In this document: positions 1 to 64,000 of the stretch, one piece after another
How the letters are laid out: each line of letters begins with the position of its first letter
How positions within the stretch are numbered: the first letter of the stretch is position 1
Source: Candidatus Paceibacter sp.
Lineage (GTDB): Bacteria; Patescibacteriota; Minisyncoccia; Phycocordibacterales; GCA-2747955
Direction of reading: 5' to 3'
Length of the DNA: 64,000 bases
Assembly: GCA_014237915.1 (NCBI GenBank)
Contig: JABACC010000013.1
Span: 64,568 to 128,567, forward strand
Made by a program: the position numbers and the translations under genes
Notes under the pieces: model-generated
Told to the model about the DNA's origin: nothing
Databases searched by the model: none
Seen by the model: the letters and a program-made list of their open reading frames with translations, nothing else

Positions 1-212
1 TTTCTTTTTAAATATTTTATGAGTTTTCTTCTGTTTGCAATCATTTGCAAAAGGCCCCTTGTGGAATGTCTGTCTTTTTTGTTTATTTTTAAATGCTCAG
101 AAAGATTGTTGATTTTTTCAGTTAAAACAGAAATTTGAACTTCTGTAGAACCAGTATCTCCTTCTTTTTTTGCAGCATCTTTTATAACTTTTTCTTTATT
201 AATTTTTGCCAT
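1..212 (-). CDS. rpsO: 30S ribosomal protein S15 (partial; the 3' end lies before the window start)
   Basis: Minus-strand translation from the ATG at 212: [64 protein letters not shown]. This carries the classic S15 GDTGS-EVQ and HSRRGLL motifs. It is absent from the ORF track because it has no in-window stop. Confidence 0.8.
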
Positions 213-218
213 AGGAGA

Positions 219-227
219 ATTTTAACA
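219..227 (-). promoter_or_regulatory. Extended -10 (TGtTAAAAT) 6 nt upstream of the rpsO ATG; leaderless-type promoter
   Basis: The minus strand reads ttttgTTAAAATtctcctATG. There is no SD. Confidence 0.45.
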
Positions 228-270
228 AAAAAAAATAAAGAAACAACAAGAAAATTTTTAAAAAATAAAA

Positions 271-1140
271 TTAATCTAAATAAATTTCTTGGCCCGTTAA
301 AATAAACTTAATATTTCCCTCTTTGCTGGTTTCTAAAATTTCTGAACCAGTTTTTTCTAATTTTTCCAAAACCTCAAAATGCGGATGTCCGTATGGATTA
401 TTTTCTCCAGCTGAAATAACGGAAAAATCAGGAGAAACTTCTTCTAAAAAAAATTCATTAGAAGAGGTTTTTGATCCATGATGAGAAACTATTAAAACAT
501 CAGATTTTATTTTCTCTTCTAATTTTTCTGCTAAATATTTTTCAATTTTCTGTGGCAAATCCCCTGTAAATAAAACAGAATTTTCTCCATAAGAAATTTT
601 TAAAACAACTGAAGATGAATTTGTTTCTAAATTTTCAAGCTCTGAAAATGGGAAAAAAAATTCAATTAAAACTCCAGAAGGAAAAACAATTTTCTCTCCT
701 GCATAAACCTCTAGGTTTTGTTTTTCATTTTTTTCTAAAAAAGAAAAAATCTCCTCAAAAAAATAAACCTCTCTTTTAAATCCATTCCATAAAAAAATAT
801 CAAAATCATATCTTTTAAAAATTTCTAAAAAACCTCCAATGTGATCCAAATCTTGATGCGAAGCGATTAAGTAATTTATCTTTTTATCAAAAAAAGTTAT
901 TTCTTTTTTTAAAGATTTCAAAACTTCATTTTCTTTTCCTGCGTCTATTAAAATATCAATTCCTTCTGGGGTTTTTATGTAAGCTGCTGAACCTTGTCCA
1001 ACATCTAAAATTGTAATTTCTAAATTTTTTTGAGATTTGTTTTTATAAAAAAAAAGAAGTAATAAAACTATAAAAACAAAAAATAAAAAAGAAATTATTT
1101 TAAATAAATTTTTTTCTGATATTTTTATTTTTGAAAACAC
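271..1140 (-). CDS. MBL-fold metallo-hydrolase (ComEC C-terminal / lactamase_B-like domain), N-terminal TM anchor
   Basis: It carries HQDLDHIGG (HxHxDH) and a downstream VISHHGSKTSS motif, and begins with a hydrophobic N-terminal helix. Confidence 0.6.
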   Translation of the reverse strand: MFSKIKISEKNLFKIISFLFFVFIVLLLLFFYKNKSQKNLEITILDVGQGSAAYIKTPEGIDILIDAGKENEVLKSLKKEITFFDKKINYLIASHQDLDHIGGFLEIFKRYDFDIFLWNGFKREVYFFEEIFSFLEKNEKQNLEVYAGEKIVFPSGVLIEFFFPFSELENLETNSSSVVLKISYGENSVLFTGDLPQKIEKYLAEKLEEKIKSDVLIVSHHGSKTSSNEFFLEEVSPDFSVISAGENNPYGHPHFEVLEKLEKTGSEILETSKEGNIKFILTGQEIYLD

Positions 1141-1208
1141 TGCTTAATTCTAACAAAAAAATTACTTTAAAAATTTGATAAAATTTTAATTGTAGTAAAA
1201 TTAAAAAT

Positions 1209-2012
1209 ATGGAAAAAATAGATATTTTAATATTTGGAATTATTCAAGGCTTGAGTGAATTTTTGCCAGTGAGCTCTTCTGGACATATTTTTTTGGCAGA
1301 ATATTTTTTAAAAAGTTTTAATCAGGATTTTTTAATTTTAATTTCTCTTTGGCTTCATCTTGCCACTTTATTGGCGGTTTTGTTTTATTTTAAAAAAGGA
1401 ATTTTAGAGCTTCTGCGGGCTGGTTTTTATTTAAAGAAAAATACGGAAAAAAATTTATTATTCAAAAAATTATTTTTTGCCACTTTTGTAACTAGCATTT
1501 TAGGGATAATAATTTTAAAATTTTTTGAAATTAAAACCTCACTGCTATTTTTAGCTATTTCTTTTGTTATCGGCGGTATTTTCATTTTACTTTCCGAAAA
1601 AATTTCTCTCTCTGAAAATAAAAATTTAAGTTGGTTTAAAACTTTTTTCTTGGGGCTGGCGCAAGGAATTTCTGTTATTCCCGGAATTTCAAGATCTGGT
1701 TTTACAATTTCCACTTTAATGATTTCTGGAATTGAAAAAAAAGAAGCAGCTAAAATTTCTTTTTTGCTTTCTGTTCCCACAATTATTGGTGCTAGTTTTT
1801 TTATAACTTTTGATTTTTTTAAAAATAATTTATTAAATTTTAATTATTTTTTTTCTGATTTTTTCTTTATTTTTATTTTAGGAATTTTACCAGCATTTTT
1901 TTTAGCTTATTTTTCTATTTTTATTATTATGAAATTTGTTGAAAAAAATTGGAAATATTTTGGTTATTATAATTTAATTTTAGGAATTTTTTTGATTTTG
2001 TTTTTAATTTAA
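1209..2012 (+). CDS. uppP: Undecaprenyl-diphosphatase
   Basis: It has the GLSEFLPVSSSGHI and ISRSGFTIS BacA/UppP signature motifs and is a polytopic membrane protein. Confidence 0.85.
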   Translation: MEKIDILIFGIIQGLSEFLPVSSSGHIFLAEYFLKSFNQDFLILISLWLHLATLLAVLFYFKKGILELLRAGFYLKKNTEKNLLFKKLFFATFVTSILGIIILKFFEIKTSLLFLAISFVIGGIFILLSEKISLSENKNLSWFKTFFLGLAQGISVIPGISRSGFTISTLMISGIEKKEAAKISFLLSVPTIIGASFFITFDFFKNNLLNFNYFFSDFFFIFILGILPAFFLAYFSIFIIMKFVEKNWKYFGYYNLILGIFLILFLI

Positions 2013-2034
2013 AAACTTTGTGGAAATTTAAATA

Positions 2035-2085
2035 ATTTGGGGGCAAAAAAATCGCAACTTCGTTGCGATTTTTTTGCCCCCAAAT
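2035..2085. terminator. Bidirectional intrinsic terminator (GC clamp, A/T runs, TTCG loop) between uppP(+) and rplS(-)
   Basis: The sequence is atttgggggcaaaaaaatcgcaacTTCGttgcgatttttttgcccccaaat, a perfect inverted repeat. Confidence 0.6.
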
Positions 2086-2096
2086 TATTTAAATTT

Positions 2097-2807
2097 CTAA
2101 GCTTTTTTTTCTGTATCTTCTTCTGTTTCTAATTTTTCAGCCTCTTCTTTTTCTAGCTCTCCCTTTTTCTCTTCTACTGGTTTTTCGGTTTCAGCTTCTT
2201 CTTCTTCTTCCTCTACTGGAGTTTCAGCTTTCTCCTCATCTTCTTTTTCTTCTTGGGGTTTTTCTTCTGATTTTTCAGTTTCTTCTTGTACTTTTTTTTC
2301 AGCTTCTACTTTTTCTTGTTCTGCTCTTTTTTCCTCTTCTACTTTTTGAGCTTCTTCTTCAGCTTTTTTCATCTGTTCAGCCTCTTTAATTTTCTTTTCA
2401 TTTTCTTCAATGTCTGAAGTTGTAGAAACGCTCACAATTTTAGCTCTTCTCATTTGTCTTCTAATTTCACGCGCTACTTTTTCTCTTAAATAATAAAGTT
2501 TAGATTTTCTAACCTGTCCTTTTTTGGTAATTTCAATTTTATCAATATTTGGAGAATATAATGGAAAAATTTTTTCTATGCCAACTCCATTAGAAACTTT
2601 TCTTACTGTGAAAGTTGCTCCGGGTTCTGTTCCATGTTTTACAGAAAGTACAAGACCTTCAAAAGCTTGAAGTCTAACTTTGTCTTTTTCTTTTATTTTT
2701 ATCCAAACTTTTACAGTATCTCCTGATTTAATTCTTATTTTCTTTCTCTCTTCTTGGTTAACTGAAGTGAAATCTTTGATTGGATTTTGTTGTAAATCTA
2801 AATTCAT
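2097..2807 (-). CDS. rplS: 50S ribosomal protein L19 with a ~120-aa Glu/Lys-rich C-terminal extension
   Basis: The N-terminal ~115 aa match L19 (KSGDTVKVWIKIKE...RLQAFEGLVL...KVSNGVGIEKIFPLYSP). The tail is a low-complexity EEK/EEE repeat. Confidence 0.85.
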   Translation of the reverse strand: MNLDLQQNPIKDFTSVNQEERKKIRIKSGDTVKVWIKIKEKDKVRLQAFEGLVLSVKHGTEPGATFTVRKVSNGVGIEKIFPLYSPNIDKIEITKKGQVRKSKLYYLREKVAREIRRQMRRAKIVSVSTTSDIEENEKKIKEAEQMKKAEEEAQKVEEEKRAEQEKVEAEKKVQEETEKSEEKPQEEKEDEEKAETPVEEEEEEAETEKPVEEKKGELEKEEAEKLETEEDTEKKA

Positions 2808-2979
2808 AAAATTTTATAGTAAAATAATGGATTGAATTTTAACAAAAGATATTTTTCATTGCAAAAAAAATATTGAAAAAAATATTGCGTCAAAACTTAA
2901 GTTTCTATATAATATCAACTACATAAAGAATACAGGGTAAATTCTTTATTTATTTAAACTTTAATTAATTAAATTCTCT

Positions 2980-3252
2980 ATGAATAAAAAAGAACTAATA
3001 GAATATATTTCTGATCAAGTTGGTTGTTCAAAAGCCGACGCTGGAAGAATGGTAGATGCTCTTATAGAAGGTATTTTCAAAACTTTGAAAAAAGGAGGTG
3101 ATGTTGCAGTTTCAGGATTAGGAATATTCACAAGCTCAAAAAGAGCTGCAAGAAACGGAAGAAACCCAAAAACTGGAGAAACTCTTAAAATTCCTGCGAT
3201 GACTGTTCCAAAATTTAAAGCAGCTAAAGCTCTAAAAGATTTACTTAGATAG
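2980..3252 (+). CDS. hup: DNA-binding protein HU
   Basis: MNKKELIEYIS...GDVAVSGLGIFTSSKRAARNGRNPKTGETLKIPAMTVPKFKAAKALKD matches the HU/IHF fold signature. Confidence 0.85.
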   Translation: MNKKELIEYISDQVGCSKADAGRMVDALIEGIFKTLKKGGDVAVSGLGIFTSSKRAARNGRNPKTGETLKIPAMTVPKFKAAKALKDLLR

Positions 3253-3272
3253 TTTTTCCCAAAGATCAATTT

Positions 3273-3306
3273 AAAAGTGCACATACATTTTAGTATGTGC
3301 TCTTTT
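3273..3306 (+). terminator. hup terminator hairpin (gtgcacatac / gtatgtgc) followed by a T run
   Basis: Inverted repeat located directly after the hup stop codon. Confidence 0.5.
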
Positions 3307-3377
3307 AATTTCAGATTATTTTAAAACTTTATTTTTATTTTTATTTTGTTAAACTATTTTAAATTTAAAAATATAAA

Positions 3378-3448
3378 GCGAGTATAGTTTAGTGGTAAAA
3401 TACATCCTTGCCAAGGATGAGTCGGGAGTTCGATTCTCCCTACTCGCA
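3378..3448 (+). tRNA. tRNA-Gly (anticodon GCC)
   Basis: Cloverleaf: acceptor GCGAGTA/TACTCGC, D arm AGTTTAGTGGTAAAAT, anticodon stem CATCC/GGATG with loop TTGCCAA, T arm GGGAGTTCGATTCTCCC, discriminator A. No CCA is encoded. Confidence 0.9.
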
Positions 3449-3472
3449 CAAAAAAACAGTAAAAAATAAAAA

Positions 3473-3498
3473 GGTTCAGTATATTACATACTGAACCT
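3473..3498. terminator. Hairpin ggttcagtat-attac-atactgaacc between tRNA-Gly(+) and a convergent minus-strand gene
   Basis: Perfect 10-bp stem. Confidence 0.45.
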
Positions 3499-3920
3499 TA
3501 TAAGGTTTTTAATAAATAAATTAAAAGATAATAAAGGCCTGTAGACATATTTGCAAATGAAAAGGCCAGTATTACTGCGTGTTTTCGATGCATTTTTTTT
3601 CCTGCAGGACTCTCTTTCCACTCTTTATTAAATAGATACAAAAGCTCTTCTATCGACAGCTCCCCACCTTTTCTGATTTTTAGAATTTTCCTATTTTTTG
3701 TGCTCCAAGACAATTTTTCTTGAAAACTTATAATCCACTCTAAAAAATTTACTCCAGCATGAATACCGTATTCATCAGGTTTTTTCCAGGCATTTGGATC
3801 TTCATTGATAAAACTTTTTATGAAATCACCTTTTTCTTCTCTTGGCACATACCTACCAACATTAAAAAAAGCCCAAATTTCCGCCATACCATTTTCCTTA
3901 ACCATACTTTTGTCCTTCAT
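3498..3920 (-). CDS. Hypothetical protein (140 aa), no recognisable domain
   Basis: Long ORF whose promoter is identical to that of the neighbouring 126-aa gene. Its composition looks more GC-rich than the flanks by eye. Confidence 0.5.
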   Translation of the reverse strand: MKDKSMVKENGMAEIWAFFNVGRYVPREEKGDFIKSFINEDPNAWKKPDEYGIHAGVNFLEWIISFQEKLSWSTKNRKILKIRKGGELSIEELLYLFNKEWKESPAGKKMHRKHAVILAFSFANMSTGLYYLLIYLLKTL

Positions 3921-3944
3921 TTCTGTTAAAGATTAACTTTTATT

Positions 3945-3972
3945 ATGTTAACTTAATAATTAAAATTGTCAA
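3945..3972 (-). promoter_or_regulatory. Sigma70-like promoter: -35 TTGACA (plus 3967-3972), 16-nt spacer, -10 TAACAT (plus 3945-3950)
   Basis: The minus strand reads aaTTGACAattttaattattaagtTAACAT, about 25 nt upstream of the ATG at 3920. The same 14-mer TTGACAATTTTAAT recurs at 4640-4653. Confidence 0.4.
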
Positions 3973-4009
3973 TTATTTTTTAAACACCTTCGGAAAATAG
4001 ACAAAATAA

Positions 4010-4033
4010 AATGGCCTCTCGAAAGAAGCCATT
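4010..4033 (-). terminator. Hairpin aatggc-N12-gccatt flanked by T/A runs, downstream of the 126-aa gene
   Basis: Inverted repeat. On the minus strand a TTTTATTTT tract follows it. Confidence 0.4.
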
Positions 4034-4057
4034 GGTTTTTTGTTATTGAGATTGAGA

Positions 4058-4438
4058 TTAAGTCTCTTCTGACTTTTTTTCAAGCTCTTTAAGCTTTTCT
4101 TCGAAAGCTTTTCTGCTTTTTTCGTTTAAAGCTTGAGTTTTGAAAACCCTTTCCCAAATAGTCGCATGTTCATACAGGCAGTCTTTGAATATTTCAGATA
4201 TTTCTTTTCCAACTACAACTTTCAGGTGATTTCCCCTGAACAAAACCTCCGCAACAGTTACTCCTTTTTCATTTTCTAAGCATAGAATATCTGAAGTGGA
4301 AAAAGATTTAATTTTGATCCTAGCTATTTTTGCAAACGAGTGCGCCACCGTATTTCTCTCGAAATCAACATATTCTTTTAAAAAAGATATCTCTTCTTCT
4401 TTGTATTCATCTTCTTCAAATATTTGTTGTTCATACAT
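4058..4438 (-). CDS. Hypothetical acidic protein (126 aa)
   Basis: ORF preceded by a 27-codon upstream ORF and a TTGACA promoter. No domain recognised. Confidence 0.5.
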   Translation of the reverse strand: MYEQQIFEEDEYKEEEISFLKEYVDFERNTVAHSFAKIARIKIKSFSTSDILCLENEKGVTVAEVLFRGNHLKVVVGKEISEIFKDCLYEHATIWERVFKTQALNEKSRKAFEEKLKELEKKSEET

Positions 4439-4501
4439 CCGCTCAAAAAAAAAGTATTCATTTCCTTCGAAGTTTATACCCTGTATCAGGCTTATTCTAT
4501 T

Positions 4502-4585
4502 TTATTTGGCAAATTGAAATATTAATTCTGCAAATAATTTATTTCCTGGGATGGGGTCCAGGTCTCCTTCGTGAATAGGTGCCAT
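4502..4585 (-). CDS. Candidate 27-aa upstream small ORF (MAPIHEGDLDPIPGNKLFAELIFQFAK)
   Basis: The ATG at 4585 has AAGGA 9 nt upstream. It lies between the TTGACA promoter and the 126-aa gene and looks locally GC-rich by eye. Confidence 0.25.
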   Translation of the reverse strand: MAPIHEGDLDPIPGNKLFAELIFQFAK

Positions 4586-4625
4586 ACTCTTTTCCTTTCT
4601 ATTTTTATAAGAACGTTAATTTTTA

Positions 4626-4653
4626 ATAATAAGCTAAAAATTAAAATTGTCAA
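4626..4653 (-). promoter_or_regulatory. Sigma70-like promoter: -35 TTGACA (plus 4648-4653), 16-nt spacer, -10 TATTAT (plus 4626-4631)
   Basis: The minus strand reads taTTGACAattttaatttttagctTATTAT. The TTGACAATTTTAAT motif is shared with 3959-3972. Confidence 0.4.
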
Positions 4654-4687
4654 TAAATTTATTTTAGAAAATGTGGAAAATAAAAAA

Positions 4688-4728
4688 GGCGATTTTTTGG
4701 AAAAACAAAGTTTTTCCAAAAAATCGCC
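4688..4728 (-). terminator. tig terminator: long hairpin ggcgattttttggaaaaac-aaa-gtttttccaaaaaatcgcc followed by a T run
   Basis: Perfect ~19-bp inverted repeat placed 18 nt after the tig stop codon. Confidence 0.55.
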
Positions 4729-4745
4729 TTTTTTATTTTTATAAA

Positions 4746-5804
4746 TTAACTTTTCTGAAAAGTTTCTAAAAATTTCATAACCTCTTCGTTTATTAAAATA
4801 TTTTCAACATACAAGCTCACATTCTGAGCGTCTGCATCTTTGTGCATCGACAAAATCATTTCTGTTTGTTTTGAAACATCTTCTTTTTTAGCAGAAATTT
4901 TTTCTACCTTAGAAATTTCTTTTAAGGCAAGTTCAAAAATTGCTCTTTTTTTAGCTTCTGGCTGAAAATCTTTTTTTAAATCTTCAAGACTTTTCTCTGA
5001 TTTTTTTAAATAATCTTCAAAAGAAAGCCCTATTTTCGCAGAATCGTCTTTCATTTGTGCTATCATTTTTTCAATTTCTGAATTAAGTAAAATTTCTGGA
5101 ATTTCAACTTTTATATTTTTTATAATTTCTTCTGCTATTTTTTCTCTATTTTTTGAAACACCTTCAACTTCTTTTTGTTTTAAAATATCTTCTTTTAATT
5201 TTTTCTCAAAATCTTCAACATTTTTAAAATCTCCTAAAGTTTTAACAAATTCGTCTGTAAGTTTCTCCTCTTTTTTATCATTTTTTTCATCTTCTTTTTG
5301 ATCGCCTGAATTTTTATCAGTTTGATTTTTTTTCATTTCCAATAAATTTTTAACAACTTTTTGAACGTCGTCATCTGAAACAGAAACTTTATCTTTTTTT
5401 ATTTCACCAATTATTTTTTTGTAATCAGGTAAATTTATTTCTGGATAAATTGTAGTTGTAATAACAAATTCTAAAGGATTATCTTGTGCTAGCTTTGTAA
5501 CTGAAATATTTGGAAAACCAATTGGTTGAAGTTTTTCCTCTTCTAAAATTTGTGGGTAAGCATCTGAAATTGCAAAATTTGCAGCTTCTGATAAAACACC
5601 TAGCTGGCCAACTTTTCCAACAAGAACATCTTCAGGAATATTTCCTTTTCTAAAACCATCAATTTCTACTTCTTTTTTTAGTTTTTCTAAAGCTTTTTCT
5701 TTATAGGAAATTAAATCTTCAAAAGAAATTGAAGCTTTAATATTTAAAATTCCTCCTTCTTTTTTTTCTGTTTCAAATTTTAAGGTTTTTATTTTTTTTT
5801 CCAT
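4746..5804 (-). CDS. tig: Trigger factor (short form)
   Basis: The N-terminal ribosome-binding domain carries IDGFRKGNIP (the GFRxGxxP signature). The overall architecture fits. At 352 aa it is shorter than canonical Tig. Confidence 0.65.
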   Translation of the reverse strand: MEKKIKTLKFETEKKEGGILNIKASISFEDLISYKEKALEKLKKEVEIDGFRKGNIPEDVLVGKVGQLGVLSEAANFAISDAYPQILEEEKLQPIGFPNISVTKLAQDNPLEFVITTTIYPEINLPDYKKIIGEIKKDKVSVSDDDVQKVVKNLLEMKKNQTDKNSGDQKEDEKNDKKEEKLTDEFVKTLGDFKNVEDFEKKLKEDILKQKEVEGVSKNREKIAEEIIKNIKVEIPEILLNSEIEKMIAQMKDDSAKIGLSFEDYLKKSEKSLEDLKKDFQPEAKKRAIFELALKEISKVEKISAKKEDVSKQTEMILSMHKDADAQNVSLYVENILINEEVMKFLETFQKS

Positions 5805-5868
5805 AAAAAAATTAAGTTAATTAAATAGTAAGTTAAACTCTTTTTTGTTTTTTAAAAAAATAGTTAAA

Positions 5869-6189
5869 TTAAAAATCTAAATCGGAAAGAATATCGTCAA
5901 TATCAATATCTAAATCATCAAAATTTATTTCATAAAGCTCTTCAAGCTCTTGTTGGGCTTGCTCTTCTGAATTTAGATTTTCAAAATCTTCATTCTCAAA
6001 GTTGTTTTCTGAACTAGAATCTTCTGTAGGTTTTTCAGTATTTTCAGTCTCAACAATGTTAACCTCTTTTTCAATAATTGTTGTATTATCTTCCCTATTT
6101 GAAAAATAATAATACGAAGAAAAGACTAAAACCACAACTATGATAATTATTGCAATATATGCACCGATTTCTTTTTTTTGATTTTTCAT
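5869..6189 (-). CDS. Hypothetical membrane-anchored, highly acidic protein (106 aa)
   Basis: It has an N-terminal TM helix followed by a D/E-rich tail with DLDIDIDD repeats. Confidence 0.45.
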   Translation of the reverse strand: MKNQKKEIGAYIAIIIIVVVLVFSSYYYFSNREDNTTIIEKEVNIVETENTEKPTEDSSSENNFENEDFENLNSEEQAQQELEELYEINFDDLDIDIDDILSDLDF

Positions 6190-6303
6190 AACTTTTTTTA
6201 TTAAATATTAAAGAATTAATAAAACAATTATAACAACAAAAAAAATAAATACAAAAAATAAGAGTTTTTTATAAAAAATATCTTATGTTATAATTTTTTT
6301 ACT

Positions 6304-7434
6304 ATGGAAACTATTTTTACTGGCATAGATATTGGCTCTGCAGAAATTAGAGCTATCGTCTGTAGTCGAAATAAAAAAACAAAAAAAATTAAAATTTTGA
6401 AAAAAATTTCAATTCCTTCTTTGGGTGTTAAAAATGGTATTATCGAAAACTACAAATTAGTTTCAGAACAAATTAAAAAAATTATTAAAAAAGTTGAAGA
6501 AGATCTTGGGATAAAAATTTCTGAAGCACTTTTTGCTTTAGAGCCTCATTCAATTTCCATTGAAAATATTTCTGTTTCACACACCACAACAACGGTTGAT
6601 AAAAAAATAACCGAAAACGATTTATTAATAATGGATCAAAAAGCTTTAAAAAAATTTAGAGTTGAGGGTTTTGAATATTTAGATTTTTTTCCAACAGAAT
6701 ATATTTTAGACGGAGAAGAAAAATACACAAAACCAAAAGATTTGTATGCGAGAACAATATTAGCAAATTATGTTTTTGTAAAAATTCCAAAAAACTCAAT
6801 TGAAAATTTAGAAAGAGTAGCGGAAATTTCAGAGCTTGATGTTTTAGGAATTTCTTCTTCTTCTTTATGCTCTAGTTTAATGACTCTTTCTCCGGAAGAT
6901 CGAAAATCTGGCTGTGTTTTACTTGATTTTGGCCACAATACAACTTCAATGATTGTTTATAAAAATGACTCCCCTATTTTTTTTGAAAATATAAAATTAG
7001 GTCTTTCTGAAGTGACTAAAAATATTGCTTTACATTTTAAAATTGAACAACAAGAAGCTGAAAAATTAAAAAGAAATGTTTCCTTTGCAGACGAGAAAAA
7101 ACAAATTGAAAAAATTTATCAAGATTTTTTCAAAAAAGTTTCAAAAGAAGTTTTAGATAATTTAAAAGAAATTGAAATGACTAAAAAAGTTTCAGGAGGA
7201 ATTATTATCTTAGCTCCTTTTTATAAAAATGAGGTTTTCACGGAAATGTTAAAAAAGTTAACAAAACTTCCAGTAAAAATTAGTAAAAGAAACTTGTTTT
7301 CTGAAACAGGATCTGGTTTTACTGGAGCTTATTGTTTAGCTCTAAATTCTTTAAATTTAAAACAGAAAAAAATGTTTAATGTAAAACAAATTAAAAATAA
7401 TTTTTACAGAATTTTCAAAAATTTTTTCATTTAA
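6304..7434 (+). CDS. Actin-like ATPase of the FtsA/PilM family (probable cell-division FtsA-like)
   Basis: The N-terminal GIDIGSAEIRAIV phosphate-1 motif and the later CVLLDFGHNTTSMIV phosphate-2-like motif are typical of FtsA/PilM. No pilN/O or ftsZ neighbour exists to discriminate between the two. Confidence 0.5.
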   Translation: METIFTGIDIGSAEIRAIVCSRNKKTKKIKILKKISIPSLGVKNGIIENYKLVSEQIKKIIKKVEEDLGIKISEALFALEPHSISIENISVSHTTTTVDKKITENDLLIMDQKALKKFRVEGFEYLDFFPTEYILDGEEKYTKPKDLYARTILANYVFVKIPKNSIENLERVAEISELDVLGISSSSLCSSLMTLSPEDRKSGCVLLDFGHNTTSMIVYKNDSPIFFENIKLGLSEVTKNIALHFKIEQQEAEKLKRNVSFADEKKQIEKIYQDFFKKVSKEVLDNLKEIEMTKKVSGGIIILAPFYKNEVFTEMLKKLTKLPVKISKRNLFSETGSGFTGAYCLALNSLNLKQKKMFNVKQIKNNFYRIFKNFFI

Positions 7435-7718
7435 TCAGTTAAAATTATAATTTTTTCTCCTTCTTTAACTCCGTTAAATTTCTCGACAACTTCTTTTTCT
7501 TGCCCTCTTGAAGTTTGTATTTCTAAAATATTTTCTTCGGTTTGAAGAATTTTTTCTTTTTCATTTAAAATTGAGAGGTTATTTTGTTTTTCATTTTTGG
7601 CTAAAACATTGAAAGTTTTATAAGATTTTATGTTTTCATTAATTAAAAAAATAGATAACAAAACTAAGATTACGATAGAAAAATTTAACAAAAAACCTTT
7701 TTTCTTTTTGCTTTTCAT
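7431..7718 (-). CDS. Small bitopic membrane protein with a coiled coil (FtsB/DivIC-like septum-formation-initiator candidate)
   Basis: It combines an N-terminal TM helix with a heptad-like region (NLSILNEKEKILQTEENILEIQ). The call rests on topology only. Confidence 0.3.
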   Translation of the reverse strand: MKSKKKKGFLLNFSIVILVLLSIFLINENIKSYKTFNVLAKNEKQNNLSILNEKEKILQTEENILEIQTSRGQEKEVVEKFNGVKEGEKIIILTD

Positions 7719-7899
7719 GATATTATTCTAAACTATGTTTGGTAAAAAAGGAAAAAAAATATTTAAAATAATTGCTATTTTTTTTACATTACTCGTAATT
7801 CTTTCAATGATTTTATCTTCTCTGTTTTACGTTTTTTTATAAAAAAATTAAAATAAAAAACACAGAAAAAATCTGTGTTTTTTATTTTAAAAAATTAAC

Positions 7900-8664
7900 T
7901 TAATTCCCTATTTGATATGTAATGGTTACACTTTTTTTAAGCTCTGATTCTCCTACTGGAATATTTGCTTGAGCAAAAGAAGTAGTATCTAGAGAAAATT
8001 GTTCTGATTGATAAGCTCTGGCTGCATACGGGCTTGTATTTGATCCTTCAGAAAAACTAACAATTTTAGAAAGTTTAATTCCTAATTCATCTTCTAATTT
8101 TTCTTTTTTCACTTTTGCTTTTTCAATTGCTTCAGCTCTTAAGTTTTCCAAAATCTCTTCTTCGTTTGAAACATAAAGATCTGGTCCAGAAACTGAATCA
8201 ACATTCAAATCGGAGACAAGCGATAGAACTTTTTCAACATTTTCTAAATTTAGAATATTAATTTCTATACTTTGGCTAACTTTGTAACCCAAAAAAGTTT
8301 TCCTTTCGATGGGATCTATGTTTCTATAATCATAAGAATATTCTGGATAAACTGCATAATTTTTTGTTTTTATATCTTTTTCTTCAATTTTTAAATCTTC
8401 AAGATTTTTTAAAAGATCTGAAATTCTTTCATTAACAGAATTTGTAGCCTCTTCTAGGTTTGAGTTTGTTCTAATCATTGTAAAATTTATTTTTGCAGCA
8501 TCTGGGATGACTGTTTTTTCAGCTTCTGCAGAAACATAAATTACTCTTGAAAGATCTTGTGTCATTCTTACTTCTTTGTCTAAAGAATTAAAAATTGCAA
8601 CAAGCGCCACAAAAAGTGTAAAAATTACCAATAATTTTATATTTTTTATATTATTTTCTTCCAT
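7900..8664 (-). CDS. SIMPL-domain (DUF541, YggE/BP26-like) periplasmic protein
   Basis: The N-terminal TM/signal, VSAEAEKTVIPDAAKINF core, ~250 aa length and two-lobed pattern are all typical of SIMPL/DUF541. Confidence 0.55.
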   Translation of the reverse strand: MEENNIKNIKLLVIFTLFVALVAIFNSLDKEVRMTQDLSRVIYVSAEAEKTVIPDAAKINFTMIRTNSNLEEATNSVNERISDLLKNLEDLKIEEKDIKTKNYAVYPEYSYDYRNIDPIERKTFLGYKVSQSIEINILNLENVEKVLSLVSDLNVDSVSGPDLYVSNEEEILENLRAEAIEKAKVKKEKLEDELGIKLSKIVSFSEGSNTSPYAARAYQSEQFSLDTTSFAQANIPVGESELKKSVTITYQIGN

Positions 8665-8727
8665 TTTTTTTTATTAAAATTAATAATAATATAATTATAA
8701 CAAAATAAATTTAGTATAATAATAAAA

Positions 8728-9414
8728 ATGAATTTAATAACTTTAGCAACAAAAAAAACTTTAAAAGAAACAGAAAGACAATTTCGTTATCTTCGTTTTT
8801 TCTCTTCTAAAAATTTTTCTAGCGGAGATGTTTTAGAAATAATTGAAGGAAACAAAAAATCTTTAGCTCTTATTTTAAAATCTGAGAATTTAAAAAATTT
8901 TAAACAGGAAATTAAAAAAGGTGAACTTCCGCCAAAAAAATTAAAATTTTCAAAAACTGGAGAAAACAAAGATGGAAAAATTTTAGAAACATTAAATTTT
9001 TCAAAAGTGAAGAAAAAACTTGCAAAAGAAAAATTAAATTCAAAAGATGAAAATAAGTATTTAAAATATTTTTTCCCAACTAAAAAGAAAATAAAAAGAA
9101 AATCTGAAAAAATAGAAATTGATAAAAAAATTATTAAAAATGAAAATTCAACCCTTTCGTTTTCTTATTTAGAAAAAAGAGAAAAAAAATATACTTCAGA
9201 ACTTCAAGAGTTGGTAGACACAATTAGAAATTATTTTAACGAAAAAAAAGTTTCTGGAGTTGGATCTTTTTCTTATTATGCTGGTTTTTTGCATAATTTA
9301 CCAAAAACAGAAGTTTGGCAAATTTTTTCAGAAGCCAAAGAATTGAACTCAAGTACCGAAATTAAAAAAAGATTTTTTTGGAAAAAAATAGGAAATTTAA
9401 AAAGAAAAAAATAA
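8728..9414 (+). CDS. Hypothetical lysine-rich protein
   Basis: ORF only. It is highly basic. Confidence 0.4.
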   Translation: MNLITLATKKTLKETERQFRYLRFFSSKNFSSGDVLEIIEGNKKSLALILKSENLKNFKQEIKKGELPPKKLKFSKTGENKDGKILETLNFSKVKKKLAKEKLNSKDENKYLKYFFPTKKKIKRKSEKIEIDKKIIKNENSTLSFSYLEKREKKYTSELQELVDTIRNYFNEKKVSGVGSFSYYAGFLHNLPKTEVWQIFSEAKELNSSTEIKKRFFWKKIGNLKRKK

Positions 9415-9636
9415 TTTTTATATTTTTAGAGAGTTTTTTGGTAAAAATGTTACAATAAAAATATGAAAAAAATAGAGAAAAAAGATTTAAAAAATCAATC
9501 TAAAAATTCAAAAGAAGATAAAAAAGATGGAATTTTTTGCTGCGCCCACTGCACCACTTCTTTTTTTGGAATTGTTTTGGTTGTTTTTCTAGCTTATGTT
9601 TTTTCTTTATTTATAAAATAATTTTAGTTTAAGTTT

Positions 9637-10125
9637 ATGTTAAAGATTAAAAAATTAGAAGGCAAAAAAGCTCCGCTTTTTTGCCTCCAAAATCAAAACG
9701 ATGAAAAAGTTTGTTTAAATGATTTTTTAAAAGAAGGATTTGTTCTTTTGTATTTTTATCCCAAAGACTTAACAACTGGCTGCACAATTGAAGCTATTGG
9801 TTTTTCAGAACTCTCAAAAAAATTTATAAACAATAATATAAAAATCTTTGGAATTTCAAAAGATCTTCCCAAAACCCACACAAAATTTATAAAAAAAGAA
9901 GGTTTAAAAGTAGATTTACTTTCAGATATTGATGGAAAAATTTCTTCTCGTTATGGGGTTTATGTTGAAAAGTCTATGTACGGAAAAAAATATATGGGAA
10001 TTTCAAGAGAAAGTTTCTTGGTAAATACTTCTGGAAAAATAATCAAACACTGGGAAAATGTTTCTCCAAAAGACCACCCGGAAGAAGTTCTTTCTTTTTT
10101 TAAAGAGTTAAAAGAAAAAAAATAA
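9637..10125 (+). CDS. bcp: Peroxiredoxin Bcp (thiol peroxidase, AhpC/TSA family)
   Basis: It carries LYFYPKDLTTGCTIE, matching the FYPKDxTxGCT peroxidatic-Cys motif. Confidence 0.8.
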   Translation: MLKIKKLEGKKAPLFCLQNQNDEKVCLNDFLKEGFVLLYFYPKDLTTGCTIEAIGFSELSKKFINNNIKIFGISKDLPKTHTKFIKKEGLKVDLLSDIDGKISSRYGVYVEKSMYGKKYMGISRESFLVNTSGKIIKHWENVSPKDHPEEVLSFFKELKEKK

Positions 10126-10126
10126 A

Positions 10127-10855
10127 ATGGATTTTATTAACAATATCAGTGGCGCTAGTTTAGTTTTAATTTCTATAATTATAAGTTTAATTATAACTTT
10201 CTTGTGGATTTTTTTTTGGCTTAGACAAGACAATAAACCAGAACCAAAAAAATTAATTTTTCTAACATTTTTTTTTGGTGGAACTTCTGCTTTAATTTTA
10301 GCCCCAATTCATGTTTTGTTTTTTGGTATTTTTAGCTATATTTCCATTTTGACAATTATTTTTTATGCTGCCTCAGAGGAAATAATAAAATTTTTCTCTA
10401 CAAAAATCTCCTCGCTAAGACACCCAGAAAATAATGAAAGAATTGATCCTTCTATTTACTTAATCACCGGATCTCTAGGTTTTTCTTTTGTAGAAAATAT
10501 TCTATATTTTATTCAGTATTTTAATCGTTTTGAAGATTTAGAGATTTTAACAAATATTGCAAATCGTGCTATTGGCGCCACCTTATTGCATGGAACAACT
10601 TCTGCAATAATTGGTATTTGCTTGGCAACTGTTTTTTTTAGAAAAGAAATTTATAAAAAAGTTGCAAGCTATTTTGGAATTTTTTTAGCAATCTCCTTCC
10701 ATTCTTTTTTTAATTTTTTGGTTTTAAAAAAAGAAGAAATTTATCTTGCCTTTACAATAAACTTTATAGTTTTAGCTTTTATCTTACTTATTTTTACTTT
10801 CATAAGAAGGGACGAGCGAATTAGAGAAAATTATAGAATTAAAGAAAGAATATGA
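10127..10855 (+). CDS. PrsW-family intramembrane protease-like protein
   Basis: Polytopic membrane protein with an EEIIK (EExxK) motif and a C-terminal FHSFFN (HxxxN) motif. Confidence 0.5.
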   Translation: MDFINNISGASLVLISIIISLIITFLWIFFWLRQDNKPEPKKLIFLTFFFGGTSALILAPIHVLFFGIFSYISILTIIFYAASEEIIKFFSTKISSLRHPENNERIDPSIYLITGSLGFSFVENILYFIQYFNRFEDLEILTNIANRAIGATLLHGTTSAIIGICLATVFFRKEIYKKVASYFGIFLAISFHSFFNFLVLKKEEIYLAFTINFIVLAFILLIFTFIRRDERIRENYRIKERI

Positions 10856-10857
10856 TT

Positions 10858-11469
10858 TTATTTTTTTAAAATTTTTAAACGAAAAAAAAATATTTGTCCT
10901 TCTTCTTTTTTAAGATTTTCCCAATAAGTTCTAATTCCTAAAGGTGCGAAAAAAAATCTTTTATGTTTATAAAAATTTTTATTTTTTTTTAAAATTTCTA
11001 AAGTTTCTTTGTAAAGTTTTTTTTGGTCTGTTTGCCAAATTATTTCTGTTTTTTTATTTAAAAAATCATAAATATTTTTTAAAAAGTTTTCATTTAAAAT
11101 TCTTCTTTTGTGATGCTTTTTTTTAAACCAAGGGTCGGGAAAATTTATAAAAATTTTTTCAATTAAAATATTTTTTTCATTACAATGTTTCAAAATATTT
11201 AAAATATTTACTCCTGCATCTCCTCCGAAAACTTGAACATTTTTTCTATCTTTAAATTTTTCTTCTAGAAAAATTTGGTATGGTTTCCTAATTTCGAAAA
11301 AAATAAAATTTTTTTCGTCAGTAAATTTATTTAAAAGTTTTTCTCCAAATTCTCCTCTGTAAGATCCTATGTCAATAATTATATTTTTATCATTTTTAAA
11401 ACCCGAAAAATCTATTCTTACTTTCGAAGATAGTGGGTTAACATGATTTCTGACTCTTTTGGGCAACAT
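10858..11469 (-). CDS. trmB: tRNA (guanine46-N7)-methyltransferase
   Basis: It has DIGSYRGEF as SAM motif I and the TrmB-specific NFPDPWFKKKHHKRR motif. Confidence 0.8.
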   Translation of the reverse strand: MLPKRVRNHVNPLSSKVRIDFSGFKNDKNIIIDIGSYRGEFGEKLLNKFTDEKNFIFFEIRKPYQIFLEEKFKDRKNVQVFGGDAGVNILNILKHCNEKNILIEKIFINFPDPWFKKKHHKRRILNENFLKNIYDFLNKKTEIIWQTDQKKLYKETLEILKKNKNFYKHKRFFFAPLGIRTYWENLKKEEGQIFFFRLKILKK

Positions 11470-11476
11470 TTTATTT

Positions 11477-12421
11477 TTAAGATTTTTTACCTTGAAGTAA
11501 AACTATTATCGGGCTTGCAAAAAATATTGAAGAATAAGTTCCAATAATTGTTCCTAAAATTAAAACAAGAGAAAAAGATTTTGTTAGTTCTCCTCCTACA
11601 AAAAATAATGTTGCCAAAACCAAAAAAGTTGTGATTGAGGTAAACAAAGATCTTCTAAAAGCTTGATTTAGAGAATTCCCAACAATTTTTTCAAAATCTT
11701 CGCCTGAAGGAAAAATTTCTATTTCAATTTCTCTTCCCTCTTCATTTTTCTTTTTTTCCACAGAAACGGCTAATCTTAAATTTTCTCTAATTCTATCAAA
11801 AATAACAATTGTGTCATTTACAGAAAATCCTAAAATGGCTAAAATGGCCGTCACAAATAAAACATCAATTTGATATGCTGGAAAAAATAAACCTAAAATT
11901 GAAAAAAATGCTGTTGGAATTAAAATATCGTGCAAAAGTGCAAGTGTCGCTACTGCTCCGTATTTAAAAGAAGAAACGGGTTTTGAAACATTTCTAAAAA
12001 CATAAGCAATAAATAAAATTATAAAAATAACTACGAAAACAAAAGTAAAGATTGATTTACTTAAAAGCTCTTTTGAAATACTCGGGCTAACTGTCCTAAA
12101 ATTTATCTCTTGATATTTTCCAAAATCAGACAACTTTTCTTTCAAAAAAGAAAAATTTTCCTCCGAAAGCTCCTCTGTTTTCACAAAAAAAATATTTCCA
12201 TCACCACTAGAAACTTTCAAGGAGCTAAAATCTTTTTCTAAAGAACTTGAAATTTGGGAAATTTCTGGAATATTTTTTTCTAAATATTCTATTTCATAAA
12301 TTGATCCTCCTTTAAATTCTACGGAAAAGTTAAATCCAAAAACGGAAATAACCAAAACTGACAAAGCCATTAAAAAAAAGGAGATTCCTATAAATATTTT
12401 TTTATTTTTTAATACAAACAT
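11477..12421 (-). CDS. secF: Protein translocase subunit SecF
   Basis: VEFKGGSIYEIEY is the SecF signature. It is polytopic and adjacent to secD. Confidence 0.8.
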   Translation of the reverse strand: MFVLKNKKIFIGISFFLMALSVLVISVFGFNFSVEFKGGSIYEIEYLEKNIPEISQISSSLEKDFSSLKVSSGDGNIFFVKTEELSEENFSFLKEKLSDFGKYQEINFRTVSPSISKELLSKSIFTFVFVVIFIILFIAYVFRNVSKPVSSFKYGAVATLALLHDILIPTAFFSILGLFFPAYQIDVLFVTAILAILGFSVNDTIVIFDRIRENLRLAVSVEKKKNEEGREIEIEIFPSGEDFEKIVGNSLNQAFRRSLFTSITTFLVLATLFFVGGELTKSFSLVLILGTIIGTYSSIFFASPIIVLLQGKKS

Positions 12422-12422
12422 T

Positions 12423-13739
12423 TTATTTTTCTTTAAAATTAAAAATTATCTTTTTGGCACTTTCTTTTTTTAAGTTTGAAAAAGAAAGTAAGAAAATTCG
12501 AGAAACGGAAATTGCTGTTAACATTGAAACTAAAACACCTAAACCAAAAGTAATAGCGAATCCTTTAATTAGCGGGGTTGTCATATAAAATAAAATTATA
12601 GCAACTAAAATACTTGATAAGTTTCCATCTCTTATTGAAAGCCAGGCTCTTTTAAATCCGTCTTCAACAGCATCTTTAATTTGTTTATTTTTAAGCTCTT
12701 CTTTAATTCTTTCAAAAATCAAAATATTTGCATCAACAGCCATTCCTATAGAAATTATAAATCCCGCAATTGCTGCTGCGGTAAACACAAATCCAAAAAA
12801 TTTAAAAATTGAAAGTAAAAAAATTATGTAAATTAAAAGTGAAACAGAAGCTAAAAAACCAGAAAATCTGTAAAAATAAATTAGAAAAATTGCCACTAAA
12901 AAAAATCCAATAATTCCAGCTTTTATTCCGAGCTCCAAAGTATCTGCCCCCAAGGATGGTGAAATTGTATTTGTTCCCACAGCTTTTATCGAAAGAGGTA
13001 GTGCTCCGAAATTTAGATTTCTTACAAGCTCTCTTGATTCATCAACAGAAAAATCTCCTGTAATTTGGGCGTTTCCATCCAAAATAGCTGTTTGAATAAC
13101 TGGGCTTGAAATAATTTTTCCGTCTAAAAAAATAGCTAAAACTTCACCTATATTTTCTTCGGTTACTTTTCTAAAAGTTTCTGCTCCATTTGAATTAAAA
13201 TTTAAACTAACACTTGTTTGGCCAAATTCTCCAAAGTATAATTCAGCTCCATCAACATCTTTTCCTGAAAGACCGACGTCTTTATAGGTTAAGATTTCTG
13301 AAAAATTTTCAGCAACCTGATCTTCTGTTAAATTATTTAAATTTCTAATTTCTTGAAGTTTAAATTCTAAAAAAGGAAGTTCTCCAATTTTTTTTTTTGC
13401 TTCGTTTGAATCTGTAATTCCAGGAACAGAAACGATAATTCTTCTGAGAAGCTTTCCGTCATAATTAGAAAAAAGGGATGGTTTTTCTATTAAAATTGAA
13501 ACCTCACTCGTTCCATAAGTATTTAGTCTTTTTTGTAAAACCCCACGAAGTGCTTCAAGAGATTCATCTACATCTTCTAGTCTAATTTCAGAGATATCTG
13601 CTTCATAAATAATTTCTGTTCCCCCAGAAAGATCCAGCCCAAAAGCAAAATCTTTTTTCGAATTTTCAGGATTTAAATAAAAAAAAGCAAGCAAAAAAGC
13701 AATAATTACAAAAAAAATAGCTAAGATTTTGTTTTTCAT
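12423..13739 (-). CDS. secD: Protein translocase subunit SecD
   Basis: It has the GLDLSGG motif, a large periplasmic domain and C-terminal TM helices. Confidence 0.8.
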   Translation of the reverse strand: MKNKILAIFFVIIAFLLAFFYLNPENSKKDFAFGLDLSGGTEIIYEADISEIRLEDVDESLEALRGVLQKRLNTYGTSEVSILIEKPSLFSNYDGKLLRRIIVSVPGITDSNEAKKKIGELPFLEFKLQEIRNLNNLTEDQVAENFSEILTYKDVGLSGKDVDGAELYFGEFGQTSVSLNFNSNGAETFRKVTEENIGEVLAIFLDGKIISSPVIQTAILDGNAQITGDFSVDESRELVRNLNFGALPLSIKAVGTNTISPSLGADTLELGIKAGIIGFFLVAIFLIYFYRFSGFLASVSLLIYIIFLLSIFKFFGFVFTAAAIAGFIISIGMAVDANILIFERIKEELKNKQIKDAVEDGFKRAWLSIRDGNLSSILVAIILFYMTTPLIKGFAITFGLGVLVSMLTAISVSRIFLLSFSNLKKESAKKIIFNFKEK

Positions 13740-13792
13740 GTCTTAAAAAGATTATAACATTTTAAAATAAATTTAAAATTTAAATTAGAAAA

Positions 13793-15577
13793 TTAAATAG
13801 ATATTCTGTCTGGTTTTATTTTTTTATAATTTATAATAAAATCAAACAACTCGTAAAAAAAGCTTGTTAAAGATTCTGATGCGTATCTTACATATTGTGG
13901 TTTTGTTGTATAGAGTAAAATTAAATATCTTTCTTCTGCTGGAGCATAAGCTGGGAAAAAACCAAAAAAAGAGTGTAGAAACTCATCTTCTAAATACCCT
14001 CCGTTTACTCTATCTGGGATTTGAGCTGTTCCTGTTTTAGCACCCACCGCGTAATTTTCATTATAATAAATTCCACCCAAAAGAGCGTTGTCTGCAACAT
14101 CAACTAAAATATTTTTTACTTTGTCTGTGGTTTTTTTATTAAAAACAGCTTCTCTCGAAATTTCTTTAACTTCTTTTGGAATAAGTTTTCCATAATTAAT
14201 TTCCTCCACCAAATAAGGTTCTACAGAATATCCATCAGCTGCCAAAGTCCCTAAAGCTTTTATCATTGAAATCGGTGTGGGAGCGATTCCTTGTCCAAAA
14301 GAAGCTGTGGCAAAGTTTATGTCAATATCTCTATCTAAAGTCCTTGTTGTCCCAAAAACCTCTTCTGGTAGATCCACTCCTGTTTCTGAATTAAAACCAA
14401 GAGCCGTTATATAATTACGAAAAATATTTTTTGGAATTTCTCCAGCGATAGTACTAACCCCCGTGTTTAGGGAATTTGCTAAAATTTTATATAAATCAAC
14501 ATTTTCTCCTCTTCCTTTTTTGTCATAATTTGAAACAGTGTATCCATCAATAACCAAATGCCCCACATCATCATACAGAAAATTTTCATCAATAAAACCA
14601 GAATCAAGCCCGATAGCAATTGTTAAAGGTTTTACAATTGATCCAAATTCAAAAACATTTTCAACAAAAACATTTCTAAAATCTTGTCTTTCTGTGTTTA
14701 AATCAAAATTTTTAGAGTCAGACATCGCAACAATTTCTCCAGAATAAGGTTTAATAATTATTCCAGCAGAATATTGTGAAGAATATTTTTCATCAATATC
14801 AACTAAAATTTTTTCTAAAAACTGCTGAATTTCTAAATCTATTGTGGTATAAATTGATCCTTCTCTTGAAATTTTTTTCTCTGACGGAGATATTCCTGAA
14901 TTAAAAATATTTTTCCAAATATTTTCTGTTTTTATTTTTTGATCTCTTTTTAAAATATCCTCATAAAATTTTTCCAATCCATAAGAGCCTTCCAATTTTT
15001 TTGTTTCAGGATTTAATGTCAAAAAACCTAAAACCTTGGACGCTGTTTTTCCAAAAGGATATTCTCTCCAAGTTTGATTATAAAGCCCTACCCCAGAAAG
15101 ATTTAATTTTTTTATTTCTTCTGCTTCACTTTCTGTTATTTTGTCAGCTATTTCTTCATAAGGATCATCTTCATAATCTGCTTTTTTTAGAAAATCTTCT
15201 TTGTTAATTTCCAAAACTGAAGAAAGCTCTGTGTAAGCATATTCTGGATTTAAGATATCTTTAGGTGAAATCGCCAAAATATATCCGTGAGCTAAAATAG
15301 CTGATCTTACTCTTTCGTCGCCTTCTTTAAAAAAAATTGAACCTCTATGAAAAACATTAGAAAGTGAAGAGCCAGAATGTTGAGCATCAATAATTTCTCT
15401 GTATTTTTCTCCACCAATTACTTGCAAGGAATAAAGCTTGTAAACGAAAATTAAAAAAATTAAAATAAAAATTAAAAAAATTAAAAAAAATTTTGAAAAG
15501 AAAAAAGAATCTTTTTTCTTAGATTTTTTAATTTTTATTTCTTCAAGCTTTTGTGCTGTCTTTTTTTTCCTTACCAT
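13793..15577 (-). CDS. ftsI: Peptidoglycan D,D-transpeptidase (class B PBP; FtsI by dcw context)
   Basis: It carries SIVKP (SxxK), VSNYD (SxN) and KTGTA (KTG), with an N-terminal TM helix. It lies downstream of ftsL. Confidence 0.8.
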   Translation of the reverse strand: MVRKKKTAQKLEEIKIKKSKKKDSFFFSKFFLIFLIFILIFLIFVYKLYSLQVIGGEKYREIIDAQHSGSSLSNVFHRGSIFFKEGDERVRSAILAHGYILAISPKDILNPEYAYTELSSVLEINKEDFLKKADYEDDPYEEIADKITESEAEEIKKLNLSGVGLYNQTWREYPFGKTASKVLGFLTLNPETKKLEGSYGLEKFYEDILKRDQKIKTENIWKNIFNSGISPSEKKISREGSIYTTIDLEIQQFLEKILVDIDEKYSSQYSAGIIIKPYSGEIVAMSDSKNFDLNTERQDFRNVFVENVFEFGSIVKPLTIAIGLDSGFIDENFLYDDVGHLVIDGYTVSNYDKKGRGENVDLYKILANSLNTGVSTIAGEIPKNIFRNYITALGFNSETGVDLPEEVFGTTRTLDRDIDINFATASFGQGIAPTPISMIKALGTLAADGYSVEPYLVEEINYGKLIPKEVKEISREAVFNKKTTDKVKNILVDVADNALLGGIYYNENYAVGAKTGTAQIPDRVNGGYLEDEFLHSFFGFFPAYAPAEERYLILLYTTKPQYVRYASESLTSFFYELFDFIINYKKIKPDRISI

Positions 15578-15598
15578 TTTGCATTAAAATATTTTATA

Positions 15599-15931
15599 TT
15601 AAAAATTTTCTCTTTTTTCTAAAAATGCTGTAACTTCTTTTTTTTCTGATGAGAAGTAGGTAAGTTTATCATAATGGTAAGAATTTAAGGAATCTTCTGA
15701 TGTCGCTCTGTTTTTTTCGTTGTGGTATTTTTTTGAAAGTTCACTATTTTTTTGAATAAGTTCTGAAAATTCTTTGTCGTAAGACTCAGAAGAATATCCA
15801 TAAGCAACAGTTCCAAAAATAAAAATCAAATTTGAAATAAATAAAAAACAAACAAAAAAAATCAATGTGTAAAATATTAAAATTTTTCTTTTAGAATACA
15901 TTTTTATTGTTGTTTTTACTCCTTCTGTCAT
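15599..15931 (-). CDS. ftsL: Cell division protein FtsL-like (positional call)
   Basis: Small bitopic membrane protein in the conserved slot between rsmH and ftsI. Confidence 0.45.
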   Translation of the reverse strand: MTEGVKTTIKMYSKRKILIFYTLIFFVCFLFISNLIFIFGTVAYGYSSESYDKEFSELIQKNSELSKKYHNEKNRATSEDSLNSYHYDKLTYFSSEKKEVTAFLEKRENF

Positions 15932-15958
15932 TTTTGTTTATTATTTATTTTTATAATT

Positions 15959-16927
15959 TTAATTTTTTAAAAAAAGTCTTAATTTTGCAGATCGGGCCCT
16001 TTTGTTTTCTTTAACTTCAAAAAAATGTGGAATAATAACTTTTTTATTTAATCTTTTTCCCAAACTCTCATCTTCCCAAGATCTAAATTTTTTTTTAATT
16101 ATTTTATCTTCCAATGAATGAAAAGAAACAACGGCTAAAATTCCAGAAGAGTTTAAAGCAGAAAATATATTTTCCAAAGAATTTTCTAGATTTTCCAATT
16201 CATTATTAACCTCAATTCTTAAAGCCTGAAAAATTTTTGTTGCAGGATTAATCTTTTTATTTTTATAAAAAGGCCCTAAAACTCTTTCTAAAAAAGAAGA
16301 AAAATTAAAAACATTTTCAAAAATATCAGTTTCTTTTTTTCTCTCTTCAGTAATTTTTCTTGCAACTAAATTGCTGTGTTTTTCCTCACCATACTTTTTG
16401 AAAATTTCAGAAAGCTCTTCTTCTTCATAATTTTCTAAAATAAATCTTGCTGTTAAAGGATTTTCTTCATTTTTATCGGAAAGTCTCATGTCTAATTGTG
16501 CATCTTTTTCCAAAAAAGATATTCCTCTTCCAGATTTTTTTAATTGATCTGATGAAAAACCAAGATCTAAAACGGCTCTGTCTATTTTTTCAATATTTAA
16601 GTTTTTTAAAATATCTTTAATTTCTGAATAATTTTTCTGGAAAAAAAATTTATTTCCAGAAAATTTTTCTAATTTTTTTTTTGAAACACTTATTGCACTA
16701 CTATCTAAATCTGTTGCAATTAAAACCCCCGAGTTTTCTATTTTTTCTAAGATATTTTCACTATAACCTCCTCCACCTAAGGTTCCGTCGAAAACGATTA
16801 AACCTTTTTTTAAATCAAGTTTTTCTATAACTTCTTTTAAAAGAACTGGGGTATGAACTGATTTTTCATTTTCTGTTTTCATATCTTCTTTTTTGCTTTC
16901 ATTTATTTTTTTATTCATAAACAACAA
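15959..16927 (-). CDS. rsmH: 16S rRNA (cytosine1402-N4)-methyltransferase
   Basis: It has HTPVLLKEV, DGTLGGGGYS and the LGFSSDQL motifs. Confidence 0.85.
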   Translation of the reverse strand: MLFMNKKINESKKEDMKTENEKSVHTPVLLKEVIEKLDLKKGLIVFDGTLGGGGYSENILEKIENSGVLIATDLDSSAISVSKKKLEKFSGNKFFFQKNYSEIKDILKNLNIEKIDRAVLDLGFSSDQLKKSGRGISFLEKDAQLDMRLSDKNEENPLTARFILENYEEEELSEIFKKYGEEKHSNLVARKITEERKKETDIFENVFNFSSFLERVLGPFYKNKKINPATKIFQALRIEVNNELENLENSLENIFSALNSSGILAVVSFHSLEDKIIKKKFRSWEDESLGKRLNKKVIIPHFFEVKENKRARSAKLRLFLKN

Positions 16928-16953
16928 ATAAAAACAAAATTAAAATATAAATT

Positions 16954-17382
16954 CTAAACAATTCCCTCAAGCGACTCTGCCATTTTTTCTGGATTTTCTG
17001 TATTTTTCTTTAAATATGTATTCCAAGTTTTTTCGTCCCAAATTTCTGCCCTGTCTCCAACTCCAGCCCAAACAACTTTTTTAGAAATTTTGGCAAAATC
17101 TCTTAAATATTCTGGAATTAAAATTCTTCCAATAGAATCTACAGAAACCTCAACAGCTCCTGAAAGCATAAACCTTCCAAAACCTCTTTCACTTCCTTTT
17201 GATAAAGATAAATTTCCCAATTTGCCTGACATTTCTTTCCAAGATTTTCCTGTATAAACCGACAAACATTCATCTAGGCCTCTTGTGATAAAAATCTTTT
17301 TTCCAATTTCACCCTTAAATTTCGCTGGAACAGAAGTTCTTCCTTTTTGATCTATATTGTGTATGTATTCTCCGATAAACAT
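16954..17382 (-). CDS. mraZ: Transcriptional regulator MraZ
   Basis: MFIGEYIHNIDQKGRTSVPAKF and the duplicated DxxxR module match MraZ. Confidence 0.85.
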   Translation of the reverse strand: MFIGEYIHNIDQKGRTSVPAKFKGEIGKKIFITRGLDECLSVYTGKSWKEMSGKLGNLSLSKGSERGFGRFMLSGAVEVSVDSIGRILIPEYLRDFAKISKKVVWAGVGDRAEIWDEKTWNTYLKKNTENPEKMAESLEGIV

Positions 17383-17706
17383 AAAAGTAAAATAAAATCC
17401 TAAAAATTGTTTTCAAAACTTACAAAGCTTCAGGGGCCTTCTTAATAAATTAAAATGGCAATAAAAATTTATAAAAAGACCTTTGAGGCTCCATAAGTAA
17501 GGTTGTTGAATTTATTTAGGAATTTTTCTCTGAAAATTTCTCTAATAAATTTCTTTTTAATTTTTAGGAGCAATCGGTTCAGTGGTAATTTTGAAAAAAT
17601 CACAATCGAACCTAATTTCATTATATACCACTTTCTACCACTTGCAAACATTTTTTTCCACTTTTAAACAAACTTATCCACAACTTGGTTTTTTTGTAGA
17701 AAAAAA

Positions 17707-17753
17707 TTAGCGGGCAAAAAACAGCAACTTCGTTGCTGTTTTTTGCCCGCTAA
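17707..17753. terminator. gap terminator; perfect hairpin ttagcgggcaaaaaacagcaacTTCGttgctgttttttgcccgctaa
   Basis: It has the same architecture as the 2035-2085 and 45439-45485 elements. Confidence 0.6.
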
Positions 17754-17768
17754 TTTTTTTATTTTTTT

Positions 17769-18812
17769 TTAAATCTCTTTAGCTATTTTTTCAGAATGTA
17801 ATAAAAGTGTTTTTGAATATCCAGTTTCATTATCATACCAAAATAAAACTTTCACCAAATTTCCTCCAACAACTTTTGTAAAAGATTTATCTAAAATTGC
17901 AGCATATTCAGATCCCACAATATCAGAAGAAACAAGCGCCTCGTTTGAAACTGAAATAATTTCTCTGTATTTATCATCCAAAGAAGCCTCTTCAAAAATT
18001 TTATTTATTTCTTCTGAAGAAGTTTCTTTTTTAGAAACAAAAGTTAAGTCTGCAATTGAGCCTGCAATAGTTGGAACGCGAATAGAAATTCCATCAAATT
18101 TTCCAGAAAAATTTTCATTTGCCGAAGCTACCGATTTTGCAGCGCCAGTTGAGGTTGGCACAATATTAAAAGCTCCTGCTCTTCCTCTTCTAAAATCTTT
18201 TGAATGTGCTGAATCTACGATTTTTTGACTGGAAGTATAAGAATGAATTGTGTTTAAAAAAGCTTTTTCAACTCCAATTTTTTCATCTAAAATTTTTAAA
18301 GGAAGAGCTGTTGCGTTTGTAGTGCAAGATCCGTTTGAGCTTATATTTAAATTTTTTATTTTTTCATCATTAACTCCCATTAAAACTGTTTGCACAGAAG
18401 AAATATTTTCATTTTCATTTTCTTTAGATGGTGCGGAAATAACAACTTTTTTTGCTCCAGCTTCTAAATGTTTTTTTGCTCCAGCTTCTGTTTTAAAAAA
18501 ACCAGTTGATTCAATAACTACATCAATTTCTAATTCTTTCCAAGGTAGTTTTGCTGGATCAGCTTCTTGAAAAAAATTTATCTTTTTTCCACCATAAATC
18601 AAAAAATTATTATTTTCTTTTTCGTATGAAATTTTTTCTCTTTCACTCTCACTTTTTTTAAAAACGGAATCATATTTTAAAAGATAAGTTAAATTTTCTA
18701 AACTTCCAAGATCATTTATGGCTACAACTTCAATTTCTTCACTTTTTTTTGCTAAATTAAAATAAGCCCTCCCTATTCTTCCAAAACCATTTATTGCTAC
18801 TTTTTTTTTCAT
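17769..18812 (-). CDS. gap: Glyceraldehyde-3-phosphate dehydrogenase
   Basis: KVAINGFGRIGR is the NAD-binding motif and SCTTN contains the active-site Cys. Confidence 0.85.
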   Translation of the reverse strand: MKKKVAINGFGRIGRAYFNLAKKSEEIEVVAINDLGSLENLTYLLKYDSVFKKSESEREKISYEKENNNFLIYGGKKINFFQEADPAKLPWKELEIDVVIESTGFFKTEAGAKKHLEAGAKKVVISAPSKENENENISSVQTVLMGVNDEKIKNLNISSNGSCTTNATALPLKILDEKIGVEKAFLNTIHSYTSSQKIVDSAHSKDFRRGRAGAFNIVPTSTGAAKSVASANENFSGKFDGISIRVPTIAGSIADLTFVSKKETSSEEINKIFEEASLDDKYREIISVSNEALVSSDIVGSEYAAILDKSFTKVVGGNLVKVLFWYDNETGYSKTLLLHSEKIAKEI

Positions 18813-18868
18813 AAAAAAATTATAGCAAAATTAGAGAAAATAAAAAGAAAGGAATTTTTTAATTTATT

Positions 18869-20023
18869 TTAATCTTCATAATAAAAATAAATTTTATTAG
18901 AAATTTCATTTTCAAGAAAATCTTTAATATAGAAGTGATTTGTTCCTTCTTTGTAATCTGCATCTTTATTTTCTATTTCAAATGAGTTTTCTGGACCGGA
19001 AAGTTCAAGATCAACTCTTTCATTGTTTAAATACCCATAATAAGAATTTAAATCACTGTTAGAATCTAAATCAACATCTTCAATATAAAAAGCTGGATTA
19101 ATTTCATTAAAATCATAATATGGATTATATCTTAGCTCAATATTTTCATCTTCTTCATCGCTCTCTTCATCATCAGTAAAAAAATTTTTAATTGAGCCGC
19201 TAAAATAATCGTTAGTTTCTGTATTTTTTGCACAAGCTCTATAATAATATCTTGTATCCCTGTTTAAATCTTCCACAAAAATATGAAAATCTTCCCCATC
19301 ATCTAAAAATATTTTTTCATCTACGCTTTGTCTGTGGCCTGAGTTTGAGCAAGAAGGGCCTGAAAATCTAGAAAGTGCAAAATAAACCCAAGCGTATTCA
19401 CCTTCCTGAAGATCTCCCACCAAAATAGCTGAGTCTGAGCTCACCTCTTCAGCTCCCAAAGTATTTACTTCCATTTCCCCATCAAAATCATTTCTAAATT
19501 TATCGTCTGCATAAAAACTTTTTACGTCTCCAGAAAAAACTTCTTCTTCGTCTTCATCTTCCGCACAGGCTCTGTAATAATATTTTTCTCCATCTTCAAG
19601 ATCTTCAATTTTTAAAGAAAAAATTTCTCCAATTTCTGGATAATCTTCATCAACATCAAAAAAGCTATGTGAAGAAGAGGTACAAGAAGGATTTGAAGAA
19701 TACTTTGAAACCGCAAAATAAACCAAAAGATTTTTTTTATAAACTCCATACTGAGCTTCTAAAACCGCATCTTCTTCGGTAATATCTTCAGCTCCTAAAG
19801 TTTTAACTACGAAAAAATCTTCATCATAGTGCCTAGTTTCTAAATAATCAGCTTGCCTTCCACTTTCTTTCAGTTTTCTTTCAAGCTGTTTTTGAAGTGA
19901 TTCCAAAACTTCTTTTAAATATTCAATTTGTTGAGATTTTGGCATATAATCAAAAACTTCTGCAGAATTTGCAAATCCAAAAAACAAAAAAATTGAAATA
20001 AAAATTAAAAATATTTTTTTCAT
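18869..20023 (-). CDS. Secreted acidic protein with two tandem Fn3-like domains
   Basis: It has a signal peptide. An internal duplication of ~100 aa is each capped by an Fn3-like YYYRACA(x)N..(F/Y)FSG motif. Confidence 0.45.
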   Translation of the reverse strand: MKKIFLIFISIFLFFGFANSAEVFDYMPKSQQIEYLKEVLESLQKQLERKLKESGRQADYLETRHYDEDFFVVKTLGAEDITEEDAVLEAQYGVYKKNLLVYFAVSKYSSNPSCTSSSHSFFDVDEDYPEIGEIFSLKIEDLEDGEKYYYRACAEDEDEEEVFSGDVKSFYADDKFRNDFDGEMEVNTLGAEEVSSDSAILVGDLQEGEYAWVYFALSRFSGPSCSNSGHRQSVDEKIFLDDGEDFHIFVEDLNRDTRYYYRACAKNTETNDYFSGSIKNFFTDDEESDEEDENIELRYNPYYDFNEINPAFYIEDVDLDSNSDLNSYYGYLNNERVDLELSGPENSFEIENKDADYKEGTNHFYIKDFLENEISNKIYFYYED

Positions 20024-20085
20024 AATAAACTTTCAGTTAAAATTATATTTATTGTATCATTTTATAATAAAAAATCAAGTTTTTT

Positions 20086-21252
20086 TTAAAAAAAATTGAT
20101 AAGGTATTTAATTTTTAGGAAAATATTTTTATTTAAAATTTCCTGATTATCTGAAAAATCTTTCAAATCATTTTTTTTAAAAAACTTAATTCTGTTTTCA
20201 TCAAAAAGATTTAGGTCTCTTAAAATAAAATTTTCTTTATCATTTTCTGAATTTACAAAAACAGAAACTTTTTTAAAATCAATATTCTCACTTTCAAAAA
20301 AATCTTCTATTTTACTTTTTATTTGTTTTTCAAAAGCTTTAAAAATATGTTTAATTTTTTCTTGGGAAGAATTATTTATGGTTCCGGAAACATACATATT
20401 ATAAAGGCTTTTTGCTTCTTCTAAGTTTTTAGAAAAGCCAGAAGAAACCAATTCTCTTGCTAAAGTATTTTTTCCATGAGAAATGTTGCCGACAAAAACT
20501 ACTTTATTTTCAGAAAAATATCCAATTTCAATATCTTCTCCATAAAAATTTATAAAAACAAATTCCCCTTCTGGTTTGAAGATTAAATTTATATTTTCCA
20601 AAAAAGCTGGGGTCGAAGCTAAAGAAAATATTTTTTTTTGCATAAAATTTTTTTCTAAAATTCTTTCGAAATATTTTTTAGTTTCTTTTTCTGTTTTTGA
20701 ATTAAAAATAAAAGTTTTAATTTCTTTTATTTTTGCTGGAGGAATTTTTGAAATAGAAACTGGATAACCATTTATATTTAAATTATGAATTTTTTCGTTT
20801 AGAAAAATTTCACCTCTGTTTAAATTTTTAAATTCTTGAGATTGTAAACCTAGTTTTGCAAAATTTAAAAAATTTTTAAAAAACTTATTTGTTAAAGAAA
20901 AAGAAGAACTTTTTTCTGTTTTTATTATTTCATTTTTATAAAAAACAAATGGAGCTGAAAAAAATAAATAAATATTTTCTAAATCATCAAGAGAAAAAAA
21001 ATCTTTTGAATTTTTTTCAAGTTTCCCAATATAAGAAATAATTTCAGAAGAAATTTCATTTAATTTTTCTTCAGTTTCTTCTTTTAATTTTTCTTTATTT
21101 GGTTTATATTTTAAAAAAAGTTCTTTTTGAAAATTTTTTATAACATATGGATTTTTATTTTTTATTTCAAAAATAGCAGCACTAACTCCATTTGAACTTA
21201 TTTCAAAAATTAAATATTTTTTGTTTTCTCTGAGCGAAAAATTTTCTTTCAT
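20086..21252 (-). CDS. Hypothetical protein (388 aa)
   Basis: ORF only. A faint actin-like N-terminus (LIFEISSNGVSAAIFE) gives insufficient evidence for a call. Confidence 0.4.
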   Translation of the reverse strand: MKENFSLRENKKYLIFEISSNGVSAAIFEIKNKNPYVIKNFQKELFLKYKPNKEKLKEETEEKLNEISSEIISYIGKLEKNSKDFFSLDDLENIYLFFSAPFVFYKNEIIKTEKSSSFSLTNKFFKNFLNFAKLGLQSQEFKNLNRGEIFLNEKIHNLNINGYPVSISKIPPAKIKEIKTFIFNSKTEKETKKYFERILEKNFMQKKIFSLASTPAFLENINLIFKPEGEFVFINFYGEDIEIGYFSENKVVFVGNISHGKNTLARELVSSGFSKNLEEAKSLYNMYVSGTINNSSQEKIKHIFKAFEKQIKSKIEDFFESENIDFKKVSVFVNSENDKENFILRDLNLFDENRIKFFKKNDLKDFSDNQEILNKNIFLKIKYLINFF

Positions 21253-21284
21253 TTTTTTATTATATCAAAAAAGTAAAAAAATTT

Positions 21285-21319
21285 GTGGCAAGATTTTAGC
21301 GAAGCTAAAATCTTGCCAC
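21285..21319. terminator. Hairpin gtggcaagattttagc-gaa-gctaaaatcttgccac
   Basis: 16-bp perfect stem between 20086..21252 and map. Confidence 0.5.
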
Positions 21320-21351
21320 ATCTTTTTTACTTTTTAAAAAGCTCAGAAAAT

Positions 21352-22128
21352 TTAAATTTTAGTTAATATTTCTGGCCCGTTTTTAGTTATCAAAACAGTT
21401 TCTTCAAATTGAGAGCAAACTCCCCCGTCTTCGGTTTTAAATAAATATCCGTCTTTTTCTAATTTTATTTTCCAATCTTTTTGGCAAACAATCGGCTCAA
21501 TCGCCAAAAGCATTCCTTCTTTTAATTTTACAATTGGCACTCCTAAATTTTTTCCGTTTGGAATAAAAGGTTCTTGGTGAATGGCTCTTCCTACTCCGTG
21601 CCCTCCCAACTCTTTAACCGTGTCAAAGCCAAAAGATTTTGCTGTTTTTTCAGCTTCTTCTCCAATATTTTCTGTTATATTTCCGACAACCGCTTTTTCA
21701 ATGGCGTTTTGTGTTGCTTTTTTTGAAGCTTCTAAAATTTTTCCATATCCAAAAACATCTTTTCCAACAATCCAGCTTCTGCATAAATCGACAAATAAAT
21801 TTTTATATTCAATAACTATGTCGGCTGAAACCAAATCCCCCTCTTTTAATTTTCTTGAATTGTTTGTAGAAATTCCATGAGCCACTTCATCATTTATTGA
21901 AACGCAAACAGAAGAAGGAAAAGGAAAATCTGCCCCTCTTGGGGTGTAGCCAACTGTTGCAGGTTTTGCTCCAGCTTTTTTTATAAGTTCCAGAGTTTTC
22001 TCATCAAGCTTTGAAACTTCCATTCCAATTTGAGAAAATTTTTCAAGATCAAAAATAATTTGAGCCAGTTTTTTCCCAGCTTCTTTTAAAGTTTTTATTT
22101 CTTCCTCGTTTGTGAAAATATTTTGCAT
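21352..22128 (-). CDS. map: Methionine aminopeptidase type I
   Basis: The metal ligands D..D..H..E..E are present. The LGGHGVGRAIHQEP motif fits. Confidence 0.85.
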   Translation of the reverse strand: MQNIFTNEEEIKTLKEAGKKLAQIIFDLEKFSQIGMEVSKLDEKTLELIKKAGAKPATVGYTPRGADFPFPSSVCVSINDEVAHGISTNNSRKLKEGDLVSADIVIEYKNLFVDLCRSWIVGKDVFGYGKILEASKKATQNAIEKAVVGNITENIGEEAEKTAKSFGFDTVKELGGHGVGRAIHQEPFIPNGKNLGVPIVKLKEGMLLAIEPIVCQKDWKIKLEKDGYLFKTEDGGVCSQFEETVLITKNGPEILTKI

Positions 22129-22137
22129 AAAATATTT

Positions 22138-22737
22138 TTATAAATTTAAAGCTTCTTTAATTTTTTCAAAAATCTCTTCTTCTTTTCCTATTCCATTTAT
22201 TTTGTGGAAATTATAAAAATCAGAATTTTCTTCAAAATAATTTAAAACAGGAATTACCTCTGTTTGAAAAAATTCTAATCTATTTTTTATTTTCTCATCA
22301 GAAGAATCATCTTTTCTATTTGTTTCTCTTTTTTTAATTCTTGAAATAACTTCTTCGTCGGAAATATCTAAATAAACCACATCTGCTTTTTCAATTTTTA
22401 AAAATTTAAACATTTCGTCCATGGCTTCGGCTTCCAATATTTTCCGTGGAGAGCCATCAATAATTAAATTTTTCTCTGGGTGGTAAACTTTATGTAAAAA
22501 AGTAGACCAAACGGTGGTGGCCACAACTTCAGGAACCAAATTTCCAGATTCTTGAACTTTTTTTATCAAGCCAGCCACATATCCAGTTTCTTGCGAAATT
22601 TTTCTAAGGCCCGCTCCAATTGATAAAAAAACTAGTTCTTCATTTTTTTGGGCAAAATGATTTTTTAAAAATTTTATTTGAGTGCCTTTTCCTGAAGCTG
22701 ATTTTCCAAGAAAAATTAAATTTCTTTTTTTATTCAT
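22138..22737 (-). CDS. adk: Adenylate kinase (short, no Zn lid)
   Basis: The GKSASGKGTQ P-loop (GxxGxGKGTQ) is present. It is adjacent to map. Confidence 0.75.
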   Translation of the reverse strand: MNKKRNLIFLGKSASGKGTQIKFLKNHFAQKNEELVFLSIGAGLRKISQETGYVAGLIKKVQESGNLVPEVVATTVWSTFLHKVYHPEKNLIIDGSPRKILEAEAMDEMFKFLKIEKADVVYLDISDEEVISRIKKRETNRKDDSSDEKIKNRLEFFQTEVIPVLNYFEENSDFYNFHKINGIGKEEEIFEKIKEALNL

Positions 22738-22789
22738 ACAAAAATTATAGCATTTTATAAAAATTTTCTGAGTTAATTTTTAAAATTTT

Positions 22790-23344
22790 TTACTTTTTAT
22801 TTTTACTTATTTTTTCAGGAACGGGTAAACCTAATTCTTCAAAAGTTATTTTGTTAAAATAATATTTACATTCAACACTTATTATATAATCAAGAACATC
22901 CTTGTATTTTTCTTTTCTAAACCAATCATTAAGTATATAAACATACTCGACTTTATAATTTAATTTTAAGAATATTTTTTGATATTGCTTTTTTTTAAAA
23001 TCACAAGTTTGTAATTTTTCATCAACAGACCCTTCTACTTCTTGATACTTAACTTCCAAAATAAAAATTGTATTTTCTTTAATTACATAAATTACATCAT
23101 CTGGTAACAATTTTTTAGAAATTATTTTTCTCCAATCAATGTTTTTAGCTTCTAAGAATTTATATAATTCATGTTTCCTAAAAGAATAAGCCACTGTCTT
23201 ATTATTAAAATTTATTTTATGACCAATAGTATCTTTTTTAGTAGTATATCCTTCTTTTTTGTCTAAAAAAACTAATATATCTACTTCTTTTTCAAACTCT
23301 ATTCCTGTTACAGTATTTCCTCCCCCTATTCCATTTTTTTTCAT
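22790..23344 (-). CDS. Candidate Type II restriction endonuclease (PD-(D/E)xK)
   Basis: LPDDVIYVIKENTIFILEVKYQ fits PD-x(n)-E-x-K. It lies immediately downstream of a DNA methyltransferase in the same operon. Confidence 0.45.
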   Translation of the reverse strand: MKKNGIGGGNTVTGIEFEKEVDILVFLDKKEGYTTKKDTIGHKINFNNKTVAYSFRKHELYKFLEAKNIDWRKIISKKLLPDDVIYVIKENTIFILEVKYQEVEGSVDEKLQTCDFKKKQYQKIFLKLNYKVEYVYILNDWFRKEKYKDVLDYIISVECKYYFNKITFEELGLPVPEKISKNKK

Positions 23345-23347
23345 ATT

Positions 23348-24193
23348 TTAATTTTTAACTAAATTTTTACCCGTATAGAAACTTGAAAAAACTTTAGATG
23401 TTTTTTTATTTTTTTGCAAATCTTCAAATCTCTTTATCGATAAATCTAGAAATTCTTTTTCTTTATCTATTCCAATAAATTTTCTTCCATATAGGTTTGC
23501 AATTATCCCAGTTGTGGAACTTCCCGTAAAAGGATCTAGTACAACATCTCCTTTGTTTGTACTAGACAGGACAATTCTTTTTAATAGATTTTCCGGTTTC
23601 TGTGTCGGGTGTTTACCAAATTTTTTTTCAATAGGTTTAGGTGTTGCCATAGACCAAACTGATCTCATCTGTAAATTTGGTTTTTTAATTTGATCTTCAG
23701 GCCAATCTCCGTTTTTCATTAAATCATAATTAAAGGTATGTTTGCCTTTCTTGTCTTTTCTTGCCCACACAAGTGTTTCATGACTTGCGGTAAAAAACCT
23801 GCAACTTAAATTAGGTGAGGCGTTCGGTTTAAACCAAGATACGTCATTTAAAATATGGAATTTATTTACCTGTAGCGCAAACCCACATTGGTAAATCGAG
23901 TGATAGGTTCCGCTTATCCAAATTGTTCCGTTTGGCTTTAAAACTCTCCTGCAAGCTTCTATCCAGGAAAGGTGGAAGTTAAAGTCTTCCTTAAGCCCGG
24001 AGCTCTTATCCCAATTTCCTTTGTCTACACTAACTCTTTTTCCCGACTGAACAGAAAAACCACCATTTGAGAGATTATATGGAGGATCTGCAAAAATCAT
24101 GTCAATTGAATTTTCTGGCAAAGAACTTAAAACTTCCAAGCAGTCATTTTGATAAAGTGAAAAATTTCTTTTTTTATAATAAACTTTTTTCAT
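23348..24193 (-). CDS. DNA methyltransferase, beta class, likely N6-adenine (possibly N4-cytosine)
   Basis: Motif IV IFADPPYNL precedes motif I LDPFTGSSTTG, which is the beta-class order. Confidence 0.8.
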   Translation of the reverse strand: MKKVYYKKRNFSLYQNDCLEVLSSLPENSIDMIFADPPYNLSNGGFSVQSGKRVSVDKGNWDKSSGLKEDFNFHLSWIEACRRVLKPNGTIWISGTYHSIYQCGFALQVNKFHILNDVSWFKPNASPNLSCRFFTASHETLVWARKDKKGKHTFNYDLMKNGDWPEDQIKKPNLQMRSVWSMATPKPIEKKFGKHPTQKPENLLKRIVLSSTNKGDVVLDPFTGSSTTGIIANLYGRKFIGIDKEKEFLDLSIKRFEDLQKNKKTSKVFSSFYTGKNLVKN

Positions 24194-24294
24194 AGAAATA
24201 TTTTAGCAAAAATAATTTTTTATACCAAATCATGAATTTGTTTTGAGTGGGAAATTGCGGAGCAATTTCCCACTCGAAAAAATTTTAAAAAATA

Positions 24295-24324
24295 AAAAGT
24301 GCGCACCGAAGGTGCGCACTTTTA
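24295..24324 (-). terminator. obg terminator hairpin aaaagtgcgcaccgaaggtgcgcactttt
   Basis: It is near-identical to 58644-58673, with compensatory g/t and c/a changes in the stem. Confidence 0.5.
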
Positions 24325-24379
24325 TTTTTTAAAATTTTTTACTTTTTATTTTTTATTTTTATATTTTAAAATCTAAATT

Positions 24380-25354
24380 TTAAGAATTAACTTCATCTAA
24401 AATTTTTTTAAGTTTCTCGGAAAAAATTTTTATTTGCTCATCATCAATTACCGAAACCACAAAAACTTCTTTTGAAATTTTTAAAAATTCTTTTTTTGTT
24501 TTTTCAATTTTTTCTTCACCCGCCAAATCTGATTTAGACAAAATTATAATTTCTCTTTTTTCTAAAAGCTCTGGAGAATATTTTTCAAGCTCTTTACGAA
24601 TTTTTTTATACTCCCCCAACATATCTTCATATTCAAAAGAAACAAGATGCGCCAAAATTTTTGTTCTTTTTATATGCCTTAAAAATTTGTGCCCTAAACC
24701 TTTTCCTTCTGAGGCGCCTTCAATCAGCCCCGGAATATCAGCCAAAATATATCCGTAAAAATCTCCAAGAGCTGGCTCTAAAGTTGTAAAAGGATAATTT
24801 CCAACTTTTGATTTTGCTTTTGTAATTTCATTTAAAAGTGAAGATTTTCCAGCAGAAGGAACACCAATAAAACCTAAATCAACCAAAAGCTCAAGTTCAA
24901 TTAAAAAATTTCCTTCTTCACCAATTTTTCCATCTGTTTGCTCCATAGGAGTTGTGTTTGTGGAAGATTTAAAATGTTCGTTTCCAAAACCGCCCATTCC
25001 ACCTTTTAAAACCAAAACTTCCTCCCCTTCTTTCAAAAGTGAAAAAACATCTCCTGTTTCTAAATTTGTAATTTTTGATCCAATAGGAACTTTAATAAAA
25101 AAATCTTCACCATTTTTCCCCTCTTTTGATTCTCTTCTTCCGTCTCCTCCTTTTTCTGCAGAAAATTTTGGATTGGATTTATAATTTATTAAAATTGATA
25201 AATCTCTCACTGCTTTAAAATAAATATCTCCACCAACTCCACCGTCTCCACCCGCTGGCCCACCTTTTGGTAAAAATTTTAACCTAAGCCAAGAAACGAT
25301 TCCATTTCCTCCATTCCCTGCTTTTGCATAAATTTTAATTTCATCTACAAACAT
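24380..25354 (-). CDS. obg: GTPase Obg/CgtA
   Basis: The Obg fold with the GGxGGxGG glycine-rich N-terminus is present (MFVDEIKIYAKAGNGGNG...GGPAGGDGGVGGDIYF). G1-G4 motifs are present. Confidence 0.85.
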   Translation of the reverse strand: MFVDEIKIYAKAGNGGNGIVSWLRLKFLPKGGPAGGDGGVGGDIYFKAVRDLSILINYKSNPKFSAEKGGDGRRESKEGKNGEDFFIKVPIGSKITNLETGDVFSLLKEGEEVLVLKGGMGGFGNEHFKSSTNTTPMEQTDGKIGEEGNFLIELELLVDLGFIGVPSAGKSSLLNEITKAKSKVGNYPFTTLEPALGDFYGYILADIPGLIEGASEGKGLGHKFLRHIKRTKILAHLVSFEYEDMLGEYKKIRKELEKYSPELLEKREIIILSKSDLAGEEKIEKTKKEFLKISKEVFVVSVIDDEQIKIFSEKLKKILDEVNS

Positions 25355-25466
25355 TTAATATTTTTTATTTTTTCTATTTTAGCATTATTATTATTTTTTT
25401 ATAAAACAAAAACAGCTCCAAAGGAGCCGTTTTATTTACTAAAAATAAAATTTTTATTTTTTATTT

Positions 25467-25919
25467 TTAATGTGAATGATTTTCGTGTTTGTGTTCGTGA
25501 TTATTTTCTTCTTTTTTTCCTCTACAAAGCTTGCTATTGCAAGAAGCCATTACAACCAAAAGCCCGCCAAATATTGCGATATTTTTTAGAAGGTGTGGCA
25601 TGTTGTTTGGATTTGAAAAATCCAAGTGAAAAACCAAAGTAACCAAAAGAATAAAAATAGCAAGCCCTGCTGCTCCCCAACAAGCCATTCTGTTAAAAAT
25701 AACTTTAAGAGACATTACTACTAAAAAAATTATCACAATCCAAGTAACAATCATCTCTCCTGGAATTCCAGCTGCTGCCAACTGTTCAGCTGATTTTGCT
25801 GGATTCATTATTTTTTCAACAGCTAAAACTAGAAAAAATAATCCCATAATAACTCTTCCGATTTGAGCCCAATTAAGACCCCAACATCTGCAAACACAAG
25901 TTCCATTTTTCATTTTCAT
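25467..25919 (-). CDS. Polytopic membrane protein with a His-rich C-terminal tail (DoxX-like?)
   Basis: It has four predicted TM helices and an HEHKHENHSH tail. It looks GC-richer than its neighbours by eye. Confidence 0.4.
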   Translation of the reverse strand: MKMKNGTCVCRCWGLNWAQIGRVIMGLFFLVLAVEKIMNPAKSAEQLAAAGIPGEMIVTWIVIIFLVVMSLKVIFNRMACWGAAGLAIFILLVTLVFHLDFSNPNNMPHLLKNIAIFGGLLVVMASCNSKLCRGKKEENNHEHKHENHSH

Positions 25920-26034
25920 AATATTTTAAATTAAACTAAAACTAATAAATTACTAAATTAAAAAATATTTAGTAATTTAATAATATACCTTTTTTCTCTT
26001 TCCTACAAATCACTTATCCACTCAAATTTTTTTA

Positions 26035-26043
26035 TGTTAAAAT
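26035..26043 (+). promoter_or_regulatory. Extended -10 TGTTAAAAT 7 nt upstream of the valS ATG (leaderless-type)
   Basis: The sequence is ttTGTTAAAATtctttttATG. Confidence 0.45.
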
Positions 26044-26050
26044 TCTTTTT

Positions 26051-28162
26051 ATGAAAAAAAAATATACAGAGCCGTACAGGCCAGAAAAATATGAAGAACA
26101 AATTTATAAATCTTGGGAAGATTCTGGATTTTTTAATCCTGACAATTTACCAGATTTAAAAAATGGCCAAAAAAGAAAGGAAAATTTTTCAACAATAATG
26201 CCTCCTCCAAATGCCACAGGAAGATTACACGCAGGCCACGGAACAGATATGACCTTAAAAGATATTTTAACCAGATATCACAGAATGACTGGAAAAAAAA
26301 CTTTATTTTTACCCGGTTCTGATCACGCTGGTTTTGAAGCTCAAGAAACTTACGAGCGCAAAATTTCCAAAGAAGGAAAAAGTCGTTTTAAAATGGAAAG
26401 AGAAGAATTTTATAATGGAATTTATGATTTTGTAATGGAAAATAAAAAAAATTCTGAAAATGACATTAAAAAACTTGGAACTTCTTGCGACTGGTCTCGA
26501 AATACTTTTACCCTTGATCCGCAAATTGTTTCAAAAGTTTGTGATACTTTTATAAAAATGTATGCTGATGATTTGGTTTACAGAGGAAAAAGATGCATTC
26601 ATTGGAATCCAAAATTTCAAACTTCCCTCTCAGATATTGAAACAAAATTTGAAGATAGAAAAGATAAATTTTATTATTTTAAATATGGACCTTTTGTAAT
26701 TGGAACGGCTCGGCCAGAGACAAAATTTTCAGATAAATACATTGTCGTTCACCCAGATGACGAGCGATATAAAAAATATTCTCATATGCAAGAATTTGAA
26801 GTTGAATGGATAAATGGACCTATAAAAGCAACTTTACTAAAAGATGAAGTGGCTGACATGGAAATGGGTTCAGGAGCTATGACAATTACCCCTTGGCATT
26901 CTCAGGTTGATTTTGAGCTTGCTCAAAAATATAATCTTGAAATAGAACAAATTATAGACTGGAACGGAAAACTTTTGCCAGTTGCAGAAGAATTTGCGGG
27001 AATGAAAATTTTGGAAGCTCGAGAAAAAATTGTAGAAAAATTAGAAAAAAAAGGTCTTTTAGAAAAAATAGACGAAAATTACCAGCACAATGTGAGGCTT
27101 TGCGAGCGAACAAATGTTGTTGTTGAGCCCCAAATAAAAGATCAATGGTTTGTAAAAATGGAAGATTTTGCTAAAAAAAATCTTAAAGCTCTTGATGAAA
27201 AAAAAGTTAGAATTTTAACACCAGAGCAAGAAAAACAATTTCGTCATTGGATGGAAAACCCGATTGATTGGAATATTTCACGGCAAATTGTTTGGGGAAT
27301 TCAAATTCCAGCTTGGTTTAATGGTAGCGAAATAAAAATTCAAAAAGAAAATCCGGGAGATGGCTGGGTGCAAGACTCGGACACTTTTGATACTTGGTTT
27401 TCCTCTGGGCAGTGGCCTCTTTTAACTTTGGGTTTTCCAGACGGATCTGATATGGAATATTACCCCACGACTCTAATGGAAACTGGAAAAGATCTTGTTT
27501 TTAAATGGGTTCCAAGAATGTTGATGTTTGGGCTTTATTTAGACGGAAGAGTTCCTTTTAAAGATATTTATTTTCATGGAATGGTTTTAGATAAAAATGG
27601 AAAAAAAATGTCAAAATCAAAAGGAAATGTTCTCTCCCCTGTTGATTTGGCGGAAGAATTTGGAACAGATGCTACCCGAATGTCTTTTGTGGTAGCTAAT
27701 CCTCCCGGATCTGATATGCCACTTTCTCGAGAAAAAGTTTTGGCTTACAAAAAATTTGCAAACAAACTTTGGAATATAGCAAGATTTATTTATTCAAATA
27801 CAGAAAATTTTGATTATCAAAATTTTGATGAAAATTCTTTAGAAGATTATCAAAAAGAAAAAATTTCAGAATTGGAAAATTTCAAAAAAGAATATCAAAA
27901 AGAAATTGAAGATTATAAAATTTATTTAGTGGCTGAAAAAGTTTATCATTATATTTGGCACGAAGTGGCTGATAAAATTATTGAAGAAGTGAAAGATTCT
28001 GTTTTTTCTGATGAAAAAAATAAAAATAATCAGTTTTTACTTTTAAAAATTTTAGAAGAATCTCTAAAAATGCTTCATCCTTTTATGCCTTTTATCACGG
28101 AAGAGGTTTGGAAAGATTTTCCAAAAGAAAATAAAAATTTGTTAATGGTGGAAGAGTTTTAA
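26051..28162 (+). CDS. valS: Valine--tRNA ligase (short, lacks C-terminal coiled coil)
   Basis: It has PPPNATGRLHAGHG as the HIGH motif, GSDHAGFEAQ, DWNISRQIVWGIQIP and KMSKSKGN as the KMSKS motif. Confidence 0.8.
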   Translation: MKKKYTEPYRPEKYEEQIYKSWEDSGFFNPDNLPDLKNGQKRKENFSTIMPPPNATGRLHAGHGTDMTLKDILTRYHRMTGKKTLFLPGSDHAGFEAQETYERKISKEGKSRFKMEREEFYNGIYDFVMENKKNSENDIKKLGTSCDWSRNTFTLDPQIVSKVCDTFIKMYADDLVYRGKRCIHWNPKFQTSLSDIETKFEDRKDKFYYFKYGPFVIGTARPETKFSDKYIVVHPDDERYKKYSHMQEFEVEWINGPIKATLLKDEVADMEMGSGAMTITPWHSQVDFELAQKYNLEIEQIIDWNGKLLPVAEEFAGMKILEAREKIVEKLEKKGLLEKIDENYQHNVRLCERTNVVVEPQIKDQWFVKMEDFAKKNLKALDEKKVRILTPEQEKQFRHWMENPIDWNISRQIVWGIQIPAWFNGSEIKIQKENPGDGWVQDSDTFDTWFSSGQWPLLTLGFPDGSDMEYYPTTLMETGKDLVFKWVPRMLMFGLYLDGRVPFKDIYFHGMVLDKNGKKMSKSKGNVLSPVDLAEEFGTDATRMSFVVANPPGSDMPLSREKVLAYKKFANKLWNIARFIYSNTENFDYQNFDENSLEDYQKEKISELENFKKEYQKEIEDYKIYLVAEKVYHYIWHEVADKIIEEVKDSVFSDEKNKNNQFLLLKILEESLKMLHPFMPFITEEVWKDFPKENKNLLMVEEF

Positions 28163-28843
28163 GATTTTTTTTCTTCTTTCTTCATTTCTCTTGTTTACTT
28201 TATTTTCAATTTCAGAAAGATTAACTCTTTCTATAACAGAAAGTTTGGAGGCTCTTCCCCACTTATTGTTGCCGTCCTGTCCGTGAGAGCTTTCATCTCC
28301 TTTTTCAGATCTGATTAAATATAAAAAATTTCCACTATTTGGACCTATGTATCTACTCATGTAGTCATCTGAATAATAGGCTTTAGGATGATTATCGTCT
28401 CGTTCATCTTTTGCTAAACCATCTATATCCCAAATTTCTTTACCTGTATTATCTTCTTTAGGATTTATTTCAGATTTTGATAAATGGTAACCAATATCCC
28501 AATTATTTTTGATAGCTTGAGCTAATAAAAATTCTACAAAATCTTCTTCTGTTTTTTCGTCATTGTCAATTTTTTCTTTCCAAACCCTAAGTAAATTTTT
28601 TCTAATTTCAAAAGGATAAGACAGAATCCTTTTTCTATCTTCAACGATGTATTTTAAAATTTTTTCTCTTATTTTTTTTATTGAATCCTCATTAAAATAA
28701 ACTTCATAAGCCTCATCTTCTAGTTTTTTAGTGATTTCATTACAAACCTCTTCAGCAAAAAGTAAATTTCTTATTCTTTCATTTTCTTTTTCTTTTTCTT
28801 TATCGTTTTTAGAAAAATAAAAAGTTTTATTAAAATTTTCCAT
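28142..28843 (-). CDS. Hypothetical protein (233 aa)
   Basis: ORF only. Its 3' end overlaps the valS 3' end by 21 nt in a convergent arrangement. Confidence 0.4.
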   Translation of the reverse strand: MENFNKTFYFSKNDKEKEKENERIRNLLFAEEVCNEITKKLEDEAYEVYFNEDSIKKIREKILKYIVEDRKRILSYPFEIRKNLLRVWKEKIDNDEKTEEDFVEFLLAQAIKNNWDIGYHLSKSEINPKEDNTGKEIWDIDGLAKDERDDNHPKAYYSDDYMSRYIGPNSGNFLYLIRSEKGDESSHGQDGNNKWGRASKLSVIERVNLSEIENKVNKRNEERRKKILKLFHH

Positions 28844-28857
28844 AATCTTATTATATA

Positions 28858-29577
28858 CTAAACATTTATTTTGTCAATAAAAAATCCTCTTTTTTTATTG
28901 AATAAAAAAGAAATTTCCATATACGAATTTATTTTAAAAGTCTTAAAAATATCTAAAATTTCTTCGTAAACTTTATCTCTATCTTCTTGACTCAAATCAT
29001 TTAATTTTTCTTTTGGAATAATATTTGTTTCTCCAAAAATATCTTTATAAATTAAATAAGAAAAAATATTCCCTTCTACTTTTTCTTCGAGGAAAAAATC
29101 TTTTTTATCTTCTGAATTTAAGATTTTTTCGACTCCTTTTAAATCTTCAGGTTTTTCGATTTCAAAAAGCTTATTTTTTTTGAAATTTTTCAAAACTGAA
29201 GGTTGTGGAAAATTTTTCCAAATATCTAAAAAATTTTCTCCATCTTTAAATTCCAAAAAAGGTAAAACTCTGAAACTATTTTTACTTAAAAAATTTTTAC
29301 TATTTACAACACTTCCAAAAACTAATTTATTCATCAACGAATTTGAAATTTTCTTTTCTTCTTTTGTTGTTAAGCTGATTTTTTCTAAATTTTTATCAAA
29401 TAAAGTATTAAAAAAAACATAATTCGAATTTAAAATTTCTTCCTCTATTTTTTGGTAATCTTGAAAATTTTTTATTTTTTTGATTTCAAAATCAGTATTT
29501 ACTAAAATTTTTGAAATTAAATCTTTAATTTTTTCAAAATCTTTTTCTTTTTCTCCAATTATTAAAACTTTTTCCAT
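28858..29577 (-). CDS. Hypothetical protein, weak ATP-grasp-like C-terminal half
   Basis: The C-terminal pattern VEGNIFSYLIY...YMEISFLFNKKRGFFIDKIN loosely resembles an ATP-grasp core. Confidence 0.3.
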   Translation of the reverse strand: MEKVLIIGEKEKDFEKIKDLISKILVNTDFEIKKIKNFQDYQKIEEEILNSNYVFFNTLFDKNLEKISLTTKEEKKISNSLMNKLVFGSVVNSKNFLSKNSFRVLPFLEFKDGENFLDIWKNFPQPSVLKNFKKNKLFEIEKPEDLKGVEKILNSEDKKDFFLEEKVEGNIFSYLIYKDIFGETNIIPKEKLNDLSQEDRDKVYEEILDIFKTFKINSYMEISFLFNKKRGFFIDKINV

Positions 29578-29579
29578 AA

Positions 29580-30926
29580 TTAAATACTAAAATTTTTATA
29601 AAAATCTTCATCGCTATCTTCTCCGTCTTTTTTCTCTTCGTTATAATTTTCAAAATCAATAGTCGTCTCATTTTCTTTTTTACCAAAATCTTCTCCAATT
29701 ATAATTTCACTGCTTTGGATATTTTTTTCAAGCTCTGAAAATTTTTCTGAAAAAATTTCTTCTTCTGTTTTTTCTTTGTTTTTGAGCGGAAAAAGCGGAG
29801 CTTTTTCCGCTTCAACATATTTTTCAACATTTTCTATTTTTTCCGCATCTTTATTTTCCCTTCTAAAATCATTATTTAAATCTTTTTTTAACTCATCTAA
29901 TTTTTCATCATACGAAATACTTCCTAAAGTATAAGAAATTTCTTTATTTTCTTCTTCTAAATTTTCCCTCTCATCTTTTTCTTCAAAATTCTTTTCATCA
30001 TTTTGATTAAAATCCAAACTTGGATTTTGATCAAATAGAAAATCGTCTTCGGGTTTTTTTTCTTCTGGTTTTTGCGGAAAAAGCTTCGCTTTTTCCGCAT
30101 CTCCATTTTTATCAATAATATTTAAAATATTTTGTAAACCTTCTTTTGAAAAAACATCCACCATTAATTTCATTCCTTTTTTTCTTTTTTCAACTTTCAC
30201 TGGCGAACCAAGTTTATCAGAAATTTTATTTTCAATTTCTCTAATCTCAGGATCAAAAACATCTTTTTTAGATTTACCCACCACAATATTTCTTGCAATT
30301 TTTTCAGCTTCTCTAACTGTTAAATCATATTCTAAAATCTCTTCCAATAATTTTTTCTGATCTTCCTCTTTTTCTTTCAACATTAAAAGCGGGCGTGTAT
30401 GCCCTTCTGAAATTTTTCCCGCCTGCAAAGCTTCCAAAATATTTTCAGGTAAAAGCAAAATTCTCAAAGCGTTTGAAATATATTCTCTGGATTTTCCCAT
30501 TTTTTCAGCAATTTGATCATGAGTTAGAGAAAATTCCTCTGAAAGCCTTTGAAAAGATTTTGCTTTATCGATTGGATTTAAATCCTCTCTTTGTAAATTC
30601 TCAATAATGGCAAGTTCTAATTTTTCACCTTCCGTGTTTTCTCCTTCTCTGATAATTGCGGGGATTTTTTTTAGGTTTGCTATTTTAGAAGCTCTAAATC
30701 TTCGCTCTCCTGCAATAATTTCAAAAAAAGAATTTTCTAAATCATCAGAATCTGAAATGGAAGATTTTTTTCTAACCACCACTATCGGTTGTAAAACACC
30801 ATACTGGGAAATTGAAGAAGCTAAATTATTTAATTTTTCTTCGTCAAAAAATTTTCTTGGCTGGTCTGGATTTGGAATAACTTTTTCTAAATCCAAATAA
30901 AAGACAGAGTTTTGTTTAAAATTCAT
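29580..30926 (-). CDS. parB: ParB/Spo0J-like protein with a long acidic C-terminal extension
   Basis: The N-terminus has VIPNPDQPRK...LQPIVV and the FEIIAGERRFRASK (GERRxRA) CTP-binding box. No parA is adjacent. Confidence 0.75.
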   Translation of the reverse strand: MNFKQNSVFYLDLEKVIPNPDQPRKFFDEEKLNNLASSISQYGVLQPIVVVRKKSSISDSDDLENSFFEIIAGERRFRASKIANLKKIPAIIREGENTEGEKLELAIIENLQREDLNPIDKAKSFQRLSEEFSLTHDQIAEKMGKSREYISNALRILLLPENILEALQAGKISEGHTRPLLMLKEKEEDQKKLLEEILEYDLTVREAEKIARNIVVGKSKKDVFDPEIREIENKISDKLGSPVKVEKRKKGMKLMVDVFSKEGLQNILNIIDKNGDAEKAKLFPQKPEEKKPEDDFLFDQNPSLDFNQNDEKNFEEKDERENLEEENKEISYTLGSISYDEKLDELKKDLNNDFRRENKDAEKIENVEKYVEAEKAPLFPLKNKEKTEEEIFSEKFSELEKNIQSSEIIIGEDFGKKENETTIDFENYNEEKKDGEDSDEDFYKNFSI

Positions 30927-30981
30927 AAAATAATTTTAACATTTTTAAGAAAAGAAAAAAATTAGTGTATAATTAAAAATA

Positions 30982-32925
30982 ATGAATAAAATTTACACAG
31001 GGAAAGTTAGGGTTTCCCACAAAAAAAAAGGTTTTTTTAATACAGACGATTTTGAAAAAAGTATCATTGTTGAAACAGAAAATTTGGGTGGCGCTCTTGA
31101 TCTTGATTTGGTGGAAATTTCTTTTTTGAAAAACAATTCTTATGGAGACCCTTTAGGGAAAGTAGAAAAAATAATTTCTCGAAACAAAGATCTTCATGTT
31201 GGAAAATTAATTAAATCTTTTAATCCTAAAACAAGAAAAAAAGAACTCATCTTTACGCCCGACAACTACCGATTTTACCCCGATGTTGAATTTCAAAATT
31301 TAGAAAAATTTGAAAAAGCAGAAGAGGGCTACAAAGTTTCTATAAAAATAGAAGACTACAAAAATTCTGACTCTTTAGCAAAAGCTGAAATTATTGAAAT
31401 TTTGGGGAAAGCTGGAAAAAATGAAACGGAAATGAAAGCAGCTGTTTTAGAAGCTGGACTTCCCTTTTATTTTCCAGAAGAGGTTGAAAAAGAAGCAGAG
31501 GAAATTAAAAAAAATTCTTCAAAAATAATTGAAGAAGAAAAAAAAAATAGAAAAGATTTAACCCATCTTAATGTTTTTACAATTGATCCGGCTGATGCTA
31601 AAGATTTTGACGACGCGCTTTCTGTTGAAAAACTAGACGACGGAAATTTTAGAGTTGGAATTCATATCGCAGATCCTTCTTTTTTTGTGAAAAAAAATTC
31701 TCTGCTTGAAAAAGAAGCTCAAAAAAGAGCAACTTCGATTTATTTAGTCGATAGAACAATTCCGATGCTTCCTGAAGTTTTATCAAATGATCTTTGCTCT
31801 TTAAACCCTAACGAAGAAAAACTTACTTTTTCTGTTTTGGTCACTTTATCCGCTGAAGCAAAAATTTTAAAAACAGAGCTTGTAAATTCTTTTGTTGTTT
31901 CAAAAAAAAGATTTGATTATTTGGGGGCTCAAAAAATTTTAGATGAAAAAAATGGAGATTTTTTGGAAGATTTACAGATTTTAGAAAACTTGGCTGATAA
32001 TTTAGAAAAACAAAAGAAAAAAGGTGGATCGATAGAATTTTCTTCTGTGGAAGTAAAGTTTAAGCTTGATGAGGAAAAATTTCCAGTAGGAGTTTTTGTT
32101 AAAAAAAGAGTCAGGACAATGGAAATTATCGAAGAGTTTATGCTTTTGGCAAATAAAGAAATTTCAAAATACGCTTCTCTTTCGAGTTCTGGAGAAGAAC
32201 TTTCAAGGGCTTTTATTTATAGAATTCACGACAAGCCAAAACAAGAAAGAATTACAGAACTAATTTCTTTCCTTTCTGATTTAGGAGAAAAAGTTGATGA
32301 AGACGAAGACGGAAATTTAAGCTCACACGAAATAAATAAAATTTTAAAAAAGTTTAAAGATCATCCTTTGGAAGATTTAATTTCTCTTTCTATTTTAAGA
32401 TCAATGCAAAAAGCGGTTTACTCCACAAATAATATCGGTCATTTTGGTCTTGGATTTAAATATTATTCTCATTTTACTTCCCCTATTCGTCGTTATCCTG
32501 ACATGATAGCTCACCGGCTTTTGCGAGATTATTTGCAAGGCTTAAATCACGATCAAAAAAAAGAAGCTGAAATTTCAGCTCTTGCAGAACACTCTTCTGA
32601 AATGGAGGCAAAAGCGGTCACAGCCGAACGAGCTTCAATTTTATTTAAACAAACTCAATATTATTCTGTTAGAGTTTCTGAAGAATTTTCAGGAATGGTT
32701 GTGGGAGTAAATAAATTTGGAATTTTTGTAGAAAATATCCAAACAAAAACAACTGGAACTCTTTCAGTGCGTGATATTTATGGAGATTTTTTTGAATTTA
32801 ATGAAAAAAAAAGAGAGCTTGTTGGAAAAAACACAAAAAGAAAATTTAAACTTGGAGATAAAATAAAAGCAAAAATAAAAGAAGTAGATATAGAAAATAG
32901 AAAAATAAATTTAACATTAAAATGA
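30982..32925 (+). CDS. rnr: Ribonuclease R / RNase II family exoribonuclease
   Basis: The RNB domain (DDALSVEKL...IHIADPS), a C-terminal S1 domain and a basic tail are present. Confidence 0.8.
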   Translation: MNKIYTGKVRVSHKKKGFFNTDDFEKSIIVETENLGGALDLDLVEISFLKNNSYGDPLGKVEKIISRNKDLHVGKLIKSFNPKTRKKELIFTPDNYRFYPDVEFQNLEKFEKAEEGYKVSIKIEDYKNSDSLAKAEIIEILGKAGKNETEMKAAVLEAGLPFYFPEEVEKEAEEIKKNSSKIIEEEKKNRKDLTHLNVFTIDPADAKDFDDALSVEKLDDGNFRVGIHIADPSFFVKKNSLLEKEAQKRATSIYLVDRTIPMLPEVLSNDLCSLNPNEEKLTFSVLVTLSAEAKILKTELVNSFVVSKKRFDYLGAQKILDEKNGDFLEDLQILENLADNLEKQKKKGGSIEFSSVEVKFKLDEEKFPVGVFVKKRVRTMEIIEEFMLLANKEISKYASLSSSGEELSRAFIYRIHDKPKQERITELISFLSDLGEKVDEDEDGNLSSHEINKILKKFKDHPLEDLISLSILRSMQKAVYSTNNIGHFGLGFKYYSHFTSPIRRYPDMIAHRLLRDYLQGLNHDQKKEAEISALAEHSSEMEAKAVTAERASILFKQTQYYSVRVSEEFSGMVVGVNKFGIFVENIQTKTTGTLSVRDIYGDFFEFNEKKRELVGKNTKRKFKLGDKIKAKIKEVDIENRKINLTLK

Positions 32926-32936
32926 TGTTTTTAAAA

Positions 32937-32969
32937 AGTGTCGAAAAATGACGAAGTCATTTTTCGACA
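32937..32969 (+). terminator. rnr terminator hairpin gtgtcgaaaaatgac-gaa-gtcatttttcgacac
   Basis: Perfect 15-bp stem followed by a T run. Confidence 0.5.
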
Positions 32970-32975
32970 CTTTTT

Positions 32976-32984
32976 TGCTATAAT
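32976..32984 (+). promoter_or_regulatory. Extended -10 TGCTATAAT 6 nt upstream of the murC ATG (leaderless-type)
   Basis: The sequence is ttTGCTATAATcttaaaATG. Confidence 0.45.
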
Positions 32985-32990
32985 CTTAAA

Positions 32991-34283
32991 ATGTTAGAAA
33001 ATCTAAAAAATAAAAAAGTGTTTTTTATTGGGGTTGGTGGAATTGGAGTTTCCTCACTTGCAAAATTTTTTAAAAATAAAGGTTTTGAAATTTTCGGATC
33101 TGATGCGTCTAAAAATGAAAACGTTCAAGGTCTAATTGAAAAATATAATTTAAATTTTCATCTTGGGCACGAAGCTAAAAATATTCAGAAAGATTTAGAT
33201 CTTATTATTTATTCTCCTGCAATTTCTGAGCAAAATCCAGAAAGAAAAAAAGCTAAAGAGTTTGAAATTCCTCAATTTTCCTATCCAGAATTTTTAGGAA
33301 AAATTTCAGAAAAAATTAAAACAATTGCGGTTTCAGGAACAAACGGAAAAACAACAACAACCTCAATGATTTATGAAATTTTAAAAGATCAAAATATTGA
33401 TCCTCTTTTAATTTTAGGTGGGATTTCCAAAAAAATAAATTCTAATTTTTCTTCCGGAAAAGACGATCTTTTTTTAGTTGAGGCTTGTGAATACAAAAAA
33501 TCTTTTCTTTCAATAAAGCCTGATATTTTAATAATCACAAATATTACCCCTGATCATTTAGATTACTTTAAAGATTTTAATGAAATTAAAAAAACTTTTT
33601 CAAATTTTGTGGAAAATATAAAAGAAGGAGGAAAATTAATTATTCCAGAAAAATCACCAGTTTTTGAAGAAATTGTAAAAAAAGCTCTTTTGCAAAAAAT
33701 TGAAATTTATACTTTCTTAGATGAAAAAAAAGATTTAAAAGTAAAATCTCCGGGTGAACATAATAGACAAAACGGAGCAGCTGCAATTTCTTTTTCTAAA
33801 ATTTTTTCTTTGGATTATCAAAAATCAAAAAAATATTTAGAAGAAAATTTTTCAGGAACAAAAAGAAGAATGGACGAAATAGGAAAAACGGATTATGGAG
33901 CTACAATTTTTGACGATTACGCTCACAACCCTGAAGGTTTAAATTTTTTAGTAGAAACTTTCAAAAACGAATACCCTCAAAAAAAAATTATAATTATTTT
34001 TTCTCCTCATCTTTATTCAAGAACAAAAAAATTTTTTAATGAATTTGTAAATATTTTAAAAAAAGCTAATTTTTCTTATATCGAACCAATTTACGCCGCC
34101 AGAGAAATAAAAGATCCAACGATTAATTCAGAAAAATTTTGTTTATATTCAGAAAATTCTTTTTGTGGATCAAGAGAAGAGATTAAAAAAAATATTGAAG
34201 AAAAAAAATATAATGAAAATTATATTTTAGTAACCGTCGGAGCTGGAGATATAGACAAACTTGCTTACGAGTTAAAAAACTAA
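32991..34283 (+). CDS. murC: UDP-N-acetylmuramate--L-alanine ligase
   Basis: It has FFIGVGGIGVSSLA and the GTNGKTTTTSMI P-loop of the Mur ligase family. Confidence 0.85.
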   Translation: MLENLKNKKVFFIGVGGIGVSSLAKFFKNKGFEIFGSDASKNENVQGLIEKYNLNFHLGHEAKNIQKDLDLIIYSPAISEQNPERKKAKEFEIPQFSYPEFLGKISEKIKTIAVSGTNGKTTTTSMIYEILKDQNIDPLLILGGISKKINSNFSSGKDDLFLVEACEYKKSFLSIKPDILIITNITPDHLDYFKDFNEIKKTFSNFVENIKEGGKLIIPEKSPVFEEIVKKALLQKIEIYTFLDEKKDLKVKSPGEHNRQNGAAAISFSKIFSLDYQKSKKYLEENFSGTKRRMDEIGKTDYGATIFDDYAHNPEGLNFLVETFKNEYPQKKIIIIFSPHLYSRTKKFFNEFVNILKKANFSYIEPIYAAREIKDPTINSEKFCLYSENSFCGSREEIKKNIEEKKYNENYILVTVGAGDIDKLAYELKN

Positions 34284-34284
34284 T

Positions 34285-35169
34285 ATGGAAAATTTAACAA
34301 AAAAAGAATTAAAAATTTTTTATAAGTATGCTTGTGAAGAAAAAACTATCTTTTCAATTTATAAAAATCTAGCTAAAAAAACAGAGAGTGTTGAAAATAA
34401 AAAAATTTTAGAAAAAATTTCTATAATTGAAAAAAAACATAAAAATATTTTAAAAGATACTTTTCAATTTAAAAAACCTTTGCTAGATAAAAAAGTAAAT
34501 ATTTTTGTATATACTTTTTTTTATAAAATTTTAGGTCTTAAATTTACCATTGAGCTTTTAGAAAAAAAGGAGTTGAAAAATATTTCTTTTTATAAAAAAT
34601 ACAAAGAAAAATTCCCAGAACTTAAAAAAATAATTAAAGACGAAGATTTTGAAGAACAAAAAATAATTAAAGGTTTAAAAGACGAGAAATTAACTTACGC
34701 TTCTTCTATAGTCCTAGGTCTTTCAGATGCTATTGTGGAACTTTCAGGAACATTAGCTGGCCTTTCTTTTGCTTTTTCGCACTCAAAAACTGTTGGAATT
34801 GCTGGAGCAATCATAGGACTTTCCGCTTCTTTGTCGATGGGAGCTTCAGAATATTTATCAACAAAAGAAGAAATTGAAAATAAAAAATCTCCAATTAGAG
34901 GCGCTTTTTATACTTTTATTTCTTATTTAACAGCTGTTTTTTTTCTTGTCTCACCTTATTTTATTTTTAAAAATATTTTTATAGCCCTTTTAATCTCAAT
35001 TTCCATCGCCATTCTTTTAATTATTTTTTATACTTTTTATATTTCTGTTTCAAAAAAGCAAAAATTTTCAAAAAGATTTTTAGAGATGTTTTTTATAATG
35101 TTTTCTGTTATGTTGATTTCGTTTGCCTTTGGTTTTTTCTTAAAAAAAATTACAGGAATTGATATTTAA
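34285..35169 (+). CDS. Er-VIT1-type protein: N-terminal erythrin/ferritin-like domain fused to a VIT1/CCC1 membrane domain
   Basis: The N-terminus has a four-helix ExxH pattern (IEKKH). The C-terminus has LGLSDAIVELSGTLAGLS and SMGASEYLS VIT motifs. Confidence 0.55.
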   Translation: MENLTKKELKIFYKYACEEKTIFSIYKNLAKKTESVENKKILEKISIIEKKHKNILKDTFQFKKPLLDKKVNIFVYTFFYKILGLKFTIELLEKKELKNISFYKKYKEKFPELKKIIKDEDFEEQKIIKGLKDEKLTYASSIVLGLSDAIVELSGTLAGLSFAFSHSKTVGIAGAIIGLSASLSMGASEYLSTKEEIENKKSPIRGAFYTFISYLTAVFFLVSPYFIFKNIFIALLISISIAILLIIFYTFYISVSKKQKFSKRFLEMFFIMFSVMLISFAFGFFLKKITGIDI

Positions 35170-35382
35170 AACAAGAAAATTCTCTAAAAAATGTCTGTGG
35201 ATAAGTTCTGAAAAAAGTAGAAAAAAAGTTTGGTATTTTTTTAAAAATCTATATAATACTGATATTGAAAATTTAAACTTACTTAAATTTTCAATGCCTC
35301 GAGTTTTTAAACACTTGTGTTTGAAAGCTCAATTGAGAAATTTAGTTTTTCGGAATTAAAGTTCTCAATTGAGTTTCTCTCG

Positions 35383-35412
35383 GGAAACTCAATTTGAAAA
35401 AACCTCCCTCGG
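35383..35412. terminator. Hairpin aacctccCTCGggaggtt followed by a T run, in a convergent gene gap
   Basis: Inverted repeat preceded by a second hairpin ttgagtttc-tctcggg-gaaactcaa. Confidence 0.45.
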
Positions 35413-35443
35413 GAGGTTTTTTCTTTTTAGAAAATAATTTAAA

Positions 35444-35815
35444 TTAATTTTCTTTTTTCTTTTTTTTTTGATAAAAAATGAAAATAATAGTTCCAACAAC
35501 TAAAAAAGAAAATCCATCTATCATTTCTGATTTTTTTCTTTTTTGATAAGTTTCTTTAGCATAAGTAGTTTCTCTTTCTACACAAGAACTATATTCTGCC
35601 TCGTTGAAAATTTCATCAGAAAAATTTAGATCATCTTTTTTTTCTACTTGCTGGCAAGTTCTTTGTGGATTAAAATAAGAATCTGTTTCTAAAGAAAAAA
35701 CATAAAGTTTTAAAAAAGAATTCAAAAGCATTACCGCTCCTATTGAAAAAAGTATAATCCCAGCTGAAGTTCCGACAAGTTTTACTAAATTCTTAATTAT
35801 ATCTAGAGCAACCAT
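35444..35815 (-). CDS. Hypothetical membrane protein (123 aa)
   Basis: Two TM helices flank a soluble loop. Confidence 0.4.
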   Translation of the reverse strand: MVALDIIKNLVKLVGTSAGIILFSIGAVMLLNSFLKLYVFSLETDSYFNPQRTCQQVEKKDDLNFSDEIFNEAEYSSCVERETTYAKETYQKRKKSEMIDGFSFLVVGTIIFIFYQKKKKKEN

Positions 35816-35817
35816 TT

Positions 35818-36354
35818 TTATTTTATTCCAAAAAGTTCTACTTCAAAAACAAGTGTTGATCCAGCAGGAATTAAAGGTGAAGGAGAAAGATCTCCGTAAG
35901 CTAAATCTGCAGGAATTGTAAATTTAAATTTTGAACCCACCGGCATTAATTGCAACCCTTCTGTCCAGCCAGCGATAACTTGATTTAAGCCAAAAGAAAT
36001 TTTTTCTCCTCTTTGAACTGACGAATCAAAAACATTTCCATCTAAAAGAGTTCCGTGGTAATGCACTTCCACTGTGTCAGTAGCTTCTGGTTTTTTACCA
36101 TCTCCTAAGCTTAAAACTTCGTATTGAAGCCCTGATTCTGTTGTATAATTTTTTCCAATTTCTAAATTTTCCATAATATTTTCTTTATTATTATTTTCAT
36201 TATTAATTTCTTTTGAATTTTCTATATTATCTTCTTCGTTTAAAATTCCCTCTTCTGGAGATCTGTATCCTGTGAGAAAATATGAAGCGTACATTATTAT
36301 TATTAAAACAATAACGGCTCCTAAAACAAAAAATTCATTATTTTTTCCACTCAT
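35818..36354 (-). CDS. FKBP-type peptidyl-prolyl cis-trans isomerase, membrane-anchored
   Basis: The FKBP domain reads VEVHYHGTLLDGNVFDSS...GLNQVIAGWTEGLQLMPVGSKFKFTIPADLAYG. Confidence 0.8.
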   Translation of the reverse strand: MSGKNNEFFVLGAVIVLIIIMYASYFLTGYRSPEEGILNEEDNIENSKEINNENNNKENIMENLEIGKNYTTESGLQYEVLSLGDGKKPEATDTVEVHYHGTLLDGNVFDSSVQRGEKISFGLNQVIAGWTEGLQLMPVGSKFKFTIPADLAYGDLSPSPLIPAGSTLVFEVELFGIK

Positions 36355-36355
36355 A

Positions 36356-36727
36356 TTAATTTTTAATTAATTTTTTAATAAAATTTTTAGCCTCTCTAGC
36401 TTTTTTTCTAACGCCAAAAACTCTTTTTGTTTTATTTTTTTCAATTTTCCTTGAAAGCTCTTCTTTTAAATGATCAATACAATTTAAAAGTGAGAAATCT
36501 TCCGTTTTTGCTCCATAAGTTTTTTTTGAAGTTGTGATTTTTGCTTCGGCAAAAAAATTATTACCTTTTTTTGAAGATGATGATTCTTGTCCCACCCTCA
36601 CATCAAAAAAAAGTTTTGGATCATCTTTTTTTAAAAATTTTTCCAAAGAAGAAATTTTTTTAATAATTCTTTTCTCCAACTTCTTGTCAGTTTCAATATT
36701 TTTCCAAAAAACTTTTATGTTACTCAT
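36356..36727 (-). CDS. hpf: Ribosome hibernation promoting factor / RaiA (S30EA family)
   Basis: Its ~120 aa, basic character and beta-alpha-beta-beta-beta-alpha pattern fit S30EA. Confidence 0.55.
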   Translation of the reverse strand: MSNIKVFWKNIETDKKLEKRIIKKISSLEKFLKKDDPKLFFDVRVGQESSSSKKGNNFFAEAKITTSKKTYGAKTEDFSLLNCIDHLKEELSRKIEKNKTKRVFGVRKKAREAKNFIKKLIKN

Positions 36728-36781
36728 ATATTTTTAATTTTTAAAATAAAACAAATTAATAAAATTATTATATCACAGAAA

Positions 36782-39535
36782 TTATTTTTTAATTCTTTTG
36801 GTTTTTTCTAATGTTTTTTTTAAATATTCTCCGGTTAAAGAATTTTTATTTTTTGCAATATCTTCTGGGGTTCCTTTTGCTACTATATTTCCGCCTTTTT
36901 CTCCGCCTTCGGGACCAAAATCTAAAATATAATCTGCAGTTTTTATTAAATCTAAATTATGCTCAATAACTAAAACAGAATTTCCTCTATCTACCAATTT
37001 TTGTAAAATATCGTTTAGCTTCGCCACATCGTCATAATGAAGGCCGACGGTTGGCTCATCTAAAAGATACATTGTTTTTTCTGTAAAAGGCCTGTAAAGC
37101 TCTGAAGATATTTTTACCCTTTGTGCTTCCCCACCTGATAAAGTATTCGCTGACTGCCCTAACTTTAAGTACCCCAAACCAACGTCTTCTAAAGTTTTTA
37201 ATCTATCATAAACCGCTGGAATTTCTGTGAAAAATTTTGCGGCTTTAGAAATTTCCATATCTAAAACTTCAGCAATATTTTTGGATTTATAGGTTACCTC
37301 TAAAGTTTCTTTGTTAAATCTTTTTCCAAAACAAATATCACATTTTACATAGACTGTTGGTAAAAAATGCATCTCTACTGCAATATATCCATTTCCAGAA
37401 CAAGCTTCACATCTTCCACCTTTTACATTAAAAGAAAATCTTCCAGGTTTATAACCGCGAATTTTTGCTTCTGTTGTTTCTGCAAATAAATCTCGAATAT
37501 GAGAAAAAGCTCCTGTGTAAGTTGCTGGGTTTGATCTTGGAGTTCTCCCGATTGGCGACTGGTCTATTAAAACTTGTCTTGAAATATACTCTAAACCAAA
37601 AATTTTTTTACAATTAAAAACTTTAGCTGAACGGTATTTTCTATCAAACCGAGCTCTTAAATTTTTATATAAAATTTCGTGAACAAAAGAAGATTTTCCA
37701 GAGCCTGAAACTCCCGTAATACAAACAAGTTTTCCAAGTGGAATTTCAACATTTAAATTTTTTATATTAAAAATCTCTCCTTCAGAAACTATTATTTTTC
37801 CCATATCATGATTTCTTTTATTTTTCTTAATTTCAATAACCTCTTCCTCTCTTAAATAAGCCAAGGTTCTAGATCCTGAAAAATTTTTAGAAGAAGTTAA
37901 AAGATCCTCTAAAAAACCAGAAGCAACAATTTCTCCGCCCAAAACTCCAGCTTTAGGGCCAACATCAACAAGGTAATCTGCAGAATAAATTACATCTTCG
38001 TCGTGTTCAACAACAATAACCGTATTTCCTAAATCTCTCATTTTCAAAAGTGTTTTTATTAATCTGTCATTATCTCTTTGATGTAGGCCGATTGTTGGCT
38101 CATCTAAAACATAAGTTGCCCCCACAAGCCCCGAACCTAGTTGTGAAGCAAGTCTAATTCTTTGTGCCTCTCCGCCTGACAAGGTATTTGCTTTTCTATT
38201 TAAAGTTAAATATTCTATTCCCACATTTAACATAAAAGAAAGTCTTTCTTTTATTTCCCTCATAATTGGTTTAGAAATTTCCTCTTCTTTTTTATTTAAT
38301 TTCAAATTATCAAAAAAATCTAATGCATCAGAAACTGAAAATGAAGTAACATCAACAATATTTAAACCAGATGATTTATAAAATTTTTCATCTTTAATTG
38401 AAGAAGTTTTTGATTTTCCTTTTCCTAAAAAAACATTTAAAGACTCTGGTTTTAATCTATTTCCATTACAAGTTTGGCAGGGCTCTGTTCCATAAAAAAA
38501 TCTTGAGCCTAAACCATTACAAGCTTCACACGCTCCAACTGGCGAGTTAAAAGAGAAAAGCCTTGGTTCTATTTCAGAATATGAAAATCCATCGTTGGGA
38601 CAAGAAAATTTAGACGAAAGCAAAAATTCTGTATCAACTTTTTCTTTTTGAAAAATTTTTTCAAGACCTTTTTTCTCAAATGAAAAAACTCCTAAAACAA
38701 GTCCTTCTGACTCATCAATGGCTTTTTCTATAGATTCAGATAAAGCTCCTCTAAAATCTTTTCCTCCTGCTAAAAACTCTGAAAAATAAAATTCATCAAT
38801 TAAAACTTCAATATTATGTTTTTTGTTTTTTGAAAGTGGAATTTTATCTCGTAAAGAAAAAATTTCTCCATCAACCCTTACTTTAGAATATCCCTTTGAA
38901 AGTAGGTCGTATAGAAGCTGGTAGTATTCTCCTTTTCTTGATTTTACAACAGGTGAAAAAAGAAAAATTTTTGAATTTTCCGCATCAACTCCTAAAATTT
39001 CTTGGCTTTTTGCTTTTTCTGATAAAATTTTTTTAGCATCTGAAACTTTTTTTTCAAAAAAAGAAACAATTTCATCGAGTGAAAGTTTAGAAATTTCTTG
39101 TCCGCAAACAAGACAATGTGGTTTTCCAATACGTGCATACAAAACCCTCATATAGTCATAAATTTCTGTGATTGTGGCAACTGTTGATCTGGGGTTGTTT
39201 GAACGAGATTTTTGATCAATGGAAATTGCAGGAGATAAGCCAATAATTTCATCAACATCTGGTTTTTGCATTTGATTTAAAAATTGCCTTGCGTAAGCTG
39301 ACAGAGATTCCACATACCTTCTCTGACCTTCTGCAAAAATTGTATCAAAAGCAAGTGAAGATTTTCCAGATCCAGAAAGCCCCGTAATAACACTTAATTT
39401 ATTCCTTGGAATTTCTACTGAAATATTTTTTAGATTGTGGGTTCTGGCTCCTTTTACAATAATTTTTTCAGGAAAATTTAATTCTTCTTTTTTATTTTTT
39501 TTTATTTTAGACATTTTGTCTGCAAATTTTATCAC
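36782..39535 (-). CDS. uvrA: Excinuclease ABC subunit A
   Basis: Two ABC ATPase modules ([15 protein letters not shown] and [15 protein letters not shown]), zinc-finger Cys clusters and a LSGGEAQR signature are present. Confidence 0.9.
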
Positions 39536-39575
39536 ACTTACTTATTTTTTTTCATTTTTTTAGTATAATAAGAAT

Positions 39576-40523
39576 ATGTATGAAAAATTTCATAGAGAAG
39601 GAATTGATTGGTATCATTTCGAATCAATAACAAAAAATAAAGATTCTAAAGAAAAATTTTTAATTTTAGCTGAAGAAAAAAACATAAGTCGTTATATTCA
39701 GAAAAATTTTTACTCTGATTTAAAAAGAGACCGAACTTCTCTTTCAGAAAGACATCTTTTTATTTCTTTTGAACTTCCAGATCTTTTTGGAAAATTTGAA
39801 AAATATAGAAAACAGGAGATAAAAATAATAATGGGAAAAGATTTTTTGATTACCTCTTCAATTTATCCAGACCAAGGTTTGAAAAATTTTAAAAATCATT
39901 TTAATAATTTAGAATCTTTTGATTCTAATAAAATAAATTGTGTTTTGCCAACATGTGTAGTTTATTATTTTGTTTATTTAATCGAAAAAATTTATGAAAA
40001 TCTAAATTCTGATCTTTTAAAAATTCGTGAGGAAATTGAAGAAATTGAAGAAGAGATTTTTACAGAAAAAGAATTTATAATGGTTAAAAAAATATCACTA
40101 ACAAATAGAAGGCTTTTAGACTTTAGAAAAATCTTAAGGGCTCAAAAAACAACTTGGCATTATTTTTTTGAAATTTCAAAAAATTTTTTTGAAAAAGAAA
40201 GTTCTCATAATGCTATAGACTCAATTGTTCTTTCTCATGATATTTCTTATCAAAATGCAGAAGAATTGAAAGAAATGCTGTGGGAGCTTCGTGATACAAA
40301 TAATTCCCTTCTATCTTCCAAGCAAGCAGAAGCTTCAAAAACTTTTACCTTAATTGCTTTTTTAACCCTACCGATAACTTTATTTATTTCCATAATTTCT
40401 CTTCCAACAAATCAATCTCATCTTTTCTTGGGTCATAAAAATGATTTCACTCTCACAATTATAATTTCACTTCTGCTTTTTAGTTTAACTTTATATATTT
40501 CAAGAAGGAAAAAATGGTGGTAA
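39576..40523 (+). CDS. CorA-like divalent cation transporter family protein (GMN motif not conserved)
   Basis: A ~250-aa soluble N-domain precedes two C-terminal TM helices in which LPTNQ replaces the usual YGMN. Confidence 0.4.
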   Translation: MYEKFHREGIDWYHFESITKNKDSKEKFLILAEEKNISRYIQKNFYSDLKRDRTSLSERHLFISFELPDLFGKFEKYRKQEIKIIMGKDFLITSSIYPDQGLKNFKNHFNNLESFDSNKINCVLPTCVVYYFVYLIEKIYENLNSDLLKIREEIEEIEEEIFTEKEFIMVKKISLTNRRLLDFRKILRAQKTTWHYFFEISKNFFEKESSHNAIDSIVLSHDISYQNAEELKEMLWELRDTNNSLLSSKQAEASKTFTLIAFLTLPITLFISIISLPTNQSHLFLGHKNDFTLTIIISLLLFSLTLYISRRKKWW

Positions 40524-40546
40524 AAAATTTTAATTTAAATTAAAAT

Positions 40547-42115
40547 TTATTTTTTAAAAGTTTCTGAAAAATTTTTCAAAAATTCATCTAAATCTTTTTT
40601 AATATCGTCTTCAATTTTTTTATTTTCTTTAATTGAATTTAAAATTTCTCCTTTTTCGTTTTCTAAAGCTTCAAGCATTTTTTCTTCTGCTTCTAAAATA
40701 TTTTCAGGTAAAATTTCTTTTACAAAATCTTTGTTTGATGCAAAATAAATAGCCACAACTTGTTTTTCAAATGAAAGCGGAGAATTTACATCTTGTTTTA
40801 AAATTTCAATTATTTTTTTTGAAGAATCCATTTTTCTTTTTGTCTCAGGATCTAAATCAGAGTCAGAAGAAAATTGAGAAAAAGCCTCAAGTTCTCTAAA
40901 TTGTGCAAGCCCAAGTTTTACATTTCCAGAAACTGACTTCATGGCTTTTGTTTGCGCGGCAGATCCAACACGAGAAACAGAAAGTCCCACATCGATGGCT
41001 GGTTTTATACCTTTGTTAAATAAATTTGTGTCTAGAAAAATTTGTCCGTCTGTAATAGAAATTACATTTGTTGGAATATAAGCCGAAACATCTCCTTCTT
41101 GAGTTTCAATAATTGGTAAAGCGGTTATAGATCCTCCGCCTAATTTTTCATTTAATTTTACAGATCTTTCTAAGAGTCTTGAGTGTAAGTAAAAAACATC
41201 CCCAGGGTAAGCCTCTCTTCCGGGAGGTCTTCTAAGTAGTAGTGAAATTTGTCTGTATGCTATTGCTTGTTTTGTTAAATCGTCAAAAACAATTAAGACG
41301 TCTTTTCCTTTTTCTAAAAAATATTCTCCAATGGCTACGCCCACAAACGGAGCTAAATATTGAAAAACTGCAGATTCTGATGCGCCAGCTGAAACTATTG
41401 TCGTATAGTCTAAAGCTCCATTTTTTTCTAAAGTTCCTAAAATTTTTGCAGTTTTTGAATCTTTTTGCCCAACAGCAACGTAAATACAAATTGGTCTTTT
41501 TTCTTTTTTTTCATTTTTTTGATTTATTATTGTGTCAATTGCAATTGAAGTTTTTCCAGAAGATCGATCTCCAATTATTAACTCTCTTTGCCCTCTTCCG
41601 ATTGGTATCATGGAATCAATTGCCTTTATTCCAGTTTGGAGTGGTTCGTTTACTCCTGCTCTGTCCATTACTCCGTAAGCTTCTTTTTCAACTGACATTT
41701 TTTTGTCAGATAAAATTTCACCTTTTCCATCAATAGGATTTCCTAAAGCGTTTACAACTCTTCCAATAATTTTTTCAGAAACATCAACATTTAAAGTTTC
41801 TCCTGTTTTTACAGCAATATCTCCTTCACTCACAAGAGACTGATCTCCAAAAATTACAGCCTTAACAACATCTTCCTCTAAGTTTAAAACAAGGGCTTTA
41901 ACTTTTTCTTCTTTTTTTTCAATACTCTCTTCTAAAGAAGTTTCTTTATCTTTTTTTATATATAAAACCTCTGAGGAAAAAACTCCAGAAAGACCTTCAA
42001 TTTCAACAACTCCGTCTTTTGAAGAAACAACTCTTCCGATTTTTTCTAAAATTTTTTCTTCTGGAGAAAAATTCTCTATCTTTTTTTTTAACTCTTCTAT
42101 TATATGATTCGACAT
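40547..42115 (-). CDS. atpA: F-type ATP synthase subunit alpha
   Basis: The alpha-type GDRSSGKTSIAIDTIINQ P-loop is present. The sequence is alpha throughout. No other atp genes are adjacent. Confidence 0.85.
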   Translation of the reverse strand: MSNHIIEELKKKIENFSPEEKILEKIGRVVSSKDGVVEIEGLSGVFSSEVLYIKKDKETSLEESIEKKEEKVKALVLNLEEDVVKAVIFGDQSLVSEGDIAVKTGETLNVDVSEKIIGRVVNALGNPIDGKGEILSDKKMSVEKEAYGVMDRAGVNEPLQTGIKAIDSMIPIGRGQRELIIGDRSSGKTSIAIDTIINQKNEKKEKRPICIYVAVGQKDSKTAKILGTLEKNGALDYTTIVSAGASESAVFQYLAPFVGVAIGEYFLEKGKDVLIVFDDLTKQAIAYRQISLLLRRPPGREAYPGDVFYLHSRLLERSVKLNEKLGGGSITALPIIETQEGDVSAYIPTNVISITDGQIFLDTNLFNKGIKPAIDVGLSVSRVGSAAQTKAMKSVSGNVKLGLAQFRELEAFSQFSSDSDLDPETKRKMDSSKKIIEILKQDVNSPLSFEKQVVAIYFASNKDFVKEILPENILEAEEKMLEALENEKGEILNSIKENKKIEDDIKKDLDEFLKNFSETFKK

Positions 42116-42174
42116 TTTTTATAAATTAACAAAAAAAATTATATCATATTTTTAAAAATTAACCCCTAATTTCA

Positions 42175-45100
42175 CTAATCAATTTTTTTTAATTTTTCAA
42201 CAATAAAAGAAAATTCTTCATCATCTTTTTTTTCTAATTTTCCAGAAAATGCAAAAGTTCTTTCAATTTCTAAAATATCAGAAAATTCTTTATATGTATC
42301 TGGAAAAATAACCCCCTCTAAAGATCCTGTAAAGTCAGAAAAATTTACAAAAGCCATTTCTTTTCCTTTTTTTGTGGTAATTATTTTTAAATTTTCAATA
42401 ATTCCCGCAATAACATATTTTGTTTCTCTGCCTTTTTCTAAAATTGAAGCAATGTTTTTGTTTTCAGCAGAAATTTTTTCTTTCCAACGATCAAGAGGAT
42501 GCCCTGAAATATAAAGCCCTAAAAGTTCTTTTTCCCAAAATAATTTTTCTCTGTTTGAAAAAGGTAAGGTATATTTTTTATCTTCATTTTTTCCTGTTTT
42601 TAAAATTATATTAACTCCTTCAGAATTTTTTAATTTAATTTGAGATTTTTCTGCTTCTTCTGAGAACAAACTTCCTTGATCTGAATTTTCTTCTCTAGAA
42701 TTTTTACTAAATTCTAAGAGCTCTTCAATATTTGCTAAAATTTCTGACCTATCTGAAAATCCGTCTAAGGCTCCAGACAAACTTAAAGCTTCCAGTGATT
42801 TTTTATTTATTCCTAAAGGAGAAGTTCTTTTTAAAAAATCTTCCAATGATAAATAATTACCGTTTTTCTTTCTCTCGTTTACAATTTCTTCTGCAATTTT
42901 TTCACCGAAATTTTTTATCGACAAAAGACCAAAACGAATAACTTCTTTTTTTTCATCTTTTTCATTATTTTTTTGAGCTACAGCAAAATCTTCGTAAGAT
43001 TCATTTATGTCTGGAGCTAAAACTTCTATATCCATTTTTTTACATTCTTCAATTTCTTTTTTTATAGATTCGTTATTTCCAGCATCAGCTGTTAAGACCG
43101 CCGCCATATATTCTGTTGGAAAATTTGCTTTCAAATATGCTGTTCTGTAAGATAGCCAGCCGTAAGCTGCAGCGTGGCCTTTGTTAAAACCGTAAGCTGC
43201 AAAAGTTACAATATTTTCCCAAAGCTCATTTACCACTTTTTCTGGCATTTTAGATTTTAAACAACCCGCTTTAAATTTTTCCTCCTGCTCTGCCATTAAT
43301 TCTGGAATTTTTTTACCCATAGCTTTTCGAAATTTATCTGCCTCAAGCCAAGAATATCCTGCCATATCAACAGCAAGCTGCATTATGTCATCTTGATAAA
43401 TTAAAAGTCCGTATGAAGCTTTTAAATAAGGCTCTGTTCTGGGATCTGGATATGTAACTTTTTCTGGATTGTTTTTTCTTAAAATATATTCTGGAATAAA
43501 TTCCATTGGCCCCGGCCTGTACAGCGCCACCATGGCATTTATATCATCAACTGAGCTTGGTTTTAACTCTTTAAGCCATTTTGTCATTCCCTCAGAGGAA
43601 AGCTGAAAAACTCCTCCTGTTTTTCCTTCGGTTAGCATTTTAAAAGTCTTTTTGTCGTCTTCTGGAATTTCATAAATATTAATTTTTTTTCCTTTTACTT
43701 TATCAACTCTTTTCAAAGCTTCTGTGATTATTGTTAAATTTTTTAAACCAAGAAAATCAAATTTTATTAATCCTGCGTCTTCCACAGCGTGCATATCGTA
43801 TTGAGTAACTATTTTTCCAGTTTTTTGATCAACTTGCACCGGAGTATAATCCGAAACTTCTGTTGGAGAAATTACCACTCCTGCGGCGTGAATCGAAATA
43901 TGGCGTGCAGAACCTTCAATTTTTTTAGCCATATCAATAATTTTTTTCACATCCAAATCTTTTTTATATAAATCTTTTAAATCATCAACTTCGTCCAAAG
44001 CTCGGTCTATAAACATTGGAAATCCTTGTTTTCCAATTGGAATTAATTTTGAAATCTTATCTCCGATTTTATACTCATAACCCAAAGCTCTGGCACAATC
44101 TTTTACTGCTCCTCTTGCAGCCATTGTTCCAAAAGTTCCAATTTGTGCTACCGATTTTTTTCCATATTTTTCAACAGCATAAGAAATTAATTCATCTCTT
44201 TTATCTTCAGCAATATCTAAATCAATATCTGGAGGTGAAGGTCTTTCTGGGTTTAAAAATCTTTCAAAAGGTAGTTTAAATCTTAATGGATCAACTGTTG
44301 TAATTCCGCACAAATAAGAAACCAAAGATCCAGCGGCCGAACCTCTTGTGTTTGTTAAAATTCCATTTTTTTTGGAATGATCTATAAAATCAGTAATTAT
44401 TAAAAAATAAACAGAATAGCCTTTTTGAGCAATAACGGAAAGCTCGTAATCCAACCTTTTTTTTGAAAACTCACTTTTTTCTACTTTTCCAGATTCATAT
44501 ATTTCATAGGAAATTTTTTTTAATTCTTCATCGTAATTATTTTTAGAATTTTTTAAATCATAATCTGGAAAAACCCATTTTCCTAAATTAAGTTCTAAAT
44601 TACACTTTTCAACAATTTCAGAAATATTTGAAAGTGATTCAGGAGCGTGTGAGAAAAAATCTTCCATTTTTTCGGGAGAATGAAAAGAAAAATCTTCGCC
44701 ATCATTGTGTTCCATTTTTCCCATTTTAATATTTCCAACATCCACCAAAACATTTCTAGCTTCCCTGTCTTTTTTTTCTAAATAATAAGTATCTCCTGTG
44801 GCCACTAATTTTAAATTATTTTTTTTAGAAAAATTTATGATTTTTTCTTGGAGCTCTTTTTGTCCTTCAATTTCTGGTTGATGAATAATTTCTAAATATA
44901 AATCTTCGCCAAAAGTTTTTTTGTAAAAATTTATTTCCTCTAAAGCTTTTTCTTCGTTGTTTAATCTTAAATGTGTAGAAGTAGGGCCTGAAAACTGCGG
45001 AATAATACAAACTAAATCTTTTCCAAATTTTTCTAAAAGCTCTTTGTCGATTCTTGGTTTGTAATAATAACCTTCCAGAAAAGAGTAAGAAACCAGTTTT

Positions 45101-45408
45101 AATAAATTTTTGTAACCATCTTCATTTTTTGCGAGTAATACAAGCCTGTATCTTTTGTTATCAATTTTTGGTTGTTTATCTCTTCTTTTTCTTAAAGCAA
45201 CATAAAAATCAACTCCCACAATTGGTTTGATTTCATTTTTTTTACATTCTTTATAAAAAGAAATTGCTGAATATAAATTTCCATCATCTGTTAAAGCAAG
45301 TGATTTTAAGTTAAATTCTTTTGCTTTTTTTATAAGATTTGGAATTTTTGGTAAAGCGTTTAAAAGTGAAAAGTGGCTGTGATTGTGAAGATGAGTAAAA
45401 TTTTTCAT
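42175..45408 (-). CDS. dnaE: DNA polymerase III subunit alpha
   Basis: It has the N-terminal PHP domain (HLHNHSHFSLL), the polymerase core and a C-terminal OB domain. Confidence 0.9.
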   Translation of the reverse strand: MKNFTHLHNHSHFSLLNALPKIPNLIKKAKEFNLKSLALTDDGNLYSAISFYKECKKNEIKPIVGVDFYVALRKRRDKQPKIDNKRYRLVLLAKNEDGYKNLLKLVSYSFLEGYYYKPRIDKELLEKFGKDLVCIIPQFSGPTSTHLRLNNEEKALEEINFYKKTFGEDLYLEIIHQPEIEGQKELQEKIINFSKKNNLKLVATGDTYYLEKKDREARNVLVDVGNIKMGKMEHNDGEDFSFHSPEKMEDFFSHAPESLSNISEIVEKCNLELNLGKWVFPDYDLKNSKNNYDEELKKISYEIYESGKVEKSEFSKKRLDYELSVIAQKGYSVYFLIITDFIDHSKKNGILTNTRGSAAGSLVSYLCGITTVDPLRFKLPFERFLNPERPSPPDIDLDIAEDKRDELISYAVEKYGKKSVAQIGTFGTMAARGAVKDCARALGYEYKIGDKISKLIPIGKQGFPMFIDRALDEVDDLKDLYKKDLDVKKIIDMAKKIEGSARHISIHAAGVVISPTEVSDYTPVQVDQKTGKIVTQYDMHAVEDAGLIKFDFLGLKNLTIITEALKRVDKVKGKKINIYEIPEDDKKTFKMLTEGKTGGVFQLSSEGMTKWLKELKPSSVDDINAMVALYRPGPMEFIPEYILRKNNPEKVTYPDPRTEPYLKASYGLLIYQDDIMQLAVDMAGYSWLEADKFRKAMGKKIPELMAEQEEKFKAGCLKSKMPEKVVNELWENIVTFAAYGFNKGHAAAYGWLSYRTAYLKANFPTEYMAAVLTADAGNNESIKKEIEECKKMDIEVLAPDINESYEDFAVAQKNNEKDEKKEVIRFGLLSIKNFGEKIAEEIVNERKKNGNYLSLEDFLKRTSPLGINKKSLEALSLSGALDGFSDRSEILANIEELLEFSKNSREENSDQGSLFSEEAEKSQIKLKNSEGVNIILKTGKNEDKKYTLPFSNREKLFWEKELLGLYISGHPLDRWKEKISAENKNIASILEKGRETKYVIAGIIENLKIITTKKGKEMAFVNFSDFTGSLEGVIFPDTYKEFSDILEIERTFAFSGKLEKKDDEEFSFIVEKLKKID

Positions 45409-45438
45409 AAATAAATTATAACAAAAAAAATTCTAAAA

Positions 45439-45485
45439 TTGGGCGCAAAAAAATGAAACTTCGTTTCATTTTTTTGCGCCCAATT
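45439..45485. terminator. Hairpin ttgggcgcaaaaaaatgaaacTTCGtttcatttttttgcgcccaa between tRNA-Thr and dnaE
   Basis: Same architecture as the 2035-2085 and 17707-17753 elements. Confidence 0.55.
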
Positions 45486-45509
45486 TTATAATTTTTTACC
45501 TCCAAGTTG

Positions 45510-45583
45510 AGCCGTTTCCCGAAATCGAATCGGGGACCTCAGCCTTACCATGGCTGCGCTCTATCCAACTGAGCTAAAACGGC
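45510..45583 (-). tRNA. tRNA-Thr (anticodon GGT)
   Basis: Minus-strand cloverleaf: GCCGTTT-TA-GCTCAGTTGGATAGAGC-G-CAGCC-ATGGTAA-GGCTG-AGGTC-CCCGATTCGATTTCGGG-AAACGGC-T. Confidence 0.85.
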
Positions 45584-45675
45584 TTTTTTTATTTTATTAA
45601 ATAAATTCGTATTTTTGTGTTTTTGTCTTTTGTGGATTTTGCTTCGCAAAATCCACAAAAATTTTACCACAAAAA

Positions 45676-46434
45676 TTATAAAAATTTTTCTCTATATTTT
45701 GACATTACAATTCCCGCAGAAACCGAAACATTTAAAGATTCTACTTTTTTTAAAATCGGGATATTTATTATAAAGTCAGATTTTTTTAAAGTTAAAACTG
45801 AAACTCCTCCCCCTTCCGATCCTAAAACAAAAGCAGTGTTTGTGTCAAAAGAGTTTTCAGAAAAAATTTCTGATCTTTCACTTTTTCCATCAAGAGCATA
45901 CATCCAAAATTTTTCTTTTTTTAATTTTTCAATTAAATTATTTATATTTGAAACTTTAATAATTGGCACAGAAAAAATATTTCCAGCTGAAGATTTGAAA
46001 ACCGCTCCGTTTACAGGCGCGGAATTTTTCTCTTCGAGAAAAATTCCGCAAACCCCAAAAGCTGCCGCCGAGCGCACAATAGCCCCCAAATTTCCCACAT
46101 CAGAAATTCCATCCAAAATTAAAACTAAATTTTTCTCAGGTTTTAAAAAATTATTTTTCCAATTATCAAAATTAAGATATTCAAAATTTTCAATTTGGGC
46201 TAAAATATTTTGGTGATTAACCTCCCCCACTTTTTTAAACGCAAAATCTTTGCTAACTATTTCTATTTCCACTTTTTTTGGAAAGTTTTCTATTTTAGAA
46301 GTAAAATTTTTAACCTCAGCTTTTTTCAAATCAACAAAATAAAATTTTTTTATTTTGTTTGCATTATTTTTCAAAACTTCTGAAATTACATTTTTCCCAT
46401 AAATGAAAAAACCTTTTTCTTTTTTATTATTCAT
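45676..46434 (-). CDS. TrmH/SpoU-family RNA 2'-O-methyltransferase (RlmB-like)
   Basis: SpoU motifs are present (ILDGISDVGNLGAIVRSAAAFG, ALDG, FVLGSEGGG). The plus-strand ORF 45617..46216 is its shadow. Confidence 0.75.
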   Translation of the reverse strand: MNNKKEKGFFIYGKNVISEVLKNNANKIKKFYFVDLKKAEVKNFTSKIENFPKKVEIEIVSKDFAFKKVGEVNHQNILAQIENFEYLNFDNWKNNFLKPEKNLVLILDGISDVGNLGAIVRSAAAFGVCGIFLEEKNSAPVNGAVFKSSAGNIFSVPIIKVSNINNLIEKLKKEKFWMYALDGKSERSEIFSENSFDTNTAFVLGSEGGGVSVLTLKKSDFIINIPILKKVESLNVSVSAGIVMSKYREKFL

Positions 46435-46437
46435 AAA

Positions 46438-47514
46438 TTATATTTTAACATTTAAAAACCAATTAAATATACTTTTAAAAAAATTAATACTTCCCTCATT
46501 GTTCTTTTGGTCATTTTCTTGAAAATTATTTTCATTCTTTTTTTCAATTTCCAGAACCTTACTTTTTTCTTCTTTTTTGAAATTATTTTCTTCTTCGTAT
46601 ACTTCATTTTTTAAATCTTCTTGAACAACAATTTCTTTTGTTTTATAAATTTCTTCTTCACTAAAGTAAATCTCTTCAATATTGACATGCTCTTGATTTT
46701 CAATCTCAGTAGATACGAATTCATCTTTTATTTTAATTGTTTTAATAACTCCAACCTCTTCATCAACTTTTTTACTATAATTTTCTTCTATTTTAATTTT
46801 TGGTTTTTTCTCAATTCCTCGTATAGAGTTGAATATGTCGCTTTGAACATACTCAACTTTTTTACCTCCATCTTCCCACCTTTTACATTCCCAAGTTCCC
46901 TCTACTACCGAATTTTCTCCATACATATCCTTGCATACATCTTCCAAGGGTAGGTAATATTTTTTATCTCTAGAAATTAATTTATCCTCTTTGCAGTACA
47001 AACAACTACCACCTTTTTTAATATATTTTTCTCCTATTCCACACTCTTCTGATGTTTTTCCTCTTTTTATTTCTTTTTCATCTAAGTCATAATAGTAGTG
47101 AAAAACGTGTTTTTTATCATAATAAAAATCTAGGGAAATAGTATCTACAAATGGTGAAAAATATCCGTACTCTTTAAATGTATTATTTTCTAAAATTTGT
47201 TTCATTTCATAATATTGTTTATGTTTTTCTAAATACCAATTATGTGTGCACTGCTTATAGAGAAATTCTCTTTTTTCATCTAAAATTTGATTATTGTTGC
47301 TTGCATACGCTAATCTAAGTTTTTGTGTTAAGTCTTCCTGTTCTTGTATGTTATCTAAATATTGATTTTTAAGATTGTTTGAACTCATTCTAAAACCACC
47401 TGTTGCAATATATAACGCTCTAATATCATTAAATTCTTCTTCTTGTATTTCTTTAAGTTCAGACAATGAATCTCTTGCAAAATCTTCAAAAGATATTTCA
47501 TATTCATCATGCAA
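46438..47514 (-). CDS. Hypothetical Cys-containing protein with an E/K-rich C-terminal tail; TTG start
   Basis: The ORF starts at a TTG 3 nt after the upstream stop codon, with GGAGAG 8 nt upstream. Cys motifs are CGIGEKYIKKGGSCLYC and CKDMYGENSVVEGTWEC. Confidence 0.4.
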   Translation of the reverse strand: MHDEYEISFEDFARDSLSELKEIQEEEFNDIRALYIATGGFRMSSNNLKNQYLDNIQEQEDLTQKLRLAYASNNNQILDEKREFLYKQCTHNWYLEKHKQYYEMKQILENNTFKEYGYFSPFVDTISLDFYYDKKHVFHYYYDLDEKEIKRGKTSEECGIGEKYIKKGGSCLYCKEDKLISRDKKYYLPLEDVCKDMYGENSVVEGTWECKRWEDGGKKVEYVQSDIFNSIRGIEKKPKIKIEENYSKKVDEEVGVIKTIKIKDEFVSTEIENQEHVNIEEIYFSEEEIYKTKEIVVQEDLKNEVYEEENNFKKEEKSKVLEIEKKNENNFQENDQKNNEGSINFFKSIFNWFLNVKI

Positions 47515-47517
47515 ATC

Positions 47518-47766
47518 TTATATCTCTCCATTGTAAGCTTTGGAAACTTTTTCATAAACACCAACCGAACAAAAATCTTTACACAGATCTACATCAAAAA
47601 AATTCTCGCTACTATCTCTCCACCCGTCAACACAAATAGCACTTCCATCCAGATCAAAACCAGCACTACAGTCAACTCCTCCATGCCAAGAACAAGTTCC
47701 GGGAGCTGAAGAAAAACTAAAAACTGGTAATACAATAAAAATGAACAGTACTTTTTTCTTAATCAT
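47518..47766 (-). CDS. Small secreted cysteine-rich peptide (82-aa precursor)
   Basis: A clear signal peptide (MIKKKVLFIFIVLPVFSFSSA) precedes a ~60-aa mature part with 5 Cys. It looks GC-richer than the flanks by eye. Confidence 0.5.
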   Translation of the reverse strand: MIKKKVLFIFIVLPVFSFSSAPGTCSWHGGVDCSAGFDLDGSAICVDGWRDSSENFFDVDLCKDFCSVGVYEKVSKAYNGEI

Positions 47767-47775
47767 GGTGTCAAA

Positions 47776-48756
47776 TTAATAAATTTCAAAACCGATTTTT
47801 TTGCGAACTTCGAGTATTTTTTTATTTGCTTGTTTTTTAGCTTCAGCTCCACCTTTTTTTAAAATTTTTAAAACTTTTTCTGGGTTTTTTTCTAATTCTT
47901 TTCTTTTTTTTCTCATATCTTTTAGATATTTATTTACAACTTCAGCTGCAAAAATTTTAATTTCTCCATAGCCGTAGCCTCCTTCTTCAAACATTTTTCG
48001 CATTTTTTTATTTTCTTCTGCATTTGCAAAAAGTTTAAAAATTTTATAAAGGGTATATTTTTCTGGATTTTTTTTAGCAGAAATTTTTTTTGAATCCATT
48101 GGAATAGACATCATGTATTTTAAAGTTTCTTTTTCTGAAACAAAAAGAGGAAGTTCGTTTTTGTAAGACTTAGACATTTTTCTTCCATCATTTCCTAAAA
48201 TAACAGAAACTTCTTTTTTAACAAAAGCACGGGGCTCTTTAAAAGTTTTTCCAAAAGTATTATTAAATTTTCTGACAATTTCCCTAGCCATTTCTATGTG
48301 TTGTTTTTGATCTTCTCCAACAGGCACAATTTCCGCGTCGTACAAAACAATGTCTGATGTTTGCAAAATTGGATAATCAAAAAGGCCAACGGAAACATCT
48401 TTATTTTTTGCCTGAGAATCTTTAAAAGCATGAGCCCGCATTAATGTTGGCACCGAAACTATGCAGTTAAAAATCCAAGTAAGTTCGGTGTGAGCTGGAA
48501 TATCTGATTGTTTATAAAAAACTACTTTTTTAGGATCAATTCCAACAGCTAATAAATCAATGGCTACATTTAAAATATTTTTCTCCATTTTTTTTTTATC
48601 TTGAACGGAAATTAAAGCGTGATAATCTGGAATAAAAATATAGACTTTTTTGTATTTATTTTGAAGATCCACCCACTGCTTTAAAGCTCCAAAATAATTT
48701 CCAATGTGAGGGTTACCTGTTGGCTTAATTCCTGAAAGTAAAATTTCTTTTTTCAT
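47776..48756 (-). CDS. trpS: Tryptophan--tRNA ligase
   Basis: GIKPTGNPHIGNY is the HIGH region and GRKMSKS is KMSKS. The start is set at the ATG at 48756, MKKEILLSG. The tracked ORF's longer N-terminus runs through a terminator-like hairpin. An extended -10 tgTTATAAT sits 6 nt upstream. Confidence 0.85.
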   Translation of the reverse strand: MKKEILLSGIKPTGNPHIGNYFGALKQWVDLQNKYKKVYIFIPDYHALISVQDKKKMEKNILNVAIDLLAVGIDPKKVVFYKQSDIPAHTELTWIFNCIVSVPTLMRAHAFKDSQAKNKDVSVGLFDYPILQTSDIVLYDAEIVPVGEDQKQHIEMAREIVRKFNNTFGKTFKEPRAFVKKEVSVILGNDGRKMSKSYKNELPLFVSEKETLKYMMSIPMDSKKISAKKNPEKYTLYKIFKLFANAEENKKMRKMFEEGGYGYGEIKIFAAEVVNKYLKDMRKKRKELEKNPEKVLKILKKGGAEAKKQANKKILEVRKKIGFEIY

Positions 48757-48762
48757 ATAAAA

Positions 48763-48770
48763 ATTATAAC
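48763..48770 (-). promoter_or_regulatory. Extended -10 (TGtTATAAT) 6 nt upstream of the trpS ATG (leaderless-type)
   Basis: The minus strand reads aaaaTGtTATAATtttttatATG. Confidence 0.45.
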
Positions 48771-49050
48771 ATTTTACAAAAGAAAAAACTTCGCAGAGCG
48801 AAGTTTTTTCTATGCTTCCAATAAAATAAATTTTATTAAAAGCGTTGTGAGAAAAATAAATTCTTCCCACAACGCTTTCAACAAAAAATGTTGAGAGCAA
48901 ACTTTCATAAAGAAAGTTTTGTAATTATATGGAAAAATAAAATCATTTCAAATTTTTTTAAAGCAAAATGTGGATAACTTTTTTGTGTTTTTGAGCCGGA
49001 AAAAAGGCGGATTTTGCTTCGAAAAATCCGCCTTTTTCTCCCTTAAATGT

Positions 49051-49056
49051 TATAAT
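49051..49056 (+). promoter_or_regulatory. -10 TATAAT 6 nt upstream of the fmt ATG (leaderless-type)
   Basis: The sequence is tgttATAATtccaaaATG. Hairpins lie upstream at 48783-48809 and 49006-49032. Confidence 0.4.
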
Positions 49057-49062
49057 TCCAAA

Positions 49063-49890
49063 ATGGGAAAAAAAGTAAGAACAATTTTTTTTGGCACTCC
49101 AAAAATATCAGTCTATTTTTTAGAAAAAGCAAAAAGTCTTGGCTTTTCTCCAGATTTAATAATTACAAATCCAGACAAATTTTCTGGAAGAAAAAAAATA
49201 TTAACTCCCCCACCAGTTAAGCTTTGGGCTGAGGAAAATAAAATTCCATACTTACAGCCACAAAATTTATACGAAGAAAGTTTTTTAAATAAAATAAAAA
49301 ACTATAATCTTTTTTTTGTTTTTGCTTACAATAAAATTTTAAAAAAAGAAATTTTGGAAATTCCAAATTTTGGAATTTTAAATTTACATCCCTCACTTTT
49401 ACCAAAATATCGAGGCCCTTCACCAATAATTTCTGCTTTGTTGGGCGACGAGAAAAATACAGGTCTTTCTATTATAAGGCTTGATGAAAAAATGGATTCG
49501 GGCCCAATAGTTTTTCAAAAAAAAATAAAAATTGAAAACTGGCAAAAAAATAATATTTTAGAAAAATTTTTTGCTGAGAATGGAGCAGAAGCTTTTGTAA
49601 AAATGTTGCCAGATTTTTTAGAAGGAAAAATAAAAGAAAAAAAACAAGAAAATGAAAATGCTACTTATTGCAAAAAATTTGAAAAAAAAGATATGGAAAT
49701 TTTTTCTTCTGACGACGAATATTTAAAATGGAGAAAATTTTTAGCTTTTTCTAAATCTTTTTTTATGGGGGAAGTTGAAAAAAGATTTGTTGTAACTGAT
49801 GCAGAATTTTCTGATAATAAATTTTTAATTAAAAAAGTAATTCCTGAGGGAAAAAAAGAAACGGATTTTAAAAAAGATTTTTTAAAATAA
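49063..49890 (+). CDS. fmt: Methionyl-tRNA formyltransferase
   Basis: It has IFFGTP, the HPSLLPKYRGPSPI motif and the Fmt C-terminal domain. The start is set at MGKKVRTIFFG because the tracked N-terminal extension crosses a hairpin. Confidence 0.8.
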   Translation: MGKKVRTIFFGTPKISVYFLEKAKSLGFSPDLIITNPDKFSGRKKILTPPPVKLWAEENKIPYLQPQNLYEESFLNKIKNYNLFFVFAYNKILKKEILEIPNFGILNLHPSLLPKYRGPSPIISALLGDEKNTGLSIIRLDEKMDSGPIVFQKKIKIENWQKNNILEKFFAENGAEAFVKMLPDFLEGKIKEKKQENENATYCKKFEKKDMEIFSSDDEYLKWRKFLAFSKSFFMGEVEKRFVVTDAEFSDNKFLIKKVIPEGKKETDFKKDFLK

Positions 49891-49895
49891 AAATA

Positions 49896-49924
49896 AAAGC
49901 GCGGCCCTGCGGGCCGCGCTTTTA
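49896..49924 (+). terminator. fmt terminator aaaagcgcggccc-tgc-gggccgcgctttt
   Basis: GC-rich 9-bp stem followed by a T run. Confidence 0.6.
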
Positions 49925-50006
49925 TTTCCACTTTTTTTTTAAAAAAAACTTGCAATTAAATAAAAAAACATTATAATAAATTTAGGCCAACAACAGAGGA
50001 TAAAAT

Positions 50007-50123
50007 TATGAAAAAATTTCCAATTACTGTAGATTATGTCATGTATTTTTATGATCCTTGTCGTGAAGGATTCTTTAATATTTGGAATGATCCCCTTCCA
50101 GCGAAGGAAGTTCTGTCAGGAAA
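50007..50123 (+). CDS. Candidate stand-alone 38-aa protein (MKKFPITVDYVMYFYDPCREGFFNIWNDPLPAKEVLSGN)
   Basis: It has its own TTGCAA-16-TATAAT promoter at 49951-49978, a GAGGA SD 9 nt upstream and a terminator at 50147-50167. Confidence 0.35.
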
Positions 50124-50146
50124 CTGACTGGTAAATCCACAAATTC

Positions 50147-50167
50147 GCGCGCACCTTTGGTGCGCGC
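50147..50167 (+). terminator. Hairpin gcgcgcacc-tttg-gtgcgcgc followed by TTATTATTTTTT
   Basis: Plus-strand intrinsic terminator just after the 38-codon ORF. Confidence 0.5.
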
Positions 50168-50230
50168 TTATTATTTTTTAAAAAAATTTATTTAAAATTT
50201 AATTCCCAAAAAGAAAAAATTTTTATATTT

Positions 50231-51067
50231 TTAAATACTAAAAAAATTTATTCCAAAAAATTTTCTTAATTTTCCAATTTTTGTTCTTTTTATTGAAAGT
50301 GCCAAGCCTTTTGTTTCTAATTTTTCAGCAATTTGCTCAGAAAGAACTCGCATATAAGTTCCTGAAGAACACCGGCATTTTATTTTTAAAATAGTGAATT
50401 TTTTATTTTCTGGAAAATTTTCAAAAACTTTTTTCCATTTTTGACGGATTTCCGCTCTGCGGAAATCCGCCCCTAACTGCTTTGATTTTTCCTCAACTTT
50501 TTTTGGTTTTTCAATTTTCTCAAATATATATTTTTCTAAATCTTTTTTTGAAATTTCTCTTTTTTCTAAAAATTTTAAATAATAAATTTCAACTTCTTTT
50601 TTAGGAATTTCTATTTCGTTTTCCTTTCCTTCTAATTTCCACAAAAAAAGCGGTTTTCCTAAAACTGTTTTTGATGAAAACAACGGATAAGGAAAAAGAT
50701 TTTTTCCTTTAAAAGAATTTAAAATTTTTTGGATTTTTTTAGGTGCAAAAAGCGAAGCTTTTTGCACCTCAATATTTTTTCTATCATTTTCAAAAAAATT
50801 TCCCAAACCTAAAACATCTCCTGTGTCTGAAAAAAAATCAAGCAAAATTTCAACCTCATATTCTTTATCTAAATTTAAATACTTATCTCTTTTTTTACAT
50901 TCATCTCCAACAAGAACAAGCATCTTCCCTTCTGCCATCGGGTCTAATCTCCCAGCGTAGGCCATTTTTTCATTTTCATAAGCTGAATTTTCTTTTTTAA
51001 AATTTTCAATAACTTCCAGTGGAGTTTGCCCAACTTTTTTATTTAAAACTAAAAATTTTTTATTCAT
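50231..51067 (-). CDS. truB: tRNA pseudouridine(55) synthase
   Basis: MAYAGRLDPMAEGKMLVLVGDECKK matches the TruB catalytic Asp motif (GTLDPxAxG). Confidence 0.75.
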   Translation of the reverse strand: MNKKFLVLNKKVGQTPLEVIENFKKENSAYENEKMAYAGRLDPMAEGKMLVLVGDECKKRDKYLNLDKEYEVEILLDFFSDTGDVLGLGNFFENDRKNIEVQKASLFAPKKIQKILNSFKGKNLFPYPLFSSKTVLGKPLFLWKLEGKENEIEIPKKEVEIYYLKFLEKREISKKDLEKYIFEKIEKPKKVEEKSKQLGADFRRAEIRQKWKKVFENFPENKKFTILKIKCRCSSGTYMRVLSEQIAEKLETKGLALSIKRTKIGKLRKFFGINFFSI

Positions 51068-51701
51068 TTTTTATATAAACTTCACTTAATTGATCTAGGT
51101 TTGGGCCAATCTTGAAAATAATTTTTTTATCTGGATCTTCATCTTTAAAAACCTCTTCACTAAAAATTCCCACCTTATAATCTTCATCAAAAGAAATTAA
51201 AAGCTCTGATTTTTTTGAAATTGGAATTTCTCTTGAAATAAAAACTTCAATTTCTCCAGATCCTGTACCGAAACCTTCAACATCAAAAAAAGTTTCATTC
51301 TCCTCATCTTTCAAAACAAAAATATTTTTTTGCCCGAATGCTGAAAAAAAAGAAATTTTTGAAAAATCATCGGATACAAATTTATTTTTTCCGATAGCCC
51401 AGAAATTTCCTCTAAAAAAATTAAAGATAAGCTCGTCTTCTTTTATTTGTTTATTATCTTTAAAAAAAATTGCAGAGTCATAAAAATTTTTATCTGGCCT
51501 TAAAACAACATTCATTTTAGTAAAGATACTTTCATTAAAAATTTTTTCTTTATTTGGAATTTCAACAAAAATTTCCTCTGGCTCATTTTTTATTAAAAAA
51601 ATATTTCCAAACAAATCAAAAAAAAATGAGTAAAAAAAATACAAGAAAAGAAAAAATAAAATAATTATAAAAAATGTTTTTTTAAAAATATTTCTTTTCA
51701 T
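51060..51701 (-). CDS. Membrane-anchored protein downstream of mreB (possible divergent MreC)
   Basis: It has an N-terminal TM helix and overlaps the next gene by 8 nt. The call rests on position only. Confidence 0.3.
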   Translation of the reverse strand: MKRNIFKKTFFIIILFFLFLYFFYSFFFDLFGNIFLIKNEPEEIFVEIPNKEKIFNESIFTKMNVVLRPDKNFYDSAIFFKDNKQIKEDELIFNFFRGNFWAIGKNKFVSDDFSKISFFSAFGQKNIFVLKDEENETFFDVEGFGTGSGEIEVFISREIPISKKSELLISFDEDYKVGIFSEEVFKDEDPDKKIIFKIGPNLDQLSEVYIKNE

Positions 51702-51702
51702 T

Positions 51703-52806
51703 TTAAATACTTAAAGAAAGCTCTTTTTCTTCATCAACAAAAGATTCTTTGTAATAATCTAGGTCTTCAAGAGCAATTCCAGTTCCTCTCACAACTGCTG
51801 TCAAAGGATCTTCCACAATGTGAACTTTTGTATTTAGATTTTTTTTAATTAATTTATCAAGACCGCAAATTAAAGATCCCCCTCCGGTGATAAAAATTCC
51901 AGACTCTAAAACATCAGAAATAATTTCTGGTGGAGTTTTTTCTACAACTTCTTTAACTCCTTCAATTAAAAGATCAATTGAGTCTTTCATCGCTTTTTGA
52001 ATATCTGAAGAATAAATTTCAACTTCTTTTGGAATTCCATTCACGGAATCTCTTCCTCTTATTTTAAAACTTATGTCTTTTTCTTTTTTCTTAATCTCCA
52101 AAACAGAACAAATTTTAATTTTTGCTTCTTCGGCTGTTTTTTCTCCGATAATTATTTTGTATCTTTCTTTAACATACTCAATTATATTTTGATTAAAATG
52201 ATCACCAGCGATTTTCATATTTTTTGAAGCCACAATTCCACCAAGAGAAATAACGGCAACATCTGTTGTTCCTCCGCCAATATCAATAATTATTGTCCCT
52301 TTAGCTTCTTTTACAGGAAGATTTTCGCCAATCGCTGCTGCCATCGGTTCTTCAATAATAAAAACTTCACGTGCTCCAGCATCATACGCCGCGTCTCTAA
52401 CAGCCCTTGTCTCAACATTTGTAATGCCGGAAGGAACTCCCACTAAAACTCTCGGGCCCAAAATACCAATTTTTTTAGCAAAATCTCTTTCGGCTTTGTT
52501 TATCAAAAAAGCAATCATTTCTCCAGCCACTTCAAAATTAGAAATAACTCCGTCAACAACAGGCCTTTCAGCTTTTATGTGCATTGGTGTTCTTCCGAGC
52601 ATATTTTTTGCCTCAGAGCCCACAGCCACCACTCTTCCTGTTTTTTCATTTATAGCCACCACAGATGGTTCGTTTATAACAATTCCCTTTCCAGAAACAT
52701 AAACTAAAGCGTTGGCCGTTCCTAAATCAATTCCAATATCATTTGAAATTCTTTTTATAAAAAACCTCCTTACTTTATTAAAAGAATCTTTAATTTTTTC
52801 TAACAT
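51703..52806 (-). CDS. mreB: Rod shape-determining protein MreB
   Basis: DIGIDLGTANALVYVSGKGIVINEPSVVAI and the actin-fold phosphate motifs are present. Confidence 0.9.
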   Translation of the reverse strand: MLEKIKDSFNKVRRFFIKRISNDIGIDLGTANALVYVSGKGIVINEPSVVAINEKTGRVVAVGSEAKNMLGRTPMHIKAERPVVDGVISNFEVAGEMIAFLINKAERDFAKKIGILGPRVLVGVPSGITNVETRAVRDAAYDAGAREVFIIEEPMAAAIGENLPVKEAKGTIIIDIGGGTTDVAVISLGGIVASKNMKIAGDHFNQNIIEYVKERYKIIIGEKTAEEAKIKICSVLEIKKKEKDISFKIRGRDSVNGIPKEVEIYSSDIQKAMKDSIDLLIEGVKEVVEKTPPEIISDVLESGIFITGGGSLICGLDKLIKKNLNTKVHIVEDPLTAVVRGTGIALEDLDYYKESFVDEEKELSLSI

Positions 52807-52857
52807 AAAAATAATTTTAACAAAAAAAAATGAAAAAAACGATTTATTAAAAATAAT

Positions 52858-53508
52858 TTAATCTTTATTTTTTTCAAAAATAGCTTTAATATTTCCAAAA
52901 TTGCTTTTCCAAATCTCACAACATTCAAAATTATTTTCAAAAAATATTTCTTTTAAAGAATCTTCTGTGTAAAGATGCATTTTTTCTTCAATTTTAAAAT
53001 CATCTTTGGCTTTTTTTGTGGGAGAAAAAATGGGTGAATTTATTTTTCCATAAAATTTTTCATCTTTTAAAAAATAAGTGTCGGGCGAACAAACAGAAAT
53101 GAAAACCTTGCCCCCTTTTTTCACTTTTTTATTTAAAATTTTTAAAAAATCTTTGGCTTCATTTTCTTTTAAATAGTGAAAAAATCTTCCCATAAAAACT
53201 CCTGAGATGTTGTCTGGAAAATCTTTGTATTTTGCTTTTCCAATATTTATTTTTTTAAAAATAAAATTTTTAGAATTATAAAAATAAGAAGTTAATAAAA
53301 ATAAAAAAAATGGAATTTTTTTCTCATCGTATAAAAAAACTTTTTTGCCAAGAAGAAAAAACAAAATTCCCATTTTTCCAGATCCGCACCCAATGTCTAA
53401 GAAAATTTCTCCTTTTTTTTTCTCAAGAGCAAAAGAAACAGCTTTTTTTTCTAAATCATCAATTTTATTTTTAGAAATATCTATTCCTTTTTTTTTCTTA
53501 GAAAACAT
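52858..53508 (-). CDS. Class I SAM-dependent methyltransferase
   Basis: FLDIGCGSGKMG is motif I, and the Rossmann-fold spacing fits. Confidence 0.6.
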   Translation of the reverse strand: MFSKKKKGIDISKNKIDDLEKKAVSFALEKKKGEIFLDIGCGSGKMGILFFLLGKKVFLYDEKKIPFFLFLLTSYFYNSKNFIFKKINIGKAKYKDFPDNISGVFMGRFFHYLKENEAKDFLKILNKKVKKGGKVFISVCSPDTYFLKDEKFYGKINSPIFSPTKKAKDDFKIEEKMHLYTEDSLKEIFFENNFECCEIWKSNFGNIKAIFEKNKD

Positions 53509-53560
53509 AAAAATATATTTGTATTATACATTTTTTTTTGTTAAAATTTTTGAAAATTAT

Positions 53561-53632
53561 TCCACAGTAGCTCAGTGGTAGAGCAGTTGACTGTTAATCA
53601 ATTGGCCGTAGGTTCGAATCCTACCTGTGGAG
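53561..53632 (+). tRNA. tRNA-Asn (anticodon GTT)
   Basis: TCCACAG-TA-GCTCAGTGGTAGAGC-A-GTTGA-CTGTTAA-TCAAT-TGGCC-GTAGGTTCGAATCCTAC-CTGTGGA-G. Confidence 0.9.
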
Positions 53633-53764
53633 CAAAAATACAAATTCTAAATCAAAACAGATAGTAAATATCTATCTCCCGAATCTGGAGCTTATTTTTT
53701 TATTAATAAAAATAAAATTGAATTTATTTTTTTTTATTGATAAAATAATATAAATTAACAAAAT

Positions 53765-55012
53765 ATGAAAACATACAAAAAAAATGAAGAATTAAAGAAA
53801 GATATGCCTGAAAAACAAGTGTTTTATTATGTGGACGAAAAAGAAGAACTTAATGTTTTATCCAGAGAAGTCTATAAAAAAAGACCTCTAGAGGTTCATT
53901 ATCCTTTTAAAAAGGATGGTGGGCCAAAATATAAATACATTAAATCTGTAGAATTTCATAATATTTCACCATCATTAATTAAGGGTGTCTTAAAATCACC
54001 AAAAATGGGACTCGGTTTTACTCGTTATCTCAGTCCTGTTGTATACGAATTAGAAAAATTTGAAAATATACAAAAAATAATAATATCTAAAAACGACCAA
54101 TCCTATTTTGATAAAAAAAGTATTACTTTTAATATTTGTGACCTTGAGAAAATGTTTAGGTGCTTAAAACCGTTTAAAGATGTCCAGTCCAGTAAATTAA
54201 AGACAACTTCTAATAATTTACTTTCGGAAATATTTCCAGAAAAAATAAAAGAGGTTGGGCACTCTTATACTAAAAATGAGCTAGGTATTTTTATAAGAGA
54301 AAATAAACTAACGCCTGATGAATTATCTGAAAAAGATGTGGAGAGTGTCATCTCGTTAATTCCTAAAAATATAAGTACTGAAAAAGTTTTCTTCCAAGCA
54401 GAAGAAAAAATAAATTTCATTAAGTTGAACAAAATCAAAGAAGATTTTAATAAATTACTTAATCAAAAAACAGACACCTCTAAGCTAGAAGAAAAATGTC
54501 AACAATTTTTTAAAAAAAATAGCTGGGTACTTTCCAATATCCTTTCTGTTCCTGTAGCCATACTGAAGGACAAGGCTTACGTAGGGGGTAAAGACTATAA
54601 AGACACAGGTGGACGAATCGCTGACTTTCTATATAGTAATAAATTTACAAAGAATGTTTGTGTAATTGAAATTAAAACTCCACTAAAAAAAATTATTGAC
54701 GCAAAAACACCATACAGAAAGCCTGATGTGTTTAGTCTTGGAAAAGAACTCACGGGTGGTATCGTCCAGGTATTAGACCAGAAGGATAATTTGCAGAAAG
54801 ATTTTTATAAGCTCTCTCAAGGTGATGAATTCAAATCCTTTAATCCTAAAGTTTTATTAGTAATAGGTAGGATTTCTTCGCTAACTAGTGAACAGTTGAA
54901 ATCATTTGAATTATTCAGGGGTAACATTAAAGATGTTGAAGTGGTAACTTTTGATGAATTGAATGAGAGGACAGATATAATATTCGGTAATTTTCTAGAT
55001 AACAAAAAATAA
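53765..55012 (+). CDS. Shedu-like anti-phage defence protein candidate (DUF4263-type PD-(D/E)xK nuclease domain)
   Basis: The C-terminal half carries GRIADFLY...VCVIEIKTP (D...ExK), then GGIVQVLDQ, then VLLVIGRISSLT and EVVTFDEL. This matches the ordered DUF4263/SduA motifs as recalled. It is a single gene between two tRNAs, and its composition differs from the flanks by eye. Confidence 0.5.
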   Translation: MKTYKKNEELKKDMPEKQVFYYVDEKEELNVLSREVYKKRPLEVHYPFKKDGGPKYKYIKSVEFHNISPSLIKGVLKSPKMGLGFTRYLSPVVYELEKFENIQKIIISKNDQSYFDKKSITFNICDLEKMFRCLKPFKDVQSSKLKTTSNNLLSEIFPEKIKEVGHSYTKNELGIFIRENKLTPDELSEKDVESVISLIPKNISTEKVFFQAEEKINFIKLNKIKEDFNKLLNQKTDTSKLEEKCQQFFKKNSWVLSNILSVPVAILKDKAYVGGKDYKDTGGRIADFLYSNKFTKNVCVIEIKTPLKKIIDAKTPYRKPDVFSLGKELTGGIVQVLDQKDNLQKDFYKLSQGDEFKSFNPKVLLVIGRISSLTSEQLKSFELFRGNIKDVEVVTFDELNERTDIIFGNFLDNKK

Positions 55013-55142
55013 TACAAGAAACCTTTGAGTGGATGAAAACTAATGCTGAAAAATTTAAAAGCACGTTTTCAAAATATTTCTAAAAAATATTTTATTTTTT
55101 GCAAAAAAAGTTGTTTTTAGTATAATTTTAAAAAAATTTATT

Positions 55143-55215
55143 GCCACTTTAGCTCAGTTGGTAGAGCAATGGTTTTGTAAACCATAGGTCGTGGGTTCGA
55201 ATCCCTCAAGTGGCT
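55143..55215 (+). tRNA. tRNA-Thr (anticodon TGT)
   Basis: GCCACTT-TA-GCTCAGTTGGTAGAGC-A-ATGGT-TTTGTAA-ACCAT-AGGTC-GTGGGTTCGAATCCCTC-AAGTGGC-T. Confidence 0.9.
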
Positions 55216-55232
55216 CAAAAAGTTAAAAAAAT

Positions 55233-55300
55233 TTTGAGAAAGAATAGCCAAAAAAATGGAAAGCAATTGCTTTCCATTTTTTTGGCTATTCTTTCTCAAA
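55233..55300. terminator. Very long perfect inverted repeat (29-bp arms, AATT loop) between tRNA-Thr(+) and tsf(-)
   Basis: The arms are tttgagaaagaatagccaaaaaaatggaaagc and gctttccatttttttggctattctttctcaaa, separated by aatt. Confidence 0.55.
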
Positions 55301-55310
55301 ATTTTTAAAA

Positions 55311-56063
55311 TTATTCTCCTACCCCAACTCTCACAAATCTTAAAACTTCAGCGCCTTCTAAAAAATCTGAAATTTTTTGTTCTGGATTTTTAATATATTC
55401 TTGAGTAAGTAAAACTCTTTCTTTAAAATAAGCTGAAAGTTTTCCTTCTAAAATTTTTTCTCTCATTTGTTCTGGCTTGTCTGCAACTTCTTTTTCTAAA
55501 ACTTCTTTGGCTTTGTTTTTTTCATCATCAGAAATATTTTCTTCTGAAACATAAACTGGATTTTGTGCTGCAATATGCATTGAAAGATCTCTGGATTTTT
55601 CTCCAATATTTTCTGAAAGCTCAACCATTGCTCCAATTTTATTATTGCTGTGTATGTAAAAACCAACATTTCCTGAATATTTTTCTTGTTTTGCAACTTC
55701 AATTCTTTCTCCAAATTTTTGAACCATTTCAGAAACAATTTCTTCTGTTTCTTCTCCCGCCAAAATTTTTTCTGCAATTTTTTTAGCAAATTCTCCAAAC
55801 TCTTCATTGTTTGCCACAAAATCTGTTTCACAAGCAAGCTCTATCATTAAAGTTTCTGAAGAATTTTGAGCAACTGAAATAACTCCAGATCCAAGTTCCC
55901 TGTCTCCTTTTTTGGCTGCAATTTCTCCTGATTTTTTGGTTAAGGCTATTTTTGCTTTTTCTAAATCCCCTCCAGCTTCCTCTAAAGCTTTTTTGCATTG
56001 CATAATAGAAACTCCTGTTTGCTCTCTTAATTTTTTTACTAAATCAATATTTATTTCACTCAT
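55311..56063 (-). CDS. tsf: Elongation factor Ts
   Basis: LVKKLREQTGVSIMQCKKALEEAGGDLEKA is the EF-Ts N-terminal UBA-like signature. It lies downstream of rpsB. Confidence 0.85.
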   Translation of the reverse strand: MSEINIDLVKKLREQTGVSIMQCKKALEEAGGDLEKAKIALTKKSGEIAAKKGDRELGSGVISVAQNSSETLMIELACETDFVANNEEFGEFAKKIAEKILAGEETEEIVSEMVQKFGERIEVAKQEKYSGNVGFYIHSNNKIGAMVELSENIGEKSRDLSMHIAAQNPVYVSEENISDDEKNKAKEVLEKEVADKPEQMREKILEGKLSAYFKERVLLTQEYIKNPEQKISDFLEGAEVLRFVRVGVGE

Positions 56064-56075
56064 TTTATTTTTTAA

Positions 56076-56759
56076 TTAATTTTTTTTAAAATCTGACACA
56101 AGTTCTTTTAAAATAATTTCTGTAGTTTTTGCAGAAGCGTCGTTTGCCGCAATTGGAAAATCAATTTTTGAAAGATTGCAGTCTGTACTAGAAATTGAAA
56201 TAATTTTTACTCCAGTTTCTTTAGCTTCTTTTACAGCAATACTTTCAAAACCAGAATCAACAACAAAAATTACTTTTGGTTTTTCATTTAAAGATAGAAG
56301 TCCTATATAGTATCTTTTTAATTTTTCAACTTCTCTTTCTAAATTTAATCTTTCTTTTTTTGTAAATCTTGTAAGTTCGCCTTTTTCAAATGAATCCATT
56401 AATTCTTGAAGTCTTTTTGATCTTTTTCTAATTTCAGAAAAGTTTGTTAAAGTTCCACCGATCCAACGAGTAGAAACATAAGGAAAGCCAAAAGATGAAG
56501 CAACTTCTTTTACGAAATCTCTTGATTCTTTTTTGTTTGCTAAAAATAAAACCTTTCCTCCTTTTGAGTGAATTTCTGTTAAAAATTTTTTAGCTTCCAA
56601 AATAGCAAGTGCTGTTTTTTCTAAATTTATAATATCAACTCCTTTTTTGTTTGTTAATATATTTTCTTTTGTTGTCGGGTGTCTTTTTGATTTTGAGTAG
56701 CCAAAATGTGCTCCCGCGGCAAACAATTCGTCTACTAATTTATTATTAATTTTATCCAT
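56076..56759 (-). CDS. rpsB: 30S ribosomal protein S2
   Basis: It has LFAAGAHFGYSKSKRHP and sits in the rpsB-tsf operon. Confidence 0.85.
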   Translation of the reverse strand: MDKINNKLVDELFAAGAHFGYSKSKRHPTTKENILTNKKGVDIINLEKTALAILEAKKFLTEIHSKGGKVLFLANKKESRDFVKEVASSFGFPYVSTRWIGGTLTNFSEIRKRSKRLQELMDSFEKGELTRFTKKERLNLEREVEKLKRYYIGLLSLNEKPKVIFVVDSGFESIAVKEAKETGVKIISISSTDCNLSKIDFPIAANDASAKTTEIILKELVSDFKKN

Positions 56760-56804
56760 AATGAGCGATATTTTAACAAATTTTCAGTTTTTAGCAAAGA
56801 AAAA

Positions 56805-56833
56805 GCGGGCAAAAAGCTTCGCTTTTTGCCCGC
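56805..56833. other. Hairpin gcgggcaaaaagc-ttc-gctttttgcccgc in the divergent rpsB/thrS intergenic region
   Basis: It is the same GC-clamp/TTCG family. It lies in the 5' region of both genes rather than a 3' end. Confidence 0.4.
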
Positions 56834-56858
56834 TTTTTCTTTTTACACTTAATTTTTA

Positions 56859-56867
56859 TGTTAAAAT
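56859..56867 (+). promoter_or_regulatory. Extended -10 TGTTAAAAT 7 nt upstream of the thrS ATG (leaderless-type)
   Basis: The sequence is ttaTGTTAAAATtcttcttATG. Confidence 0.45.
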
Positions 56868-56874
56868 TCTTCTT

Positions 56875-58620
56875 ATGGATAAAAATAGCAAAATTTACAA
56901 AATTAGGCATTCTTTTTCTCATCTTTTAGCAATTGCAATTTTAGAAAAATTTCCAGATGCAAAAATTGTTTCAGGGCCCCCCACAGAAACTGGCTTTTTT
57001 TATGGAGTTGATTTTGGAAAAGAAAAAGTTGAAGAAAAAGATTTAAAAGATTTTCAAAAAAAGATAAAAAAATTAATTTCTCAAAACCTAGCTTTCATAA
57101 AAGAAGAAAAAACAAAAGAAGAACTTTTAGAATTTTACAAAAACAACGAATACAAAAAAGAAATTACTGAAGATAAAGCCAAAGACGGAAAACCTCTTAC
57201 AATTTACAAAACAGGTGAAAATTTTTTTGATCTTTGCTCTGGGCCTCACGTGGAACACTCTGCTGATTTGCCAATTGACTCTTTTCGAATTGATAAAATT
57301 TCAGGAGCTTATTTTAAGGCAGATGAGAAAAGACCAATGCTCACAAGAATTTATGGAACAGCTTTTGAAACAAAAGAAGGTTTGGAAAATCACGACAAAA
57401 TGCTTAAAGAAGCAGAAAAAAGAGACCACCGAAAAATTGGAAAAAAATTAGATTTATTTACTTTTTCTGATTTGGTTGGGTCTGGGCTTCCTCTTTTTAC
57501 TCCCAAAGGAACTTTAATGAGAAATTTAATAACAGAAGAAATTGAAAAAATTCAAAAAAATTTTGGTTGGCAAAAAGTTACAATTCCTCATATTACAAAA
57601 AAAGATTTATACGAAAAATCTGGGCATTGGGAAAAATTTGGAGACGAGCTTTTTAAAGTTTCTGGAAAAACCGATCAAGAATTTGTTATGAAACCAATGA
57701 ACTGCCCTCATCACACACAAATATATTCAGCAAACCCAAGATCTTATAAAGATCTTCCTCTAAGATTTTCAGAAAACGGAGTTGTTTACCGAGACGAACA
57801 GCAAGGAGAGCTTCTGGGAATTTCCAGGGTTCGCGCAATTACTCAAGATGACGGCCACTCTTTTTGCACCCCAGAGCAAGTTGAAGAGGAAATTTCAAAT
57901 ATTATTTTAATAATCAAAAAATTTTACACAAAGTTTGAAATGTTTGATGAGAAAAATTTATCGGTTTCACTTTCTATTTCTGATCCAAAAAAACCTGAAA
58001 AATATATGTTGGAAGACGGGCTTTTTAAAAAGGCAGAAGAAATTTTAGAAAAAATCGCCATAAAAGAAAACTTACCTTACAAAAAAATTGAAGGTGAGGC
58101 AGCTTTTTACGGGCCAAAACTTGATTTTCATTTTAAAGATGCGCTCGGAAGGAGTTGGCAGTTAGCCACCGCTCAGCTTGATTTTTCAATGCCAAAAAGA
58201 TTTGATCTTCTCTACACAGACAGCGACGGACAGAAAAAAAACCCTGTAATGATACACCGAGCAATTGCTGGATCTTTGGAAAGATTTATGTCTGTAATGA
58301 TAGAACATTTTGCAGGAGAATTTCCTTTTTGGCTCTGCCCTGTTCAAGTTTCCGTAATTCCAATTGCTGAAAATTTAAATCAAAAAGCAAAAGAAATTAC
58401 AAAATTTTTAGAAGAAAATAATTTTAGAGTTGAAAGTGATTATTCAAAAGAATCTTTTGGAAAAAAAGTAAGATCTGCAAAAGAGCAAAAAATTCCTTAT
58501 TTTATAATTGTTGGCGAGCGTGATCCTGAAGGAAAATTCACATTAGAATCAAGAGACTCTGAAGAAAAATTAGTTTTAACTCCAGAAGAGATTTTAGAAA
58601 AATTTGAAAAAGAAAATTAA
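56875..58620 (+). CDS. thrS: Threonine--tRNA ligase (lacks the N-terminal TGS domain)
   Basis: It begins at MDKNSKIY with the editing-domain HxxxH (RHSFSHLLA). The class II core has RDHRKIGKKLDLF. The tracked upstream extension crosses a hairpin. Confidence 0.85.
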   Translation: MDKNSKIYKIRHSFSHLLAIAILEKFPDAKIVSGPPTETGFFYGVDFGKEKVEEKDLKDFQKKIKKLISQNLAFIKEEKTKEELLEFYKNNEYKKEITEDKAKDGKPLTIYKTGENFFDLCSGPHVEHSADLPIDSFRIDKISGAYFKADEKRPMLTRIYGTAFETKEGLENHDKMLKEAEKRDHRKIGKKLDLFTFSDLVGSGLPLFTPKGTLMRNLITEEIEKIQKNFGWQKVTIPHITKKDLYEKSGHWEKFGDELFKVSGKTDQEFVMKPMNCPHHTQIYSANPRSYKDLPLRFSENGVVYRDEQQGELLGISRVRAITQDDGHSFCTPEQVEEEISNIILIIKKFYTKFEMFDEKNLSVSLSISDPKKPEKYMLEDGLFKKAEEILEKIAIKENLPYKKIEGEAAFYGPKLDFHFKDALGRSWQLATAQLDFSMPKRFDLLYTDSDGQKKNPVMIHRAIAGSLERFMSVMIEHFAGEFPFWLCPVQVSVIPIAENLNQKAKEITKFLEENNFRVESDYSKESFGKKVRSAKEQKIPYFIIVGERDPEGKFTLESRDSEEKLVLTPEEILEKFEKEN

Positions 58621-58643
58621 ATTTAAAAAATTTGAAAAAAATA

Positions 58644-58673
58644 AAAAGCGCGCACCGAAGGTGCGCGCTTTTT
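58644..58673 (+). terminator. thrS terminator aaaagcgcgcaccgaaggtgcgcgctttt
   Basis: It is near-identical to 24295-24324, with compensatory stem substitutions. Confidence 0.55.
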
Positions 58674-58711
58674 ATTTTTTTCAAAATTTTAGTTTTTTAA
58701 AATATTTTTTA

Positions 58712-58738
58712 GGCGGAAAAAGCTTCACTTTTTCCGCC
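58712..58738. repeat. Palindromic element ggcggaaaaagc-ttca-ctttttccgcc with conserved 5' flank aaatatttttt (left copy bounding the 58.7-61.3 kb islet)
   Basis: It shares ~45 bp with 61292-61337 in direct orientation. The same core occurs in-frame inside parB. Confidence 0.5.
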
Positions 58739-58753
58739 CAAAAAATAAACTCA

Positions 58754-59116
58754 TCAATCTATCTCAAATTTTAAAAAATTTTTAATTCTTTTCTTATCCT
58801 CGATTGCTTTATTGCCTTTAAAATAAATATCAATAAAGAAAATTTCATTTTTTTCTATATTATAAAAATAAATAAGTCTTATTCTATCTGAGCTTTTCAA
58901 AGATCTGCATCTAACCCTAACTTTAAAAACTTGTTCAGAAAAACCCATTATTGGATCAATTCTTATTATTCTAGTGCCCTCCTTATTTTTCCCTGTTGGA
59001 AATTTACTGATTATTTTTTCCACTATAGCCAAATCTTCTTCTAAAGATATATATTTTTTCTTTAGCTTTTCAAAATCTTTTGAAAATTCTTTCGTTTCCT
59101 CTATTCTGATATTCAT
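58754..59116 (-). CDS. RelE/ParE-superfamily toxin candidate
   Basis: It is 120 aa with an N-terminal IEETKEFSKDFEKL and a C-terminal RIRLIYFYNIEKNEIFFIDIYFKG pattern. It lies directly downstream of an HTH/Panacea antitoxin gene. Confidence 0.5.
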   Translation of the reverse strand: MNIRIEETKEFSKDFEKLKKKYISLEEDLAIVEKIISKFPTGKNKEGTRIIRIDPIMGFSEQVFKVRVRCRSLKSSDRIRLIYFYNIEKNEIFFIDIYFKGNKAIEDKKRIKNFLKFEID

Positions 59117-59121
59117 AAAAT

Positions 59122-59811
59122 CTATTTAACGGAAAACTCTTCGCTTCTATAAAAAACATACTCGTAATCAATATCTTCTAAATCATTGGCTACAGCCCAA
59201 GGTATATCTCTATGAGAAATATTCGATATCTCTGTAGCATTTTTTTCTGAATACTTTTTTAAAACATCATTTATTAAATCAAGTTCTTGGCCAGTAAGTA
59301 AAGATAAGTCTGGATTTTCTCGTGGTAAAAATTTTTTTTGCTCTTTTTTATAATGGGAAGATTTTACCTCTTCTATTTTTTTATCTTCTTTCATTTTTTT
59401 AATAAGTCTTTCAAAATTTCTAGGAGTTGGCCCGTGTTTATTTTTAAAATAAGTAAGTCCCATTAACTGCTTTTGATATTTTTCATAATAATCAAAATCA
59501 ATAAAATATAAAATTTTATACAATACTGTTTGCCCAACATTTGGTTTGGCTCCAATTTGATTTAAAATATATAAAAAAACTTGTCTAAACTTATCTTCTT
59601 TTTCTTGTGGAATATTTATCTTTAAATTTTTCTCTTGGTTTTCTTTTTCAAAGAAATTAAAAAATTCTTTGATTTTATCTTCTTCATCTTTTTTTAATTT
59701 TCTTTCTCCTTTTTCTATTTTTATTAAAGTTGGTCTAGAAACACCAATCTCTTTTGCTAAATACTCTTGAGAAATGGAAAACTCCTTTCTTTTTTTCAAA
59801 ATATTAATCAT
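59122..59811 (-). CDS. XRE-family HTH fused to a Panacea (DUF4065, SocA-like) domain: PanA-type antitoxin candidate
   Basis: The N-terminal HTH reads ISQEYLAKEIGVSRPTLIKIEKGER. The C-terminal part reads VGQTVLYKILYFIDFDYY...GLTYFKNKHGPTPRNF, matching the Panacea core (LQKLLYxxxG...GPV). Confidence 0.6.
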   Translation of the reverse strand: MINILKKRKEFSISQEYLAKEIGVSRPTLIKIEKGERKLKKDEEDKIKEFFNFFEKENQEKNLKINIPQEKEDKFRQVFLYILNQIGAKPNVGQTVLYKILYFIDFDYYEKYQKQLMGLTYFKNKHGPTPRNFERLIKKMKEDKKIEEVKSSHYKKEQKKFLPRENPDLSLLTGQELDLINDVLKKYSEKNATEISNISHRDIPWAVANDLEDIDYEYVFYRSEEFSVK

Positions 59812-59907
59812 ATAATTAACATTATAAACAAATATGTAAAATATTACAAATTTTTTTGTAAATTTAATAAAAATACATTTCCTGTTTTAAACTTAAAAAA
59901 AATAAGC

Positions 59908-60156
59908 TTAAAAATCAAAATCAATTTTTCTTGTAATTTCTGTTAAATATTCTCTCAAATATGAATTAAAAGATTCACTAAAAAATATTGTTGTTTTTTC
60001 TTTTTTGTATAAAACAAATAAAGCTTCTGTTTGTTTTTTTATTTCTTTGTCTTTTGTTTTTTCCGTTACAAAAATAATAAGATCCATAAATTTATTTTCA
60101 GAAATAAATTTTGAATATTTTTGTTTTTCTTGTTTTGTTAATTTTATTGTTTTCAT
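59908..60156 (-). CDS. Hypothetical 82-aa protein preceded by a ~200-nt structured leader
   Basis: ORF preceded by a GC-rich leader (60196-60330) and an extended -10 at 60368-60376. Confidence 0.4.
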   Translation of the reverse strand: MKTIKLTKQEKQKYSKFISENKFMDLIIFVTEKTKDKEIKKQTEALFVLYKKEKTTIFFSESFNSYLREYLTEITRKIDFDF

Positions 60157-60195
60157 AAAAATTTTTTTAAAACTCTGAGCTTTAAAATTTTTTAT

Positions 60196-60330
60196 AAAAA
60201 CAAAAAGCCCACCACCAGGGTATCCCGAAGGATATATAGAAGGTTTCCCCGCTATAACCAGAACAACTAGCCCACTGATGATGGGTTTTCTATGTTGTTC
60301 TGGTTTATTTGTTTCACCATACTAATTTTT
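60196..60330 (-). ncRNA. GC-rich structured RNA element, candidate cis-regulatory leader or riboswitch (unclassified)
   Basis: The minus strand has nested hairpins: CCAGAACAAC...GTTGTTCTGG enclosing CCCAU-CAUCA-GUGGG, then UAUAG-CGGGGAAACCUU-CUAUA, then UAUCC-UUCG-GGAUA, then GGUGGUGGGCUUUUUGUUUUU. It sits between a TGCTAAAAT promoter and the ATG at 60156. Confidence 0.35.
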
Positions 60331-60367
60331 TTTTTTGAAAAAAATCAGGTTAGGCTATTACTTCCCT

Positions 60368-60376
60368 ATTTTAGCA
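60368..60376 (-). promoter_or_regulatory. Extended -10 TGCTAAAAT (minus strand), part of a repeated 16-mer TATTTTAGCATAAAAA
   Basis: The same 16-mer occurs at 61212-61232 upstream of the DUF3800 gene. A related TGCTAAAAT lies at 25366-25374 upstream of obg. Confidence 0.4.
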
Positions 60377-60498
60377 TAAAAAGAAGGTGATGAATGAATT
60401 TTAATTTATTGTTGATAAGTTTTTTATAAATTTAAATTTATTATGTTAATATTATTTATGAACCATTGTTGTATAAATTCAGAAAAAAGTTCCGGGCC

Positions 60499-61152
60499 TT
60501 AAGGGATATCCGGGCTTTTTTCTTTTTTCATTAAGCTTTTTTTAACAATTATAGATTTATAGTGTTCCGTTTTTATAAAACCTTTTTTTATGCCTTTCTG
60601 GAAAATATCTAAAACTTGTAAACAAGGGCAGTACCTAGAATCTATTTGTATTATTTTACTAAAATTTGGTAAATTATAATTACCGAGTAAATATTTTTCT
60701 AATCCATCTTTATAATCTTTTGAATCATTATATTTATCAAAAATTATTTCAATACTTCCAGAAAAATCTTTCAACTTTGAATATTTAACAATATATTCAA
60801 GACCTTGCCTTAAAATAAAATTTCTAAAATCATTATATTCCCTACTTTCTAAATAAGGCCCTCGATAATTTTCTTTTTCTATATTTAAATTGAAAAATAA
60901 TATCTTTTCATTATTCAATAGAAAATCCATGCAACTAAAAAAATTCTTAAAATTTGCGCCCCTAATTGCTTTCAACTCTTTCTTGTAATTATTGAATAAT
61001 TTAAATCCGCACACTAGTTTCTCTATCTCGTTAACTTCATCTTCGGCAATGAGTAAAAAATTAAGATTAAAATTATCCGAACTATTATTGGTTTTATATC
61101 CTGGGTCACCACTTTCATCGATAAATAAAAAAATTGTACTACTATCTAACAT
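60499..61152 (-). CDS. DUF3800-family protein
   Basis: The N-terminal IFLFIDESGDPG matches the DUF3800 (Y/F)IDESG signature. The C-terminus has a CLQVLDIFQ (Q..D) motif. Confidence 0.5.
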   Translation of the reverse strand: MLDSSTIFLFIDESGDPGYKTNNSSDNFNLNFLLIAEDEVNEIEKLVCGFKLFNNYKKELKAIRGANFKNFFSCMDFLLNNEKILFFNLNIEKENYRGPYLESREYNDFRNFILRQGLEYIVKYSKLKDFSGSIEIIFDKYNDSKDYKDGLEKYLLGNYNLPNFSKIIQIDSRYCPCLQVLDIFQKGIKKGFIKTEHYKSIIVKKSLMKKEKSPDIP

Positions 61153-61218
61153 ATTAATTTTTATAATGATCTCCTGATGGAGTTTAAGTTAACATTTAAC
61201 TTAACTTCTATTATTTGT

Positions 61219-61227
61219 ATTTTAGCA
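61219..61227 (-). promoter_or_regulatory. Extended -10 TGCTAAAAT upstream of the DUF3800 gene
   Basis: The minus strand reads ttttTATGCTAAAATacaaataatagaag. Confidence 0.4.
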
Positions 61228-61302
61228 TAAAAAATACAGAGAAATAGCAGATTATCGAAACTAATTCACTTTTTATTTTTATAAAATTTTTAAATATTTT
61301 TT

Positions 61303-61331
61303 AGGCGGAAAAAGCGAAGCTTTTTCCGCCT
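61303..61331. repeat. Palindromic element aggcggaaaaagc-gaa-gctttttccgcct with 5' flank aaatatttttt (right copy); also the gatB terminator
   Basis: It is a direct repeat of 58700-58745. Confidence 0.5.
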
Positions 61332-61354
61332 AAAAAACAAAATACTTTAAAATT

Positions 61355-62833
61355 TTAAAGAATTTTTTTGAAAATTTCTGTCAAAATTTGTGGGTTTGCA
61401 GAACCGCCTGTTTTTTTCATAGCTTGACCCATAAAAAATTTTAAAAGGTTTTCGTCTCCTGCTTTAAATTTTTGAACTTGGTCAGGAAATTGCGTAGCAA
61501 TTTCCTGTACAATTTTTTCAAGCTCACCTTCGTCTGAACTTTGAATTAAATTTTTATCTCCTGCAATTTTTTCAGCATCTCCAGATCTTTCAAAAAGCTC
61601 TATTAAAATATCTTTTGCTCCTCGAGAAGAAATTTTTCCCTCTAAAATCATTGAAATTATTTTTGTCATATTTTCTGCTGAAAAATTTTTCAGTTTTTCT
61701 AAAGAATTTTCTTTTTTCATAATCCCCGCAATATCTGAAGTTAAATAATTTGAAAGCAAAGAAAAAGCTTTTTTATTTTCAGAAAAATTTAAAGATGCTT
61801 TTTCAAAAATTTTGTCATATTCTGGGTTTTGTAAAAAAAACTCTACGTCTTCTGCTTTTAAAGAAAAACTATTAAAATACCTTTCTCTTTTTTCCAAAGG
61901 AAGTTCTGGTAAATTTTCTGAAATTTCTTTTTCTGAAAATTCGGAAATTTCAGAAAGTTTATATTTTGGAATATCTGGATCTGGAAAATATCTGTAATCT
62001 TCAGAATTTTCTTTTTTTCTTTGAGAAAAAGTTTTGGCTTTATTTTCGTCCCAACCTCTTGTTTCTTGATCAACTTTTTCTCCTTTTTCTAAAACTTCGA
62101 TTTGTCTTTGTATTTCATATTCAATTGCTGACTGAACGATTTTAAAAGAATTTAAATTTTTAACCTCTGTTTTTGTTCCAAAAAACTCTGGATTATTTTC
62201 TTTATTTTCGTGCTCTGAAATGGAAACATTTGCTTCGATTCTCATCTCCCCTTTTTCTAAATTTGCTCCAGAAACATCAAGAGTTCTTAAAAGCAGCTGT
62301 AACTCTTTTGCAAAAAAAGATGCGTGATCTGAATTTTTTATTTCTGGCTCTGTTACAAGCTCCATTAACGGAACTCCAGCTCTGTTAAAATCTACATAAG
62401 AATATTCTCCTTTGTGGGAAGACGACGCGGTGTCTTCTTCTAAATGAATTCTTGTAATTGGGGAATTTGCAAGATTTCCGCCTGAAATTAATGGATATTT
62501 GTATTGAGAAATTTGGTAAGCTTTTGGCATATCTGGATAAAAATAATTTTTTCTATCAAATTCCGAAAAATCTGCAATTTTTCCAGAAAGGGCTTTTCCG
62601 ACTTTCAAAACTTTTTTTACTGCTTCGTAATTTACATAAGGCAAAGCTCCCGGTTGAGCTGTGCAGATTTCACAAATATTTTCATTTGGCTTTGAATTGA
62701 AAGGATCGTTTTTACAAGAACAAAACATTTTAGAATTTGTTTTTAGTTCTGCGTGAATTTCAAGGCCGATTGTGGGCCAATATTTTTTTCCGCTTTTGCT
62801 TTGATAAGATTTTTTTAGAAAATTTTCTTCCAT
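61355..62833 (-). CDS. gatB: Aspartyl/glutamyl-tRNA(Asn/Gln) amidotransferase subunit B
   Basis: It has YWPTIGLEIHAELKTNSKMFCSC...ICEICTAQPGALP and a C-terminal YqeY-like domain. Confidence 0.85.
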   Translation of the reverse strand: MEENFLKKSYQSKSGKKYWPTIGLEIHAELKTNSKMFCSCKNDPFNSKPNENICEICTAQPGALPYVNYEAVKKVLKVGKALSGKIADFSEFDRKNYFYPDMPKAYQISQYKYPLISGGNLANSPITRIHLEEDTASSSHKGEYSYVDFNRAGVPLMELVTEPEIKNSDHASFFAKELQLLLRTLDVSGANLEKGEMRIEANVSISEHENKENNPEFFGTKTEVKNLNSFKIVQSAIEYEIQRQIEVLEKGEKVDQETRGWDENKAKTFSQRKKENSEDYRYFPDPDIPKYKLSEISEFSEKEISENLPELPLEKRERYFNSFSLKAEDVEFFLQNPEYDKIFEKASLNFSENKKAFSLLSNYLTSDIAGIMKKENSLEKLKNFSAENMTKIISMILEGKISSRGAKDILIELFERSGDAEKIAGDKNLIQSSDEGELEKIVQEIATQFPDQVQKFKAGDENLLKFFMGQAMKKTGGSANPQILTEIFKKIL

Positions 62834-62892
62834 AATTTTAATTTAAATAATTTTAACATTTTTTTAAAAAAATTTTTAGTTTAAACAAAAAA

Positions 62893-62901
62893 TGTTAAAA
62901 T
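62893..62901 (+). promoter_or_regulatory. Extended -10 TGTTAAAAT 6 nt upstream of the yqeY-like ATG
   Basis: The sequence is aaaTGTTAAAATttttttATG. Confidence 0.45.
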
Positions 62902-62907
62902 TTTTTT

Positions 62908-63360
62908 ATGAATATATATAAAAAAATAAAAGAAGATTTGGTTTCTGCAATGAAATCAAAAAACGAATCTGAGAAAAATGTTTTAAAATCTGTTTTATCT
63001 GGTTTTACAAACGAATTAGTAGCTTCTGGAAAAACCCCGCAAGAAAAAGTAGAAGATGATTTAGCTAAAAAAGTTTTAAAACGTGAGGCTAAAAAAAGAA
63101 AAGATGCTTTTGACCAATTTGAAAAAGGCGGGCGGGCTGATTTAGCCGAAATTGAAAAAATAGAGCTTGCGATTATTGAAAAATATTTACCAGAGCCAAT
63201 GTCTGAAGATCAAATAAAAAAAATAGCACAAGAGCTACAGCAAGAAATGGAGATTTTTGATTCTTCAAAATCTGGAATTTTAACTGGAGCTGTAATGAAA
63301 AAAACCGCGGGTGAAGCTTCAGGAGAAATTGTAAAAAAAATAGTTGAAGAACTTTTTTAA
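62908..63360 (+). CDS. GatB/YqeY-domain protein (stand-alone)
   Basis: It is ~150 aa, and its helical pattern and sequence are similar to the GatB C-terminal domain. Confidence 0.7.
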   Translation: MNIYKKIKEDLVSAMKSKNESEKNVLKSVLSGFTNELVASGKTPQEKVEDDLAKKVLKREAKKRKDAFDQFEKGGRADLAEIEKIELAIIEKYLPEPMSEDQIKKIAQELQQEMEIFDSSKSGILTGAVMKKTAGEASGEIVKKIVEELF

Positions 63361-63383
63361 TTTATTTTTAAAAAAAATAAATT

Positions 63384-63412
63384 AATGGATTTTGCCTTCG
63401 GCAAAATCCATT
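63384..63412 (+). terminator. Hairpin aatggattttgcc-TTCG-ggcaaaatccatt
   Basis: 13-bp stem with a UUCG loop followed by an A/T run. Confidence 0.5.
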
Positions 63413-63425
63413 AAAAAACAAAAAA

Positions 63426-64000
63426 ATGAACATACTCTTAAAACTAAAAGAAATAAAAAATTCAAGAAGCAACGATTTTTGGCTTTACGGGGTTTCTTCT
63501 TTTTTCCACGAGTTTTCAGGTTCGCTACTTTCAATTTTCCTTCCAATTTTTATGCTTCTTGCTGGTTTTTCCATTCAATCAATTGTAATTTATTTAATAA
63601 TCTATTATTTTTTAAGTTCTTTTTTAACGATTTTCATAAGAAAAATTGTTTTAAAAATTGGCTCTTTTTCTACATTAATAATTTCTAAAATATTATGGAT
63701 TATCTATTTTATAAATTTAGCTTTTTTAGATAGTGGAAGTTTTTTTCTACTCTGGAGCCTGGCAATTTTAGGAGCAGTTTACGACGCTTTTTATTATGTT
63801 CCAAGTGTTTATGCTCAAATTAAACAAACAAAAATATTAAACAACACTGCAAAAAACAATTCTTTTTTTTCAGCCCTCATGGTTATAGCTCAGGCTTTTG
63901 GCCCTATTTTATCTTCCATAATTTTGCTTTTAACAGAAAATAAAGTTTTAGTTTTAATTCCAATTATTATTTCAATAATAGTTTCAATTTTTTTTCTTTC
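63426..64000 (+). CDS. Polytopic membrane protein, 5' partial (possibly MFS-type transporter); continues beyond the window
   Basis: The frame is open from the ATG at 63426 to the window end, 191+ codons. Successive hydrophobic helices include SGSLLSIFLPIFMLLAGF. It is absent from the ORF track because no stop lies in the window. Confidence 0.45.
   Translation, partial: MNILLKLKEIKNSRSNDFWLYGVSSFFHEFSGSLLSIFLPIFMLLAGFSIQSIVIYLIIYYFLSSFLTIFIRKIVLKIGSFSTLIISKILWIIYFINLAFLDSGSFFLLWSLAILGAVYDAFYYVPSVYAQIKQTKILNNTAKNNSFFSALMVIAQAFGPILSSIILLLTENKVLVLIPIIISIIVSIFFL

Follow-up and report, generated by a model that had tools for sequence, protein, structure and literature searches.

Gene starts preceded by a promoter-like box

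The DNA analyzed here, a stretch of 64,000 nt (the window), belongs to a small-genome CPR bacterium of the Parcubacteria type (Paceibacteria, Nomurabacteria/Kaiserbacteria-like). It contains 27% GC (A+T 72–75%), is read with genetic code 11 and carries the peptidoglycan genes murC, PBP and uppP. Gene-start statistics were run on our own set of 67 gene starts, and again on independent gene calls made on 75 kb of the contig (80 genes, including that for HU at 2980-3252, plus strand). The family identities of the module genes named below are backed by NCBIfam and Pfam.

Within the window we identified 23 modules in which a −10-like box ends 6–8 nt upstream of a start codon (coordinates run from box to start codon). 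On the plus strand, the valS gene (703 aa; 26035..26053) starts with ATG 26051, located 7 nt (TCTTTTT) behind the box TGTTAAAAT. The same box precedes thrS (56859..56877; 7 nt, ATG 56875) and yqeY (62893..62910; 6 nt, ATG 62908). Variants of it are found before uppP (1193..1211; TAGTAAAAT, 7 nt, ATG 1209), a 228-aa ORF (8712..8730; TAGTATAAT, 7 nt, ATG 8728), a called gene of 52 aa (9448..9465; TGTTACAAT, 6 nt, ATG 9463), murC (32976..32993; TGCTATAAT, 6 nt, ATG 32991), corA (39561..39578; TAGTATAAT, 6 nt, ATG 39576) and fmt (49048..49065; TGTTATAAT, 6 nt, ATG 49063). In rnr (30965..30984; (G)TGTATAAT, with TATAAT 8 nt before ATG 30982) the TG is displaced by one base.

On the minus strand, TGTTAAAAT lies 6 nt before the start codons of rpsO (Ribosomal_S15; 210..227, box 227-219, ATG 212) and parB (30924..30941; ATG 30926), and 7 nt before those of rlmB (46432..46450; ATG 46434) and mreB (52804..52822; ATG 52806). 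A 6-nt spacing is also found for gap, encoding GAPDH (18810..18827; TGCTATAAT, ATG 18812), adk (22735..22752; TGCTATAAT, ATG 22737), dnaE (45406..45423; TGTTATAAT, ATG 45408), trpS (48754..48771; TGTTATAAT, ATG 48756), an N6-adenine methyltransferase gene (24191..24208; TGCTAAAAT, ATG 24193) and ORFs of 388 aa (21250..21267; TGATATAAT, ATG 21252), 95 aa (7716..7733; TAGAAT, ATG 7718) and 233 aa (28841..28858; TATAAT, ATG 28843, where a −35 hexamer TTGACA is also present). The ComEC-C gene (MBL domain; 1138..1155; TGTTAGAAT, 6 nt) starts with GTG 1140, and its ORF is devoid of any in-frame ATG.

An earlier note on this DNA had attributed this geometry to at least eight genes (rpsO, valS, rnr, murC, trpS, fmt, thrS and yqeY). 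It is present in all of them, but the number was an undercount; the 6-nt spacing given for fmt was correct, while its box, cited as TATAAT, is in fact a full TGTTATAAT.

In five further genes the box lies slightly farther away. These near-leaderless genes are an ftsA/pilM-like gene (6286..6306, plus strand; TGTTATAAT, 9 nt, ATG 6304), with a predicted leader of about 2–3 nt, and four genes of the minus strand: secD (13737..13759; TGTTATAAT, 11 nt, ATG 13739), uvrA (39512..39534; TGATAAAAT, 11 nt, ATG 39514), rpsB (56757..56778; TGTTAAAAT, 10 nt, ATG 56759) and a HTH/Panacea gene (59809..59829; TATAAT, 9 nt, ATG 59811).

Spacing and frequency of the box

The hexamer TAnAAT ends 6–8 nt before 22 of our 67 gene starts (15, 6 and 1 cases at 6, 7 and 8 nt, respectively), compared with 18 of 1225 other ATGs (1.5%; odds ratio 33, p=7.9e-20). 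Among ATGs in non-coding DNA the geometry occurs in 2/93 cases, one of which is the called 52-aa gene itself. The independent calls gave the same picture: 24 of 80 genes (22 with ATG and 2 with GTG as the start codon), distributed 18/5/1 over 6, 7 and 8 nt. The distribution of spacings is therefore not flat, and shows a sharp spike at 6 nt.

The motif TGNTAWAAT is present in 46 copies in the window, which is 6.5 sd above the value obtained for dinucleotide shuffles (17.2 +/- 4.4). Twenty-eight copies are located no more than 40 nt upstream of a gene start on the same strand (with a spacing of exactly 6 nt in 11 cases and of 7 nt in 4) and one precedes the tRNA-Asn gene. The other 17 equal the number expected by chance (17.2), so the whole excess sits upstream of genes or a tRNA. 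The motif is thus commoner at start codons than the AT-rich background predicts, the comparison that had been set in advance for the claim.

Promoter character of the box

Alignment of the 22 boxes revealed T at position −15 in 19 and G at −14 in 16 of them (background G 14%), although this dinucleotide played no part in their selection. The −35 region has neither a consensus nor any information content, and TTGACA-N16-18-TATAAT pairs are not enriched over shuffled sequences (97 vs 85.5, 88 vs 81.4 and 89 vs 78.4). The boxes thus show both properties of extended −10 promoters: they lack a −35 element and have a TG separated from the hexamer by one base. Such promoters are recognized via region 3.0 of the housekeeping sigma factor; no sigma factor gene is present among those called on the 75 kb.

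The same motif occurs 13–22 nt before three tRNA genes. One of these boxes (TGTTAAAAT; 53539..53561, plus strand) precedes tRNA-Asn with a spacer of 13 nt, which shows that the motif serves as a promoter rather than as a signal for translation. Its distribution also follows operon position: the box is found at 21 of 57 unit-first genes, compared with 2 of 22 operon-internal genes (p=0.015).

In three cases (murC, the gene starting at 21252 and dnaE) a terminator hairpin with its T-run leads straight into the box. The terminator of rnr (20-bp hairpin, T6) runs directly into the TG of the murC box, a 17-bp hairpin (21284-21320) has its T-run adjoining the box of the 388-aa ORF, and a hairpin at 45440-45482 lies just upstream of the dnaE module. 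The promoters of trpS and thrS/rpsB likewise have terminator hairpins a short distance upstream, and terminator-like sites in general are enriched 3–5 fold. Where a box adjoins the T-run of an upstream terminator there is no space for a leader. Divergent gene pairs share spacers of 55–74 nt with two back-to-back boxes, as do parB and rnr (55 nt). An Rfam search of the long hairpin-rich spacers returned sub-threshold hairpin matches only.

Two boxes occupy other positions: that of the ORF starting at 28843 lies 14 nt after an upstream gene, and that of rlmB (46434) is located inside the end of one. Both are candidate internal promoters. The placement of these two modules counts against a leaderless start, as do the GTG start codons of two modules. 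GTG is a weaker leaderless start in Escherichia coli.

Assignment of the start codons

The start codons were fixed by close upstream stops and by the N-terminal agreement of 14 proteins with family models, whose alignments begin within 1–11 residues of the proposed Met. In GAPDH, UppP and TrpRS residue 1 corresponds to model position 1. The relatives of ValS align from query residue 1–5, and there is no ATG, GTG or TTG between the upstream in-frame stop and ATG 26051. MreB extends 17 residues ahead of the model start.

For two genes the start was called differently. The database caller placed the thrS start at 56761 instead of 56875; homology begins at residue 49 of this long form, which is residue 11 counted from 56875. 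For uvrA the callers chose 39535 or 39514. We conclude that thrS is mis-started by the database caller, and uvrA probably so, because the caller did not model leaderless starts.

Shine-Dalgarno sequences and the remaining genes

The earlier note had suggested that a second, Shine-Dalgarno (SD)-led mode of initiation coexists with the leaderless one, a proposal that was not borne out. SD 4-mers precede only 2 of the 67 genes, compared with 9.1% of control ATGs (the same script scored 4 of 8 genes of a Bacillus locus), and none was found upstream of the starts that have the box. SD-like purine runs are confined to two tiny ORFs, of 39 aa at 50008 and 27 aa at 4585. Since SD 4-mers are rarer at genes than at control ATGs, there is no SD-led second mode. 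No 16S gene was found, either within the window or in 45 fetched loci (no rRNA/16S motif).

The 22 operon-internal genes start −8 to 27 nt after the upstream stop codon (11 of them at a distance of ≤3 nt) and have A-rich upstream regions. Their starts thus overlap or closely follow the preceding stop, as expected for termination-reinitiation, by which they may be translated. SD sites at leadered and internal genes, the hallmark of the dual model of group C genomes, are not seen here. Nor is there a single motif before both first and internal genes, as in group B, the box being missing at 20 of the 22 internal genes. The modes coexisting with leaderless initiation would instead be short leaders devoid of an SD and stop-start re-initiation. 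In codons 2–4 the A content is 70% in leaderless genes and 55% in others, a difference too weak to interpret.

Conservation in relatives

In relatives of higher GC, only a weak signal was apparent when strict TAnAAT was combined with ORFs called from the first ATG. When the motif was relaxed to TGnTAnnnT and loci with database gene calls were added, it was found to end 6–8 nt before 22 of 233 starts, compared with 38 of 9143 control ATGs (p=1e-20). In a relative with 81% identity (L022), the geometry is kept at valS, parB, rnr, rpsO, gyrB and trmD, although the promoter sequences differ.

Leaderless geometry was observed in 1 of 83 genes of the few SD-using relatives compared with 40 of 303 in the others (pooled p=5e-4, with a post hoc cut-off of 25%), and valS is leadered in SD-using relatives. 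The correlation of SD and leaderless starts per locus was rho −0.25 (p=0.32; 18 loci), and rho −0.39 (p=0.056) after a metagenome scan, so that the anticorrelation is suggestive only. The mobile elements of SD-free relatives retain strong SDs.

Probable leaderless initiation from extended −10 promoters

We consider it very probable that these modules are −35-independent extended −10 promoters, set so that transcription starts at the start codon and yields leaderless mRNAs. The earlier note had proposed leaderless initiation as a major mode in this organism, and at the sequence level this is supported by the spacing, the TG, the boxes before tRNA genes, operon position, the adjoining terminators, the protein N-termini and the relatives. 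From these features we infer the position of the transcription start and the route of ribosomal initiation.

The promoter would consist of a T-rich tract followed by TGnTA(A/T)AAT, from which RNA polymerase would start on the first base of the ATG or on the base before it; with a spacer of 6 nt the A of the ATG is the seventh base after the hexamer, and hence the canonical +1. The predicted mRNA begins with 5′-AUG, lacking both a leader and an SD. Leaderless mRNAs are recognized by their 5′-terminal start codon via the 70S ribosome or a 30S/IF2/fMet-tRNA complex. About a third of the genes would be placed directly behind such a promoter, and an estimated 40–50% of the transcription units in the 75 kb would be leaderless or have a leader of ≤5 nt. 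The other unit-first genes are predicted to carry short, SD-less, A/U-rich leaders, their −10 box ending 13–39 nt before the start codon, and operon-internal genes that start 1–3 nt after the preceding stop codon fit re-initiation. The choice of start site may vary by 1–2 nt, giving some mRNAs with leaders of 1–3 nt, and units with no visible upstream terminator may receive read-through from upstream units.

Three other explanations of the box were considered. It could be a functionless by-product of AT-rich intergenic DNA, as TAnAAT hexamers are common in a genome of 72–75% A+T and two-hexamer promoter-like sites are no commoner than in shuffled sequences. This can practically be dismissed in view of the spike at 6 nt, the rarity of the geometry at non-coding ATGs (two of 93, one being a called gene), the unselected G at −14 (16/22 vs 14%), a motif count 6.5 sd over dinucleotide shuffles and the persistence of the signal in relatives of 36–48% GC. 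It is also very unlikely that starts were misannotated behind genuine promoters, translation beginning at a downstream codon and a leader being misread as coding. The disagreement between callers at thrS (56761/56875) and uvrA (39535/39514) and the 17 residues of MreB before its model start are in line with this, but 14 family models begin 1–11 residues from the Met (at residue 1 in GAPDH, UppP and TrpRS), ValS relatives align from residue 1–5, no SD-like sequence occurs within these N-termini, and the exact 6-nt register to the ATG would be left unexplained.

The remaining explanation, somewhat less improbable than these two but still unlikely, is that promoters farther upstream give rise to leadered mRNAs, on which the A/U-rich box would bind ribosomes or act as an enhancer without being an SD, as in group B (Bacteroidetes). 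The host lacks an SD signal, and the sequences upstream of its internal genes are A-rich; A/U-rich upstream regions are known to aid SD-independent initiation (PMC6028130). However, a site of this kind is expected before all genes (PMC6028130), and the box is found at 2 of 22 internal genes. It carries the promoter-specific TG, also precedes untranslated tRNA genes, and recurs at variable distances of 9–39 nt before other genes. Furthermore, upstream transcripts should end before the box where terminators adjoin it, and divergent spacers of 55–74 nt leave no room for more promoters.

Leaderless transcription from extended −10 promoters remains our preferred explanation; the mechanism as such is not new. 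It has several consequences. Promoters and start codons could be designed by a simple rule (TGnTAWAAT, 6 nt, ATG, no RBS) as genetic work on Patescibacteria develops. The annotation of CPR genomes is also affected; here, the database starts of thrS and probably uvrA are misplaced. The SD-using and SD-free close relatives provide a natural system for studying the switching of initiation regimes during genome reduction. On a wider reading, this Paceibacteria lineage may have dropped SD pairing entirely. Compact modules of terminator, extended −10 and ATG would make roughly half of its units leaderless, SD-less short leaders and re-initiation would serve the others, and the regime would flip between sister lineages; this is possible, though we lean slightly against it. 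If true, the disappearance of the anti-SD and bS21 reported for about half of the Parcubacteria would be linked to a specific mechanism that took their place.

Comparison with known systems

Literature on leaderless or Shine-Dalgarno initiation in Patescibacteria, CPR, Parcubacteria and Saccharibacteria yielded no description of leaderless initiation in CPR bacteria. The only start-site set for this group is that of Nanosynbacter lyticus, inferred from RNA-seq (PMC12641261), and the TM7x transcriptome preprint is without UTR or promoter information. CPR bacteria are not mentioned in the main text of the two studies that describe group C (PMC6028130; bioRxiv 10.1101/2022.07.25.500264).

The mechanism corresponds to a known bacterial leaderless architecture, group C of GeneMarkS-2, here in a low-GC, SD-free lineage. 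The hallmark published for leaderless transcription in bacteria is a Pribnow box at a distance of 6–8 nt from the start codon, which precedes operon-first genes in Mycobacterium tuberculosis, Deinococcus deserti and Streptomyces (PMC6028130) as it does in the host, whose predicted leaderless share (approx. 40% of units) falls inside the 25–50% reported for group C (PMC6028130). In both, the −10 box is nearly the sole promoter signal near the start. In contrast, nearly all group C genomes using code 11 have a high GC content (bioRxiv 10.1101/2022.07.25.500264), compared with 27% GC in the host; their remaining genes use SDs, whereas no gene class of the host does, and the host has an explicit extended −10 (TGn).

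The Mycoplasma members of group C (code 4; bioRxiv 10.1101/2022.07.25.500264) have low-GC reduced genomes like the host, and 30–60% of their transcripts are predicted to be leaderless. The Mycoplasma models keep SD-type sites, while the host belongs to an unrelated phylum, uses code 11 and makes peptidoglycan. In haloarchaea such as Haloferax volcanii most transcripts lack a leader, and initiation on those that have one is SD-independent. There, a TATA box approx. 26 nt upstream and archaeal initiation factors are employed, in contrast to the bacterial sigma-70-type −10 box of the host. Extended −10 promoters of model bacteria usually drive leadered mRNAs, whereas the host box keeps a fixed distance to the start codon; the element itself (TGnTATAAT, the ‘Ex’ element in PMC12641261) has the TG one base upstream and no conserved −35, as in the host.

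Within Parcubacteria, CCTCCT is present in only 48% of 16S genes and bS21 is frequently lost (Tsurumaki et al. 2022; PMC9297842). That study does not state the route by which translation starts in these bacteria, and the word ‘leaderless’ occurs in it 0 times; the modules described above are a candidate answer to the question that it left, namely how translation starts in Parcubacteria lacking the anti-SD. These anti-SD-lacking Parcubacteria (PMC9297842) belong to the same broad lineage as the host, and match both its absence of SDs and the split of its relatives into SD-using and SD-free forms.

Occurrence of the module at gene starts

Positions 26035-26053 read TGTTAAAAT TCTTTTT ATG, and the ORF beginning with this ATG encodes a 703-aa protein, a valine-tRNA ligase by NCBIfam, whose residue 8 falls on model position 3. 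There is no ATG, GTG or TTG between the upstream in-frame stop (25976) and this codon, and the valS start is therefore not in doubt. The geometry that the earlier note had described for eight genes (an extended −10 box ending 6-8 nt before the ATG, with names assigned to each gene) was found at all eight, and the names are correct. The spacing is 6 nt in rpsO, murC, trpS and yqeY, and 7 nt in valS; in rnr (8 nt) the TG is displaced by one base, in fmt (6 nt) the box is the full TGTTATAAT, more than the TATAAT cited previously, and in thrS the spacing of 7 nt holds for the ATG at 56875. The count of "at least eight" could be raised to 23 within the window.

The window (25-31% GC) is densely coding under genetic code 11 and carries four tRNA genes; no rRNA genes are present in these 64 kb. 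We ran the comparison with the AT-rich background proposed in the earlier note and found the motif at starts to be well above chance. TGNTAWAAT occurs 46 times, versus 17.2 ± 4.4 in dinucleotide-preserving shuffles (0 of 100 reached 46). Twenty-eight copies have a gene start on the same strand no more than 40 nt downstream of their end (at 6 nt in 11 cases, at 7 nt in four, at 9, 10, 11 and 11 nt, then at 16 to 39 nt), one more precedes tRNA-Asn, and the leftover 17 equal the number predicted by chance. The hexamer TAnAAT alone ends 6-8 nt upstream of 22/67 gene starts (15, 6 and 1 at 6, 7 and 8 nt, respectively), versus 18/1225 other ATGs (odds ratio 33, p=7.9e-20) and 2/93 non-coding ATGs. 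To guard against bias of our own gene list, we used the public gene calls of ENA ERZ23487945 scaffold_38 (169,162 bp; the window is its positions 102,817-166,816). Among these 80 independently called genes the box lies at 6, 7 and 8 nt in 18, 5 and 1 cases and never at 5 nt; 22 of these 24 modules have ATG and two have GTG as the start codon.

The box as a promoter

Of 22 modules picked on the hexamer only, 19 have T at −15 and 16 have G at −14 (background G, 14%), which is the signature of an extended −10 element. In these modules the spacer is T-rich and no conservation was found near −35, and the frequency of classical −35/−10 pairs does not exceed that in shuffles. The same motif also occurs upstream of tRNA genes, namely tRNA-Asn (at 13 nt), tRNA-Thr(tgt) (16 nt) and tRNA-Gly (22 nt), and therefore it is not a translation signal. 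It precedes 21/57 first genes of transcription units versus 2/22 genes whose upstream neighbour ends at most 30 nt away (p=0.015), and the two modules at such internal genes look like internal promoters. In divergent gene pairs, two boxes are placed back-to-back in a common spacer of just 55-74 nt.

Terminator-like hairpins are enriched 3-5 fold over shuffles. The TG of the box directly follows the T-run of a long, perfect terminator hairpin at murC, dnaE and the gene at 21252, and the promoters of trpS and thrS/rpsB likewise have hairpins a short distance upstream. Any transcript arriving from upstream should thus stop at the abutting box, and a new one could start only within approx. 14 nt of the ATG. 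A distance of 7 bp between the −10 box and the start site is reported across bacteria (PMC12641261); in agreement with this, a 6-nt spacer puts the A of the ATG in the 7th position past the hexamer, the canonical +1. The reading that the extended −10 element sets the transcription start on or beside the A of the ATG is thus supported by the tests of spacing, TG, tRNA genes, operon position and terminators. We consider it very probable that these promoters produce leaderless mRNAs, the transcription start itself being predicted from sequence.

Leaderless mRNAs are translated by 70S ribosomes or 30S/IF2 binding the 5′-terminal AUG. By analogy, the same route would operate here.

Several non-coding features were also observed. 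Upstream of tRNA-Thr(ggt) (45509-45583, −; detected by ARAGORN, with no hit of the Rfam tRNA model at its gathering threshold) there is a TAAAAT box whose end lies 7 nt ahead of the first tRNA base, and transcription of this gene might therefore begin close to or at the mature 5′ end. The divergent promoters of rpsB and thrS are separated by a terminator-like hairpin that is a perfect palindrome, AAAAAGCGGGCAAAAAGC-TTCG-GCTTTTTGCCCGCTTTTT (56797-56842), at a position where termination should not be required; the hairpin might be an insulator or operator. Two spacers unusually long for this genome (48757-49062, 306 nt; 17383-17768, 386 nt) contain several long hairpins, and the Rfam matches there were only sub-threshold hairpin hits.

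Start codons

Family models begin 1-11 residues from the proposed Met of GAPDH, Adk, a methyltransferase, ValS, ParB, MurC, UppP, DnaE, RlmB, TrpRS, Fmt and ThrRS; the exceptions are MreB (17-residue extension) and RNase R (N-terminal domain absent). The database form of thrS (619 aa, from 56761, +) shows homology only from its residue 49, which fits a start at 56875, as the promoter geometry predicts. The GTG called for uvrA (39535, −) overlaps the −10 box itself, which makes the ATG at 39514, located 11 nt downstream of the box, the more plausible start. The public calls, with thrS started 38 codons early and uvrA at GTG, likely reflect systematic errors of gene callers without a model for leaderless starts.

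The stand-alone ComEC C-terminal metallo-beta-lactamase domain protein (271-1140, −; 289 aa) has no in-frame ATG; its start is a GTG located 6 nt after TGTTAGAAT. Two proteins are shortened: ValS (26051-28162, +) covers only positions 3-693 of an 860-position model and lacks the C-terminal coiled-coil domain, and RNase R (30982-32925, +) starts at model position 68.

Other modes of initiation

The earlier note had also suggested a coexisting mode led by Shine-Dalgarno (SD) sequences, which our data did not uphold. AGGA, GGAG or GAGG occurs at −20 to −5 in 2/67 genes, less than the 9.1% at control ATGs, and the identical script detected SD 4-mers at 4/8 genes of a Bacillus locus. SD-like purine runs precede only two tiny ORFs, the called 39-aa ORF (50008) and an uncalled 27-aa ORF (4585). 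The modes used beside leaderless initiation are SD-less short leaders and, at operon-internal genes, probably re-initiation; upstream regions of the latter are A-rich, and the distance from the preceding stop to the start is −8 to 27 nt (≤3 nt in eleven cases).

The 39-aa ORF (50008-50127, MKKFPITVDYVMYFYDPCREGFFNIWNDPLPAKEVLSGN) has the window's only canonical promoter, TTGCAA-16-TATAAT (region 49950-50167), a leader of approx. 24 nt with AGAGGA 7 nt before the ATG, and terminators on either side (49891-49927 and 50147-50167).

The region 53765-61152, between tRNA-Asn and gatB, is possibly a defence or toxin-antitoxin island, as judged from precomputed Pfam hits: SduA_C (Shedu-type; 53765-55012), HTH_3 + SocA_Panacea (59122-59811) and DUF3800 (60499-61152).

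Conservation among relatives

ValS homologues place the organism in the CPR/Patescibacteria, class Paceibacteria (their labels include Nomurabacteria, Kaiserbacteria, Pacebacteria and Parcubacteria). Across 266 kb from 18 related loci, with ORFs called by first ATG, 22/233 starts have TGnTAnnnT with its end 6-8 nt upstream, versus 38/9143 control ATGs (odds ratio 25, p=1e-20). In L022, the closest relative (81% ValS identity), the geometry is retained at valS, parB, rnr, rpsO, gyrB and trmD with different box sequences, and it is also present in a Nomurabacteria genome of 48% GC. The valS spacing is 6-9 nt in loci L005, L006, L007, L009, L012, L013, L022 and L025; in eight other relatives the box is 21-36 nt away and the spacing contains no SD, and in L023 and L024 none is evident near valS.

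SD use varies: genuine AGGAGG precedes 27-50% of genes in L001, L002, L003 and L014, and many other loci have none. With metagenome loci added, the leaderless geometry was found at 1/83 genes in SD-rich versus 40/303 in SD-poor loci (p=5e-4, with a post hoc cut-off), and the per-locus Spearman rho was −0.39 (p=0.056); an anticorrelation is suggestive, not established. Strong AGGAGG occurs at genes adjoining integrase or transposase genes (L024:14340-17315, L025:4466-5166), with core neighbours devoid of SD, which suggests that mobile elements or phages there may use another initiation signal than the host.

Comparison with known systems

Our literature search for leaderless mRNAs together with CPR found no paper linking the two. 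According to Tsurumaki et al. 2022 (PMC9297842), just 48% of Parcubacteria 16S genes have a detectable anti-SD motif and bS21 is often absent; the authors are silent on how translation then starts. The published signature of leaderless transcription in bacteria, which defines group C of GeneMarkS-2, is a Pribnow box located 6-8 nt ahead of the start codon of operon-first genes, and the mechanism is thus already known in kind; this group comprises 90% of Actinobacteria and 97% of Deinococcus-Thermus, and 167/262 mapped genes of D. deserti are leaderless (PMC6028130). With genetic code 11, nearly every group C genome is high-GC, and the low-GC members described are code-4 Mycoplasma (bioRxiv 10.1101/2022.07.25.500264). 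In contrast, the genome analyzed here belongs to another lineage, has a low GC content and displays an explicit extended −10 element, and the part of the group C model in which other genes use SD sequences fails in this case.

Follow-up and report, generated by a model that had tools for sequence, protein, structure and literature searches.

The repeat that occurs twice within the parB gene is, judged from its codons and its copies elsewhere, a nucleotide-level palindrome and not a conserved peptide, and its site in ParB is a permissive linker that is predicted to be disordered. The palindrome, GCGGAAAAAGC-N3-GCTTTTTCCGC, is 25 nt long, forms a hairpin and is present in four copies, two of them within parB, in the window, as we call the whole 64-kb stretch of DNA that was analyzed (Table 1). 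Comparison of the two parB copies showed that they represent one duplication of a module of at least 86 nt, not two independent insertions. The explanation that we favor, to which we give about an even chance of being right, is a structure-constrained nucleic-acid hairpin that is translated through in a permissive linker, with one copy having resided at the junction between ParB_C and the linker and having then been duplicated.

Table 1 Palindromes, hairpins and associated features in the window
Feature	Position	Strand	Remarks
parB ORF	29580..30926	-	448 a.a.; core residues 1-271, then 177-a.a. acidic linker + C-terminal tip
C-terminal tip DEDFYKNFSI of ParB	29583..29612	-	Lineage-wide conserved motif at the linker end; Y443 and F446 invariant
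Module A of direct repeat (IENVEKYVEAEKAPLFPLKNKEKTEEEIF)	29751..29836	-	288 nt (96 codons) downstream of module B
Palindrome A, 27-nt perfect	29785..29811	-	Sense loop UCC; encodes E372 to L381
Solo arm GCGGAAAAA (inside GATGCGGAAAAAA, encodes DAEK)	29838..29846	-	28 nt upstream of palindrome A (sense), without partner arm
Module B of direct repeat (LNIIDKNGDAEKAKLFPQKPEEKKPEDDF)	30039..30124	-	Spans the end of the last ParB_C helix
Palindrome B, 27-nt perfect	30073..30099	-	Sense loop GAA; encodes D276 to Q285
Intergenic copy GGCGG...CCGCC	58712..58738		One C.A mismatch on the plus strand, equivalent to G.U on the minus strand
Intergenic copy, perfect 19-nt arms (TTTTTTAGGCGGAAAAAGC GAA ...)	61297..61337		18 nt past the gatB stop codon, no U-tail
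Accessory islet (HTH+Panacea antitoxin, DUF3800, two unknown ORFs)	58754..61152	-	GC 19-25%
Sibling palindrome in bcp, AGGCAAAAAAGC TCC GCTTTTTTGCCT	9660..9686	+	Encodes conserved GKKAPLFCL
In-ORF perfect hairpin in SpoU/TrmH-type methyltransferase gene, 14-nt arms	46019..46049	-
Second truB in-ORF perfect hairpin, 11-nt arms	50445..50469	-
Sibling palindrome in truB, AGGTGCAAAAAGC GAA GCTTTTTGCACCT	50741..50769	-	Read VQKASLFAP, in a length-variable surface loop
Sibling hairpin, 22-nt arms (...GCGGGCAAAAAGC TTC...)	56796..56842		Classical A-run/T-run flanks
In-ORF perfect hairpin in gatB, CAGGAAATTGC GTA GCAATTTCCTG	61483..61507	-	Conserved stretch, ungapped against a solved structure

A scan of the window with GCGGAAAAAGCNNNGCTTTTTCCGC, allowing up to three mismatches, returned exactly four matches, at 29786-29810 (palindrome A), 30074-30098 (palindrome B), 58713-58737 (one mismatch) and 61305-61329, and 100 dinucleotide-preserving shuffles of the window returned none. 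These matches bear out the sequence-only reading, which had recognized two copies in parB and two between genes; the parB copies are real, but they had been placed about 7-12 nt away from their actual positions. One extra base pair extends each parB copy to a 27-nt perfect palindrome, and folded as RNA these reach -19 to -21 kcal/mol (z about -5 to -6). The stems of the four copies are GC-rich stem-loops of 12-21 bp with energies of -16 to -28 kcal/mol, and GAA, TTC and GGA all occur as spacers. Both parB copies are read in one frame, in agreement with the repeats EAEKAPLFPLK and DAEKAKLFPQK reported earlier, as D276-AEKAKLFP-Q285-K286 and E372-AEKAPLFP-L381-K382 (consensus AEKAxLFP), the former starting 6-7 residues past the end of the ParB_C domain. 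The arms contain rare codons (GCG, 9% of Ala; CCG, 9% of Pro; CTT, 24% of Leu), and from the codon usage the probability that a peptide would be encoded as a palindrome is about 1e-4 for each of the two. All four in-ORF copies with an AAAAAGC-N3-GCTTTTT core are preceded at 5-8 nt by an A5-6 run and followed by an A-run; the base rates of these runs are about 0.2 each, and we count them against the favored explanation, since they lie outside its reach.

Both parB copies are contained in an 86-nt in-register direct repeat with an offset of exactly 288 nt (96 codons). In an in-register, codon-phase-matched test, the module flanks were identical at 39 of 61 positions (64%), compared with 22.5 +/- 4.3 in the phase-matched null (P = 5e-5). 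This reversed the conclusion of an earlier semi-global alignment against random tail segments, which is insensitive in low-complexity sequence and in which the flanks were not significantly alike (P = 0.33 and 0.09). The common reading frame of the copies follows from the single duplication 96 codons apart, and module B is the likely source copy, because it contains the end of the ParB_C helix. Between copies A and B the arms are identical at 22 of 22 positions versus 64% in the flanks, suggesting that the stem is under purifying constraint or is continually homogenized. If templating between arms were unbiased and acted alone, A and B would not stay identical, so that selection or conversion between the copies would be needed, which we also count against the favored explanation.

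The acidic tail of ParB was shown to be the usual disordered linker of this lineage, followed by a conserved C-terminal tip. The Pfam domains ParB_N, HTH_ParB and ParB_C cover residues 11-112, 114-214 and 225-269, and the canonical ParB N-terminus noticed before is present, with GERRFRASK at residues 73-81. A variable linker and then a conserved LYxxxNFS[ILV] tip were found in 118 of 120 Patescibacteria ParBs, which range from 304 to 767 a.a. The AlphaFold pLDDT falls below 50 at residues 277-315 and 358-382, which span both palindrome peptides. The proposal that the palindromes explain the 448-a.a. length of ParB fails, since the palindromes encode about 18 of the 177 tail residues and nearly all of the relatives carry the linker and tip anyway.

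The intergenic copies had been described as terminators, but from their sequences they are not canonical ones, as neither has a U-tail on either strand and neither was called by a consensus terminator scan. On both strands, the two copies have a T-run on the 5' side and an A-run on the 3' side, where the stem is followed by TAAAAAA or CAAAAAA. The copy at 58712-58738 lies 16 nt past the stop of the minus-strand ORF 58754-59116, with a stem that reaches about 21 bp via T-run/A-run pairing, and is adjoined by a classical bidirectional terminator at 58631-58685, which the consensus scan did call. Repeated terminator-like stem-loops at gene ends are similar in being GC-rich, repeated and located at gene ends; unlike them, the GGCGG copies have no U-tract, and separate classical A-run/hairpin/T-run terminators are present in the same spacers. 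The flanks of the two intergenic copies are identical in register at 40 of 61 positions, and the copies stand at the two borders of the 2.6-kb low-GC islet. A hairpin at 45628-45660, located between the trmH stop and a tRNA and ahead of a classical terminator, can be likened to these copies. In a U-tract test of the parB copies, the sense strand continued with A-runs and only the antisense strand of copy B was marginally called. Termination of transcription inside parB, another earlier suggestion, is unlikely in the sense direction, since each hairpin is succeeded by an A-run rather than a U-tract and translation has to continue to the conserved tip located 3' of them.

We also surveyed hairpins elsewhere in the readable sequence, about 73 kb of one genome with a GC content of 27.5% (the window plus 8.8 kb of added contig). 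The ORFs of the window contain eight perfect GC-clamped hairpins versus 0.15 expected from synonymous shuffling over 56 kb, an excess of about 50-fold. Nearly all of the strong hairpins share one design, a G/C clamp, an A/T tract, GC and a 3-nt loop with perfect Watson-Crick arms, and in almost all of them the apex is C-GAA-G or C-TTC-G. Arm lengths around the GAA/TTC apex are bimodal, being either at most 4 or at least 11. Outside genes, hairpins of the same design lie 16-22 nt past stop codons. The palindrome in bcp encodes a conserved EGKKAPxFxL motif without an indel; the window has GGC AAA AAA GCT CCG CTT TTT TGC CTC, whereas three relatives with KKAPLF use non-palindromic codons, e.g. 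GGG AAG AAA GCA CCG TTG TTT TCA CTT or similar (identity about 60%). Since these relatives encode the same peptide with no palindrome, the bcp palindrome appears to have been made in place by substitutions. The hairpins of bcp, gatB and trmH all lie in conserved, ungapped sequence (for trmH, a stretch aligned to the structure of the E. coli methyltransferase YjfH, PDB 1gz0), indicating that they arose in place. In truB, the loop carrying the palindrome is variable, and the loops of the nearest relatives are equally long. The C-terminal FSI of TruB was considered as a meaningful motif and dismissed as a coincidence, because it is not conserved among TruB homologs. The 9-nt arm core of the gatB hairpin recurs in an intergenic hairpin at 24245-24275, and the hairpin at 56796-56842 separates the start of rpsB from what is probably the true start of thrS (56875). 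At the gathering threshold, Rfam identified tRNAs only. The 8.8-kb extension of the contig to the left contained no in-ORF hairpin. About 47 kb of coding DNA from relatives, the nearest of which are only about 60% identical, yielded a single clear in-ORF hairpin, and the parB genes of these relatives were free of them.

Template switching during replication is known to perfect inverted repeats and to invert their spacers, including in coding DNA (PMC5941160, PMC8604942, PMC7202029), and would be a suitable source of such stems. The perfect arms, the minimal 3-nt spacers in both orientations (GAA/TTC) and the clustered multi-nucleotide and amino-acid changes, such as T/S to C plus four rare codons in bcp, are all reminiscent of it. 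However, the in-gene density lies beyond the neutral mutational expectation, and a neutral process would not be expected to produce so uniform a GC-clamp/A-tract/GC-triloop design or to conserve the arms between duplicates. The stem most likely works as an RNA (or single-stranded DNA) stem-loop. The copies past stop codons would then probably have a role in shaping or protecting the mRNA 3' end, and the hairpins in parB would be tolerated and read through, since AEKAxLFP is acceptable in the linker and the stem has no sense U-tract after it. That the parB pair and the intergenic pair have identical 11-nt arms could reflect convergence under the shared design or one transfer; roughly estimated, with about 8 x 22 pairs of hairpins to compare, convergence would not be improbable.

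Alternatively, the parB copies might be intragenic RNA signals, namely antisense terminators, barriers to 3'-to-5' decay, a ribosome pause between core and linker, or a stimulator of -1 frameshifting. We judge this unlikely, even though the stability of the hairpins and the stricter conservation of the arms than of the flanks would suit it. The antisense strand of copy B was called terminator-like, with the tail TCTCCATTTT; the antisense U-tracts begin 5-9 nt past the stem, however, which is too distant for intrinsic termination, and we rejected the antisense-terminator reading for this reason. With regard to frameshifting, U_AAA_AAU and a 6-nt spacer precede hairpin B, the -1 product would consist of the ParB core and 25 a.a. 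ending in RRRFSI*, and F[ST][ILV] precedes only 0.36% of the stops in the -1 frame. Nevertheless, this ending is probably a coincidence: as a slippery site U_AAA_AAU is poor and departs from the canonical heptamers, the Tyr that is invariant in the tip is missing from the -1 tail, and in truB and bcp an equivalent arrangement would yield immediately truncated, nonsense products. The other in-ORF hairpins share neither a position nor a tail, and an intermediate of non-stop decay would be harmful.

Another doubtful reading is a short mobile palindrome, akin to RPEs, REPs or MITEs, that inserted in the parB linker, the truB loop and intergenic DNA. It would account for identical units of 25-27 nt inside and outside coding sequence, whose edges are sharp when the two pairs are compared, for the rare codons in the arms, for the preservation of the frame when 27 nt are removed and for the position of the truB copy in a length-variable loop. 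In addition, a contig of a related Campbellbacteria genome carries a family of perfect palindromes of about 95-99 bp and an IS200-type Y1 transposase gene. However, there are only two independent lineages, each pair being a segmental duplicate, so that at most one transfer is needed, and the copies are accompanied by neither target-site duplications nor terminal repeats nor a GTAG/CGTC tag. No transposase, RAYT or Y1 gene was found among the 62 ORFs of the window, and tblastn with the Y1 protein of the relative detected no homolog in the 73 kb; the added 8.8 kb of contig contained no further copy of the 25-mer. Scanning with CGGAAAAAGCNNNGCTTTTTCCG gave scattered single-copy matches in unrelated taxa, 23 in 185,579 species genomes and 24 in JGI metagenomes, in collections that exclude the source genome and its close relatives. 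The siblings in bcp, gatB and trmH can be shown not to be insertions, and the equally long truB loops of the nearest relatives also argue against an insertion there.

Rickettsia palindromic elements (RPEs) are about 150 bp long, with an ORF for a conserved peptide of 30-50 a.a., and have inserted independently dozens of times in unrelated genes (PMC10969869). The parB palindrome resembles them in lying in frame in a housekeeping gene, where the protein structure is permissive (both peptides are in the segments with pLDDT below 50), and in its absence from orthologs. In contrast to RPEs, the unit common to the parB and intergenic copies is only 25-27 nt, or 9 codons, the parB copies go back to one duplication, and the palindromes of bcp, gatB and trmH involve no indel. 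A Rickettsia-type insertion that built the tail, as the sequence-only reading had supposed, thus fails in size and architecture, and the bcp palindrome demonstrates that insertion is not required. REPs located 3' of genes act as stabilizers of mRNA 3' ends, and the palindrome is like REPs and REPINs in being a short (20-40 nt) GC-rich hairpin with extragenic copies 16-18 nt past stops, ahead of a true terminator. REPs have the tetranucleotide GTAG or CGTC at one end (PMC3733652), whereas the ends here are A/T/G-GCGG...CCGC with no such tag, the palindromes are perfect, unlike the imperfect ones of REPs, half of the copies are intragenic, and the 73 kb contain no RAYT or Y1 transposase.

It is also conceivable, but decidedly doubtful, that this genome actively writes perfect GC-clamped palindromes, by frequent template switching or by recombination specific for single-stranded DNA hairpins, and that these delimit inserted or duplicated DNA and are retained by selection. 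If so, hairpins would border both the 2.6-kb low-GC islet and the 288-nt linker module of parB, and coding sequence, including that of essential genes, would have been remodeled around nucleic-acid structure at a density that has not been described for bacteria.

A dimeric protein might bind the palindrome as double-stranded DNA, for instance if it were a non-canonical parS inside parB, but we consider this very unlikely. The parS site is a 16-bp palindrome, TGTTNCACGTGAAACA, which can lie inside parB, as in spo0J of Bacillus subtilis. Likewise, the palindrome is a perfect dyad within the parB coding sequence, present at two sites, with Watson-Crick pairs only, conserved position by position and maintained against codon preference by rare codons, and no canonical parS (up to two mismatches) was detected in the window or in the parB loci of two relatives. 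On the other hand, the helix-turn-helix of ParB (GKSREYISNALRILLLP...GHTRPLL) is, we presume, closely like those of ParBs that bind the canonical parS, and the palindrome, with 11-bp arms and a variable 3-bp spacer, has a different geometry and no resemblance to TGTTNCACGTGAAACA. Moreover, the intergenic copies lie just past stop codons, and the one hairpin design is reused across the window with many quite different arm sequences, which argues that structure, not sequence, is recognized. On our best reading, the parB hairpin is not an RPE, a REP or a parS.

The idea that AEKAxLFP is a functional short linear motif of the linker, with the palindrome as a by-product, is close to refuted: the peptide is kept in both modules and is similar to the conserved KKAPLF of bcp, but it is present in 0 of 120 ParB homologs (its presence in orthologs had been named as the observation that would indicate a conserved protein motif), synonymous positions and rare codons are identical between the copies, the same sequence also occurs in non-coding DNA, and synonymous shuffling almost never gives such palindromes.

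Should the hairpins prove to be genome-wide, they would show with unusual clarity how codon preference, and even the choice of amino acids, can yield to nucleic-acid structure in the housekeeping genes of a reduced genome of the candidate phyla radiation (CPR), caused by a strong template-switch mutational bias or by selection for in-gene hairpins. For ParB itself the lesson is a negative one: the long tail is an ordinary linker plus tip, and the hairpins are passengers or fine-tuning inside it. The conserved tip may count for more in the biology of Patescibacteria ParB than the palindrome.

We searched the window (27.5% GC) for the GCGGAAAAAGC-N3-GCTTTTTCCGC pattern and obtained four matches, with none in 100 shuffles of the same stretch. 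Pattern search and translation placed copies A and B inside parB in one frame (D276-AEKAKLFP-Q285 and E372-AEKAPLFP-L381), confirming the sequence-only reading that the palindrome occurs there twice in frame; the positions that it assigned to these copies were off by about 7-12 nt. The arms use rare codons (GCG, 9% of Ala; CCG, 9% of Pro; CTT, 24% of Leu), and codon frequencies put the odds of either peptide being written as a palindrome at ~1e-4. The 25-mer is also found outside genes, and the tails of the 120 best ParB homologues contain no AEKAxLFP, LFP or AEKA. Therefore, orthologues sharing the peptide without the palindrome, as a conserved protein motif would predict, are absent from this set for parB. 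On this sequence evidence, the parB palindrome is a nucleotide-level feature, not a peptide feature.

Coordinates of the palindromes, hairpins and neighbouring features (window positions unless stated; L054 is the added 8.8 kb left of the window on the same contig)
Feature	Position	Strand	Remark
parB ORF	29580-30926	minus	448 aa; holds copies A and B
ParB C-terminal tip DEDFYKNFSI	29583-29612 (residues 439-448)	minus	conserved ending
Copy A; copy B	29786-29810; 30074-30098		25-mer in parB
Intergenic copies	58713-58737; 61305-61329		first with 1 mismatch
Modules A and B	29751-29836; 30039-30124		direct repeat
Core in bcp; in truB	9660-9686; 50741-50769		in-ORF
Upstream A5-6 runs	9646-9652; 29820-29826; 30107-30113; 50778-50784		four in-ORF core copies
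U_AAA_AAU and spacer	30099-30113		before hairpin B
Hairpin near thrS	56796-56842		22-bp arms
Low-GC islet between thrS and gatB	58754-61152		HTH+Panacea antitoxin, DUF3800 protein, two unknown ORFs
Family GGAAATTGC-N3-GCAATTTCC	24245-24275; 61483-61507		intergenic; inside gatB
Family (T)GG(C)GGATTTTGC	45628-45660; 63382-63414; L054 21-49
Family G(C/T)GCGC(A/G)CC	24295-24323; 50147-50167; 58631-58685; L054 110-148; L054 2179-2219
Long spacer palindromes	55227-55306; 2023-2097; 4677-4739; 17700-17760; 45434-45488		between convergent genes
ORFs after parB	28858-29577; 28142-28843		no Pfam match
leuS	26051-28162	plus	overlap 28142-28162
Restriction-modification-like pair	22790-24193		type II
Shedu (SduA) gene	53765-55012		defence
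Palindromes in GCA_002747955.1	293-391; 7284-7376; 13520-13618		Campbellbacteria
Y1 transposase gene in GCA_002747955.1	16694-17116		IS200-type

The Pfam domains of ParB (ParB_N, 11-112; HTH_ParB, 114-214; ParB_C, 225-269) are followed by a tail (residues 272-448) of 21% Glu, 11% Asp and 15% Lys with a net charge of -27, whose linker comprises five or more degenerate x-D-E-K-x-x-E-E-K-K repeats (family D1). AlphaFold was confident in the core to about residue 275 and gave pLDDT <50 at 277-315, 317-337, 358-382 and 406-439, segments that include both palindrome peptides. The ParB homologues indicate the Paceibacteria/Campbellbacteria neighbourhood. Among 120 Patescibacteria ParBs (304-767 aa, median 330), 118 have an acidic stretch ending in [YF]x3-4Fx[ILVM], 113 of those 118 ending near DLYSIKNFS[ILV], and Y443 and F446 are invariant in a 56-sequence alignment. 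Since the tip is conserved in homologues and the linker has low pLDDT, the long tail is the usual variable linker of the lineage with a conserved tip. The palindromes code only ~18 of its 177 residues and do not, as had been proposed, explain the 448-aa protein, given that nearly all homologues share this layout. In the same 118 proteins the acidic run and LYxxxNFS[ILV] tip come after a linker whose length varies widely; SSB, the single-stranded-DNA-binding protein, has a comparable disordered linker with an acidic-hydrophobic tip, an analogy suggesting that the tip may be a docking peptide. We found no description of this tip in the literature searched.

Copies A and B lie in an ungapped 86-nt direct repeat with a spacing of exactly 288 nt, which an alignment-based flank test did not detect. 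Outside the 25-mer, 39 of 61 positions are identical, against 22.5 ± 4.3 for every other pair of tail segments matched in codon phase (P=5e-5; P=1e-4 against an independent intergenic null), and the module peptides align (LNIIDKNGDAEKAKLFPQKPEEKKPEDDF with IENVEKYVEAEKAPLFPLKNKEKTEEEIF). A single in-frame 86-nt duplication therefore gave the copies their shared frame, and two separate in-frame insertions were not borne out; identity with Rickettsia palindromic elements was ruled out on size, on architecture and for want of independent insertions (PMC10969869). Module B was probably the source, because the last ParB_C helix (H261-275 in the AlphaFold model) ends within it. The arms of the copies are identical at all 22 positions with flanks at 64% (0.64^22 ~5e-5), and the stem thus changes more slowly than its surroundings, which may reflect either purifying selection on pairing or homogenisation between copies. 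Copy A is preceded, at a distance of 28 nt, by a solo arm, GATGCGGAAAAAA.

A census of perfect hairpins in the window (stem >=8 bp, >=4 G/C, loop 3-7) gave ~27. Nearly all combine a G/C clamp and an A/T tract with an apex of the form GC-NNN-GC or C-NNN-G that reads GAA or TTC, and relatives' terminators also have the GAA/TTC apex; arm lengths around CGAAG/CTTCG pentamers were bimodal (<=4 or >=12). Eight in-ORF hairpins had stems of >=10 bp, versus 0.15 ± 0.45 expected when synonymous codons were shuffled within each gene. Relatives had one clear in-ORF hairpin in ~47 kb of coding DNA and none in their parB genes, and none occurred in the 8.8 kb by which this contig was extended. The AAAAAGC-N3-GCTTTTTT core of the parB copies recurs in bcp and truB, and all four in-ORF copies read K-A-x-L-F. 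The bcp palindrome codes the family's conserved EGKKAPxFxL motif: three relatives write the same KKAPLF peptide in non-palindromic codons (GGG AAG AAA GCA CCG TTG TTT TCA CTT and similar), and the window gene has GGC AAA AAA GCT CCG CTT TTT TGC CTC, in which four codons are rare and Thr/Ser has become Cys. Alignments to the GatB structures of A. aeolicus and T. maritima have no gap at the gatB hairpin, nor does the alignment to the E. coli methyltransferase YjfH structure (PDB 1gz0) at the trmH hairpin. Judging from these alignments, the gatB, trmH and bcp hairpins are clearly not insertions. The truB copy occupies a length-variable loop, equally long in its nearest relatives.

On the sense strand, each of the four in-ORF core copies also has an A-run 5-8 nt before it and an A4-7 run directly after it (base rates per site ~0.20 and ~0.19), a pattern that none of the explanations tested accounts for. 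One of the eight in-ORF hairpins, that near thrS, probably lies upstream of the true start. It has classical A-run/T-run flanks and occupies the spacer between the divergent genes rpsB and thrS, where 37 nt separate it from the start of rpsB and ~34 nt from the probable start of thrS at 56875; the mechanical ORF call from 56761 runs through it. Since a terminator is unexpected in such a spacer, the hairpin may instead serve as a leader or attenuator. Three other families of near-identical hairpins occur, so arm sharing between loci is not peculiar to the 25-mer. Among the very long palindromes in convergent spacers, that directly after tRNA-Thr is fully perfect, and the arms of the remainder (36, 30, 29 and 26 nt) are 100% complementary. 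Such perfection goes far beyond the needs of termination and suggests arm-to-arm copying or a tolerance of long palindromes.

The intergenic copies, 16 and 18 nt past the stop codons of minus-strand genes, likewise form a pair, with flanks identical in register at 40 of 61 positions (P=1e-4). They lie in ~85-nt direct repeats bordering the islet, and the 2.6-kb stretch between them has 19-25% GC, versus 28-36% in the adjoining thrS and gatB; by composition and borders, the islet looks like an inserted accessory cassette, and no integrase was seen in it. The palindrome is common to only these two lineages, the parB and intergenic pairs, whose flanks resemble each other weakly (best P about 0.007, uncorrected). 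Both intergenic sites do have the palindrome, as first described, with a T-run before and an A-run after on both strands that lengthen the stem to 19-21 bp. The evidence speaks against a terminator role: a U-tail is absent, and a consensus scan makes no call at these copies and does call the adjoining classical A-run/hairpin/T-run terminator (58631-58685). Similarly, a reversed-flank hairpin (45628-45660) separates the trmH stop from the tRNA-Thr gene, the classical terminator coming only past the tRNA. Termination at the intergenic copies is therefore doubtful, and a 3'-UTR stem-loop serving as exonuclease barrier or processing site would fit better. The intergenic form behaves most like a REP-type 3' stem-loop; identity with a tagged REP, a short extragenic palindromic repeat (criterion PMC3733652), or with a canonical intrinsic terminator was ruled out for the 25-mer.

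Taken together, the parB element is a nucleotide-level hairpin in a disordered linker. It was duplicated along with its flanks, which have diverged more than its arms, and hairpins of a similar kind arose in situ within conserved genes. Template switching could be the source: it would account for the perfect arms, for 3-nt spacers occurring in either orientation and for the pattern seen in bcp, and would also fit the longest palindromes (75 nt at 2023-2097; 80 bp at 55227-55306). The coding form most resembles a template-switch-perfected inverted repeat. Because template switching alone would not maintain the identity of copies A and B, structural selection or inter-copy conversion would have to act as well. 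A mobile mini-element possibly made the one connection between the intergenic and parB lineages, but there is no tag or target duplication, no transposase was found in 73 kb, and the sibling palindromes made in place weaken this reading. Functional signals within parB are possible but have specific weaknesses. Antisense-strand U-tracts begin 5-9 nt from the stems, which counts against an antisense role. For frameshifting, U_AAA_AAU together with hairpin B after a 6-nt spacer looks like a -1 cassette, whose product would add 25 basic residues to the ParB core and end in RRRFSI* (base rate 0.36%), echoing the true NFSI* end; however, the invariant Tyr is missing from this product and U_AAA_AAU makes a poor slippery site, and the resemblance is probably coincidence. 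Termination on the sense strand, also raised by the sequence-only reading, is unlikely because A-runs follow the stems and the conserved downstream tip must be made. Although canonical parS, the ParB binding site (<=2 mismatches), is absent from the 64-kb window and two relatives' parB loci, a parS-like role is unlikely, as ParB has a canonical-looking helix-turn-helix and one hairpin design recurs with many different arm sequences; parS identity was ruled out for the 25-mer.

No parA gene was found in the 64 kb around parB or in those relatives' loci, and parB appears to be an orphan here. The 3' end of an ORF in its operon (28142-28843) overlaps the convergent leuS by 21 nt with no hairpin between them; the parB palindromes are the first strong plus-strand hairpins downstream of leuS, 1.6-1.9 kb away. 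Elsewhere in the window are an N6/N4 DNA methylase paired with a PD-(D/E)XK nuclease, and the Shedu gene between tRNA-Asn and tRNA-Thr. In the related Campbellbacteria assembly GCA_002747955.1, one family of perfect palindromes (~95-99 bp) has three copies that differ from one another by changes mirrored in both arms; a Y1 transposase gene lies near them, and the set may represent a REPIN-like system in CPR. In this organism, the main interest lies in the ~50-fold excess of perfect hairpins in genes and in a conserved bcp motif written as a palindrome.

Follow-up and report, generated by a model that had tools for sequence, protein, structure and literature searches.

The window analysed here is a 64,000-nucleotide stretch from the genome of an uncultivated member of the Patescibacteria, which is AT-rich (27% GC). 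Near its right end, the housekeeping genes thrS and gatB enclose a group of accessory genes on the minus strand, with one copy of a repeat (A and B) at each end of the group. From left to right, the locus is made up as follows:

56875-58620, plus strand: thrS, the left housekeeping neighbour
58631-58685, strandless: canonical, bidirectional intrinsic terminator (A-run, GC stem GCGCGCACC, T-run)
58700-58745, strandless: repeat copy A (palindrome proper 58705-58745, core stem 58712-58738)
58754-59116, minus strand: toxin candidate, 120 aa, conserved partner directly after the Panacea antitoxin
59122-59811, minus strand: antitoxin, 229 aa, with an XRE-type HTH (HTH_3) and a SocA/Panacea domain
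59908-60156, minus strand: 82-aa ORF, very AT-rich (17% GC), no family match
60221-60356, minus strand: probable LOOT small RNA (Rfam RF03000), with a covariance-model score at the gathering score
60499-61152, minus strand: DUF3800 protein, 217 aa (Pfam PF12686, 33.8 bits against a cut-off of 21)
61292-61337, strandless: repeat copy B (perfect palindrome with 19-bp arms at 61297-61337, loop GAA)
61355-62833, minus strand: gatB, the right housekeeping neighbour

The gene content agrees with the initial annotation, which had placed an accessory islet between two housekeeping genes: thrS ends at 58620, the gatB stop lies at 61355, and the DNA in between carries accessory-type genes (a toxin-antitoxin pair, the 82-aa ORF with a small RNA, and the DUF3800 gene). 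The open frame of thrS begins at 56761, and its first 38 codons, which cross a palindrome, are probably untranslated. The terminator at 58631-58685 serves thrS on the plus strand, is able to end the toxin-antitoxin transcript on the minus strand too, and belongs to a second hairpin family in the genome (GCGCGCAC).

The antitoxin matched PF13274 (SocA_Panacea) with 70.4 bits (cut-off 25.7) and HTH_3 with 39.3 bits, and a sigma-70-like promoter precedes it at 59849-59821. Its partner matched no curated toxin family above threshold; similarity to RelE/StbE was weak and below the cut-off (TIGR02385, E 0.015), PDB sequence searches with this protein and with the DUF3800 protein gave no match, and a single-sequence structure model was unusable (pLDDT 45). 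The position of the partner is conserved in three other loci, with 36-43% identity to the partners in two of them (L205 and L207). Judged from sequence, 58754-59811 appears to be a Panacea-type toxin-antitoxin pair, in which the toxin is a candidate. The module recurs as a two-gene unit, without DUF3800 or LOOT, in restriction-modification and defence contexts of other Patescibacteria. Loci L086 and L087 could not be translated to the query proteins, with in-frame stops in L087; a different genetic code is possible there.

The 82-aa gene had been credited with a structured leader. This structured RNA is probably LOOT and has its own promoter: a scan of 2.8 kb gave 46.4 bits over model positions 1-121 (E 6e-7), a borderline score equal to the gathering score of 46.4 and unlisted in a whole-window scan with default filters. 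The candidate has a fold z-score of -5.6, an extended -10 promoter (TGCTAAAAT at 60381-60367) whose end is some 10 nt upstream of model position 1, and a run of U residues near 60206-60196. The DUF3800 translation shows the N-terminal DE (FIDESGD) and C-terminal QxxD (QVLD) motifs described in PMC7736814, and its gene has a promoter of its own (TGCTAAAAT at 61232-61218). The islet therefore consists of three separately promoted modules, and no hairpin lies between them.

Alignment of the two repeat copies confirmed the repeat at both sites, 58700-58745 and 61292-61337. The segment AAATATTTTTTAGGCGGAAAAAGC is identical at 58700-58723 and 61292-61315, the central 3-4 nt read TTCA in one copy and GAAG in the other, and the right arm, CTTTTTCCGCC(C/T)AAAAAA, ends at 58745 and 61337, respectively. 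The whole repeat is a 41-nt palindrome, T6-A-GGCGGAAAAAGC-N3-GCTTTTTCCGCC-T-A6, with arms that are 95% complementary between the two copies; in copy A the arms mismatch at two places (A·C at 58711/58739 and C·A at 58723/58727). As RNA, the stems of A and B comprise 21 bp, with -27.4 and -29.5 kcal/mol, respectively. Since the repeat is itself palindromic, the earlier description of the copies as having the same orientation means little: a direct orientation is given by five flank bases only (AAATA), and the loops read inverted, GCTTCAC in copy A being close to the reverse complement of GCGAAGC in copy B. Beyond the block of about 46 nt, the two sites resembled each other no more than intergenic segments drawn at random from this AT-rich genome do.

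Both copies follow the stops of minus-strand units, namely the toxin-antitoxin operon (A) and gatB (B). From the toxin gene's stop to copy A there are 8 nt, and 19 nt separate this copy from the thrS terminator; copy B follows the gatB stop codon at a distance of 17 nt and lies about 65 nt upstream of the DUF3800 promoter. Each is thus a stem-loop after a stop, as in an intrinsic terminator, but neither has a U-tract 3' of the stem on either strand; T6 precedes the stem and A6 follows it. A terminator scan reported the thrS terminator beside copy A and neither of the two copies.

The claim that the palindromic element is dispersed was borne out: the core CGGAAAAAG-N5-CTTTTTCCG occurs four times in the window (none in 100 shuffles), and the 12-mer half-site, at no more than one mismatch, eight times (0.37 expected). 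The two further copies lie within the coding sequence of parB, a position that excludes a 3'-end role:

29785-29811, strandless: family member C, AGCGGAAAAAGC-gga-GCTTTTTCCGCT, encoding AEKAPLFPL in the ParB C-terminal tail
30073-30099, strandless: family member D, TGCGGAAAAAGC-ttc-GCTTTTTCCGCA, encoding AEKAKLFPQ a few codons downstream of the conserved dimerisation domain of ParB

These four copies are only some of a far greater number of hairpins. Across 77 kb of the genome (the window plus 11 kb more from the same scaffold, together part of one scaffold), 32 perfect hairpins were found, with stems of at least 10 bp and at least four GC pairs, where about 0.1 would be expected; the 64-kb window alone holds 27, against 0-1 in shuffles. 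Such a hairpin is present at 22 (54%) of the 41 gene 3' ends that have a gap. Several hairpins share common cores, forming families (GCGGAAAAAG, GCGCGCAC and GGATTTTGC) with eight half-sites each. The family of A and B, GCGGAAAAAGC-N3-GCTTTTTCCGC, is genome-specific, with four copies in 64 kb and none in the further 11 kb. The possibility that the repeat is a ubiquitous gene-end terminator, making the flanking arrangement coincidental, was thus half borne out: hairpins of the same design stand at 22 of the 41 ends, but this sequence stands at only two. Related Patescibacteria loci contain similar long perfect palindromes, some of them with common cores. Perfect palindromes also lie within conserved genes: the one in gatB (61483-61507) shows no indel relative to homologues, and that in ahpC encodes the conserved GxxAPxF motif. 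In a metagenome scan, the palindrome core matched 113 loci, all single-copy, from unrelated organisms (30-64% GC) and none from relatives; the core alone is a generic hairpin. Neither the palindrome nor the islet DNA nor the DUF3800 protein had a match in viral contigs or in phage genomes.

Within this population, the two most similar hairpin pairs, with identical runs of 21 nt (A and B) and 18 nt, are both immediate neighbours, 2.1-2.6 kb apart. The second pair (locus L202, 110-148 and 2179-2219) brackets three orphan genes downstream of khpA. The chance of both top pairs being neighbours is about 0.0625 squared (P ~0.004), a statistic that rests on two pairs in 77 kb. The 21-nt identity of A and B runs from the loop and includes the AT flank, whereas sharing among the other members does not exceed 12 nt, and the two copies are far more alike than either is to those in parB. 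The adjacency of both top pairs indicates that the pair flanking the islet arose by local duplication and is no coincidence; that A and B are related by descent and not placed by chance is supported. The loops stand in opposite orientation in three of three same-family pairs. The Shedu and methylase units elsewhere in the window are not bracketed by matching hairpins.

Our preferred reading, to which we give about an even chance, is that A and B are gene-end hairpins, copied locally, around a patchwork of accessory genes, which would not constitute a discrete self-mobile cassette. The two would be paralogous copies of one stem-loop from the larger gene-end population, B acting as the 3'-end hairpin of gatB and A as that of the toxin-antitoxin operon, back to back with the thrS terminator. 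Given the missing U-tract on either strand, the hairpins are not classical terminators; their position, by analogy with REP elements, suggests that the 21-bp RNA stem may block 3'-exonucleases, or pause or insulate transcription. Three independently promoted accessory modules would have accumulated in the gap between the convergent thrS and gatB, and the neighbouring gene-end hairpin was presumably copied, by duplication or conversion, when the extra genes arrived or afterwards.

The initial annotation had favoured another possibility, in which recombination between dispersed copies of the palindrome brought in or exchanged the 2.55-kb segment as a cassette. The mechanism would be either Campbell-type integration of a one-copy circle or exchange in the manner of minimal mobile elements, and the hairpins would mark the joints. 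We consider this conceivable, but rather improbable. It draws on the near-identity of the copies over 41-46 nt, on the dispersal of the element in four copies, on the accessory or orphan genes bracketed by the best-matching hairpin pairs, and on the demonstrable mobility of the toxin-antitoxin module among Patescibacteria. It is at odds with a homology of just 19 nt per arm, with the opposite loop orientation in all three same-family pairs, unlike that of a simple direct duplication, and with three promoters serving types of module that occur apart from one another elsewhere. No integrase, transposase, recombinase, RAYT or TnpA/TnpB was found among the ORFs of the 77 kb (part of one scaffold), and no tRNA lies at either islet border. 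Codon usage in the islet is native-like: apart from the 82-aa ORF, which is simply richer in AT, its genes lie no more than 1.3 SD from the genome mean. The clear outliers, the Shedu gene and the methylase, lie elsewhere.

Relatives add little on this point. Only one genome carries this GatB, and its four nearest relatives (62-65% identity) have thrS beside gatB in no case and differ from one another in the neighbours of gatB, so that there is no synteny; a scan of a genome collection with GatB gave relatives at about 40% identity among the matches listed. The linkage of LOOT and DUF3800 could be followed in one usable DUF3800 homologue with context (P0122), which has no LOOT nearby. The cassette reading is thus partly supported: the copies are related, the genes between them are accessory and the element is dispersed, but a recombinase, a target duplication, extended homology and a codon anomaly are all lacking, and nothing shows the patch to be a mobile cassette. 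The variant suggestion of a duplicated insertion target is not supported either, as there is no target-site duplication and no homology past the palindrome.

An unlikely alternative treats the palindrome as a mobile element in its own right, small and comparable to REPs, MITEs or mitochondrial GC clusters. Separate insertions would have placed it downstream of gatB, downstream of the toxin gene and, in frame, at two sites in parB, and it would flank the islet only incidentally. In favour are the four copies, whose arm variants (AGGCGG, AGCGG and TGCGG) are perfectly symmetric and which lie in coding as well as non-coding DNA, and the length of the copies within coding sequence (27 nt, equal to nine codons). 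On the other hand, no target duplication is visible, no RAYT or transposase was found in the 77 kb, and other palindromes in coding sequence (those in gatB and ahpC) arose without insertion. The core is not multi-copy in any of the 113 metagenome loci, and the far greater closeness of A and B to each other than to the parB copies fits local copying.

Similarly doubtful is an extension in which gene-end hairpins are active at the DNA level: they would undergo copying, become symmetric through template switching and provide the places where foreign genes enter. Template switching would then also yield the perfect palindromes inside conserved genes (gatB, ahpC and truB), and a captured block would be left bracketed by twin local hairpins, amounting to a recombinase-independent, hairpin-guided acquisition.

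It is quite improbable that A and B arose as separate terminators, reached the same sequence by convergence under a narrow hairpin design (GC clamp, A5, GC, triloop) and flank the islet by chance. Many hairpins do share this architecture, and hairpins stand at more than half of the gene ends, but convergence is already disfavoured by the 21-nt identity from the loop through the AT flank (no more than 12 nt in other members), by the neighbour positions of both top pairs and by the missing U-tract. In Bacillus, one parS site lies inside spo0J. That a dimeric DNA-binding protein recognises the palindromes, for instance the window's ParB with a non-canonical parS-like site, is scarcely credible: two of the four copies do lie inside parB and the window has no canonical parS, but the half-sites (11 nt with a 3-nt spacer) are unlike the contiguous 16-bp parS, the arm variants covary so that pairing is kept rather than sequence, other hairpin families with unrelated sequences behave alike, and parS itself was rejected, the palindrome being unrelated to TGTTNCACGTGAAACA in sequence and layout and window matches being at chance level at three mismatches.

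If general, the twin-hairpin pattern would mark sites of gene intake in reduced, uncultivated bacteria, and would offer a simple signature of recent acquisitions in genomes without recognisable mobile-element enzymes. For now, the result serves mainly as a guard against over-reading repeats: in this lineage, long perfect palindromes are normal gene punctuation and come in families, short-read assemblies break at them, and they can be mistaken for the boundaries of an insertion. Researchers on RNA and on defence systems may find use for two further observations, namely the probable LOOT small RNA with its own promoter beside a DUF3800 gene, and the Panacea toxin-antitoxin module widespread in defence islands of Patescibacteria.

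Several known systems resemble parts of this locus. The toxin-antitoxin pair is like PanAT in its SocA/Panacea domain fused to an HTH, its small conserved adjacent partner and its occurrence in defence islands, and unlike it in that the toxin partner matches no curated family above threshold and resembles RelE/StbE weakly. Structured RNAs associated with DUF3800 have been described as motifs DUF3800-I to XI (PMC5737381), and retron type VII has DUF3800 (PMC7736814). Here too, one strand carries both a structured small RNA and a DUF3800 gene, 142 nt apart, but the RNA is LOOT, outside the eleven named motifs, and there is no reverse transcriptase.

Integron cassettes share the single gene orientation, the palindromes at 3' ends and the toxin-antitoxin genes typical of such cassettes; here, unlike there, no hairpin separates the three modules and each has its own promoter. 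An attC site was rejected, as the palindrome is perfect and lacks GTTRRRY (R/L) boxes and extrahelical bases, and no integrase occurs in the 77 kb. An integrative genomic island with attL and attR was likewise rejected (no integrase, ambiguous orientation, no border tRNA, native-like codon usage). Two similar end hairpins recall IS200/IS605 or PATE elements, but those at the islet are perfect palindromes, and no TnpA or TnpB was found in the 77 kb. Neisseria has minimal mobile elements, sites at which a pair of conserved genes encloses alternative cassettes that move by transformation and flanking homology. The islet is like them in having accessory genes without mobility genes between housekeeping genes, with repeats at the borders; such elements are defined by strain-variable cassettes at one site, and the islet comes from a single genome without syntenic relatives.

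In Neisseria and the Pasteurellaceae, inverted pairs of the uptake sequences DUS and USS form terminator stems (PMC1852404). A short sequence recurs in the same way here, as an inverted pair in the stems of gene-end hairpins and also within genes, but at a density of about one palindrome per 16-19 kb, compared with about one per kb for DUS/USS. An uptake sequence was rejected, all eight half-sites in the 77 kb being paired and no k-mer reaching the abundance of an uptake signal. The REP/BIME elements of enterobacteria differ from the hairpins described here, which are perfect palindromes with triloops, fall into several unrelated families of few copies each, lie in part inside coding sequence, occur in the Patescibacteria and are accompanied by no RAYT in 77 kb. 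What the two have in common is that they are multi-copy, genome-specific stem-loops just past stop codons, free of a U-tract and plausibly involved in protecting or insulating the 3' ends of mRNAs.

The repeat was found at both positions at which the initial annotation had placed it, copy A at 58700-58745 and copy B at 61292-61337, with identical left parts (AAATATTTTTTAGGCGGAAAAAGC at 58700-58723 and 61292-61315) and a right arm, CTTTTTCCGCC(C/T)AAAAAA, ending at 58745 and 61337, respectively. Its core, CGGAAAAAG-N5-CTTTTTCCG, was present in four copies across the 64-kb window and absent from all 100 dinucleotide shuffles, and the 12-mer half-site (at most one mismatch) was observed 8 times relative to 0.37 expected, so that the repeat is real and chance is excluded. 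The overall layout is that of a palindrome (T6-A-GGCGGAAAAAGC, a 3-nt loop, GCTTTTTCCGCC-T-A6), with a perfect 19-bp arm in copy B and 95% arm complementarity between copies A and B. In minus-strand RNA the copies formed 21-bp stems (-27.4 and -29.5 kcal/mol; z-scores near -7). The copies had been described as lying in the same orientation which, as the repeat is palindromic, depends on five bases (AAATA): these extra bases agree with the description, while the rest is palindromic and the centres are inverted, GCTTCAC in copy A being the reverse complement, one base off, of GCGAAGC in copy B. Beyond the ~46-nt block, similarity of the flanks was not above that of random intergenic segments from this genome, in direct or inverted alignments.

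Copy A is located 8 nt past the toxin stop codon and 19 nt from the bidirectional thrS terminator, and copy B 17 nt past the gatB stop codon and ~65 nt ahead of the DUF3800 promoter, each with T6 before and A6 after the stem on both strands. A terminator scan reported the thrS terminator (58631-58685) and neither copy A nor copy B; the copies are not canonical terminators. Perfect hairpins (stem ≥10 bp, including ≥4 GC pairs) numbered 27 in the window and 0-1 in shuffles, and the count reached 32 once a further 11 kb of this scaffold was included. They were located behind 22 of the 41 gene 3' ends with a downstream gap, and many shared a common design (GC clamp, A5-7, GC, and a GAA or TTC triloop). 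The top over-represented k-mers in 77 kb (the window and the extra scaffold sequence) were GCGCGCAC, GGATTTTGC and GCGGAAAAAG, each with 8 half-sites in 4 palindromes. The possibility raised previously, that the repeat is a ubiquitous terminator, thus applied in part: the hairpin class is ubiquitous at gene ends, but the A/B sequence itself is not.

For all 32 hairpins, pairs were compared by how far they stayed identical when read from the loop towards the ends. A/B ranked first (21 nt), followed by AAAAACAAAGTGCGCGCC-ttc/gaa-GGCGCGCACTTTGTTTTT (18 nt; hereafter the second pair), and no other pair exceeded 12 nt. The two members of each of these top pairs were direct neighbours, at distances of 2.6 and 2.1 kb, respectively, the adjacency probability for a random hairpin pair being 0.0625. 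The second pair was found in L202, the extra sequence of the same scaffold outside the window:

Second twin pair, 39-41-nt palindromes, 2.07 kb apart, loops inverted
L202 110-148 (window -8682), first palindrome
L202 2179-2219 (window -6613), second palindrome

This pair encloses three orphan genes on one strand (374, 173 and 52 aa) just downstream of khpA, in a layout mirroring that at gatB, and the loops are reverse-complementary within A/B, the second pair and a pair in parB. The flanking of the islet by A and B is no coincidence, the evidence being two pairs, and the finding that both top pairs are neighbours points to a gene-end hairpin having been copied locally, in association with the intervening DNA. 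Twins did not bracket two further accessory units of the window, a Shedu gene and a DNA methylase plus its orphan partner. We lean, with about even confidence, towards a reading in which copies A and B are paralogues from a genome-specific family of gene-end stem-loops, bracket accreted accessory modules and arose by local copying of the hairpin. Three accessory modules would have accreted in the gap between the convergent thrS (+) and gatB (-), and copying of the hairpin would have given the bracketing copies.

The initial annotation had instead proposed a cassette exchanged by recombination between the copies. All islet genes are on the minus strand:

Islet contents
58754-59116, minus strand, 120-aa toxin candidate in a two-gene operon with the antitoxin; sub-threshold RelE/StbE match only
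59122-59811, minus strand, 229-aa antitoxin, HTH_3 and SocA/Panacea domain
59908-60156, minus strand, 82-aa ORF, no family match
60221-60356, minus strand, probable LOOT RNA (Rfam RF03000), full-length model match at 46.4 bits, equal to the gathering score
60499-61152, minus strand, DUF3800 protein with the DE and QxxD motifs of the family and its own TGCTAAAAT promoter

The same 15-mer, TTTTATGCTAAAATA, was present ahead of LOOT (60381-60367) and DUF3800 (61232-61218), the LOOT promoter having an extended -10 (TGCTAAAAT) and ending ~10 bases ahead of the first model position, and a third promoter was located ahead of the toxin-antitoxin operon. With three promoters, the islet consists of three modules, not one cassette; no strong hairpin was found between these modules. 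Transposase, integrase and other recombinase families were absent among the ORFs of the 77 kb, no target duplication or tRNA border was seen at the islet, and its codon usage was ordinary, whereas the Shedu and methylase genes clearly stood out. Cassette exchange lacks every mechanistic hallmark checked, and we consider it possible but rather doubtful.

The Shedu-type defence gene (SduA_C; 53765-55012, +), between tRNA-Asn (53561-53633) and tRNA-Thr (55143-55216), is the strongest codon-usage outlier in the 77 kb and hence makes a clearer case for having been acquired recently than the islet does. The N6/N4 DNA methylase and the adjacent 184-aa orphan (22790-24193, -), likely a restriction-modification pair, are located between obg and adk and have atypical codon usage. 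Ahead of them, a T-run/stem/A-run hairpin (24245-24275) adjoins a canonical terminator (24295-24323), as at the thrS end.

Perfect palindromes were also found inside conserved genes, with ~0.1 palindromes of this kind expected in the whole window:

In-gene perfect palindromes, 11-14-bp stems
9660-9686, in ahpC/BCP
46019-46049, in spoU
50445-50469, in truB
50741-50769, in truB
61483-61507, in gatB

The gatB palindrome showed no indel relative to homologues and its right arm swaps the conserved ENP for QFP, so at least this palindrome arose in place, a result that template-switch 'perfecting' of quasi-palindromes would give. This weakens the case that copies within coding sequences must be mobile-element insertions. 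Independent insertion of a REP-like element is an unlikely origin of A and B. Two palindromes in parB, 29785-29811 (AEKAPLFPL) and 30073-30099 (AEKAKLFPQ), are both in the C-terminal tail. The 170-aa acidic tail of ParB (448 aa; 29580-30926, -) is real, since the Patescibacteria homologues (41-53% identity; up to 900 aa in total) all carry long, variable tails with a conserved end, DD(L/I)Y..(K/R)NF(S/H)I; no parA was found next to parB, and no canonical parS in the window. With copies inside parB, the repeat family cannot be read purely as 'terminators'. It is quite improbable that A and B are convergent, unrelated terminators. That the palindromes are protein-binding sites has only the slimmest probability.

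Between convergent genes, at 2023-2097 and 55227-55306, perfect palindromes reached an exceptional length (stems of 36 and 38 bp). Another assembly made from this sample had contig breaks inside long palindromes, which is an assembler effect and not heterogeneity. The gap separating the starts of the divergent rpsB and thrS contains a terminator-shaped, 47-nt perfect palindrome (56796-56842), possibly a leader or attenuator; as the 619-aa ORF call crosses it, thrS probably begins at Met39 (56875).

The window comes from a metagenome-assembled genome, in which it belongs to a scaffold of 169 kb. The nearest GatB proteins (62-66% identical) belong to Patescibacteria labelled Campbellbacteria or Pacebacteria, and among relatives with long contigs, the four nearest had wholly different gatB neighbours, with thrS not among them. 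When the palindrome core was searched for in metagenomes, 113 hits were obtained, all single-copy and in unrelated organisms, and nothing similar was found in viral and phage collections. Comparable long perfect palindromes with shared cores were also present in related Patescibacteria loci. In L087, the gatB locus of a relative, the core GAAGGGCGCCC is common to palindromes at 7905-7929 and 11514-11574; these are separated by 3.6 kb and enclose a series of small genes that matched no family, as well as another hairpin. Under table 11 the L087 ORFs are interrupted by in-frame stops, and translations of genes from L087 and from another such locus, L086, did not correspond to the query proteins; an alternative genetic code or shifted coordinates may be the cause.

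The Panacea toxin-antitoxin pair, in which the antitoxin has more than 2,400 homologues, is typical of the mobile passengers of defence islands. The position of the 120-aa partner is conserved in three other Patescibacteria loci (36-43% identity to two of them); in these loci the pair is located inside a type I restriction-modification system, beside a GmrSD-like gene or beside an MmeI-type enzyme. The LOOT RNA is named after Lentisphaerae, OD1, OP11 and TM7, which fits this lineage. The match is borderline, as a default-filter Rfam scan of the whole window did not list it; the region folded far better than shuffles. The 'structured leader' noted earlier for the 82-aa gene is probably LOOT; with its own promoter and a U-run after it, it is most likely a separate small-RNA gene, with a predicted minus-strand transcript from roughly 60360 to 60200. 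It is located 142 nt after the DUF3800 gene, and was absent beside DUF3800 in the only homologue with context. Eleven other structured RNAs are known alongside DUF3800 genes (PMC5737381), and LOOT could be a further DUF3800-associated RNA.
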